The translations under genes and the position numbers were made by a program. A DNA stretch of 37,689 bases from Spirochaetia bacterium (GTDB lineage Bacteria > Spirochaetota > Spirochaetia > DSM-27196 > Salinispiraceae), in assembly GCA_038204425.1 (NCBI GenBank), contig JBBRCZ010000019.1, positions 1 to 37,689 of the forward strand, written 5' to 3'. This document shows positions 1 to 37,689 of this stretch, in pieces. The first letter of the stretch is position 1. Each line of letters starts with the position of its first letter. The notes beneath the pieces were generated by a model that did no database searches, was not told where the DNA came from, and saw nothing but the letters and a program-made list of their open reading frames with translations.

Positions 1-245
1 CTGATGCATCACCTCAATTCAGACGGTTTTACGATGAGTTGAAAGAACGCCGTGGTGCCGGACGGGCACGAATTGCACTGATCAGAAAACTATGCGGAAT
101 CATGAGACGAATGCTGATTGGCGGAATGGAATATCGGAACAAGGAAGAAACCCTTTTCAACAACAAAATCCGCCAGTACCGAAAAATACTGGGACAGGTC
201 AAAAAGGATAGTGGTGCGAAAAAATGTGCTTGACTTTTATCATAG
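1..245 (+). mobile_element. 3' end of an IS110-family element (transposase C-terminus, partial; CDS 3..233)
   Basis: Open frame from the window edge reads DASPQFRRFYDELKERRGAGRARIALIRKLCGIMRRML, typical of IS110 C-termini (FY..L..RRG..KA.IA..RKL). It is followed by TTGACTTTTATCATAG, then repeat copy 1. Confidence 0.8.
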
Positions 246-735
246 TGGAACTGTCATTTCAGGATTTTTGCGGCAACGCCGACATAGGAAAGTATAAATC
301 CACCTTCCTTTTGGCGTCAACCCTTGTTCTCGGCATAATTCAACAATCCTTGAGCATCCAGCTCCGCCACTGCCGACATGATCCCCTGGCATTTTGGACA
401 GGTAAACCGATGATGCGGATTAAAAACTGCCGAATACTTGGAGCAAGTCTCCGCCGGACGCCGGCGACAAGGATGTTGCTGGACGGCTTTCAAGCGCAGC
501 AGGAAGCGCTGCGCAGAAAGATTAAGAAGCAGATCATCGGCCAGGTATTTAGCATAGAGCAAGGGCCGTGGGCCGCATAGCAAACCTTTCGAGCGGACTC
601 GCGGGACAAGCCTGCTTGCAGCTCAATCTAATGTTGGACAGATGCGCGTATCGGCGCACCAGCCCGCACCTTGATCTACGCGCGCGCCGTCCATGGCGCG
701 GAGAATTTTTATAGTGTATTATTTTGAGAAATGGA
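246..735. repeat. Dispersed composite repeat, copy 1 (oriIS-like end + IS91-like tnp 3' remnant + attC-like site + GC-rich element end)
   Basis: Direct similarity to 3051-3559 and 5820-6246, starting at GGAACTGTCA. Shared with copy 2 up to TTTTGAGAAATGGA. Confidence 0.95.
575..639 (+). other. attC-like recombination site (65 bp)
   Basis: R'' GCATAGC (contains the TAG of the ...GPWAA* ORF), L'' TTCGAGCGGAC, central hairpin GCGGGACAAGCCTGC, L' GCAGCTCAA, R' GTTGGAC (GTTRRRY). The L boxes pair imperfectly with two extra-helical bases. Confidence 0.7.
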
Positions 736-739
736 AGGG

Positions 740-975
740 ACCGGTTGACGGTTTCCGCATTTCCCCGTTTCGGGCTTGGCTTCAATTGAAGACGTCGGTC
801 CCTGGCTATTTTATGAGCCTCCCCAGAAATGTAGTCACGCTAACCCGATTCCGTTTAAGTTCGCGGTACACCGTGGACTGGTGCTTGCCCAGTTCGTCGG
901 CGATCCCTGTATGTGCTGGTACCCTGTTGATACAGCATCCTTGGTCTCCTTGAATCTATCGTCGTAACTTGATTC
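740..975 (-). pseudogene. IS30-family transposase N-terminal HTH fragment (frameshifted)
   Basis: Minus strand reads GIADELGKHQSTVYRELKRNR, the IS30 helix-turn-helix signature. Flanking frames are broken. Confidence 0.8.
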
Positions 976-984
976 TACCAGGGT

Positions 985-1635
985 TCAAGGATGCTGATTT
1001 TCTATTTCAATAATGTCAATGTGAACCGTGCTACCATAAGAACCAAGTCCAAGTCGAAATGCTCCATCTTGAATTTCAAGCTTACAAATGTCGAAGCAAA
1101 CCCATGAAAGGAATGCCAAAGCGTCTTCTAGTGCTGTTAATACATGCAGTGGTTTTATCTCACTAAAGTATGTTGGATAATTTCTATTTGCAGTAGACTC
1201 GACATCAAATTTAATTTCTGAAGTCAAGTTGTCAATGTTGTAATTGGTTTTCCTTGGTTTAGGATGAACAAATCGATTTCGGCAGGTAAGTATATCCTGA
1301 ATTCCTTTATATTTTTCATGATCTTTGTCAAGTCGTTCACCCATAAAATAACAAAAAAACTCAAACTTAGCTAATGTGCTAGTCCGTTCTACCTTATCGT
1401 ATTTGTTTTTACCAAGATTTAAACTGAGAAGCAATGCATTTGCAGCAGATTCTAAAGAGTTAGAAATCATTAGGAATGAATACCTGCAATTTATTTCCGC
1501 TGTAATAATTGATTGGTCAGAGCCTATGTCGGGCGGAACTAATTTTGCTATTTCATAAAGAGATAGTCCGTGTCGCAATGTGTAAATTGCTTCAAGTATA
1601 TATTCGTGATAAGTTGATATTGATGTCTGATTTAT
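985..1635 (-). CDS. Cassette-like ORF, putative HEPN-domain protein (start uncertain; ORF track extends to 1731 across an attC-like site)
   Basis: AT-rich. Has LESAAN and RNRFVH (R-x4-H). The likely start is ATA at 1635 after AGGAC, just downstream of the attC core. Confidence 0.5.
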   Translation of the reverse strand: MNQTSISTYHEYILEAIYTLRHGLSLYEIAKLVPPDIGSDQSIITAEINCRYSFLMISNSLESAANALLLSLNLGKNKYDKVERTSTLAKFEFFCYFMGERLDKDHEKYKGIQDILTCRNRFVHPKPRKTNYNIDNLTSEIKFDVESTANRNYPTYFSEIKPLHVLTALEDALAFLSWVCFDICKLEIQDGAFRLGLGSYGSTVHIDIIEIENQHP

Positions 1636-1649
1636 TGTCCTAGAATTAC

Positions 1650-1781
1650 CAATAACGGTTTGCACGGAATCTGTCAAGATAGTTTTTGCCACAAATATTG
1701 ATGCGGATAGCCAATGTTTGACTAACCACAAATGTGTCTGTGGAGCGCAGAACCGCCACTTTTGCCAAACAGCTGTTAGCG
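1650..1781 (-). other. Bacteroidetes-style attC-like cassette repeat, partly damaged
   Basis: Minus strand: ACTGCCGCTAACAGCTGTTTGGCAAAAGTGGCGGTT...GACACATTTGTGGTTAGTCAAAC...CAAACCGTTATTGGTAA. It lies between two co-oriented AT-rich ORFs. Resemblance to Bacteroidetes cassette repeats is from recall, not a search. Confidence 0.6.
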
Positions 1782-1826
1782 GCAGTGTTTCTTTCTTCAG
1801 TGTGTGTCATTTGTTATTATTTGTTG

Positions 1827-2123
1827 TCATTGTAGTTTTTTTTTCGAAAAAAAATAAGTCATAATAGCTCTCAATGGCCAAACAATTCCCATCATATTTA
1901 TTTCAAGACTTTTTACTATTCCTATATGGTCGAGAGATACCTTTCCAAACCTTTCTGTGTCGTTTATTGTGTCCAAATTGTAAATATATTGTTCTAAAAG
2001 TATTTGGACAGAAGTGTCAATCCACCAAAAAAACATCAAAGTAATTGAAGCTGTTGTCAAGATGCCAATTGTTAGATAGATGATAAACTTGTAACCAATA
2101 TTTAGTTTTTTTAAGTCGCCCAA
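1827..2123 (-). CDS. Small membrane protein, cassette-like (possibly truncated)
   Basis: 98 aa with two hydrophobic stretches. It begins inside a GTTGGGC core site and is followed by the attC-like site. Confidence 0.45.
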   Translation of the reverse strand: MGDLKKLNIGYKFIIYLTIGILTTASITLMFFWWIDTSVQILLEQYIYNLDTINDTERFGKVSLDHIGIVKSLEINMMGIVWPLRAIMTYFFSKKKLQ

Positions 2124-2189
2124 CGATAAGAACTGGCCTTAAAATAAGGCCGATGAGCAACGTAAATGATACTATACTAATTGTTGTCT
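2118..2189 (-). other. Degenerate attC-like site
   Basis: Minus strand CGCCAGACAAC...GGCCTTATTTTAAGGCC hairpin...GTTGGGC (GTTRRRY), directly before the 98-aa ORF. Confidence 0.35.
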
Positions 2190-2346
2190 GGCGTGCTATT
2201 TGGTTGTCTGCCAGTGATAACTTTTTCTTTATAAGTCAGCGGTAAACTGTCCACTGCCAAAAGTTCTATTGACGCATAAAACTGAAAAGTTACTTCAAAG
2301 TCAGGCCGCAGTCGCGAAGTTGCGTGTAACACTATTTCTACCGTTG

Positions 2347-2550
2347 TCATACGCAGTCATGCAAAGCCAGTTCCAGTTTGTCAAAAAAGCTCCGTACTTC
2401 TGAAATAGACCGAGTCGACACATAGGGGTAAATCTCGGTTGTTTTGCTGCTAAGGTGACCGAGTAGTTCCTGGATAATCTGCAAATTCATGCTTTTTTTT
2501 GCGTATGTGTCGCACAACTATGCTGCAATGTATGCACCGTGGCTTTTTTT
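2347..2550 (-). pseudogene. Tyrosine recombinase/integrase C-terminal catalytic fragment (frameshifted)
   Basis: KKATVHTLQHSCATH, then a frameshift in an A8 run, then MNLQIIQELLGHLSSKTTEIYPYVST...SFFDKL. This is a decayed HxLRH / LLGH / catalytic Tyr set. Not in the ORF track. Confidence 0.85.
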
Positions 2551-2596
2551 ACCATTAATAGCCATACACTAAACTAACAAAATAATATCAATTAAA

Positions 2597-3022
2597 CTAT
2601 ATTCCACAACAAGCTATCGCATCCATAAATTGATTATGAGTATCAGTGTTTGAATTTCCAATTTGTTCCCACAATTGAATAGTATGTTTATTATTGTTTT
2701 CGGATGTGTAAGTTAGATTGTAAACACCATCTCCTTTTTCAAAAAAATAATTATAAAAGCGTAAATTAAGTTCAGGTATAAATAAATCATCGTAATCAAT
2801 TGATCCGCTTGGCATATTTTTAAACCATTGAGCTATTTTTACTAATTCGTTAATATGAACACTATGCTTTTCAGAAAACGTATTTTGAGATTCGAGGTTT
2901 ACTTCAATCGTTACGTTGCAATGATGTTCTAATCGACTTAACTCTAATTTAAAACATATATTTTCATTGCTATTGCTAGGGTTATAAAGCTTTATTGGTT
3001 TAATTTTTTTATTTTGATTCAT
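2597..3022 (-). CDS. Hypothetical protein, AT-rich (weak resemblance to WapI-like immunity proteins)
   Basis: 141-aa ATG ORF. The segment ELVKIAQWF...LFIPELNLRF loosely recalls the WapI family (unverified). Confidence 0.5.
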   Translation of the reverse strand: MNQNKKIKPIKLYNPSNSNENICFKLELSRLEHHCNVTIEVNLESQNTFSEKHSVHINELVKIAQWFKNMPSGSIDYDDLFIPELNLRFYNYFFEKGDGVYNLTYTSENNNKHTIQLWEQIGNSNTDTHNQFMDAIACCGI

Positions 3023-3047
3023 ACTTAATACATACTTAATACATACT
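3020..3047. repeat. 11-bp tandem repeat (CATACTTAATA x2.5)
   Basis: Seen directly between the start codon of 2597-3022 and the end of repeat copy 2. Confidence 0.9.
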
Positions 3048-3158
3048 GATTGGAACTGTCAATCCGGGTATATGGCAATTTTTCGCCGGAATTCGGGTTT
3101 TACCCAGGCTGCAACTGTTTCCGACATAGGTAAGCATAAATCCACCCTCCTTCTGGCG

Positions 3159-3290
3159 TCAACCCTTGTTCTCGGCATAATTCAACAATGCTTGAGCATC
3201 CAGCTCCGCCACTGCCGACATGGTCCCCTGGCATTTTGGACACGTAAACGGGAGAGGCGGATCAGAAATCGCGAATACTCGGAACAAGTC
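3159..3290 (-). pseudogene. IS91/ISCR-like (Y2/HUH) transposase extreme C-terminus; also in copy 1 (stop at 317) and copy 3 (stop at 5928)
   Basis: DLFRVFAISDPPLPFTCPKCQGTMSAVAELDAQALLNYAENKG* resembles the RVFEIDPL.CP.CGG.M..IA tail of IS91-family transposases. The repeat ends ~110 bp further on with GTTCCTAT/GTTCCAAT, which is oriIS-like. Confidence 0.55.
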
Positions 3291-3415
3291 TCCGCCGGAC
3301 GCCGGCGACAAGGATGTTGCTGGACGGCTTTCAAGCGCAGCAGGAAGCGCTGCGCAGAAAGATTAAGAAGCAGATCCTCGGCCAGGTATTTAGCATAGAG
3401 CAAGGGCCGTGGGCC

Positions 3416-3463
3416 GCATAGCAAACGGTTCGAGCGGACTCGCAGGACAATCTAATGTTGGAC
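3416..3463 (+). other. attC-like site with L' box deleted
   Basis: R'' GCATAGC and R' GTTGGAC are present. There is a 17-bp deletion between CAA microhomologies relative to copies 1 and 3. Confidence 0.6.
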
Positions 3464-3629
3464 AGATGCGCCTATCGGCGCACCAGCCCGCACCTTGATT
3501 TACGCCCGCGCCATCCGTTGCGCGGGGATTTTTTATAGTGTATTATTTTGAGAAATGGAGAAGCATAATGACTAAAAAGGAACGCACTCCGTGTAGCGCC
3601 TGTGTTTGGGAGAAGTCGCCGTTTTCTCA

Positions 3630-4517
3630 ATGAAACTCACACACAACCGGGCGATATTTTTGATGGTCGTGGTGACCTTGATGTGGTCCAGCGCGGGCGT
3701 TGTCACGCGCCATCTGGACGCCGCACGCAGCTTTGAAGTCACCTTTTGGCGGGCGCTTTTTACGGTGGTGTCTCTACTGTTCATACTGCCGATGATGCGG
3801 GGGCGCAAAGTTTTTGCAAATATACGCTGCGCAGGTACCGCGTTCTGGATATCCGGTGTTTGTTGGAGCGTGATGTTCACCGCCTTCATGATCGCACTGA
3901 CCATGACCAGCGTTGGCAATGTGCTGATCACCATGTCTTTGGGGCCATTGATGACGGCGCTGATTGCCCGCATCTTTATTGGCCACCGAATCCCACTACG
4001 AACATGGCTGGCCATTGTCTTGGCTGGCGTTGGCATTGCCTACATGTATGCTCCGCAAATCGCAAACGGACAGCTTCTGGGCACATTGGTAGCCTTGTGC
4101 GTGCCCATTGCCGGTGCCATTAATTGGACCGTAACCCAAAATGCACATGCTCTGGGGCACAATGTCGATTTGGTGCCTGCAGTGTTTGTGGGGGCCGTAA
4201 TCAGCACGTTGGTCGCGCTGCCTCTGGCGCTCCCATTTGAAGCCACTGCGCATGATCTGGGGCTATTGGCCTACCTGGGCATTTTTCAACTGGCGATTCC
4301 CTGCGTGCTGGCGGTTTTGTGCGCTGGCGTGCTCAAGGCAACAGAAGTGTCCTTGTTGGCCTTGCTGGAGGTGCTATTCGGTATTCTGCTGGTGTGGGTG
4401 GGAGCCGGTGAAGCACCGGGTAGCAAGGTATTGGTCGGTGGAACATTGGTATTGGGTGCGCTCGTAGCCAACGAGCTGCTAGGTAGGAAACAACGCATTG
4501 GAGCAACGTCATCATGA
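3630..4517 (+). CDS. DMT/EamA family transporter
   Basis: About 10 hydrophobic helices in two EamA-like halves (LMWSSAG...FWRALF; GEAPG..VLVGG). ATG at 3630. Confidence 0.9.
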   Translation: MKLTHNRAIFLMVVVTLMWSSAGVVTRHLDAARSFEVTFWRALFTVVSLLFILPMMRGRKVFANIRCAGTAFWISGVCWSVMFTAFMIALTMTSVGNVLITMSLGPLMTALIARIFIGHRIPLRTWLAIVLAGVGIAYMYAPQIANGQLLGTLVALCVPIAGAINWTVTQNAHALGHNVDLVPAVFVGAVISTLVALPLALPFEATAHDLGLLAYLGIFQLAIPCVLAVLCAGVLKATEVSLLALLEVLFGILLVWVGAGEAPGSKVLVGGTLVLGALVANELLGRKQRIGATSS

Positions 4518-4645
4518 ATCAAGACATCACTGAAATACATGCTGCTGCCGCTGCTGTCCACACTGCAAGCTTGGCGTGTTGACCCCTTAGTCATTGCAGT
4601 TGCCATTCGGAAGAGCAACAAAATTGGCCGGCCTGGTAGCCCCCA

Positions 4646-4876
4646 GAATCTGTCAAGATAGATTTCTAGAGCCTGACCTGTATGGGCCTGCCAGGGAGTG
4701 ACATAGTCCAGTTCCGAGTGCATATGCCGGTGGTTGTAACTATCCACAAAGTCAGCGAACCAGGTACGGGCGTGTTCCAAAAACATAAAGGCGGCAAGGT
4801 AACTGACGGTGCACTTCAAGATTTTGTGCCAGGCCTCGATGAACGCATTGTCGTTGCTGACCCGGGGTCTGGAATG
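4646..4876 (-). pseudogene. IS3-family transposase integrase-core C-terminal fragment with probable right end
   Basis: HSRPRVSNDNAFIEAWHKILK...FVDSYNHRHMHSELDYVTP, then CTATCTTGACAGATTC. Confidence 0.85.
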
Positions 4877-5214
4877 AAAACCGTCAAAATTAGCGTTCTA
4901 TTGATTGGCATCATGTTTTCCTTTTTTCCGTGCTCCACGAAAAGGCAAGTAAGCAAACGATCGGCGTTTCCTGCTCCTCGCAATTATTTACCAAAGAATG
5001 AGAATACCACTATCTGGGAGTTAAAGTAAGGACTTTGTTCTAGCGAGAGAATCGACAATTTGACCTGACAATGGACTAAATAAAATACTTTTACTTACAA
5101 GAAATAAGGCCGCCCGAAGCCGGCCAGCGAAGACTCGATCTAGACCATATGATCTGGACTTCATACGTCGAGGAGCCAATTGCAGAGACAGATCGACGAA
5201 TTTTCCGCTTTGGG

Positions 5215-5299
5215 TTGCTGTATCTTTGTCGTTCCTTCATCTGTTTCCTTCTGCCTGGTCATAACAAGCAAGCGTGTCCACGGATGTCAGTCTAGGTCA
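5215..5299 (-). mobile_element. Probable IS3-family left end (IRL + first codons of orfA) truncating the WD40 gene
   Basis: TGACCTAGACTGACATCCGTGGACAC (TG...GGACAC pattern), then RBS AAGGA and MKERQRYS. Confidence 0.5.
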
Positions 5300-5715
5300 G
5301 TGGCATATTTGCTAATGTCCTCACCTTTAATTTTTGCGGCTACAATATCAGGGCGGTAATAGGTGTCAAAAAACTGATCGATACTTATGATATTCATTCC
5401 GTCGACCATGTAAACCACCTTTATAGCAAGTTTTACACTCCCGGAAAAGTAGCCTTCAGGTATCCAACGCAGCGAATCACCTTCGGGCGTTGCTATTGTT
5501 GAGTAGATAAGTTTGCCGGTGCTGACGGACCAGACTTTCATCGTAGTATCCCGAGAGCCTGAAGCGATGGTCTTACCGTCGGGGGAAAAGGCAACGGAAT
5601 TGACCCAAGAAGAATGTCCCAACTGCACCTTGATTTCTCGGGCAGCGTACATAAAAGCCACCGTATTAAGACACAGGATGGCGATGAGGATAAGCCGTTT
5701 GATTTGTTTGTTCAT
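5287..5715 (-). pseudogene. Secreted WD40-repeat protein remnant (internal deletion, C-terminal truncation)
   Basis: Signal peptide, only one WD40 (GHSSWVNSVAFSPDGKTIASGSRDTTMKVW), then the linker WIPEGYFSGS...DQFFDTYYRPDIV typical of WD40+caspase-domain proteins. The stop comes from the IS-like end. Confidence 0.7.
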
Positions 5716-5819
5716 TGTTTGACTCCTGTCGATTTACTTACTTCATTCCCAATGATTGATAGGAACAAGCATTACAGGGTGTCCGGCCAAAATTGCGACC
5801 GAAGGCCTAAAAAATTATA

Positions 5820-6246
5820 GGAACTGTCAATCCGGGTATATGGCAATTTTCCGTCGAAATTCGGGTTTTACCCCAGACTGTAACTGTTTCCGACATAGGT
5901 AAGCATAAATCCACCCTCCTTCTGGCGTCAACCCTTGTTCTCGGCATAATTCAACAATCCTTGAGCATCCAGCTCCGCCACTGCCGACATGGTCCCCTGG
6001 CATTTTGGACACGTAAACGGGAGAGGCGGATCAGAAATCGCGAATATATGGAGCAAGTCTCCGCCGGACGCCGGCGACAAGGATGTTGCCGGACGGCTTT
6101 CAAGCGCAGCAGGAAGCGCTGCGCAGAAAGATTAAGAAGCAGATCCTCGGCCAGGTATTTAGCATAGAGCAAGGGCCGTGGGCCGCATAGCAAACCTTTC
6201 GAGCGGACTCGCAGGACAAGCCTGCTTGCAGCTCAATCTAATGTTG
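5820..6246. repeat. Dispersed composite repeat, copy 3
   Basis: Matches copies 1 and 2 up to ATGTTG, then diverges inside the attC R' core. Confidence 0.95.
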
Positions 6247-6249
6247 CAC
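6185..6249 (+). other. attC-like site (65 bp)
   Basis: GCATAGC...TTCGAGCGGAC...GCAGGACAAGCCTGC hairpin...GCAGCTCAA...GTTGCAC. Confidence 0.65.
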
Positions 6250-6365
6250 TAAAGCGCTTCGCGGTGGATAAGATCATGACGACTGCCTGTTGATTTCTCG
6301 GGAGCCTTTTTGGGGGCCCTTATTGATCCTTAATACTTCTGCCACTATGGGGGTGGAGGTATCCC

Positions 6366-6633
6366 ATGCAACAAGCACTCGAAGCCATGCGCAAGGCGCT
6401 GGTCATCCGCAACTACGCGACCAAGACGGTTGCCACCTATGTCTCGGTCCTCACCCGCTACCTGAAGCAGCTCAAGAAGCTTATCGAGGACGTCACGCTT
6501 AAGAACATCCAGGAATGGCAGTATTTCCTGGTCGCTGTTTAACCAGATGGTCTGCGCCCTCAGATTCTACTTCCAGAAAGAGCGCAATTACGATTTCCCT
6601 GTCAACCACATCCCGTTTCAGCGCCGGCACAGG
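6366..6633 (+). pseudogene. Tyrosine recombinase N-terminal SAM-like fragment (type usually paired with IS91-family transposases)
   Basis: GGAGGT RBS. MRKALVIRNYATKTVATYVS...IQEWQYFLV, then a deletion/frameshift into WSLFNQMVCALRFYF...HIPFQRR. Truncated. Confidence 0.8.
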
Positions 6634-6638
6634 TACGC

Positions 6639-6860
6639 GATGCGAGCGCTAATTTGCACCGCTTGATTGACCAAGCAAATGAATCTCATCAGCCAATAAT
6701 CATCTCTGGCAAAAGAAGTAATGCAGTATTGCTGGCGGAAGATTATTGGAACTCAATTTAAGAAACACTATTTCTTATTGCTATACCAGGTATGAGAGAA
6801 TCAATTATTGCTGGGATCAAAGAACCATTGTCTGAAAGCTCAAATGAGCTTGATTGGTAA
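6639..6860 (+). pseudogene. yefM: Phd/YefM antitoxin, N-truncated, with in-frame TAA at 6759
   Basis: ANLHRLIDQANESHQPIIISGKRSNAVLLAEDYWNSI*ETLFLIAIPGMRESII...ELDW*. Confidence 0.85.
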
Positions 6861-7020
6861 TGTGGAAGATCGTTTTTACCAAGCATTCAGCAAAGGATTC
6901 AAAAAAAATAGCAGAATTAATATTCAACATCGTCTGGTTTACGGAATATTTCCAGAACAAAGAATAATCCGTATAATAAGAATGTGGACACATGATGAAT
7001 ACTCGGAAATCCAACAATAG
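6860..7020 (+). pseudogene. yoeB: Txe/YoeB toxin with internal deletion
   Basis: TAATG overlap with yefM. MWKIVFTKHSAKDSKKIA is joined out of frame to RINIQHRLVY...IIRMWTH, and an ATCCAAC inverse core follows (7009-7015). Confidence 0.85.
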
Positions 7021-7055
7021 CTTCTCTCCTAGGTGCACCGTGGCCACATGTGCTC

Positions 7056-7304
7056 TTAGTCGGGCTTGGTTGTGCGCTCAAGCCTGCCCAAAAACTCAAG
7101 TGCTTGCTCGCGGCTGTCGCCACACATTTCTTGGTTTGGCTCTAGTCGCGAGCAGACCAAGGGGCGTTGTGCGGTGCCAAAAATAGCGCAGCTCATATCT
7201 AACAAGAGATGTTTGCAAGGAACACCCGCCGCCTTACCGAGACTTGATATAGATGGTGCAATACAGCAAGCGCCGCAGTTTTTCCGACATGCAAAAGAAC
7301 TCAT
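7056..7304 (-). CDS. YkgJ-family cysteine-cluster protein (CxxCxxCC)
   Basis: CRKNCGACCIAPSISS...CKHL...CAIFG..RPLVC...EMCG. Confidence 0.85.
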   Translation of the reverse strand: MSSFACRKNCGACCIAPSISSLGKAAGVPCKHLLLDMSCAIFGTAQRPLVCSRLEPNQEMCGDSREQALEFLGRLERTTKPD

Positions 7305-7365
7305 ACAAGCTTCTAATCGGTATTGCCGCTTGTGTCTATGACACTTGCCTGATAAGGTGCCAGCC

Positions 7366-9135
7366 ATGTCCCTACTTGGTGTTAACGATATTCATTTGTC
7401 TTTTGGTGGCGCAGCTCTTTTGCAGGGTGTCAAACTACATATTCATGAGGGCGACCGCTTGGTTCTTTTAGGACGCAACGGTTGCGGCAAGTCGACGTTT
7501 TTGCGCATTTTGTCCGGGCAGCAGAGCCCCGACCGTGGTGAACGAGCCTTAACGGGCGGGGCACGAGTGGCTTGGCTCGACCAAGACATACCGGTTGACC
7601 TCAAAGGACGAGCTGCTGATGTGGCGGCCGTAGACCACGTAGACGAGCATATTCTCGAGCGCTACTTTACCCAGCTTGATGTGGACGGCGAGGCTGAGTT
7701 TGCCACCATGTCCGGTGGACAGAGGCGGCGCGTGCTTTTGGCGCGAGCTTTGTCACATCAAGCAGAAATTCTCATTCTGGACGAACCCACTAACCATCTT
7801 GATGTCGAAAGCATAGTCTGGTTGGAAGGCGAACTTGTCGCCAGGCGTGGTGCCCTAGTAATGGTCACTCATGACCGCGCCTTTGCCAATCGCGTCTCCA
7901 ATCGGACAGCTGAGATCGATCGCGGTCAATTGTGCGTCTTTGACTGTGGCTATGGCCGATTTGTCGAACGACGAGCTGCACTTTTGGAAGATGAGGCGCG
8001 AGGCGTGCAAGAGTTTGAAAAAAAGCTGGCACTAGAAGAAATTTGGATACGACGTGGCGTTAAGGCCAGACGAGTAAGAGACGAGGGCCGCGTTAAGGCT
8101 TTGGAAGCAATGCGTGAGCAAAAAAAGATGCGCCGAGAAGTGCAGGGCACCGCCAAAATGAACTTGGTTCATTCTGGCAAGTCGGGCGATTTAGTGCTCG
8201 AAATGAAGGACGTCAGTTTTAACTATCCGAACAGCCCCGCCTTGGTTAGCAATGCCGAACTTTTGCTTGAGCGTGGTGACCGAGTTGGGGTGGTTGGCGC
8301 CAACGGCAGCGGTAAAACTACTTTATTGCGGCTCATGTTGGGGCAGCTAAGCCCGACTCACGGTAGCGTAAAGCTTGGCACCAAGTTAGAAGTTTTGTAT
8401 CTTGATCAACTACGGGATCAACTGGATCCGCGCTTGAGTGTTTCTCAAAATCTTGCTGGCAAAGATGACCACGTGATGGTAGGTGGGCAGCTACGGCACA
8501 TTAACGCCTATTTGGCTGACTTTTTGTTTGACAGTGAACGAGCACGTTCGCCTGTGCATATTTTGTCTGGGGGCGAGCGCAACCGACTGCTTTTGGCCAA
8601 GCTCTTTACCAAGGCGGCTAATGTGCTGGTTCTGGACGAACCCACCAACGATCTCGACATGGAAACCTTGGAACTTTTAGAAGACCTGGTTGCAAGCTTT
8701 AAAGGTACGGTCTTGGTGGTGAGCCATGACCGTGAGTTTCTCAACAATACGGTCGGTTCTACTTTGTGGCTTGAGAATGGCACTTTGCGCCAATGCGTTG
8801 GGGACTGGGAAGATCGCCAAGCGCTCTTGCAACGTGAAGCTGCGGCCAAAACCCGCGATGTAAAAGCTGCCAAAGCGGCAGCACAAGCCTCTGGCGCTGA
8901 GAAAAAAGTAAAACTGTCATTTAAAGAACAGCGAGAGCTGAGCGAACTGCCTGAGAAGTTGGCACTTTTGGAAGCCAAGATAGAAGGTTTACAGCAAAGC
9001 CTGTCCGACCCCGAGCTTTATAAGCAGGGAGTCGATGCAGCTTCCAAATTAACGAAAGAACTGACCGATTTAGAAGCAACAGTCGCTACTGGCTTGGCGC
9101 GTTGGCAAAACCTCGAAGACAAGAACCAAGCCTAA
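7366..9135 (+). CDS. uup: ABC-F family ATPase Uup
   Basis: Two ABC domains (GRNGCGKST, GANGSGKTT; DEPTNHLD, DEPTNDLD), a WIRRGVKARR linker and a C-terminal KLSFKEQREL coiled coil. Confidence 0.9.
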   Translation: MSLLGVNDIHLSFGGAALLQGVKLHIHEGDRLVLLGRNGCGKSTFLRILSGQQSPDRGERALTGGARVAWLDQDIPVDLKGRAADVAAVDHVDEHILERYFTQLDVDGEAEFATMSGGQRRRVLLARALSHQAEILILDEPTNHLDVESIVWLEGELVARRGALVMVTHDRAFANRVSNRTAEIDRGQLCVFDCGYGRFVERRAALLEDEARGVQEFEKKLALEEIWIRRGVKARRVRDEGRVKALEAMREQKKMRREVQGTAKMNLVHSGKSGDLVLEMKDVSFNYPNSPALVSNAELLLERGDRVGVVGANGSGKTTLLRLMLGQLSPTHGSVKLGTKLEVLYLDQLRDQLDPRLSVSQNLAGKDDHVMVGGQLRHINAYLADFLFDSERARSPVHILSGGERNRLLLAKLFTKAANVLVLDEPTNDLDMETLELLEDLVASFKGTVLVVSHDREFLNNTVGSTLWLENGTLRQCVGDWEDRQALLQREAAAKTRDVKAAKAAAQASGAEKKVKLSFKEQRELSELPEKLALLEAKIEGLQQSLSDPELYKQGVDAASKLTKELTDLEATVATGLARWQNLEDKNQA

Positions 9136-10136
9136 GCAGCAAGCAGTTTACACAAACGGTGGAGCACCTTGAGCGTAGCGAGCTCGGTGGTGGCACTTGA
9201 GATGGGTACCCGACCCGGCTCTCTGCCACAGGCAAGTGCGTCTTCCATCATGTGAGAAAAATATCCAGTAGGACCCTGCCAAGTTTTGGTTTCTTCGCTC
9301 AAAGAACGATACTGCGAATAGAAGGCACTTTCCGTGCTCGCACTAAGTTCAAAAATACCGTTGCCAACCCGGGCCCGGCCTCTTTCAAATGACAGATCCA
9401 GCTCAAAGTGTAGGTGGTCACGACCTTTACCAGCTTCCACCGACACCAGGCAATTATTGACGACTGCGCTAGCCAGCATGCTGTGACAACTTTGTCTTGC
9501 GAGTTGGTAGCTAATGTCTTGGTCAGCCAACAAAAAACGAATAATGTCAAACAAATGACAGCCGTCGTGCCACAACATGGAATCTACGGCTCGGGTTCTG
9601 CCAAAATAAAGTCGAGCATGCAAAGCCAAAAGCGAACCATAGCGCGCGCTGTCTATCAGGTCTTTGACCGCCCGGTAGTCGTCAGAGTAGCGGCGTTCGT
9701 GATTTACCAAAATCTGGACGGCTTTTTTTTGAGCTAGGCGCACTATTTTTTTGGCGCTCGAGAACTGCGGGGTGAGTGGTTTTTCGCAAATGATCAATTT
9801 GAGTGGAAACTCAAGACAGGTGAGCAAAAGCTGGTAGTGGGCATCACTGTCAGCGGCTATACAAACGATGTCCGGCTTAGATTGCACCATGGCAGTCTTA
9901 GCGTCTTGCCAAACCGGTACTTTAAAACGCTCAGCAAATGCTTTTCTTCGTTCTAAAACTGGATCGCAACCCGCTAGCAGCGTGAGTCCCGCCGTGTTTA
10001 GGAGCGCGCCAACGTGACTCGCCGGCTTTTCGCGCTTGGGATCGTCCTCAAGTAGCCAGGCTATGCGCCCAAGACCTATCACCAAAACCGAAAGTGCGGG
10101 CAAATTGCTGGGTGTACGTAGACTTACTGTGCTCAT
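9132..10136 (-). CDS. Gfo/Idh/MocA family NAD(P)-dependent oxidoreductase
   Basis: VIGLGRIA Rossmann motif, ICEKP, VNHERRY, HDGCHLFD. Confidence 0.9.
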   Translation of the reverse strand: MSTVSLRTPSNLPALSVLVIGLGRIAWLLEDDPKREKPASHVGALLNTAGLTLLAGCDPVLERRKAFAERFKVPVWQDAKTAMVQSKPDIVCIAADSDAHYQLLLTCLEFPLKLIICEKPLTPQFSSAKKIVRLAQKKAVQILVNHERRYSDDYRAVKDLIDSARYGSLLALHARLYFGRTRAVDSMLWHDGCHLFDIIRFLLADQDISYQLARQSCHSMLASAVVNNCLVSVEAGKGRDHLHFELDLSFERGRARVGNGIFELSASTESAFYSQYRSLSEETKTWQGPTGYFSHMMEDALACGREPGRVPISSATTELATLKVLHRLCKLLAA

Positions 10137-10337
10137 GGCATGAGTCTAACCAAGCCTATCATCACTTTCAAGCCTGCAAAGGTCGATTGCGAGTGGATCT
10201 GACCCAATCTCAAAGTCTTTTGGATTTGCTAGTGGAATGTATTGGTTTTTTTATTCAATATCGTTATGGTAAGCGAGTAACGCAATAATAACTATTAATT
10301 CGACTTTCGCTAAGACTGTCAGTTTTGGGAGGATGCT

Positions 10338-10859
10338 ATGTCCGCAACGGCCATTGTATATACAAGCACGACCGGCAACACTGCCTACGTTGCTGATCTT
10401 CTATCGAAGTTGATCAACGACTCAGAAATGATTGACCTCACAGCAAGCCAAGACCTTGAGCAGTTGTACGGCTATAAAAACTACATTTTTTGTGTTTCTA
10501 CCTGGGGAAATGGTGAGATGCAAGACGATTGGGAACTTTTAGCAGAACGATTCAAGATGCTTTCTTTGGCAGGCTGCAATGCAGCAATTTTGGGTTTGGG
10601 TGACCAAAAGAACTATCCTGATGTTTTTGCCGACGGCGTGCGCCGCATGGCTGAGTTGCTTAGGTCACTCGGCATGAACTTGCTTGGTTTGACTGCAACT
10701 GAGGGCTACGAGTTTAAACACTCAAAGGCCATTGAAGGTAAGCATTTTTTGGGTTGCATTATTGACGAAGACAATCAGCACAATTTGACCGAAGCCCGAC
10801 TCAAAGTTTGGTCCAAGGCGCTTAACCATTCGTTTCGTTCAGGTAAGAGATTACCATAA
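10338..10859 (+). CDS. fldA: Long-chain flavodoxin
   Basis: YTSTTGNT, STWGNGEMQDDW, GLGDQKNYPDVFADG, IDEDNQ..LTEAR. GGAGG RBS. Confidence 0.92.
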   Translation: MSATAIVYTSTTGNTAYVADLLSKLINDSEMIDLTASQDLEQLYGYKNYIFCVSTWGNGEMQDDWELLAERFKMLSLAGCNAAILGLGDQKNYPDVFADGVRRMAELLRSLGMNLLGLTATEGYEFKHSKAIEGKHFLGCIIDEDNQHNLTEARLKVWSKALNHSFRSGKRLP

Positions 10860-12036
10860 GAGCGACGTCTTCATTCAATCTCGACTGTTGTGAGCTCTCT
10901 TTAAGCTCGCTGACAATATGGAGACATAGATCTCGGCTGCTTTGTTTACCCTTTCCTTGTACCATCTTGCCAACCAGTGACTGAAACCCAATATTTGCCA
11001 AAGGTTCGCCATTTTTTCCACGGATCTCGGTTGCGCCATGGTTGTACAAGACCAAGACTTGGCCCGGTAAGAGCCAGGCAGTTTTTTCTGAGAGCTTTAG
11101 GTTGCTCTTTACCCCGAGCGCAAGGTCGCCTGTTGCGTCTAAACTTAAGACTTTGTCGCCGTCTTTGAGCGTTAAAGGCGGTATATGACCCGCGCAGATA
11201 TAGCTCAGTGCGCCCTTGCTTGGAGCCAAAATGCCGCAGAAACAGGTTACAAAGTGCCCGGTAGCGTTGTGGTCGCAAAGAATATCGTTCATCAGCGAGA
11301 CCAAGCGCGAGGCGTTGTCTACCTTGGTGCTTTTGATCAGACTGTGCAAGATAGAATGCGTCTTGGCCATGTAGAGCGCACCTGACATACCACTTCCCGA
11401 AACGTTTGCCATAAAAATAAGGTGTCGACCGTCTTCCAAGACGCGGTAGTCGTACAAAGAACCACCAAGCTCGTGTGCTGGCAAAAACTCGGCGTGCACA
11501 TCAACAAAGGAGCCGAGTTTGCTCAGTTTTGACTCGTCTCCGATAAGGCCAAGTTGAATCGAGCGTGCAAAATGCATTTCTTGTTCTAGGCGCAGCTTGC
11601 CGCGTAGTTCGTCGCGCAAGCTTAGTTGTAGTTGGCGGTATTCAAAGGCGCGTTTGAGCGTAAGCTGTAAGTCAGCAAAATCTATTGGTTTAGTTATAAA
11701 GTCAAAAGTACCAGAGTGCATGGCTTTGCGAATCATGTTCATTTCGCCGTAGGCAGTCACCATAATTACCACCGCAAGTTTTCCAAAACGACGACTAAGC
11801 CCGTCAAGTATGTCTATGCCACTGCCATCGGGCAGGTTGATGTCACAAAGCACCAGCGGGGGTGTGCTGAGTTTGGATAGAATATCTTGTGCTTCAGTAA
11901 AGGTGCTGGCAAAAGTAAAATCGTAAGTGCCATCTTTTATTTCTTGGCGCAGGCGTTGCTTAACCAAGGTTTCCATGTCTTTTTCGTCTTCTATCCAGAG
12001 AATACTGTTGGCCTGTTCCAATCGTTCTTGTGACAT
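10822..12036 (-). CDS. Response regulator receiver + SpoIIE/PP2C-like domain (catalytically degenerate)
   Basis: REC motifs ED/CDINLP/TAYG/KP are intact. PP2C motifs read GGSLYD, ANVSGSG, YNHG and EDVAL. Confidence 0.85.
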   Translation of the reverse strand: MSQERLEQANSILWIEDEKDMETLVKQRLRQEIKDGTYDFTFASTFTEAQDILSKLSTPPLVLCDINLPDGSGIDILDGLSRRFGKLAVVIMVTAYGEMNMIRKAMHSGTFDFITKPIDFADLQLTLKRAFEYRQLQLSLRDELRGKLRLEQEMHFARSIQLGLIGDESKLSKLGSFVDVHAEFLPAHELGGSLYDYRVLEDGRHLIFMANVSGSGMSGALYMAKTHSILHSLIKSTKVDNASRLVSLMNDILCDHNATGHFVTCFCGILAPSKGALSYICAGHIPPLTLKDGDKVLSLDATGDLALGVKSNLKLSEKTAWLLPGQVLVLYNHGATEIRGKNGEPLANIGFQSLVGKMVQGKGKQSSRDLCLHIVSELKESSQQSRLNEDVALMVISYLNETNG

Positions 12037-12131
12037 AGGGAGAACCTCATCTTGGCAGAAAAATTATCATTAAACGTTTCTTTATACTATGGGCTCACCA
12101 ATGCTTAGGCAAGAGCCAAAATGTACAAATT

Positions 12132-13019
12132 TTACGATTGGCGACGTCCATTGACTAACATCTCCCGGTACAGCGACTCTTTGCGATACAAGGTGTCCAT
12201 AGGCGCTTGGTAAGCTTGTTCGATTAGGTCACGCTGACAGACCTTGGAGCTTAAACCAAGATTGATAGTCTTGTCTTTGTTGATCAAAAGCGTGTAATCA
12301 GCGTAGTTTTTACATAAGTCAAAGTCATGGGCTGTGTAGTAAATAGAGGTGCCCGAACTGGCGGCAAAGGCGCGCACAAATTCAAATACTTTGTTTTTGT
12401 GAACTTCTTCGAGGGCAAAGACTGGTTCGTCCATAATTACCAGCTGGCTTCCATAGCACAAGGCCATGGCAACTATGGCGCGCTGAAGCTGACCCTTGGC
12501 CATGTCTTGTAACCTTTGCTCCATAGATGACTGCAAGTCAAACGCCTCGGGCAAGCCAGCAACTAGCTTCTGGTGGTCATAATTGCTCGCGCGTTGCGGC
12601 CAAAACCCGTTCTGATAGACCTGCCGCAGCAGATCTTTAAATGGAAGTTCGGTTTCAAATTCCATGTTCTGATACACAAAGGAGGCGAGCCGCATGCGTT
12701 CGAGTTCGCTTTGTGGGTTAACAGAGGCATCCACAAATTGCTTAGTGTCCGTGGAAAGTAAGGTTACTTGACCTTTTTGCGGAAACAGTCGGCCAGCGGC
12801 TAGCAACAGTAAGGTGCTTTTGCCAATCCCGTTTTCTCCAAGGATAGAAACCATGCCCGCTGGCAGCTCAAGGTTGAGGTCTTGCCAGACTAGGCTGAGG
12901 TCCTCGACTTGCAAAGGGCCCTTGTCAGAATTGTCCTGACGATTGACCCAAGCAAAACTGAGTTCCTCAAAAATAATCAATGCTTCTAGCTTTTTGTTTT
13001 TGTTGGCTGGTGCTGTCAT
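12132..13019 (-). CDS. ABC-type ATP-binding protein (no adjacent permease; atypical signature)
   Basis: GENGIGKST, IMDEP, TAHD. The signature reads MAKGQ. Confidence 0.85.
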   Translation of the reverse strand: MTAPANKNKKLEALIIFEELSFAWVNRQDNSDKGPLQVEDLSLVWQDLNLELPAGMVSILGENGIGKSTLLLLAAGRLFPQKGQVTLLSTDTKQFVDASVNPQSELERMRLASFVYQNMEFETELPFKDLLRQVYQNGFWPQRASNYDHQKLVAGLPEAFDLQSSMEQRLQDMAKGQLQRAIVAMALCYGSQLVIMDEPVFALEEVHKNKVFEFVRAFAASSGTSIYYTAHDFDLCKNYADYTLLINKDKTINLGLSSKVCQRDLIEQAYQAPMDTLYRKESLYREMLVNGRRQS

Positions 13020-13842
13020 GGGCCAAGGCTACACTATTTTTGCTGTGCTGGTCAGCCCGTAAAGCAAGCTGACGAAGGTAGTAAAAGCTTGAGTCTATAG
13101 TGCCTTTGGGAATCTGCAAACAAGCTGCCATATCTCTATGGTGCGGAAATAGCCTGGTTTGTTTCCAGCGCTCCTGGAGACGATTTCGCGTGGCTTGCAA
13201 CCGAAGTCTGAGTGTGTCATCTATGCCTGCAACTTCGAGCTGCATCTGAATGGCCGCTAACTGTCCTTCTATTTTTTGTTTGATTATCAACTTCCTCTGA
13301 AGCCCTTCCTTGAGCTCTTCACAGCGACAAAAGAGCCAAGAGGCAGGCACCGCACATTGACGAGCGATGGTTTGGATTAACGAATCATTGAGACAAAAAG
13401 GATTTTTGAGTGCCGTTAGAACCACGCGACGTGACTCGGTGGAAACGCTGGCAAAATCGAATGGTAGATCAACGTTACAGTAGTACTTGCTTTGAGCACT
13501 ATCGGCGCAGCACATGCCATCGGGTTCTCCGTGACTGCGGACACTTAGGTTTTGGTAGCTGATCTCCCGCAGGATCCGGGTTTTTGCTGCTTTCTTAAAG
13601 GAGCGTAAAGCATATTTTACATGCACCGAAAGATAGGCTTCAAAGAGTTTGCCATGATAAGCAAAAACACCAGCCATACTCTGACAACGACTATGCATTT
13701 TGTCCAAGAACTGGCTTGTCGCACTGTTGTCGCGAATTTCATAGTCAACGCTTTTGATGATAACGACTTGCAAGTCGTTCCAGATATCGTCCCAGGTCCA
13801 AGCACCCTGCTGGTATAGAAGTATTTTTTCCGTTAACTCCAT
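12967..13842 (-). CDS. Hypothetical protein with sigma-factor-like organisation and C-terminal HTH
   Basis: Long ORF (likely start MELTEK). FEAYL in the N-terminal part and HRDMAACLQIPKGTIDSSFYYLR (HTH-like) at the C-terminus. Confidence 0.6.
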   Translation of the reverse strand: MELTEKILLYQQGAWTWDDIWNDLQVVIIKSVDYEIRDNSATSQFLDKMHSRCQSMAGVFAYHGKLFEAYLSVHVKYALRSFKKAAKTRILREISYQNLSVRSHGEPDGMCCADSAQSKYYCNVDLPFDFASVSTESRRVVLTALKNPFCLNDSLIQTIARQCAVPASWLFCRCEELKEGLQRKLIIKQKIEGQLAAIQMQLEVAGIDDTLRLRLQATRNRLQERWKQTRLFPHHRDMAACLQIPKGTIDSSFYYLRQLALRADQHSKNSVALAHDSTSQQKQKARSIDYF

Positions 13843-14020
13843 TGTGTAACCCCTTGCCTTGAGGTTTCGGCCTGATGCTGTTTGATGCAAGAAGGTTGGC
13901 GTTGGCATGGAACGCTTTGAGTTCCAAATTACCGCTAGTGTTAATTTACCAAAATTTACGTGATGACTAACGGCTATCGAGCTAGTTAGAAGCGACTAAA
14001 GCTTGACTAAGCATGTACTT

Positions 14021-14057
14021 AAAAAAAAGCAGGCGGCCAAGGGTCGCCTGCTTTTTT
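14021..14057 (-). terminator. Intrinsic terminator after the cus operon (possibly bidirectional)
   Basis: A8-GCAGGCGGCC-AAG-GGTCGCCTGC-T6, immediately after the stop of 14059-14517. Confidence 0.85.
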
Positions 14058-14058
14058 A

Positions 14059-14517
14059 CTACATGTTGTGCATTCCCATAGAGCTTGTTGGCACCGGGAC
14101 CGTCTTGACGGTGGTCTTTACCACTATCTCAACCTTGCTTACGGCGCTGATCACGCCTTTGGCATTGATAGTCCCGCTGACCCGCACAAGGGGAGCAGGA
14201 TTTCCAGGCTTGGTAAGCAAGGGCAAAACTTCCCGCACTATCTTGGCATTGGATGTGGCATCAAAGCTGTGAAAGATGTACTTTCCGGTAGAACCCATGA
14301 TATTCAGCCCATAGCCGCTATCTTTGCAGTTTTCCATAATCAGACAGCCGACTATATTTTTCTCCGGCGTAAGTGTTAGGTCAATCTTGCCCTTGTATCC
14401 TTCTGGATACCCTGCTTTTCCACAGAGCACATCGGTGAGATAGCCCTCCACGGTGGTCTGAGACCAAGCCAAGGATCCCAAAAATACCAACACAGCCGCA
14501 AACATAATTCTCTTCAT
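14059..14517 (-). CDS. Exported small Cys/Met-rich protein, last gene of the cus operon
   Basis: Signal peptide (LAWS), DVLC...CLIMENCKDSGYGL and tail SSMGMHNM. Overlaps the cusA stop. Confidence 0.75.
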   Translation of the reverse strand: MKRIMFAAVLVFLGSLAWSQTTVEGYLTDVLCGKAGYPEGYKGKIDLTLTPEKNIVGCLIMENCKDSGYGLNIMGSTGKYIFHSFDATSNAKIVREVLPLLTKPGNPAPLVRVSGTINAKGVISAVSKVEIVVKTTVKTVPVPTSSMGMHNM

Positions 14518-17500
14518 TTACAACCCCTTTCTCCGACTAATTCTAACCCTCTAAAGAGGGCTTTTTTGAAGCTGCGCTCAAGCAGCCAGCTATTGAGAAT
14601 TGGAACGATGACTATGGTGATGAGTACCATAATCATACCACCGATGGACGGAATCGACATAGGTCTGATGATTTCACTGCCCCTGCCTGTGGCCCACAAG
14701 ACTGGCACCAAAGCGAGGATAGAGGTAGTAGAAGTCATGAGTAGCGGACGGATTCTCTGAGCCGAAGCGTTAGTTACCATGTCGCGAATTTCCTGGATGG
14801 AATTGAATACTCTTCCTTTCTTCATCTGGTTGATGTAGGAGGTCAGAATGATTCCGTCATCCACCGCCACACCAAATAGGGCTATGAATCCCACCACAAC
14901 GGCTATGCTCATTTTGAAACCCAGGAAGTAGAGCATAAGGATACCTCCGGACAAGGATACGGGTATCGCCAGGAAAACAACGACAGTCTGAGAAAGGGAA
15001 CCGAAACTCAAGTAGAGAATGACGAAGATCGCAAACAGGCAGAGCGGCAAAATCCACTTTAACAGTTCATTGGCCCGAATCTGATTTTGAAAATCTCCAG
15101 CAAACTCAAAATAGTAACCCTTGGGCATAGTTAGCTTTTCGTTGATTGCCACTTGAGCGGCATTCACAAATTCTAGCGGGCCAATATCTTGGTTAAGATT
15201 GATATAAATTACACCCCTGAGCTGACCATTTTCAGAATTTATCATGGATGGTCCCAAGGAAAGGCGGATCTCGGCTAGCCGAGAAATGGGAATTCGCGCT
15301 CCATTGGGTGCAACCACAAGAAGGTTGGATAGCCCCTCCAGCGAGTCTCGTTGGTCTCTCTGATAACGCATGCGCACGGGGTATCGTTCCCTTTCTTCAT
15401 AGACAGTGGTGAGATTTTCTCCCCCTAAGGCTGTCTCCAAAATTTCCTGAACTGCAAAAACCGACATGCCAAACCAGGCAATAGACTCCCTGTTTAAGAT
15501 GAACTCGATATAGGGTTTGCCCATTACTCTTTCCACGTAGGAACTTTGCAGTCCATCCACGTTTTGAATAGCTTGATCGATTTTAAGTGAGAGCTTTTCA
15601 ATCTCTGCCAAATCCTTGCCAAACACTTTTATGCCGACTGCAGTTCTAATGCCGGTGGACAACATATCCACCCGGTTTTGGATCGGCTGGGTCCAGATAT
15701 TGCCTACACCAGGAATCCCCAGGACTTCGTCCATCTCTTTTTTTAGAGACTCCATAGTGACTCCGGGCCGCCACTGACTTTTGGGTTTGAGGGCTACTAT
15801 GGTTTCGATCATGGTGATATCTGCAGGATCGGTGGCGCTCTCGATGCGCCCCAGTTTTCCGACGGCGTGTTCCACTTCCGGAAAAGTCTTAAGTATCTTA
15901 TTCTGCTGTTCCAAAACTTCGTTTACCTGAGTCAGGGAAGCCGAAGGAAGCAGAACCGGCATAAATAGGAAGGCACCCTCGTCCAAGGGTGGACGAAACT
16001 CATTCTGGATGCGGAAACCCATGATATAGACAGCAAAAGCGAACAGGGCTAGCGGAACCACGAGTATCCATTTGTTCTTAAGAGCCCAAGGAATGACCAC
16101 GCGAATTATTTTCTGGGCATACTTTGCCAATATCCAGACCAGCAAAAGAAAGATTAGCGAGAAACCGAGCATCAGCTTATTGTCGAGCACCCATTGCCCT
16201 ATCATCTGAGCCGGTGTAGTGCTCTGGTTTTGCTGAAGACTGAAGATCAGAATGCTCAAATAAACCAGCCCCGAAACCATACCCACGATACCCACAGCCT
16301 TAAATATTCTACCTTGGGTCGACTTCCATTTGAAGTTTGCAATCTTGCGCTCCCAGAGGTGGAACTCTAGATACAAAGGAGGCAAAAGAAAAATTGCAGT
16401 GACAAGCGAACCAATCAAAAGGAAGGTCTTGGTATATACCACCGGATGGAACAGTTTGGCACTTTGACCGTCCAAGACTAGAATGGCAAGGAAGGGTACA
16501 ACGGTTGTAGCCACCGCCCCCGCGACCGCTTTTGCCACTTCCAAGGCACCTTTGTGAATCACCTTCCGGGTTTGGTCTAGCGACAGTTTGTGGGGATCCC
16601 CGGCCTGGTTCATGTTGCGGTAGATATTTTCGGAAATGACGATTGCCATGTCCACAATCGTCCCTATGGCAATAATGATGCCTGTTAGAGACATTATGTG
16701 CACATCGACCTTAAAAAGGTACATGAATAGGAAAGTCATTAGCACCGACATCGGTAGTGATAGAGAGATGATGATGCTGTGGCTAAACGGCAAGGCAAAA
16801 GCCAGAATTACCGCCATGGTGATGAGAAGTTCCACCAGGATGGATTCCTTCAGTGTGCCTGTGGTTTCTTCGATTAGGTGGGTTCTGTCGTAGAATGGAA
16901 CAATAGAAACCCCTTCTGGCAGACCGGGCGAAATTTCCACAATCTTCTTCTTGATTCGTTCAATGATGGTGCCGGGATTGTCTCGGTAGCGCATAATCAC
17001 TACTCCGCCGACGGCCTCTTTTCCATCTTTGTTGAGTACCCCGCGCCGAAAGTCCGGCCCCAGAGTGACTTGGGCTATATCCTTAATTCTTAAGGGAATC
17101 CCATCCTTCTCGCCGATAACAATTTGTTCAATGTCCGCGGTGGACTTAATGAAGCCGGCACCGCGGATAAGATACTCCATGCCATTGAGTTCCAAAACTT
17201 TGGCGCCAATATCCTTGTTGGAGTTCTGCACCGCCATGACGATATCCGAATTTTTTAAGTTGTAAGAGAAGACTTTGCTTGCATCCACATTAATCTGATA
17301 CTGTTTGACAAAGCCTCCCACTGAAGCCACTTCTGAAACACCTTCCACTGAGGCTAGACCATAGCGTACGTACCAGTCTTGGATGGACCTTAGCTCTTGT
17401 AGGTCTTGGCCTTCTCCTTCTACTGTGTACCAAAAAATCTGCCCCAATCCAGAGCCGTCTGGACCCAAAGTCGGCACCACACCGGGAGGCAGGATATTGC

Positions 17501-17849
17501 CGACAGAATTGAGCTTTTCCAAAACCCTAGTCCTAGCAAAATAGAAGTCCACATTGTCCCGGAAAATGACATAGATCATGGAAAATCCAAAACCGCTCTG
17601 GGCCCGGATGTCCTTGACGCCAGATATGCCCTGAAGAGTTGTGGAAAGTGGAAAGGTGATCTGGTTTTCTACATCCTTTGGCGTGCGACCAGGCCAGTCG
17701 GTAAAGACTATTACCTGATTCTCCCCCAAGTCCGGTAGAGCATCTATGGGCACATTGTAGAGGGCAAAAATGCCCCCTCCAGCCAGAGCCGCAAAAAGCA
17801 CAAACACCAGAACGCGGTTTTTGAGTACAAAATCAAGAAGTCTGCTCAT
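14514..17849 (-). CDS. cusA: CusA/SilA heavy-metal RND efflux transporter
   Basis: IDALPDLGENQVIV, LGPDGSGLGQ, ATDPA..TMIET, QPIQNRVDML, RIRPLLMT. Confidence 0.95.
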   Translation of the reverse strand: MSRLLDFVLKNRVLVFVLFAALAGGGIFALYNVPIDALPDLGENQVIVFTDWPGRTPKDVENQITFPLSTTLQGISGVKDIRAQSGFGFSMIYVIFRDNVDFYFARTRVLEKLNSVGNILPPGVVPTLGPDGSGLGQIFWYTVEGEGQDLQELRSIQDWYVRYGLASVEGVSEVASVGGFVKQYQINVDASKVFSYNLKNSDIVMAVQNSNKDIGAKVLELNGMEYLIRGAGFIKSTADIEQIVIGEKDGIPLRIKDIAQVTLGPDFRRGVLNKDGKEAVGGVVIMRYRDNPGTIIERIKKKIVEISPGLPEGVSIVPFYDRTHLIEETTGTLKESILVELLITMAVILAFALPFSHSIIISLSLPMSVLMTFLFMYLFKVDVHIMSLTGIIIAIGTIVDMAIVISENIYRNMNQAGDPHKLSLDQTRKVIHKGALEVAKAVAGAVATTVVPFLAILVLDGQSAKLFHPVVYTKTFLLIGSLVTAIFLLPPLYLEFHLWERKIANFKWKSTQGRIFKAVGIVGMVSGLVYLSILIFSLQQNQSTTPAQMIGQWVLDNKLMLGFSLIFLLLVWILAKYAQKIIRVVIPWALKNKWILVVPLALFAFAVYIMGFRIQNEFRPPLDEGAFLFMPVLLPSASLTQVNEVLEQQNKILKTFPEVEHAVGKLGRIESATDPADITMIETIVALKPKSQWRPGVTMESLKKEMDEVLGIPGVGNIWTQPIQNRVDMLSTGIRTAVGIKVFGKDLAEIEKLSLKIDQAIQNVDGLQSSYVERVMGKPYIEFILNRESIAWFGMSVFAVQEILETALGGENLTTVYEERERYPVRMRYQRDQRDSLEGLSNLLVVAPNGARIPISRLAEIRLSLGPSMINSENGQLRGVIYINLNQDIGPLEFVNAAQVAINEKLTMPKGYYFEFAGDFQNQIRANELLKWILPLCLFAIFVILYLSFGSLSQTVVVFLAIPVSLSGGILMLYFLGFKMSIAVVVGFIALFGVAVDDGIILTSYINQMKKGRVFNSIQEIRDMVTNASAQRIRPLLMTSTTSILALVPVLWATGRGSEIIRPMSIPSIGGMIMVLITIVIVPILNSWLLERSFKKALFRGLELVGERGCK

Positions 17850-17851
17850 GT

Positions 17852-19063
17852 TCAGTTTCTCCTATACTTTGTGTCAGAAAGTTGTGCTTGGCTGTCCAGG
17901 AGAAAAAGCCCATTGGCCACTACTTCCTCGCCTTCTGCAAGACCTTCAATGATGGCCACGGTGTCCTTGGATCTGTCCCCAACTATCACCTTGCGGCCTT
18001 CATACCGGCCTGCGCCCAAATGAACGTAGACGATTTTTCTGGCCCCCGAATCCAAAACAGCCGACTGAGGAATGGTTAGAAAATCTCTTCCTGACACCGT
18101 GCTGATGGCCACGTCAAAAAACATATTTGGTTTGAGCACACCCTCGGCATTGTTCAGATCGGCCCTGATTTTAAAGGTTCTTTGCACAGGGTCCAGTGAC
18201 GGACTTATAAAGTTGACAGGCACTTTTAGAGTTTTGCCGGGCAGCGCAGCGGTGGTTAAACTCAAAATACTGCCCAGTTTGACTTTTAGTATATCCTGTT
18301 CAAAGAGCTCGACCTCCAGCCACAATCGTGACAGGTCAGCCACATCAAAAAGCATCTCGCCTTCAGTGATGTACATGCCACTCGTAACCTCTTTGGAGAG
18401 GACTGTTCCTGATAGGGGAGAAAGAACTGGAACAGAGTTTAAGGGAGTGCCGGAGCTCAGAATTCTCTGAATCTGGGCGTTGGTTAGTCCCCAGAGCCTG
18501 AGTTTTTCTCTGGACTTTTCAAACAAAATTTTTCCCATGCCATCAGTGGAACTATCGCTTAGCTGGATAAGCTCCTGTTGGGCACCAATAAGCTCAGGCG
18601 AATAGATCTCAAGAAGTGGTTCATTTTCCCTGACCGTCACTCCGGCATAACTGGCAAAAAGTCTTTCCACCCTGCCGCTGTAGCGGGCGCTGATGTGAAC
18701 AAGCTGGTTCTCATTGGGAACAACTTTCCCCACTGCCTTCATCTCGCTTGTCCAGCTCCGTTTGGTGACTACTGCGGTACTAAGTCCGATCAGCGAAGCC
18801 TGAACCTCTTTTACACTTACTCGGGCGATGACGGACGACGGACTCTCCTCTGCCGCTATCTGGTCACTATCAGGCACTTGATCAAATACGGCTATATAAT
18901 CCATTCCCATGGGATCCTTGGCGGGTATGTCGCTGCGTACAGTGGGATCCATAGGATTGACGTAGTAAAGCGGCTTTTTTTCCGGCACCGCTGTTCCCGT
19001 TCCGCATCCCAAGAAGGATAAGGTAACCAAAAGGCCCCAAACTATTTTGAGCAAACGTTTCAT
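17852..19063 (-). CDS. cusB: CusB-type membrane fusion protein
   Basis: Lipoprotein-like signal LSFLGC, YYVNPMDP...KDPMGMD metal-binding motif, IYSPEL..AQQE, FLLDSQAQL. Confidence 0.9.
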   Translation of the reverse strand: MKRLLKIVWGLLVTLSFLGCGTGTAVPEKKPLYYVNPMDPTVRSDIPAKDPMGMDYIAVFDQVPDSDQIAAEESPSSVIARVSVKEVQASLIGLSTAVVTKRSWTSEMKAVGKVVPNENQLVHISARYSGRVERLFASYAGVTVRENEPLLEIYSPELIGAQQELIQLSDSSTDGMGKILFEKSREKLRLWGLTNAQIQRILSSGTPLNSVPVLSPLSGTVLSKEVTSGMYITEGEMLFDVADLSRLWLEVELFEQDILKVKLGSILSLTTAALPGKTLKVPVNFISPSLDPVQRTFKIRADLNNAEGVLKPNMFFDVAISTVSGRDFLTIPQSAVLDSGARKIVYVHLGAGRYEGRKVIVGDRSKDTVAIIEGLAEGEEVVANGLFLLDSQAQLSDTKYRRN

Positions 19064-20316
19064 TCTTGACTCCTTGATTCTTCGTTGTGAAATGACAAAA
19101 AGGATTTGCCGGTATAAAATTCCCACTCTATAAGGATAGCAAGCGCTTCCTTTTGTTTGGCAATCAGCTGCTCTTGCAGGTCATAGTTGCTCATAAAGGA
19201 TTCCAAGAGATCCGCAAAATCTGCCTTTCCGACTCTGTAGGATTCCAAAAGAATGGACGAGGTTTTTGACTGAAGAGGAATCATGACCGATTCTAGATTT
19301 AAGGATGTCGTTTGGATACCAGTCAACTTGGCGCGGGTGCTCTGAAAATACCGCAAGAGCCGGCTTGTTTCCGCTTCGCGCTTTAAGGCGACGGTGTTGG
19401 CCTCCAATTGATTGCTCGTCAGCATGGCAGACCTGGCAGCTAGAGAAAATGTAGGCAAAGAGATTCCCACTCCCAGACCGAGTTGACCCTGTTGGGGTTG
19501 TCCGGCTTTAAAACTCCAAGAAGCCTCAACCATGAGATCGGGTAAATAGCTGCCGATGGTGGCATTTTTTTCTGCTTCCACGGACTGGGCTTCCTTCAAA
19601 AGCATCGCCCAACCCGGCCAATATGATAGCGTGGTTTGCAGAAGTTCCAGGACAGGAGTAAGCGATTTTAATGGGGCTTTTAGGACAAATGGTTCTATAA
19701 CGGCTTGTGTACCGGGCCAATTTACTTGGCCCAGAATCTCGGCTGTAAGGCCTATCTCCCAAGCCTCCATCTCTGTTTTCTCATTGAGCACCCGGTTAAT
19801 GTTGACTTCCAACTGGTTCCATTCCACGAGAGAGAGATTACCCGTGGCAAACTTGACCTGTGCCAAAGACTGGATCTGTTTAAGCAGGGAGTAAGTCTGC
19901 TCTTTAAGTGCAATGCCTTTCCGCAGAGAAAAAAGCTCAATCAAGGACATGTTTACTCTGGCCTTGAGGTCGTTCTCTTTCTCCACAAGGGCCAAAGACC
20001 TAGCTTCGGTTTCAAACTTGGCCTGATCCGCAAGGGAGGAATTTTTGAACAGCCCCGTCAATTCCTGCTTTAGCGAAAATTTGTGGGTTTGCATGTCAGG
20101 GTTTAGCGGATCCATTATCTCATAGCCCAGTTGCAGATCCATTCCCATAGTTCTGATGCTGGCTTGGAGCGACGACCTGTCCCTGTCAGCACGGGCTATA
20201 TTGAGTTCTATGGCCGAGGAACTCTTGGTCAGAATATCCTGTACGGTGACAGTTTGAGCCAAAATTCCTGGGGGTACAGCCAAAAAAAACAAGCACTTCA
20301 AGGTAAGGTAGTTCAA
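19060..20316 (-). CDS. TolC/CusC-family outer membrane efflux protein
   Basis: TTG start with AGGAG RBS. OEP-like repeats (KFATG, YLPDL, SYRVGKADFADLL). First gene of the cusCBA order. Confidence 0.85.
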   Translation of the reverse strand: MNYLTLKCLFFLAVPPGILAQTVTVQDILTKSSSAIELNIARADRDRSSLQASIRTMGMDLQLGYEIMDPLNPDMQTHKFSLKQELTGLFKNSSLADQAKFETEARSLALVEKENDLKARVNMSLIELFSLRKGIALKEQTYSLLKQIQSLAQVKFATGNLSLVEWNQLEVNINRVLNEKTEMEAWEIGLTAEILGQVNWPGTQAVIEPFVLKAPLKSLTPVLELLQTTLSYWPGWAMLLKEAQSVEAEKNATIGSYLPDLMVEASWSFKAGQPQQGQLGLGVGISLPTFSLAARSAMLTSNQLEANTVALKREAETSRLLRYFQSTRAKLTGIQTTSLNLESVMIPLQSKTSSILLESYRVGKADFADLLESFMSNYDLQEQLIAKQKEALAILIEWEFYTGKSFLSFHNEESRSQE

Positions 20317-20350
20317 ATTTAGCTCCTATAAATGAACTATAACTACCTGA

Positions 20351-20368
20351 TGTGAAGAAGCTGTGAAG
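20351..20368 (-). promoter_or_regulatory. Putative OmpR-family (CopR-like) binding site upstream of cusC
   Basis: Direct repeat CTTCACA-N4-CTTCACA (11-bp period), 35-52 bp upstream of the cusC start. Confidence 0.55.
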
Positions 20369-20370
20369 TT

Positions 20371-21753
20371 TTAAACCAACAATGACAACTCGAAGCAGCT
20401 GCCTTTTCCCTCTTCGCTTTTGACCTTTAGCTTGCCGCCCAAAGTGTGACTTAGCGATTGGGCTATGGATAGCCCTAGCCCGGCACCGCCGGTGGAGCGG
20501 GTGCGGGAGACATCCGCTCTATAAAATCTTTCAAAAATGAAGGGTAGGTCTTTTTCTGCGATGCCGATGCCGTTATCAACGACCTGAAATACAATTTTTT
20601 GCTTTTTTTGAACAATTGAGACACTGACTCTGCCATTTTCTTGAGTGTATTTGAGAGCGTTGGAAACAAGATTGAATAGGATCTGTCGTACTTTGTCGTC
20701 ATCAGTCAGAAAACTAAAATCCTGGGTTTCTCCCTTGAGGGCAATTTTCTTGTCCATTGCATCGGCTTCAAAAGGTTTGAGCAGGCTTTTAAGAAACGAT
20801 AGCGAGTTCAATTTTGTAATGGTCGCTGGTTCAGTAGCGACATCAACCTTAGTTAGGTTTTCCAGTTGACCAACTATACGGGTAAGACGCAGCACTTCCT
20901 GTCTCAGGGTTTCCAGTTGATCTTTGTCGGTGGGAATGATGCCGTCGATTAACGCCTCAAGTTTTGCCTGAAGAATGCACAGCGGCGTTCTGAGCTCATG
21001 GGAAACGTCGACCGTTAGTCGTTTGCGTAGAGATTCTTGTTCCTGCAAGTTCTGTCCCAGCAACTGGATGGAGAGGGAAAGATCCTCAATTTCTGTAATA
21101 GCAGTATCTTTGACGATTGGCGCTGTCCAGTTGCCGAGTCGAATCTGATGAGCAGCTTCGGTTACTCTTAGTATTGGTCGGCTAATCCAACGAGCCATAA
21201 AGGCTCCCAGAAGAAGTGAGCCAACTAGAACCAAGAGGCCAAGGATCAATATCCATCCATTTAGTACTTTGAGAAACTCCAGTTCCGAATCATTGAAAAA
21301 ATATGGCCCATAGTGCCCAAAAGTTACCCGGCCCTCAAGGTTGGGCCCAAACTTGATCGGAAAAGTGTCCTGTTCATATGTTCCTTTCCAGCCCGGAGAA
21401 TAGCTTTCCATGACCATGGCCATATGGTTGAGCATGGCGGTGCAAAGTCCTGCATTGTGAGTTTCGGCATCCCAGACAAGCAAACCCTTTTCATCCACAA
21501 GCTTTACAACGTAACCCCTAGTAAGAGCCTCCAAGCCTATGGTGGTCAAAGCATCACTATTCCAGCCAGTTTCCTTGAGATAGGCTTTTGGCAGGGTGTC
21601 AGTGTAGACCTGCACTTCCCTGGCGATCCTAGTTTGAACCAGGATGCTAAACTGGTAGTTGACTAGAAAATTGGACGAGAACAATACAGCAAGGATGCCA
21701 AAAACAGCCACCAGAGCATAGGTCAGCATCAGCCTAGATCTTAGACTTTTCAT
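20371..21753 (-). CDS. Sensor histidine kinase (BaeS/CopS-like, HAMP-HisKA-HATPase)
   Basis: DVSHELRTPL, NLVSNALKYT, DNGIGI, FERFYR, GGAGLGL. Periplasmic HNAGLCTAMLNHMAMVM Met/His patch. Confidence 0.93.
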   Translation of the reverse strand: MKSLRSRLMLTYALVAVFGILAVLFSSNFLVNYQFSILVQTRIAREVQVYTDTLPKAYLKETGWNSDALTTIGLEALTRGYVVKLVDEKGLLVWDAETHNAGLCTAMLNHMAMVMESYSPGWKGTYEQDTFPIKFGPNLEGRVTFGHYGPYFFNDSELEFLKVLNGWILILGLLVLVGSLLLGAFMARWISRPILRVTEAAHQIRLGNWTAPIVKDTAITEIEDLSLSIQLLGQNLQEQESLRKRLTVDVSHELRTPLCILQAKLEALIDGIIPTDKDQLETLRQEVLRLTRIVGQLENLTKVDVATEPATITKLNSLSFLKSLLKPFEADAMDKKIALKGETQDFSFLTDDDKVRQILFNLVSNALKYTQENGRVSVSIVQKKQKIVFQVVDNGIGIAEKDLPFIFERFYRADVSRTRSTGGAGLGLSIAQSLSHTLGGKLKVKSEEGKGSCFELSLLV

Positions 21754-22460
21754 TAGCAGTGCTCCCGCCAGCGATAGCCGAAGCCAATCACCGTTTCAAT
21801 ATAAAACGGTTGAGCGGTATCTTCTTCCAATTTCATGCGCAGATTCTTGATATGCGCATCGACTGTTCGGTCAAACCCTTGAAAGTCCTCCCCTAAGGCG
21901 GACTCGGCCAATTGATTTCGCGAAAAAACCTGACCAGGATGGTCCATCAGATGACACAGCAAGCGGTATTCCGTGGGAGTTAGATTCACAACTAGGCTGT
22001 TTTTAAGGCATTCCCGCGTTCTCCTGCTTACTACAAGGCTGCCATCAAAGGAGGACAGCTGGTCTTGCTCTTTTGCTGGCGCAGTTCTGCTTCGCTTCCT
22101 AATGGCCTCGACACGCGCCAAGAGCTCTCGTGGACTAAAGGGTTTGGTGAGGTAATCATCAGCACCGAGCTGAAATCCATTGATCTTCTCTTCTTCGGTG
22201 ACCTTGGCGCTTAGCATCAAAATAGGGACTTGAGAGCGGCGCCGTATAATCTGGCAGACCTGTTCACCTGATCTGTCTGGGAGCATAAGATCCAGAATCA
22301 CAAAATCAGGGTTATGAGCCGTAAATAGTTCTAGCCCTGATTTTCCGTCTTGGGCCTCAAGGACTCGGAAGCCAGCATGTTTTAAGTAGGAGCTTACCAC
22401 TTCTCTAATTGACGGCTCATCATCAATTACTAGGACTGTCATTTTTGAACCTAAACTCAT
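21753..22460 (-). CDS. OmpR-family response regulator
   Basis: IDDE, LDLMLP, KPFSPREL, LTPTEY, RTVDAHIKNLR, ETVIGFGY. Confidence 0.95.
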   Translation of the reverse strand: MSLGSKMTVLVIDDEPSIREVVSSYLKHAGFRVLEAQDGKSGLELFTAHNPDFVILDLMLPDRSGEQVCQIIRRRSQVPILMLSAKVTEEEKINGFQLGADDYLTKPFSPRELLARVEAIRKRSRTAPAKEQDQLSSFDGSLVVSRRTRECLKNSLVVNLTPTEYRLLCHLMDHPGQVFSRNQLAESALGEDFQGFDRTVDAHIKNLRMKLEEDTAQPFYIETVIGFGYRWREHC

Positions 22461-22510
22461 TCATTTTTAAACGTAAATCCAACTCAGTCCCAAACCTGCG
22501 ATTGCAAGCA

Positions 22511-22717
22511 CTATTTTATTCCCGTCACCGTATAGCCAGCTTCGGCCACAGCGTTTCGGATCGCCTCATCCTCTAGCGAGGAGGCGCTAATCTCGGCCTG
22601 ATTTTTTTTAAGATCTACGCGCACATCCTCTACGCCGGACAGACCCTTTAAGGCCGTTTCCACATGGGCGACGCAGTTTTTGCATGACATGCCTTCAATC
22701 GAAACTATCTTTTTCAT
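22511..22717 (-). CDS. copZ: CopZ-like copper chaperone (HMA domain)
   Basis: GMSCKNCV motif, 68 aa, GGGAG RBS. Confidence 0.9.
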   Translation of the reverse strand: MKKIVSIEGMSCKNCVAHVETALKGLSGVEDVRVDLKKNQAEISASSLEDEAIRNAVAEAGYTVTGIK

Positions 22718-22858
22718 CTTGTACTCCCTATAGATATGAGCAGCTCGTGCGCAGGATAGCGCGCTTTGCGCACCAGTCATTGTCCTACGCTTGGTGATAT
22801 TTTGCAAGGCCATGAGTACATGCATCAAAGCGGACACAAAGTGACACCATTTAAGCGC

Positions 22859-23648
22859 TTACAACTGCTTGTTTAGTATTTCTGACTCAATAATTCTTAC
22901 GCATTCTGCAGGTTCTTCAAAGATAGGGCTATGTGCTGAGTGCAGAAATGAATAGAACATTTTTGTAGGGGCGCTTATTTTTTTATAGTATTCTTTTGCT
23001 AATTCATAAGAACAAGTGTAGTCGAATATCCCATGAAAAAAATACATCGGAACTTCAAACGAAACACTCTCCTTGCCTCTCCACAGATTAATTTTATCGT
23101 TAAAACTATATTCACTAAAAAACAATGACGGAATAAATAGTCCTGTTATGACATTGTTCATAGTTCTCATCGTGCCTACACCCAAATCATGCATTGCTGC
23201 ATCTCTATGTTTGATATAGGTTTCCGGCAGTGGAGTGTTTAATTCTACTGGGCTAGTTAGTAGCTCTTGATAGGTTTTGTAATTTTTTGGCATGCCCTTG
23301 TACTGTTGCAGGATATATTCATAAGCTTTTTTTTCCGACAAGTTTTGGTACGATATTTGGGCTACGCCAATATACGCTTGGTACAGCTGAGGGTGCTTCT
23401 CAATAACTTTAATCCCAAGATAGGTTCCACCAGAGTGAGCCATAAGATAGCCCCGCACCACGTTGCTCAAGCCAGACTACGGTGAATATTTCGTCCAAAC
23501 CAGTAGGATACTGTTCAGGAAGAAAATAATCCGGCATTCCACCGTGTAGATAAAGAAGAACTGGATTTGATTTATTTTGACCTTTAATGAAAAAGCCCAG
23601 GATTGCCAAAAGCAAGCCCGCAATGAGCGTAATCAAATGCAAATTCAT
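22859..23648 (-). pseudogene. Alpha/beta hydrolase (prolyl aminopeptidase-like), frameshifted and deleted
   Basis: YLHGGMP...EQRGAGLSY is joined out of frame to YLMAHSGG(T). GIFDYT and SAHSP carry the catalytic Asp/His. Confidence 0.8.
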
Positions 23649-23739
23649 TGGTAAGTCCTAAACTTTAGTCTCAGTGATATTTGTTTATAGTATAGCTTAA
23701 AAGGGCAGGGGTGGCTGATCCACCCCAAAAATTTTTATA

Positions 23740-25956
23740 CTATGATTTCTTGCGAAACAGTTTTACCAAAGGATGAGCTAAGATAGATTCAATAAAGGCC
23801 TTTCTGGCTGCTTGCTTGTGAATTTCTGAATAGGTAGGATAGGCATGGATGATGTTTTGTAAGACACGGAAAGGTTTGCCCAAGGCTTTGACAACTTGAG
23901 TTTCGTGGATCAATTCACCAGCACGAGGGCCTAAGATATGCGCGCCGATAATCCGGCCTCTTTTGTTCAGTATCCATTTTGCAAGCCCCGTTTCAACCGC
24001 ATCGCATTTGGCTCTATCTAAAGCTGTTAGATCCTGCCGCACCACCTGAATTCTCTTTCCGTATTTTTTTATCGCTTCTTCTTCGGTCAATCCGATTCGG
24101 GCCAGTTCTGGGTCGGAGAATACAGCCCATAGCATATGGGTATAGTCAGCTCTTACAGGCCACGGAAATAGGTAGTCCAGTGAAGCAGTTACACCTTGGA
24201 GCCCCGCATTGTGGCTTAAGGGAAAGATTCCTGTGCAGTCTCCAGCTGCAGAGATAGAGGAGACCGTTGTTCTCATGTTTTTTTTCACTAATATGCCCAT
24301 TGGTCCTGTTTTTACTCCAACTTCTTCCAATCCAAAGCCTTTGGTGACCGCCCGACGGCCGAGCCCCAGCAAGAGAACTTCCGAGACCACACTTTGCGTT
24401 TTGCCGCCTAGCTCAAACGAACAGCCGATCGCTCCCGGGCCACCAGAAACAGCAGTCACCTTAGCAGAAGTCAGAAGAACGATGCCTTCTTTGACCAGTC
24501 GGTCATGCAGTAGTTGGGTGATCTCTTGATCTTCTCGAGGTAAAATGCGGGCTGCCATTTCCAAAACCGTCACTTGCGTGCCCAAACGCTGGAAAGATTG
24601 GGCCAATTCTATGCCAATCGGTCCCGCGCCAAGAATGGTCATAGTTTTGGGCCAAGAACTAAGGTTAAAAATGGTCTGGTTGGTGAGATAGGGAACCTGG
24701 TCCAAACCAGGAATTGGTGGAATAAAGTTTTCCGAGCCCGTGGCGAGGACAATTCTGGACGCAGTATAGACTTTGCCCGCTACCGTAACCTGATGAGGAC
24801 CAGTAAGCGTGGCTGTGCCCTTGAGAACCTCAGCACCCCAGCGAGCCACTGCATCTGGATCCTCTTCGGCATACACTTTTTCTTGCACAGATCGGATGTA
24901 TTCCAAGACTTTGAGGGAGTCCCATCCTGCTGGAATAGAAGCTGTGTCTGGAGATTTGATGCCTTGGAATCGAGATAGGCTGCGAGCCTCCCAGACTGCA
25001 TGGGCGCTACGAATCAGGGCTTTTGAGGGTATGCAGCCAGACCAGGTACATTCTCCACCCAACCGATCTTGTTCCACCAAGAGAGCTTTTTTTCCAAATC
25101 CAGCGGCAGTTCGTATTGCAGAAATGCCGGCAGAACCGCCACCGATTACAATCAGGTCAAAATCATATTTCATTAGAATCTCCTTTTTTTGCGAATTAAC
25201 GAATGGTGTCCTTAAGATACCCCAGGGACTATGCCAGGAGCTTTGCCTATACAAAGGAAGCCCCAGTTTGATCTGAGAAGGATCATCAAGGGTTTTGAAG
25301 GAACCAAAAATTCGGTCCCACCAAGAGAAAACGGAAGAATAGTTGGATTTAAATTCTGCGATTTTTACACTGTGATGAATTTTATGCATAATTGGGGTAA
25401 CTAAGAACCAGTTAACAATACGGTCAAGGCGAGGTCCCAAAGTGAAGTTGCCATGGTTAAAAATTGAGGCCGATACCAAGATACCGTCGTACCAGAGAAT
25501 GGTCAGGGGTGGAACTCCCAGCAAAAGAAAAAGCGGAATACGCAGAATGGATGAAAAAGCGATCTCAGCAGGGTGGAACCGTAAGGCCGTGACTGCGTCC
25601 ATTTCCGTATCTGTATGGTGAACTTTGTGAAACTTCCATAGGAACGGTATAATGTGGTTTAACCTATGCCACCAGTATGTCCAACAGTCCAGCAGCAGGA
25701 TTCCCAAGCCAAAGCTTATGAACCAAGGCAGCGCGACAAAGGACAACAAGCCAAAACCCCAGGTGCCTGATCCTTGCAGTACCCAGCTAGTCAAGCCAGA
25801 AAAAAAGAGCATTCCCATGCCGCCGTTAATCAGAGCGATAAAAAGATTGCTCACCCTCTTTCGCCAATGACTACTTGGATATTTAAAAAAAGGCGCCAGA
25901 AATTCCCACAACAAAAAAAATGCTAAACTGCAGACGATCACCACAAGCTTTTCCAT
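23740..25956 (-). CDS. Sterol desaturase/fatty-acid hydroxylase domain fused in frame to an LpdA/MerA-like pyridine nucleotide-disulfide oxidoreductase (internal start at 25173)
   Basis: His boxes HRLNH, HKVHH, FNH and HKIHH. Then AAGGAG RBS + MKYDFDLIVIGGGSAG, GGECTWSGCIPSK, GAGPIG and HAYPT. Confidence 0.88.
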   Translation of the reverse strand: MEKLVVIVCSLAFFLLWEFLAPFFKYPSSHWRKRVSNLFIALINGGMGMLFFSGLTSWVLQGSGTWGFGLLSFVALPWFISFGLGILLLDCWTYWWHRLNHIIPFLWKFHKVHHTDTEMDAVTALRFHPAEIAFSSILRIPLFLLLGVPPLTILWYDGILVSASIFNHGNFTLGPRLDRIVNWFLVTPIMHKIHHSVKIAEFKSNYSSVFSWWDRIFGSFKTLDDPSQIKLGLPLYRQSSWHSPWGILRTPFVNSQKKEILMKYDFDLIVIGGGSAGISAIRTAAGFGKKALLVEQDRLGGECTWSGCIPSKALIRSAHAVWEARSLSRFQGIKSPDTASIPAGWDSLKVLEYIRSVQEKVYAEEDPDAVARWGAEVLKGTATLTGPHQVTVAGKVYTASRIVLATGSENFIPPIPGLDQVPYLTNQTIFNLSSWPKTMTILGAGPIGIELAQSFQRLGTQVTVLEMAARILPREDQEITQLLHDRLVKEGIVLLTSAKVTAVSGGPGAIGCSFELGGKTQSVVSEVLLLGLGRRAVTKGFGLEEVGVKTGPMGILVKKNMRTTVSSISAAGDCTGIFPLSHNAGLQGVTASLDYLFPWPVRADYTHMLWAVFSDPELARIGLTEEEAIKKYGKRIQVVRQDLTALDRAKCDAVETGLAKWILNKRGRIIGAHILGPRAGELIHETQVVKALGKPFRVLQNIIHAYPTYSEIHKQAARKAFIESILAHPLVKLFRKKS

Positions 25957-25972
25957 TATTCGCGCTCCTCGT

Positions 25973-26758
25973 TTAAGTCAGAGACCGTCTTCTTTGCCAC
26001 TTGTTCAAAACTAAGTCCAAACCAGCAAAGACTATCAAAGGAAACAAAAGAAATACCAAAGCGAGTACCGAGGCCCAGGATCTTTGCGAACTGGCCAATG
26101 CGGGTACTATCACGGTCGCAAAAGATGGAACAACCCCACCTCCAAAGAGAGATACAAGAAAATAGTCCGAGAAAGCAGCCAAAAATACTATTGACGACCC
26201 GGAAAAAATGGCCGGCCATAACAATGGCAGTTCTATTTGTAAAAACACCCGTACAGGACCGGCGCCTAAGTTACGAGCTGCGGCTCCAAGCTCTGGACCT
26301 AGAAGTCGGTAGCCCCAGGTGAGGGATCGCAAGAGATAGGGATAACTATAAAAACAGAGCATGACTACAATAAGTCCAGGAGTGTCAGTGAGGCTGAGGC
26401 GGCTGAGCCAGTAGTGATTGCCCAAAGCCGTAGTTACGGCAGGTATTACCGCCGGTGTTAACAAGAGAAGCTCCCAGAGATCCCTTGCGGGTATCCGGTC
26501 CCTTGCCAAGGAAGCAGCCGCCGGTAAGGTCAAAACCAAAGATAGAAGTACCGCTCCAAGCGAGTAAAGAAAACTACTTAAAAGTGGTATCAAGAGATTG
26601 TTGCGGCTGACTAGTCGTCCCCAGTAGTCCATGGTCAGAACACTGGGTAGCAGGTCGGGGTAGGACCAGGACCCTGCTAAGGATTGAAGCCCCAATAGCC
26701 CCACGGGAACGACAAAAACTATTGCCAAAAAGCCAAAGAGCAATGTTTTTTTAATCAT
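25973..26758 (-). CDS. ABC transporter permease (YnjC-like C-half)
   Basis: WSYPDLLP, EAA-like AARNLGAGP..VF..IELPLL, FSDYF...GGG. Confidence 0.85.
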   Translation of the reverse strand: MIKKTLLFGFLAIVFVVPVGLLGLQSLAGSWSYPDLLPSVLTMDYWGRLVSRNNLLIPLLSSFLYSLGAVLLSLVLTLPAAASLARDRIPARDLWELLLLTPAVIPAVTTALGNHYWLSRLSLTDTPGLIVVMLCFYSYPYLLRSLTWGYRLLGPELGAAARNLGAGPVRVFLQIELPLLWPAIFSGSSIVFLAAFSDYFLVSLFGGGVVPSFATVIVPALASSQRSWASVLALVFLLFPLIVFAGLDLVLNKWQRRRSLT

Positions 26759-27588
26759 GTATCTTCCTGGTTTTGGGCTTTCTTACTTGCTCTAAAATAA
26801 GCATATAAGAAAACCAGACTGAAGACAAAGATAACTATCAGAAAAGCTAGTGCTTTAGCGCGCTGAGAGGGATCCTGTTTAAAAAGGGATCCATAGAGCT
26901 GAATGCTAACCATGGGTGGATAAGATTCCCCCACTAAAAATGGCACTTCATAGGCTCCCAAGCTATAGAGAAATATGATGATAAAACCGGTTTGGAGACT
27001 CCCAAAACACTGTGGCCAAAAGACCTGCCTAAATATTTGCCAACGCCCGGCGCCTAAATTTCTGGCAGCCAGTACCAGTTGGGAATCCATCTGCCCCAAG
27101 GAAGCCAAGACCAGAACCATGATAAAGGGTGTCTCTTTGAGAAGGTAAGTCAGAATAATACCCCAACCCCAACCGCTATAAAGGACCGGGCCTAAAATTT
27201 GAGGGTCGTCCAACAAGCCGAGTGAATGCAGTCCGCTAGCCAAAAATCCTGAAGGAGTCCATATCAAGAGAGTCAAAAACGCTACCGTTAAATGAGGTAG
27301 AATCAGGGGGATGCGGTAGACCTGTGCAAAGACTCGTTGCGCCCCTTTGAGATTGTAAATGGCCAGTGATAGGAGTAATCCCGCGATGGTTGCCCCTAGC
27401 GAACTCACCGTTGCCACCCACAAGGAAAAAGCAAAAGAGCTCAGAAACCGCGGATCCGCAGCCAGCTCCCCCCAACCTTCCAAAGAACCGACCAAGGAAG
27501 GTAAGATCCCTGCCAGCGTCAGAACCCCGGCAAAAACCAAGAGAGGCAGCAAAGCTACGGGGAATCGGTGAGAACGTGGCGCTCCCAT
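26755..27588 (-). CDS. ABC transporter permease (YnjC-like N-half)
   Basis: PHLTVA, KETPF, AARNLGAGRWQIF, YEVPFLVG. Confidence 0.85.
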   Translation of the reverse strand: MGAPRSHRFPVALLPLLVFAGVLTLAGILPSLVGSLEGWGELAADPRFLSSFAFSLWVATVSSLGATIAGLLLSLAIYNLKGAQRVFAQVYRIPLILPHLTVAFLTLLIWTPSGFLASGLHSLGLLDDPQILGPVLYSGWGWGIILTYLLKETPFIMVLVLASLGQMDSQLVLAARNLGAGRWQIFRQVFWPQCFGSLQTGFIIIFLYSLGAYEVPFLVGESYPPMVSIQLYGSLFKQDPSQRAKALAFLIVIFVFSLVFLYAYFRASKKAQNQEDT

Positions 27589-28790
27589 TTATTCTCCAAA
27601 GCTTCTACATAGCTCGAGCTGATTTCTGGCACCATATTTGCTGCCAAGACCTGAAGAGGAAGCGTAGCTGGGCCTAAGTCTAAGCTTTCAAAGCTTGCCT
27701 TATCTTGACCCTTAAGCTTGCTTGTATCCAAAACCGTAAAATCTCCCCAGTTAAGAGGATCGTTCTTGGACGCTTGGATGGCTGGATCTAAAAGCAGGTT
27801 GGCCAAAATCAATGCTCCAGCCGGGTTGGGCGAATTAAAAGGAACGGCAGTATAGTGAATGTTTCCCAGTGACTGACGTTCCATCACCAAGGTTCTAACC
27901 GTAGCAGGATAACGTCCAGCGTGGATCAAACCCTGTGCACCGCCTTGGCTGTATGACATGTTAAAATCAACTTCGCCTCGTTCAAAGAGCGTGTCTAACT
28001 TAGCCTTATCAGAAGGATAGGTAGTTCCTTTTTGCCAAAGGTAGGGCCTTACGTCCTTAAGCCAAGCCCAGAGCGGGGCGGAATCCACCGCAAACTCATC
28101 TTGGTCAAAGGGTTTTATGTAGTTCGCTTGCCCGCCAGAGCTCGCGTAAAATACCTGACGAATAAAGGCCGAACCGGTGAAATCGCTAGCTTCAGGATAG
28201 GTAAATCGTCCAGGGTGCGCGATAATCCAAGCCTTGAGCTCGACAAAATTCCGAGGAGGACTTGGGATCTTTGCTGAGTCGTATTCAAAAACAAATTGGG
28301 CCCGCCCGTAGGGCACCTCATAGCCCTCCACAAGGGTTCCAAAGTCATAGACTACGTCTTGCGGATTGACCAAAGCCATATTGGGTAACTTGTCAGAAAT
28401 GGGGCCCAGAAGCAGCCCCTCGCTTTTGGCCCTGCGAAAATTTTCGCCATTGATCCACAGCAGATCTAGGGAACCTTGTTCTTTGTTTGCAGATTTCTCA
28501 TTGGAAACTTTGCTGACAAATACCGATGCGTCCATCGGGATTCTAAGCAAGTCGACGCCATAGTCTTTCTTGAGGCGAGTCGCGACCACCGTGTCTACCC
28601 AGGTGTTGATCCGGTCATCACCGCCCCACATCGCCCAGGTGACCGTTGTACCTTTGGCCTTGGCCTCTATCTCGGCCCAACTAAGATTTCTGACATCGGA
28701 CTTGTCGATTGAGGCCTTACAAGCACCCGAAGCCCCCAGAATCAAAACCATAACTGCCAAAAGAATGCTTTGGCCCTTATTTATTTTCAT
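27555..28790 (-). CDS. ynjB: ABC substrate-binding lipoprotein, YnjB family
   Basis: Lipobox-like GASGAC, MWGGD, DLLWINGENF, PYGRAQFVF, GRFTYP..DFTGSAF. Confidence 0.85.
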   Translation of the reverse strand: MKINKGQSILLAVMVLILGASGACKASIDKSDVRNLSWAEIEAKAKGTTVTWAMWGGDDRINTWVDTVVATRLKKDYGVDLLRIPMDASVFVSKVSNEKSANKEQGSLDLLWINGENFRRAKSEGLLLGPISDKLPNMALVNPQDVVYDFGTLVEGYEVPYGRAQFVFEYDSAKIPSPPRNFVELKAWIIAHPGRFTYPEASDFTGSAFIRQVFYASSGGQANYIKPFDQDEFAVDSAPLWAWLKDVRPYLWQKGTTYPSDKAKLDTLFERGEVDFNMSYSQGGAQGLIHAGRYPATVRTLVMERQSLGNIHYTAVPFNSPNPAGALILANLLLDPAIQASKNDPLNWGDFTVLDTSKLKGQDKASFESLDLGPATLPLQVLAANMVPEISSSYVEALENKWERHVLTDSP

Positions 28791-29733
28791 AGATACTTCT
28801 CCTTAGATATAAATGACCGCGATCTCCCTCTCGGTGATCTTGATTTAGACTGGATACTGTCCAGATTTTATGTTCTTTTTCTACGAGCAAAATAATTCGA
28901 GTGCCGTAGAAACGAAGTTCACGAACTATGGCCTCGCCCTTTGGATCGCAGACAAACCGCAGTCCTTCAGCTCTAACCCAAGGGGATGACGAAATCTGCT
29001 GTGCGCCACCAAGGGCAATACTCTCGTCAGCTTGCACAAGATTTACAGGTCCAAGAAACTCGGCTGCCTCAAGTGATGACGGGTTGGTAAAAATCCCCCG
29101 AGGAGTGTCAAGTTGAACCAAGCTGCCCTCTAAAAGAATCCCAATTCGCTGCGACATGAGAAAAGCCTCGTCAAAGTCGTGGGTCACGCAAACCACGGTC
29201 GTTCCCAATTCCCTTGTCAGGTTTCGAATGAACTCAGCCGTGCCAGCCTTTAGGTTAGGATCCAAGTTGGCAAAGGGCTCATCCAATAGAAGCAACAGAG
29301 GGTTTAGAACCAAGGCTCTAGCCAAGGCCACGCGTTGTTTTTCCCCACCCGAAAGCCGAGCAGGATAAGCTTTGCCAAGAGCTTCTATGCCCAGCCGTCC
29401 CAAGAGCGGGTTGACCCTTTTTTTAATTTCTTGCCCCTTTAGTCTACGGGCCCTTAAACCAAAAGCTACATTGTCAAAAACTGTCAAATGAGGAAACAAG
29501 CGAAAGTCCTGAAACACCAAAATTACCGGATTTTCTCGTGTATGTGCTTGAGCATATTCCAAAGTTCCTTCGTCGGGTGTTTCAAGTTGGGCCAGTATTT
29601 TGAGCAGGGTCGATTTTCCTGCCCCACTTGGGCCAACAAAAGATAAAAACTCCCCTTTTTTTACTTCAAAACTCACATTCTTTAGGGCAGAAAAACCCTT
29701 AAAAACCTTAGTGACATTTTTTAGCTTGACCAT
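28777..29733 (-). CDS. ABC transporter ATP-binding protein (YnjD/PotA-like)
   Basis: GPSGAGKST, LFPHLTV, LSGGEKQR, LLDEPF, VTHD. Confidence 0.92.
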   Translation of the reverse strand: MVKLKNVTKVFKGFSALKNVSFEVKKGEFLSFVGPSGAGKSTLLKILAQLETPDEGTLEYAQAHTRENPVILVFQDFRLFPHLTVFDNVAFGLRARRLKGQEIKKRVNPLLGRLGIEALGKAYPARLSGGEKQRVALARALVLNPLLLLLDEPFANLDPNLKAGTAEFIRNLTRELGTTVVCVTHDFDEAFLMSQRIGILLEGSLVQLDTPRGIFTNPSSLEAAEFLGPVNLVQADESIALGGAQQISSSPWVRAEGLRFVCDPKGEAIVRELRFYGTRIILLVEKEHKIWTVSSLNQDHREGDRGHLYLRRSIYENK

Positions 29734-29735
29734 AT

Positions 29736-30362
29736 TTAGACGACCGAACTTTTTTTTGTAAGCAGCCGAAAAGCCCAAGAAAATCGCAAGACAATACCCA
29801 AAATGGTTAAAGCAGCTGTTGCCCAGAGAAGAAAGTACCTTGCTTCTGGTATGAGGATCAAAAGTGAATAGATGATGATCGTTTCAGCCCCTTCCACAAG
29901 ACCGGAAGGCATAACGACGGAAGTTTTTGTCTGATCTTCGCTGCTTCGCCCTCGCTTTTCCAGAATAGCCGAGAGGTACATCCAGGACGCACCATTGATG
30001 TAGAAGCTGGCCATCATCACTAGAGTCGGAAAAAGTAGCTCTTGGTTTTGGTCAAGTACCACCAGCGCCAAGGGGATGGCGGCGTAGACTACAAAGTCTA
30101 GCATGATATCAAGATAGCCGCCAAAGTCGGTAACTTGATTGGACATTCTGGCCAGAAGCCCATCTATGCCATCAACAATTCGGTTGACTAGCCAGAATCC
30201 AAATGCCAGACCAATCTGACCCAAGCCCAAAAAAACCACGCTTGCCATACCAAGTACAAAGGCCACAATGCTAACCATATTAGGATGGATTTTGTCCACC
30301 ATAGGACGGATAAGCCCGGCAAGTATCCTATCCTTGAGATTCCGAAGCGGAAGATCAAACAC
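29736..30362 (-). CDS. ynjF: CDP-alcohol phosphatidyltransferase family protein (YnjF-like)
   Basis: DGIDGLLAR...TDFGGYLD motif and GLVEGAET. Confidence 0.85.
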   Translation of the reverse strand: MFDLPLRNLKDRILAGLIRPMVDKIHPNMVSIVAFVLGMASVVFLGLGQIGLAFGFWLVNRIVDGIDGLLARMSNQVTDFGGYLDIMLDFVVYAAIPLALVVLDQNQELLFPTLVMMASFYINGASWMYLSAILEKRGRSSEDQTKTSVVMPSGLVEGAETIIIYSLLILIPEARYFLLWATAALTILGIVLRFSWAFRLLTKKSSVV

Positions 30363-30401
30363 GAGAAAGCTCCTGATTTAAGGGTTCGCACCACACCTGT
30401 T

Positions 30402-30671
30402 CTAGCCCCCAACCTTAAATAATTTGGTCCTAGTTAAAAGGGCAGAAAAAGTACCCTTGGGTAAGAAGTTTGTGGCTGTGATTAGTTCCCCTTTTAGGTA
30501 ATAGCGAATGTAGGGTATTTCAAAATTTCCAAAACTTTCTTCTTTAAACTGACAAACTTTTTCTGAGTGATTTCTAATTTTGCCCGAAAAATCAATGGTT
30601 TCCAAAAGACAATTGATCTGATCATCATCAATTTTAAAAAAATCTTTTACCGACGATTCGTTAGTACTCAT
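30402..30671 (-). CDS. Hypothetical protein (89 aa) inside the operon
   Basis: ATG preceded by AAGGA. Co-oriented between the decarboxylase and ynjF. Confidence 0.55.
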   Translation of the reverse strand: MSTNESSVKDFFKIDDDQINCLLETIDFSGKIRNHSEKVCQFKEESFGNFEIPYIRYYLKGELITATNFLPKGTFSALLTRTKLFKVGG

Positions 30672-30741
30672 TTTTGTCCTTTGAGGCAATTGCCTCGTGC
30701 GCATTAGATGCTATCAGCTGCCAAAATCTTACCGAAAAGCC

Positions 30742-32109
30742 TTAAGCGCTTTTGATTTCTTTAAGGATGCGCAGTAGATCCTTCTTCTTCAAAGCTGGGT
30801 TGACGCAGACGAGACGAATTATGCGTTGTCCTCTAAACTCGCCATAGCCGATCTTTAATTGGCCACTACGATTTAATGCCTCGCAGATTTCTTCGCTAGA
30901 CCGACCAATGACTTCAAAACAAACATTGATTGATACAGGTCTCTCGCTAAGTTTTAGAAGTGGATCGGCCTCGATCAGGTCGGCGGCCGTCTGCGCAAGG
31001 TCCATTTGTAGATTTAGTCGCTCGTCCCAGCCTTGGTCCCCCAGTTGGGACCAGACAGCCCAGAGTCTAAATGCGTCATTGCGGCGTCCGCACTGCAGAG
31101 ACCGATGACCAGGATTAAAGTCCTCGCCATGTTCTTGGAAAAGGTAGTCAGCGGTTTCGTCAAGACTGCGGGCCAAATGTCCTTTTTGAGCAGTCAAAAT
31201 AACCGAAGTCTGCAGCGACAGTCCCATCATTTTATGCGGGTTCCAAGCCAGGGAATCGGCCAAGTCTAGTCCGGACAGAAGCTGCCGGTGTTTTTTAGCT
31301 AGCAAGAGGGAAGCTCCTAGAGCTCCATCCACATGAAACCAAAGTCCATACTTTTTAGCCAATTTGCCAATCTTGTCCAAAGGATCAAAAGACCCTCGTA
31401 CTGTGGTTCCGGCCGTACCATTAATAAAAAATGGAACATAACCTTGGTCTCTATCTTGGCAGATGGTTTGTTCCAGAACTTTGATATCCATGACGCCGTC
31501 CCTAGTTACGGCAATTTTTCTCACCCGGTCTCGTCCCAGTCCCAAGATTCCAGCATTTTTCTGAATAGAGTAATGAGACAGCTCGGAAGTGTAGACTACT
31601 GCCACCACATCGCCCATGCCCTTGTCCCGCGCCAAGGGAAAGTGTTGGTTTCTGGCCAAAAGAAGCGCAGCCAGATTTGCAGCGGACCCGCCGGGGACAA
31701 AGGCGCCTTCTCCTTGGGCAAAACCAGCCGCCACGGTCAGTTTCTTTAGGACTTCCGCTTCCACCAATATTTGAGCCCCAGCGGCTTTAAAAGTATACAA
31801 AGAAGAATTGGCAAAAAGTGACAGGATCTCCGCAGAAAGACCTAGAGGCTCCAGCCCACCAAAGAGTTGATTTAAGAAACGCCAGTTTAAGGAAGAAGGA
31901 CTTGCCGCCATGATTTTTTCCATTCTGCGGAACAAGTCTTTAGGGTCAGTATTACCTTGATCCAAACTCAGGTCTAGGGTCTTTCTGAGTTCTTCTGGGC
32001 TAAGAGTAGAAAACGGTTTGCCCGCCTCAGCATGCTTAACATAGCTCTTAACCAGAGTCCAAGTTTTATCCCAGATATACTTAATAGTTAGATCTTTACT
32101 CATGTCCAT
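30742..32109 (-). CDS. Group II PLP-dependent decarboxylase, cysteine sulfinic acid decarboxylase (CSAD) type
   Basis: HYSIQK, TAGTTV.G.FD, WFHVDG, NPHK(PLP), SLQCGRR. Selectivity motif NQL-F-x19-S-L-Y. Confidence 0.85.
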   Translation of the reverse strand: MDMSKDLTIKYIWDKTWTLVKSYVKHAEAGKPFSTLSPEELRKTLDLSLDQGNTDPKDLFRRMEKIMAASPSSLNWRFLNQLFGGLEPLGLSAEILSLFANSSLYTFKAAGAQILVEAEVLKKLTVAAGFAQGEGAFVPGGSAANLAALLLARNQHFPLARDKGMGDVVAVVYTSELSHYSIQKNAGILGLGRDRVRKIAVTRDGVMDIKVLEQTICQDRDQGYVPFFINGTAGTTVRGSFDPLDKIGKLAKKYGLWFHVDGALGASLLLAKKHRQLLSGLDLADSLAWNPHKMMGLSLQTSVILTAQKGHLARSLDETADYLFQEHGEDFNPGHRSLQCGRRNDAFRLWAVWSQLGDQGWDERLNLQMDLAQTAADLIEADPLLKLSERPVSINVCFEVIGRSSEEICEALNRSGQLKIGYGEFRGQRIIRLVCVNPALKKKDLLRILKEIKSA

Positions 32110-32759
32110 GCCCCGGTCCTTTGGTAATAGGGAGTAATACAGGAAAAATAGTCTGCCTTTGTATACGGATCGGTAAGAATCCCTTTTTTGGTGGCTTTTA
32201 CAAATTCTGAAGAAAGGTTGAGAAAAGCCGGTCCTTTGGTGGTGGTAATTTGGTCTTTTTCTATTTCAAAAATCTGAGAATCCTCCGTGGAGGGACCTTG
32301 GTGGCCCAGAGCTCCATAGATGTGCAAGGTCATAAAGGGACTATGCCCTAAGTTGCCCATGGCATGGTAAAAATCCCCGGTGCAGGACGGTAGGATAGAT
32401 CCAGGCGCTACGGTCTGTTTTTCTGACAAAGTTATTGCCTGGCCTTTTACTTGGTAAACCCGATGAGTAGCTTCTCCAAAAAAGTAGACCAGTCCACATT
32501 CAGTGTGTCCATGCCCATGGATAGCCGTAAAGTCTCCTGGGTTCCAGGACATGGCATACATGCCCCAGTGCTCACTAGACCAAAGAGCTTGTCTTCCGTA
32601 ACTCAAATGAGCGGGATGATCAAACTGGCTAAAGGGCTCTAAATCTTGCTGACTCAGACCAGCCGCTTCTACCAGATCACGGAGTTTTTCACTAGTGACT
32701 ACCAATCCATCAGCGCAAGCTTTAATAATTTTTTTGAGAGATTGGGATAGTTCCATCAT
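32100..32759 (-). CDS. Cysteine dioxygenase (Arg-type cupin thiol dioxygenase)
   Basis: YGR (Tyr-x-Arg), W.PG..T.IHGH, HAMGN (third His), TLHIY. Overlaps the decarboxylase start. Confidence 0.85.
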   Translation of the reverse strand: MMELSQSLKKIIKACADGLVVTSEKLRDLVEAAGLSQQDLEPFSQFDHPAHLSYGRQALWSSEHWGMYAMSWNPGDFTAIHGHGHTECGLVYFFGEATHRVYQVKGQAITLSEKQTVAPGSILPSCTGDFYHAMGNLGHSPFMTLHIYGALGHQGPSTEDSQIFEIEKDQITTTKGPAFLNLSSEFVKATKKGILTDPYTKADYFSCITPYYQRTGAWT

Positions 32760-32768
32760 CTTTTGCTC

Positions 32769-33626
32769 CTAAAGTCCGTTAAGGGACCAATCGTATTCGT
32801 AAGAAACTGATGCACGAGGGTCCTTGATTTGTTTTGCTAACTGCGGCTGGGCGTACTTCAAAAGGAAGTCCTTGATCTCATTTAGATTAGTGCCAAAGTC
32901 TTGAGAGAACCAAGAAAAAATGCTAGAAAGAACCAAGTTTCCGGCCTGAGAACGAACACCCTTAACTGAGTTGATAAACTCGCGCGCTCCCTTGTCCAGT
33001 AATTCTACCGTGTTCTCCGCCGTAAACGCCTGAGGTTGAAGATTTGGACACCCAAGGCTAGCACAGTTTACCGCAAAATGAACTCGGGCGTCTTTCCATA
33101 TCGGTCTGAGAATCCGGTGTTCAATATCGTTGAGACTCACTTTTTGACCCTCAATGCTCAGAAGCTTTTCATCCCACGGCCCAGAAGAAAACAGGCCCCC
33201 CAGTTTGATATCTCTGATGGACTTAACTTGCGGGTACTGAAGAATCAAGGCCACTGTCTGAGCGTTGTAAAGATTGATCCAATACGCTCTTTGCTGGTTT
33301 CGATTTAAGGTGGTAACTGGAATTTTTTGCAACCGTTCCAAATAGCTCGACAGAATTGCCTTGTCTGCTTTGCTCACCTGAGAATATTTTACCAGATTGA
33401 CCGAGCCGGGTGAGGCTATCACAAGATACTTGCCCAAAAAATCATTCCAAGCCCCATGGTCGACAGACGCTTGAGAAGCGGCATTATTGGCGCTCCAAAA
33501 GCCCCAAAGTTCCGATGAGGGTGCTGCCCAGCTAGTGGAAACCGCTAAAAAAAATATCGTAAAAAAGAATACGACAGAAACTCCAAGCCTTCTCATACGC
33601 TTGGTCAAAAAAACTGTTGGGTTCAT
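32769..33626 (-). CDS. DUF547 domain exported protein
   Basis: AYWINLYNA, SLNDIEH.ILR, DARVHFAVNCASLGCP, LSSIF.WF..DF, YDWSLN. Confidence 0.92.
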   Translation of the reverse strand: MNPTVFLTKRMRRLGVSVVFFFTIFFLAVSTSWAAPSSELWGFWSANNAASQASVDHGAWNDFLGKYLVIASPGSVNLVKYSQVSKADKAILSSYLERLQKIPVTTLNRNQQRAYWINLYNAQTVALILQYPQVKSIRDIKLGGLFSSGPWDEKLLSIEGQKVSLNDIEHRILRPIWKDARVHFAVNCASLGCPNLQPQAFTAENTVELLDKGAREFINSVKGVRSQAGNLVLSSIFSWFSQDFGTNLNEIKDFLLKYAQPQLAKQIKDPRASVSYEYDWSLNGL

Positions 33627-34330
33627 TCTTGCTCCTTTGTTGCTTGCGACACTCGTGACTTTTTAAACTTTTTTATGATTAGGGGAATCAATGAAAATAC
33701 TATTAAAACTGCGAAGGCCCCCAGAACTTGTGGCGAGAGGATGCCGGCCAGACTAGTAATGGTTGCTAGCTGACTGCCTGCCAAGGCGTATACAAATGAT
33801 CCGGCCACTATGCCAAGTGAGGTGGTCCACAAGAATGTCAACGGCTTGACCGTTGTTAGCCCCGCAAGAATGTTGATAAGAAAAAAAGGAAAAATAGGCA
33901 GAAGCCGCAGAATCAACAAATAAGAGGCACCATCTTTTTCAAAGGCAGCATTAAAAGTGGCTATTTTTTCTTTGTATTTTTCTTGTAGTGACTTGCCTAG
34001 CAATGCTTTGGTGATGAAATAAATCACCATGGCTCCAGCAGTTGCGCTAATATTGACCAAAAGAGTCCCCAAAAAAGGGCCAAATAGAAAGCCCGCTGTG
34101 AGTGTAAACAAGACTGCGCCAGGAACCGAGAGAGAAATAGCAGCAAAGTTGGCCAGCGTAAAAACTAAGGCCGCTGGAACTGGATTGGCCTTTACCAAGT
34201 CCAGCAGCTGGTCCTTGGATTTTTGAAGTTGTTCAAAGCTCAAGTAAGTATCCAAACCAGAAAGCTTCAACAGCAACCAACCACTGAATATAACCGCAGC
34301 CAAGACTAAGAGCTTTAAGATCGTCTTCAT
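33623..34330 (-). CDS. TVP38/TMEM64 (DedA/VTT, YdjX-like) membrane protein
   Basis: SVPGA..TL.AGFLFG, LRLLPIFPFFLIN..GLT. Confidence 0.92.
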   Translation of the reverse strand: MKTILKLLVLAAVIFSGWLLLKLSGLDTYLSFEQLQKSKDQLLDLVKANPVPAALVFTLANFAAISLSVPGAVLFTLTAGFLFGPFLGTLLVNISATAGAMVIYFITKALLGKSLQEKYKEKIATFNAAFEKDGASYLLILRLLPIFPFFLINILAGLTTVKPLTFLWTTSLGIVAGSFVYALAGSQLATITSLAGILSPQVLGAFAVLIVFSLIPLIIKKFKKSRVSQATKEQE

Positions 34331-34585
34331 AGAATCTCCCTTTATGATGCCTAAACATTATATAGAGATCTTGAGGAAGAGAAATCTTACGTGCAAACTA
34401 TTTGTCTGATTTTTTTTGACATTTTACTAAGAGCAGCAAGTTTTTGTGGGGAGAATCCCTTGGTGCTTGGCTGGTCAGGTCAGGTCAACTTGGAAAAATA
34501 TTAGATCTTCATTGTTATATCAACGATTGATACTGCTGTCAGAGGCATGGTTTGGGCTTGACTCGAGGGCGGCACCAACCCGAGT

Positions 34586-35446
34586 ATGATTACAACTTTT
34601 AAAGAAGGTGTTAGATTAAACGTAGTGGAAAAGCATGTTTCGGTTGATCGGCTTATTAGAATTAAAAACCCATCTCTGAGCGGTTTAGCATTTTTTTTGA
34701 CCAGTGCAGTTCTAAAAATTGTTCTAAAGGAGCGACTGATCAATAGTGTTATTGAGCAAGTTGGTGATGTTTCGCCTTTTGAATTTGCACGAAAGGTGCT
34801 AAAGATACTTAATATCACCCTTGTCTTTGTTGGGCTAGAAAAATTGCAAAACATAGGAAAAGTGACCATTTGTGCCAATCATCCAACCGGTGCCGTGGAT
34901 GGGTTGGCCCTTTTGCTCTTGTTAGAAAAACTGTCAGGAAGGCCTCAGATATTGGTCAATGACATTTTGTTTGACCTGCCTATATTGAGCGAGTATTTTT
35001 GGCCATTAAACAAATTTGCAAGCAACATAAAGGCGATGACTAGGCTGGACAACTTGTACGCTGCTCAAGATGCAATTGCGTTGTTTCCAGCTGGTAGGAC
35101 GGCTAGGCCGTCAATAGGCTTTTTGAGAGAACTTGCCTGGGAAAAAAGCTTTGTGAAACTTAGTAGAAAGCACAATCGAAGTTTTTTTCCCGTCAAAATA
35201 AGCGGGGCCAATTCTAAGTTTTTCTATGGCCTATGGCGCTGGCGGAATAGACTTGGCATAAAAGCCAATCTGGAGATGTTTTTCTTGGTCCGAGAATTTT
35301 TTAAAAAGAAAAATCAAACCATTACCATTACTGTTGGAGATGCTATCGAACCTGGGCAATGCAGCGGCAAAAACAGTTTTGACTTGGCTCAAGATTTGCG
35401 TATTCTTACGGAACACTTAAGTCCCTTGGAGCCATGCTGTGATTGA
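34586..35446 (+). CDS. PlsC-family O-acyltransferase (OlsF N-domain/GlsA-like)
   Basis: ANHPTGAVDG (HX4D), LVNDIL, LFPAG, W.KSFV, NSKFFY. Confidence 0.85.
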   Translation: MITTFKEGVRLNVVEKHVSVDRLIRIKNPSLSGLAFFLTSAVLKIVLKERLINSVIEQVGDVSPFEFARKVLKILNITLVFVGLEKLQNIGKVTICANHPTGAVDGLALLLLLEKLSGRPQILVNDILFDLPILSEYFWPLNKFASNIKAMTRLDNLYAAQDAIALFPAGRTARPSIGFLRELAWEKSFVKLSRKHNRSFFPVKISGANSKFFYGLWRWRNRLGIKANLEMFFLVREFFKKKNQTITITVGDAIEPGQCSGKNSFDLAQDLRILTEHLSPLEPCCD

Positions 35447-36389
35447 TATAATAGCGCCTGTTGCTAGAAAGCTTTTAATACGAGAGCTAAGCGCGGACAA
35501 ACAAATTTTGAGCTTCAAAAATCTGCAAATTTTTGCTTTTTCTGGCCAAGAAGCGCCACAAACTCTTCAAGAAATAGGAAGAATTCGCGAGACCGAGTTT
35601 AGAAAAGTTGGAGCAGGGCGCAATCTTGAGGTTGATTTGGATCAACTTGACCGTGGCCCATTTAGTTACAAACACTTGGTAAGTTGGGATCCAGTTAACG
35701 AGGAAATTGTAGCAGCGTATCGGTTTATGATTTGCTCTCAATTGCAAGGCGCTGATAGTCCTGGCTGGCAACGACTGAGAACCGCCAGTCTTTTTGACTT
35801 CTCGCAGCGCTTGGAACAAGAAATTTTGCCGCTTGCGATTGAACTTGGTAGATCGGTCGTTAATTCACTTGCAAAGAGTGCCATTGTTGGATTGTTCTCT
35901 GTTTGGGCAGGGCTTGGAGCGCTTCTAAATGAGTATCACCAAGTTCAATATTTTTTTGGTACTTTTACCGTGTATGACACCTATCCAGATAGTGCGAAAT
36001 CGTTGATAGTCAATTTTTTGGAGCACTATCATCACCATAACTTAGCTGAAGGTAAAAGTAGTAGCTTGCTTGCTGCCAAACTTGGATTGCACTACTCGTC
36101 GTTGCAATTAAACTTGCTGACTGGGACTAACTATGATGCTGATTTTACGCGCCTCTTAGAGCAATTTAAAATTTGGCATTTATACGTACCGCCAATTTTG
36201 CTTTCCTATTTAGGAGCTTGTCGCCAGATGAGCTATTTGGGCGCTGCCGTTGATAGTGACTTTGCTGGAGCTTTAGAATGCGCTATATTGGTGCCAAGCA
36301 AGTACTTGTCCGATAAGACAAAGCAACGATTTGTTGATACTTATACCAGCGCCAACCCCGACAGATTTAGACGCTTGCTTTCAGAATAA
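35439..36389 (+). CDS. GNAT-fold N-acyltransferase (Acetyltransf_5; OlsB/OlsF C-domain/GlsB-like)
   Basis: EIGRIRE.EFR.VGAG..EVDLD, IVAAYR, IELGRS, YFFG, VPP..SY, DSDF. GTG start overlaps the upstream stop. Confidence 0.85.
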   Translation: MIDIIAPVARKLLIRELSADKQILSFKNLQIFAFSGQEAPQTLQEIGRIRETEFRKVGAGRNLEVDLDQLDRGPFSYKHLVSWDPVNEEIVAAYRFMICSQLQGADSPGWQRLRTASLFDFSQRLEQEILPLAIELGRSVVNSLAKSAIVGLFSVWAGLGALLNEYHQVQYFFGTFTVYDTYPDSAKSLIVNFLEHYHHHNLAEGKSSSLLAAKLGLHYSSLQLNLLTGTNYDADFTRLLEQFKIWHLYVPPILLSYLGACRQMSYLGAAVDSDFAGALECAILVPSKYLSDKTKQRFVDTYTSANPDRFRRLLSE

Positions 36390-36693
36390 GGTCCGGGTCT
36401 TCTGACAGGGTTCTCAGTAAAGCTTCCAGCTCCTCAAGGCAGTCTGGGCAACTTTGAATGTGCCTATGAACTTTGGGAAGAATTTGGGCCACATCCTCAC
36501 CTCTAAGCAGCATTTCCGCGTATTGATTCATGAGTTCAAAGGTAGCATCACAATCAATATCATCCTCTTGGGTATCCATTATCATGGAAATCATCATTTG
36601 AGGGCTGGCTTGTCCCGCTATCTTGTGGGTTCTTGAGAATTTGTGCTGCCCTACCAATTGATCAAATAGTTGTTTAATTGTTTTAACTATCAT
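36367..36693 (-). CDS. zf-HC2 (ZAS) anti-sigma factor-like small protein
   Basis: C-x23-HIQSCPDC.EE.EAL, downstream of the ECF sigma factor. Confidence 0.8.
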   Translation of the reverse strand: MIVKTIKQLFDQLVGQHKFSRTHKIAGQASPQMMISMIMDTQEDDIDCDATFELMNQYAEMLLRGEDVAQILPKVHRHIQSCPDCLEELEALLRTLSEDPDLILKASV

Positions 36694-36709
36694 TTCTTTT
36701 TCACTTCCC

Positions 36710-37333
36710 TCACCCTGACTCCGTGAGATCATGCACCGTCAATCCTTGCCTGTCTATTCTCTGTTTTAGCTTAATCCTAGCGTCGTGCAGCAACTTGTAT
36801 AGAGCATTTCTGTTGGTATCTAGTCGTCTTGCGGCTTCTTCTAAGGGTAGGCCTTTGAATGCAACTAAGCCTAGTGCTGTCAGTTGTTTAGGACTGAGAA
36901 CCTCGATCATAATTTTTTTGATCCATGCCATACTCATCTCGTTGTTGACTTTGGTCTCGGGGGCCGGATAGCGAGATTCCCACGCCTCGGGTTTGTCTTC
37001 TTCCATCAGACTGTCCAAGGATACATCCAACCATCTCTTTCGTCGCAGTTCAGTTAGCGCTACACGAATGCATATTTTGTAAGCCCAAGTGATAAACCTA
37101 GACAAGTTGTTAAAGGTGGACAAGTTTTTGAGAATTATCATCAGTGCTTCCTGAGCAAAATCCTCGGCCTGTTGGTCAAATTCTCGGCCCCAGGTGCGCA
37201 CCCAGCCTTTTAACGCCGGCCTTAGGCCGCGAATCAGCAAGACTCTTAAATCGGCGAGGGCGTGATCCTGATTCTTAGTTTGAGATCCAAGCACTTCCAA
37301 CCATTGTTCATTTGATCTCATGTGCAACCTCAT
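36710..37333 (-). CDS. ECF-type RNA polymerase sigma factor
   Basis: AEDFAQEAL, F.TWAYKI.IR.A..ELRR (region 2). LSPKQ...EAARRLDTNRNALYKLLHDAR.KL (region 4). Confidence 0.92.
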   Translation of the reverse strand: MRLHMRSNEQWLEVLGSQTKNQDHALADLRVLLIRGLRPALKGWVRTWGREFDQQAEDFAQEALMIILKNLSTFNNLSRFITWAYKICIRVALTELRRKRWLDVSLDSLMEEDKPEAWESRYPAPETKVNNEMSMAWIKKIMIEVLSPKQLTALGLVAFKGLPLEEAARRLDTNRNALYKLLHDARIKLKQRIDRQGLTVHDLTESG

Positions 37334-37397
37334 TAAGTGCCAATAGCAGAACCAACTAGCTTGGGGTAAAAATCACTGTCAGAGCCTTTAGGATCTT

Positions 37398-37689
37398 GGA
37401 TTCCTCTCAAGAGTCAACTGGGCGTTGCCTCTTGAGAGGTCCCTGTTCTACGGTTCAAATCCGTCTTCTACGTGTAAAAAAAGAACAGGACAAGCCTGTT
37501 CTTTTTCAATTATCGGGGCTGGTCGCAAACCTGGGGTTTGCTGCTCGCCCATGCGGCCTGGCTGGTCGGATTCCTCTCAAGAGTCAACTGGGCGTTGCCT
37601 CTTGAGAGGTCCCTGTTCTACGGTTCAAATCCGTCTTCTACGTGTAAAAAAAGAACAGGACAAGCCTGTTCTTTTTCAATTATCGGGCT
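37398..37689. repeat. 170-bp tandem repeat (1.7 copies, runs off the window), probably tRNA-3'-linked
   Basis: 37398-37567 is repeated at 37568 and is identical through TATCGGG. It contains GGTTCAAATCC, the hairpin CCTCTCAAGAG..CTCTTGAGAGG and a terminator. Confidence 0.92.
37476..37506 (-). terminator. Intrinsic terminator-like hairpin (second copy 37646-37676)
   Basis: AAAAAAAGAACAGG-ACAAG-CCTGTTCTTTTT. Confidence 0.8.

Follow-up and report, generated by a model that had tools for sequence, protein, structure and literature searches.

Synteny of a GlsA/GlsB-like acyltransferase pair with taurine-supply genes in spirochaetes points to a candidate acyloxyacyl taurine lipid

We analyzed a 37,689-nucleotide stretch of spirochaete DNA (contig JBBRCZ010000019.1; the whole stretch is called the window and the host genome G000) and found a minus-strand run of DedA, DUF547, cysteine dioxygenase-like (CDO) and cysteine sulfinate decarboxylase-like (CSAD) genes together with a divergent GlsA/GlsB-like acyltransferase pair. 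From the genome context, the GlsB-like enzyme probably N-acylates (hypo)taurine, and its product is then O-acylated by the GlsA-like enzyme to an acyloxyacyl taurine lipid, of which no description was found in the literature searched. In the proposed pathway, CDO would convert cysteine and O2 to cysteine sulfinate and CSAD would decarboxylate the latter to hypotaurine, which would be oxidized further to taurine or used directly. The GNAT enzyme would then attach a 3-hydroxyacyl chain, for which acyl-ACP is the probable donor, to the amine of (hypo)taurine, as expected from GlsB/OlsF chemistry, while the PF19576 enzyme would esterify a second chain onto the 3-OH, as expected from GlsA/OlsF chemistry. 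The end product would be an anionic, phosphorus-free sulfonate lipid. In relatives, the same two acyltransferases would act on taurine imported by a TauABC-like system, G000 being the rarer self-supplying version. The catalytic steps and the lipid itself are what we infer from the genes.

The genes, motifs, synteny and tree groupings reported here were observed directly. The two plus-strand acyltransferase genes overlap by 8 bp: a 286-aa GlsA/OlsF-N-type O-acyltransferase (34586..35446; PF19576, E 2.7e-32), proposed to add the second acyl chain at the 3-OH of the first, amide-linked one, and a 316-aa GlsB/OlsF-C-type GNAT N-acyltransferase (35439..36389; PF13444, E 5.5e-9), the proposed (hypo)taurine N-acyltransferase. 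The earlier note had called the first of these PlsC-type; it is an acyltransferase, and PF19576 fits it better than the plain PlsC family PF01553 (E 1.3e-6). On the minus strand lie DedA/VTT (33623..34330; PF09335), DUF547 (32769..33626; PF04784), CDO (32100..32759; 219 aa) and CSAD (30742..32109; 455 aa), with junctions of -4, +9 and -10 bp. All genes, the overlap and a divergent gap of 255 bp measured from the coordinates (34331..34585) were as previously described, except that the gap borders DedA and the O-acyltransferase gene and not CDO-CSAD, which come third and fourth in the run. A promoter scan of this gap gave nothing above chance (1 found, 1.0 expected).

A 379-bp gap separates CSAD from the next minus-strand run, so the two may not share one transcript; a terminator scan of that gap found no terminator-like site. 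The run consists of a CDP-alcohol phosphotransferase (29736..30362; PF01066), which we take to be YnjF-like; an ABC importer made up of an ATPase, a PRK11622 binding protein and two permeases (25973..29778; NF008633, 491 bits against a cut-off of 203), presumably YnjBCD-like; and a fatty-acid-hydroxylase-family diiron domain (residues about 1-258; PF04116) fused to a pyridine nucleotide-disulfide oxidoreductase (23740..25956; PF07992/PF02852). A 100-aa ORF at 30402-30704 is doubtful, having no family match and one 55-aa partial match elsewhere in G000.

Both acyltransferases scored below curated cut-offs: the GlsB-like protein had 209 bits against NF053696 (cut-off 300), the GlsA-like protein 191 bits against NF053697 (cut-off 260), and the two genes 141 and 167 bits against the OlsF model NF052615 (cut-off 620), with no fusion. 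A PF13444 GNAT and a PF19576/PF01553 protein are encoded together, which is the gene criterion for two-step acyloxyacyl aminolipid synthases, and by analogy the pair is predicted to form an amide-plus-ester lipid. GlsB, GlsA and OlsF are the top family matches of the pair, as would be expected if it made an ordinary glycine, ornithine or lysine lipid, with taurine serving as osmolyte or antioxidant and the clustering reflecting shared stress regulation. We consider this unlikely; the sub-threshold scores speak against it, as does the distribution of the genes described below. A sequence search of GlsB against solved structures found no relative. The residues R61 and R114 were present in 99% of a 136-sequence GlsB clade, which mostly has N175 as well, and in <20% of 147 sequences outside it, where the R61, R114 and N175 sites carry T/S, Y/A/P and K/P.

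To see how often CSAD has such neighbours, we fetched 108 CSAD loci and read them for GlsA/B-, OlsF- or OlsB-type genes. Such a gene adjoined CSAD or CDO in 8 of the 108, and none was seen within the fetched DNA of the other 100, among them 61 of the 65 loci that span at least 8 kb; this general absence favours an ordinary lipid. Operon arrangements included CDO-GlsA-GlsB-CSAD (L084), CDO-GlsA-GlsB-[toxin-antitoxin-like pair]-CSAD in a Kiritimatiellia MAG (L042), DedA-GlsA-GlsB-CSAD (L040), GlsA-GlsB-CSAD (L036) and GlsB-CSAD at a contig start (L035). In the cultured Spirochaeta dissipatitropha, CSAD and the GNAT have consecutive accessions (GAB6091420.1/GAB6091421.1). Separate CSAD lineages were linked to OlsF (L057, CSAD-OlsF-OlsC-like; its OlsF lacks R61/R114) and to OlsB/PlsC (L100). 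Synteny in relatives, which the earlier note had wanted checked, is thus borne out in other spirochaetes and the Kiritimatiellia MAG. That CDO and CSAD flank an inserted GlsAB in L042 and L084 argues against an ordinary lipid. Six CSAD-linked GlsB rows formed one branch (support 98/94 in a tree of 28 rows) and did not fall with the GlsBs found in the host's own family, indicating that the cassette travels together; a quick GlsA tree placed five CSAD-linked rows together with a support of 81.

Among the genomes of the host's order, only G000 had CSAD (0 of 98 others), and the other group II decarboxylases of relatives were rejected as stand-ins since they lack the substrate signature. We had at one stage read the link as GlsAB-DUF547 only, with CSAD a chance insertion, on the basis that a CSAD orthologue occurred in 0 of 40 relatives while GlsB lay near DUF547 in 10 of 22 GlsB-bearing ones. 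That reading was overturned by the CSAD-GlsAB operons elsewhere and by the linkage of GlsB to TauA: in relatives without CSAD, a TauABC-like importer adjoins the same acyltransferase subfamily. A TauA-like gene (L069:1801-2841 is one from a relative) was found in 39 of the 98 other genomes, 34 of which have GlsB, and where both lay on one contig (20 pairs, in genomes that are kin) 19 were within 10 kb. These links lie among kin and may have a single origin. Because the subfamily is repeatedly linked to taurine-supply genes in other genomes, the adjacency, which the earlier note allowed could be chance, is more than that. Two unrelated supply systems substituting for each other beside one subfamily also weigh against an ordinary lipid and for direct acylation of taurine, although some of the distribution points the other way. 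GlsB was not found in 14 TauA-like genomes of other orders; 20 of the 54 GlsB-bearing genomes of the order had neither a TauA-like gene nor CSAD, at least four of these (G003, G004, G006 and G012) having another GlsB type; and seven tested GlsB loci with no visible taurine supply carry R61/R114. For R61/R114 genomes without either supply, a DMT-like neighbour is the leading candidate for an alternative taurine transporter. In G342, the R61/R114 GlsB lies 1.6 Mb from TauA. In favour of direct acylation, G000 has CDO-CSAD and the TauA-like importer was not found there; against it, G418 carries CSAD and TauA together.

We then considered whether the supplied amine is taurine. The same two-step chemistry on another small amine, such as beta-alanine (from aspartate), homotaurine, cysteamine or a related aminosulfonate, is in our view quite improbable. 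The window CSAD is a group II PLP decarboxylase (PF00282, E 1.4e-68; PLP lysine K293) whose structure matches were GADL1/CSAD (E 4e-85 and 4e-83) and GAD (1e-76). GADL1 was the best of these, which leaves room for another amine, as does the slow decarboxylation of aspartate and glutamate by human CSAD (PMC8153620). On the other hand, the window protein has the F/W-x19-S-x-Y signature defined for CSAD (10.64898/2026.08.27.747329) as F83, S103 and Y105, and F-x19-S-x-Y was present in 113 of 120 homologues. Beta-alanine is already supplied by PanD, which G000 carries itself, and the decarboxylase is therefore not needed for pantothenate. The CDO-like cupin matched B. subtilis CDO (4qm8, E 3.1e-8) and has H81, H83 and H132 as metal ligands, R56, and T144-H146-Y148, conserved in 55-58 of 58 homologues; we take these to be the three-His metal site, the active-site Arg and the Ser/Thr-His-Tyr triad. 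It had no match to Pfam CDO_I (PF05995), which 36 of the 58 homologues carry. The PF05995 model also missed the full-length homologue in G420. Family and motifs together suggest that CSAD yields hypotaurine from sulfinate supplied by CDO. The window, L042 and L084 each have an intact CDO upstream, which disfavours another amine; G416 and G418 retain CSAD with only a C-terminal CDO remnant, which favours it, and G419 had no CDO match.

The best matches of the relatives' importer were TIGR01729 TauA and TauC and the E. coli TauA structure 6ssy. The TauA-like proteins reached 213-218 bits against TIGR01729, under the cut-off of 304 (a point for another amine) with this still the best family, and all six taurine-binding residues (Q30, G61, G79, E106, T132 and D205) were kept in 4 of 4 aligned proteins, which argues for taurine; D205 distinguishes TauA from SsuA (PMC6906117). 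As to other fates or sources, taurine catabolism was rejected as a role in G000 (Xsc below cut-off, TauD not found), as was a cysteate synthase (18.6 bits against a cut-off of 325). Since neither a bd nor a haem-copper oxidase was found in G000, O2 for CDO is uncertain.

GlsAB might instead build an amino-acid lipid to whose carboxyl a separate ATP-dependent ligase joins taurine. Precedent comes from cerilipin, a taurine-modified ornithine lipid for whose ATP-dependent enzyme the available portion of PMC12971839 gives no identity. An ATP-grasp-like gene accompanies OlsB near CDO-CSAD in L112, is placed between GlsA and GlsB in G012 and follows CSAD in code-25 bacteria; the CSAD-OlsF-OlsC-like arrangement of L057 would also suit this route. 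We regard it as quite unlikely here, for no member of that ATP-grasp family turned up in G000 (best HMM match 21 bits), and in relatives (7 of 40) it tracks the other GlsB type and not the R61/R114 type.

Of the pathway put forward earlier, taurine supply followed by N- and then O-acylation, still a prediction as to lipid and activity, has gained the synteny with GlsA-GlsB and TauABC-like importers, whereas hydroxylation and flipping are not supported as steps. An OlsE identity of the hydroxylase domain was rejected (NF052566, 75.7 bits against a cut-off of 475); the domain has His boxes, and the fusion protein fell below all 25 listed NCBIfam cut-offs. The DUF547 neighbourhood hosts GlsAB in many relatives whether or not CSAD is present. 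G003, G004 and G006 likewise have the DUF547/Ynj block, their sole GlsB being of another type and located elsewhere. DedA is co-operonic with GlsA-GlsB-CSAD in L040 and L084. The YnjBCD-like importer is not a TauABC and is widespread in the order (28 of 41 genomes). We assign the hydroxylase, DedA, YnjF and YnjBCD genes to a wider neighbourhood; a part for them in the proposed lipid is unsupported.

To our knowledge, only a handful of head groups occur in acyloxyacyl lipids (ornithine, lysine, glycine, serine-glycine, glutamine and cysteinolate). The available portion of PMC11631085 names no aminosulfonate-acylating enzyme even for the Roseobacter aminosulfonate lipid SAL, and that of PMC12971839 has the cerilipin taurine ligase unknown since the 1970s. 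The locus described here names two genes and one substrate testable in E. coli, and a cultured strain has adjacent CSAD and GNAT genes. The wider reading, which we hold to be about evenly balanced, takes the R61/R114 subfamily to be an N-acyltransferase dedicated to taurine, and the first enzyme from bacteria that acylates an aminosulfonate directly. Acyloxyacyl taurine would then be a new class of phosphorus-free sulfonolipid, common in a single order of free-living spirochaetes and fed by TauABC or a mobile CDO-CSAD cassette. Lipid synthesis would be an end that taurine biosynthesis in bacteria serves repeatedly, arrived at independently via OlsF, OlsB/PlsC and ATP-grasp; the ATP-grasp gene beside OlsB, GlsAB and CSAD is a candidate for the cerilipin ligase. 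The proposed pathway, if real, would explain what bacteria make taurine for, add a taurine-to-membrane sink to the sulfur cycle and provide a marker gene to go with a lipid biomarker.

Compared with known systems, the importer of the relatives resembles E. coli TauABC in its binding residues but sits with acyltransferases, and it is absent from the window. The prokaryotic CDO-CSAD taurine operon of Synechococcus sp. PCC 7335 (Agnello et al. 2013), as represented in papers citing it, likewise has CDO directly upstream of a CSAD with F/W-x19-S-x-Y; unlike there, aminolipid acyltransferases are linked here, offering a use for taurine, and the host is a spirochaete in which no terminal oxidases were found. 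Cerilipin of Gluconobacter cerinus, a tauro-ornithine lipid, shares with the lipid predicted here from genes the presence of taurine in a bacterial acyloxyacyl lipid, but its taurine is joined ATP-dependently to a hydroxylated ornithine lipid, according to the same portion of PMC12971839, by a route whose candidate ligase family G000 appears to lack. SAL (SalA) is, and the proposed lipid would be, phosphorus-free with an amide, an ester and an aminosulfonate head; in the available portions of PMC11631085 and PMC8319176, however, SAL carries the C3 cysteinolic acid as its head, SalA is of the OlsA/PlsC type and the first step is not OlsB-type. The closest systems are the GlsB/GlsA glycine lipid pathway of Bacteroides and the bifunctional OlsF, which also combine a PF13444 N-acyltransferase with an adjacent PF19576 O-acyltransferase (PMC12971839 and PMC11631085, as far as their available text goes). 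The pair described here differs in scoring under the curated cut-offs, in belonging to its own clade with R61, R114 and mostly N175, in its tie to taurine synthesis or uptake, and in a proposed head group that would carry no carboxyl.

The window encodes, on the minus strand from 34330 downward and in this order, a DedA/VTT protein, a DUF547 protein, a cupin and a group II PLP decarboxylase. Beyond a 379-bp gap follow a CDP-alcohol phosphotransferase and an ABC importer that includes a PRK11622 binding protein; next comes a fusion of a fatty-acid hydroxylase with a disulfide-oxidoreductase (a single 738-aa ORF at 23740-25956; separate genes in the relatives examined). Two acyltransferase genes overlapping by 8 bp lie on the plus strand, across a 255-bp gap from DedA/VTT. 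The gene content agreed with the earlier note, but the gap borders DedA rather than the CDO-CSAD genes (cysteine dioxygenase, cysteine sulfinate decarboxylase), and the first acyltransferase is of the PF19576 (GlsA) type, not PlsC. An ECF sigma factor and small putative anti-sigma gene (36367-37333) overlap the end of the second; homologues of this pair also flank the cassette of spirochaete locus L040. An ordinary Cus-type heavy-metal RND efflux system with a two-component regulator and HMA chaperone occupies 14514-22837, and an apparently degraded alpha/beta-hydrolase gene (22859-23739) sits directly downstream of the minus-strand operon. The host genome (G000, of which the window is contig C19; 2.84 Mb, 95.6% complete) belongs to a spirochaete: it had four FlaA matches above the cut-off, and Spirochaetota were the source of most named GlsB homologues.

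The best families for the O- and N-acyltransferases were GlsA (191 bits, cut-off 260) and GlsB (209 bits, cut-off 300), with OlsF domains next for both. Because these matches fell under the cut-offs, we predict that the pair works like the GlsA/GlsB-OlsF class without filing it there. No solved structural relative of the window GlsB was found. FastTree analysis of 283 GlsB/OlsF domains placed it in a 136-member clade (support 0.999) in which R61 and R114 were present in 99% of members vs <20% of 147 outsiders, which had mainly T/S and Y/A/P there. Genome context leads us to favor, with reasonable though not strong confidence, a pathway in which taurine or hypotaurine would be N-acylated directly and the N-acylated product then O-acylated.

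We examined the amine supply in G000. The cupin matched B. subtilis CDO (E 3e-8) and retained three histidines, the active-site arginine and the Thr-His-Tyr triad. The structures closest to the decarboxylase were GADL1 (E 4e-85) and CSAD (E 4e-83), with GAD at 1e-76; its F83-x19-S103-x-Y105 signature, found in 113 of 120 listed homologues, is assigned in passages of bioRxiv 10.64898/2026.08.27.747329 to CSAD of mammals and Synechococcus. PanD is encoded separately in G000, where TauD gave no match, Xsc nothing above the cut-off, and cysteate synthase was not found. Based on this and the family evidence, the predicted conversion of cysteine via cysteine sulfinate to hypotaurine is well supported, the onward step to taurine being without a candidate. 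Neither bd nor haem-copper oxidases were found in G000, yet a related spirochaete is described in part of PMC4511686 as an aerotolerant fermenter without a terminal oxidase; O2-dependent CDO activity is therefore possible but not assured. Counting against the proposal, two comparison genomes (G416 and G418) kept CSAD with CDO reduced to a remnant, and a CDO search of G419 gave no match. G418 also has TauA.

CSAD orthologues were absent from 40 relatives, 98 other genomes of the order and 400 of the class (two class-level matches at 30-33% were rejected, as the signature was missing). We fetched 108 CSAD loci directly, 28 from GTDB and 80 metagenomic (kept from 406), and the suspected adjacency recurred in 5 and 3 of them, respectively. 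The GTDB cases were the spirochaetes L035, L036 and L040 (YnjF-DUF547-DedA-GlsA-GlsB-CSAD-oxidoreductase), L042 of Kiritimatiellia (CDO-GlsA-GlsB and then CSAD, with two genes inserted between them) and L057 of Steroidobacteraceae (CSAD, fused OlsF-like, OlsC-like). The metagenomic ones were L084 (CDO-GlsA-GlsB-CSAD-DedA), L100 (CSAD, OlsB-type, PlsC-type) and L112 (OlsB-type and ATP-grasp-like genes on the opposite strand, 2.3 kb from CDO-CSAD). CSAD and GNAT accessions are consecutive in Spirochaeta dissipatitropha, and three further CSAD/GlsB and two CDO/GlsB pairs were assigned indirectly to one genome each. Six CSAD-linked GlsBs formed one branch (98/94, tree of 28 rows), apart from those of the host's own family, and their CSADs also grouped (0.876). 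The CSADs of L057, L100 and L112 fell outside that group, which indicates that the link originated more than once. Against the link, 100 of the 108 loci (61 of 65 at >=8 kb) showed no such acyltransferase, so most bacterial CSADs serve other purposes. In a distant CSAD group (36-40% identity; L118, L121, L124, L139, L146, L147, L149, L152, L160, L162), CDO is divergently transcribed and the fetched locus DNA shows no acyltransferase.

Of 41 genomes, 27 had DUF547 and 28 the PRK11622 importer; G003, G004 and G006 have them, yet the GlsB of these three belongs to the other type and is unlinked. The hydroxylase domain scored far under OlsE, so the OlsE-type assignment was dropped. A homologue of this domain is nevertheless encoded divergently from the cassette in L040 and L057, and the L040 and L084 operons include DedA; these accessory genes may participate. 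An OlsC/LpxO-like Asp/Asn beta-hydroxylase-family protein encoded elsewhere in the genome (G000:C12:25875-26636; 32% to the L057 protein) could 2-hydroxylate the proposed lipid.

In relatives without CSAD, GlsAB adjoins an ABC system that matched best to TauA (TIGR01729, at 213-218 bits against a cut-off of 304) and TauC. The best structure for the binding protein was E. coli TauA (E 7e-40), and Q30, G61, G79, E106, T132 and D205 were kept in all four aligned; sections of PMC6906117 report that these TauA residues bind taurine and that SsuA lacks D205. Among the 98 genomes, 54 had GlsB, 39 TauA-like proteins and 34 both. Of 20 same-contig pairs, 19 were separated by no more than 10 kb, 18 of these by no more than 3 kb, and the other pair by 1.6 Mb; the remaining 14 genomes were fragmented assemblies with the genes on separate contigs. 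GlsA-GlsB-DMT facing TauCAB was seen repeatedly; the relatives' TauA had no match in G000. As the genomes are kin, this link may reflect one ancestral event. Even so, it does not depend on the CSAD link: an unrelated uptake system and a synthesis cassette stand in one and the same position next to this subfamily, and this alternation is the strongest evidence. The DMT (EamA/NIPA-like) membrane protein, without a Pfam hit (L062:11676-12485 and homologues; L165:177-1058), is tightly linked to R61/R114 GlsB in many relatives and, in G416, to what is left of CDO. It is a candidate taurine or lipid transporter, though G000 gave no match to it.

On the other hand, 20 GlsB genomes of the order, some incompletely assembled, had neither CSAD nor TauA. 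At least four of them have the other GlsB type, but R61/R114 was nonetheless present in seven tested loci from such genomes; 14 genomes of other orders had TauA without GlsB. An ordinary aminolipid with co-located taurine genes seems unlikely, and another small amine as head group slightly less likely still. In one family (L063:8569-12074 of G011; L064 of G034), GlsA carries a TANGO2-like domain as an N-terminal fusion and lies next to coaBC; R61/R114 GlsB is present and TauA and CSAD are absent.

Cerilipin-type ligation of taurine is as improbable as another amine, because the one family proposed for its ligase gave no match in G000 and follows the other GlsB type. L057, whose OlsF lacks both arginines and has an OlsC-like neighbour, looks more like that route. 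The proposed ligase family is ATP-grasp-like, occurred in 7 of 41 genomes and is a candidate for joining the second residue of such head groups as those of flavolipin (serine) and cerilipin (taurine). Its genes lie between GlsA and GlsB in G012 (L175:5818-8624), next to a second GlsB in G009 (G009:C57:11199-13153) and beside the OlsB-type gene at L112:1237-3061. Table 25 bacteria (TGA read as a residue), two loci being labelled Absconditicoccaceae and Peribacteria, share a conserved run of CSAD-like decarboxylase, 177-178 aa membrane protein and ATP-grasp-like protein (L051:9962-12889, L054:3788-6712, L123:7989-10920, L129:7983-10972, L158:7983-10907; also L052, L060, L122, L127, L161). The run is surprising for such reduced genomes and suggests ligation of taurine to some acceptor.

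Our literature search, which covered mainly the main text of open-access papers, found neither a direct taurine acyloxyacyl lipid nor a GlsB-CSAD or GlsB-TauABC link. The proposed taurine lipid is directly testable. Sections of two reviews (PMC12971839, PMC11631085) note GlsB homologues in Spirochaetales and describe no glycine lipid there; the head groups they list are ornithine, lysine, glycine, serine-glycine, glutamine and cysteinolate, together with cerilipin.
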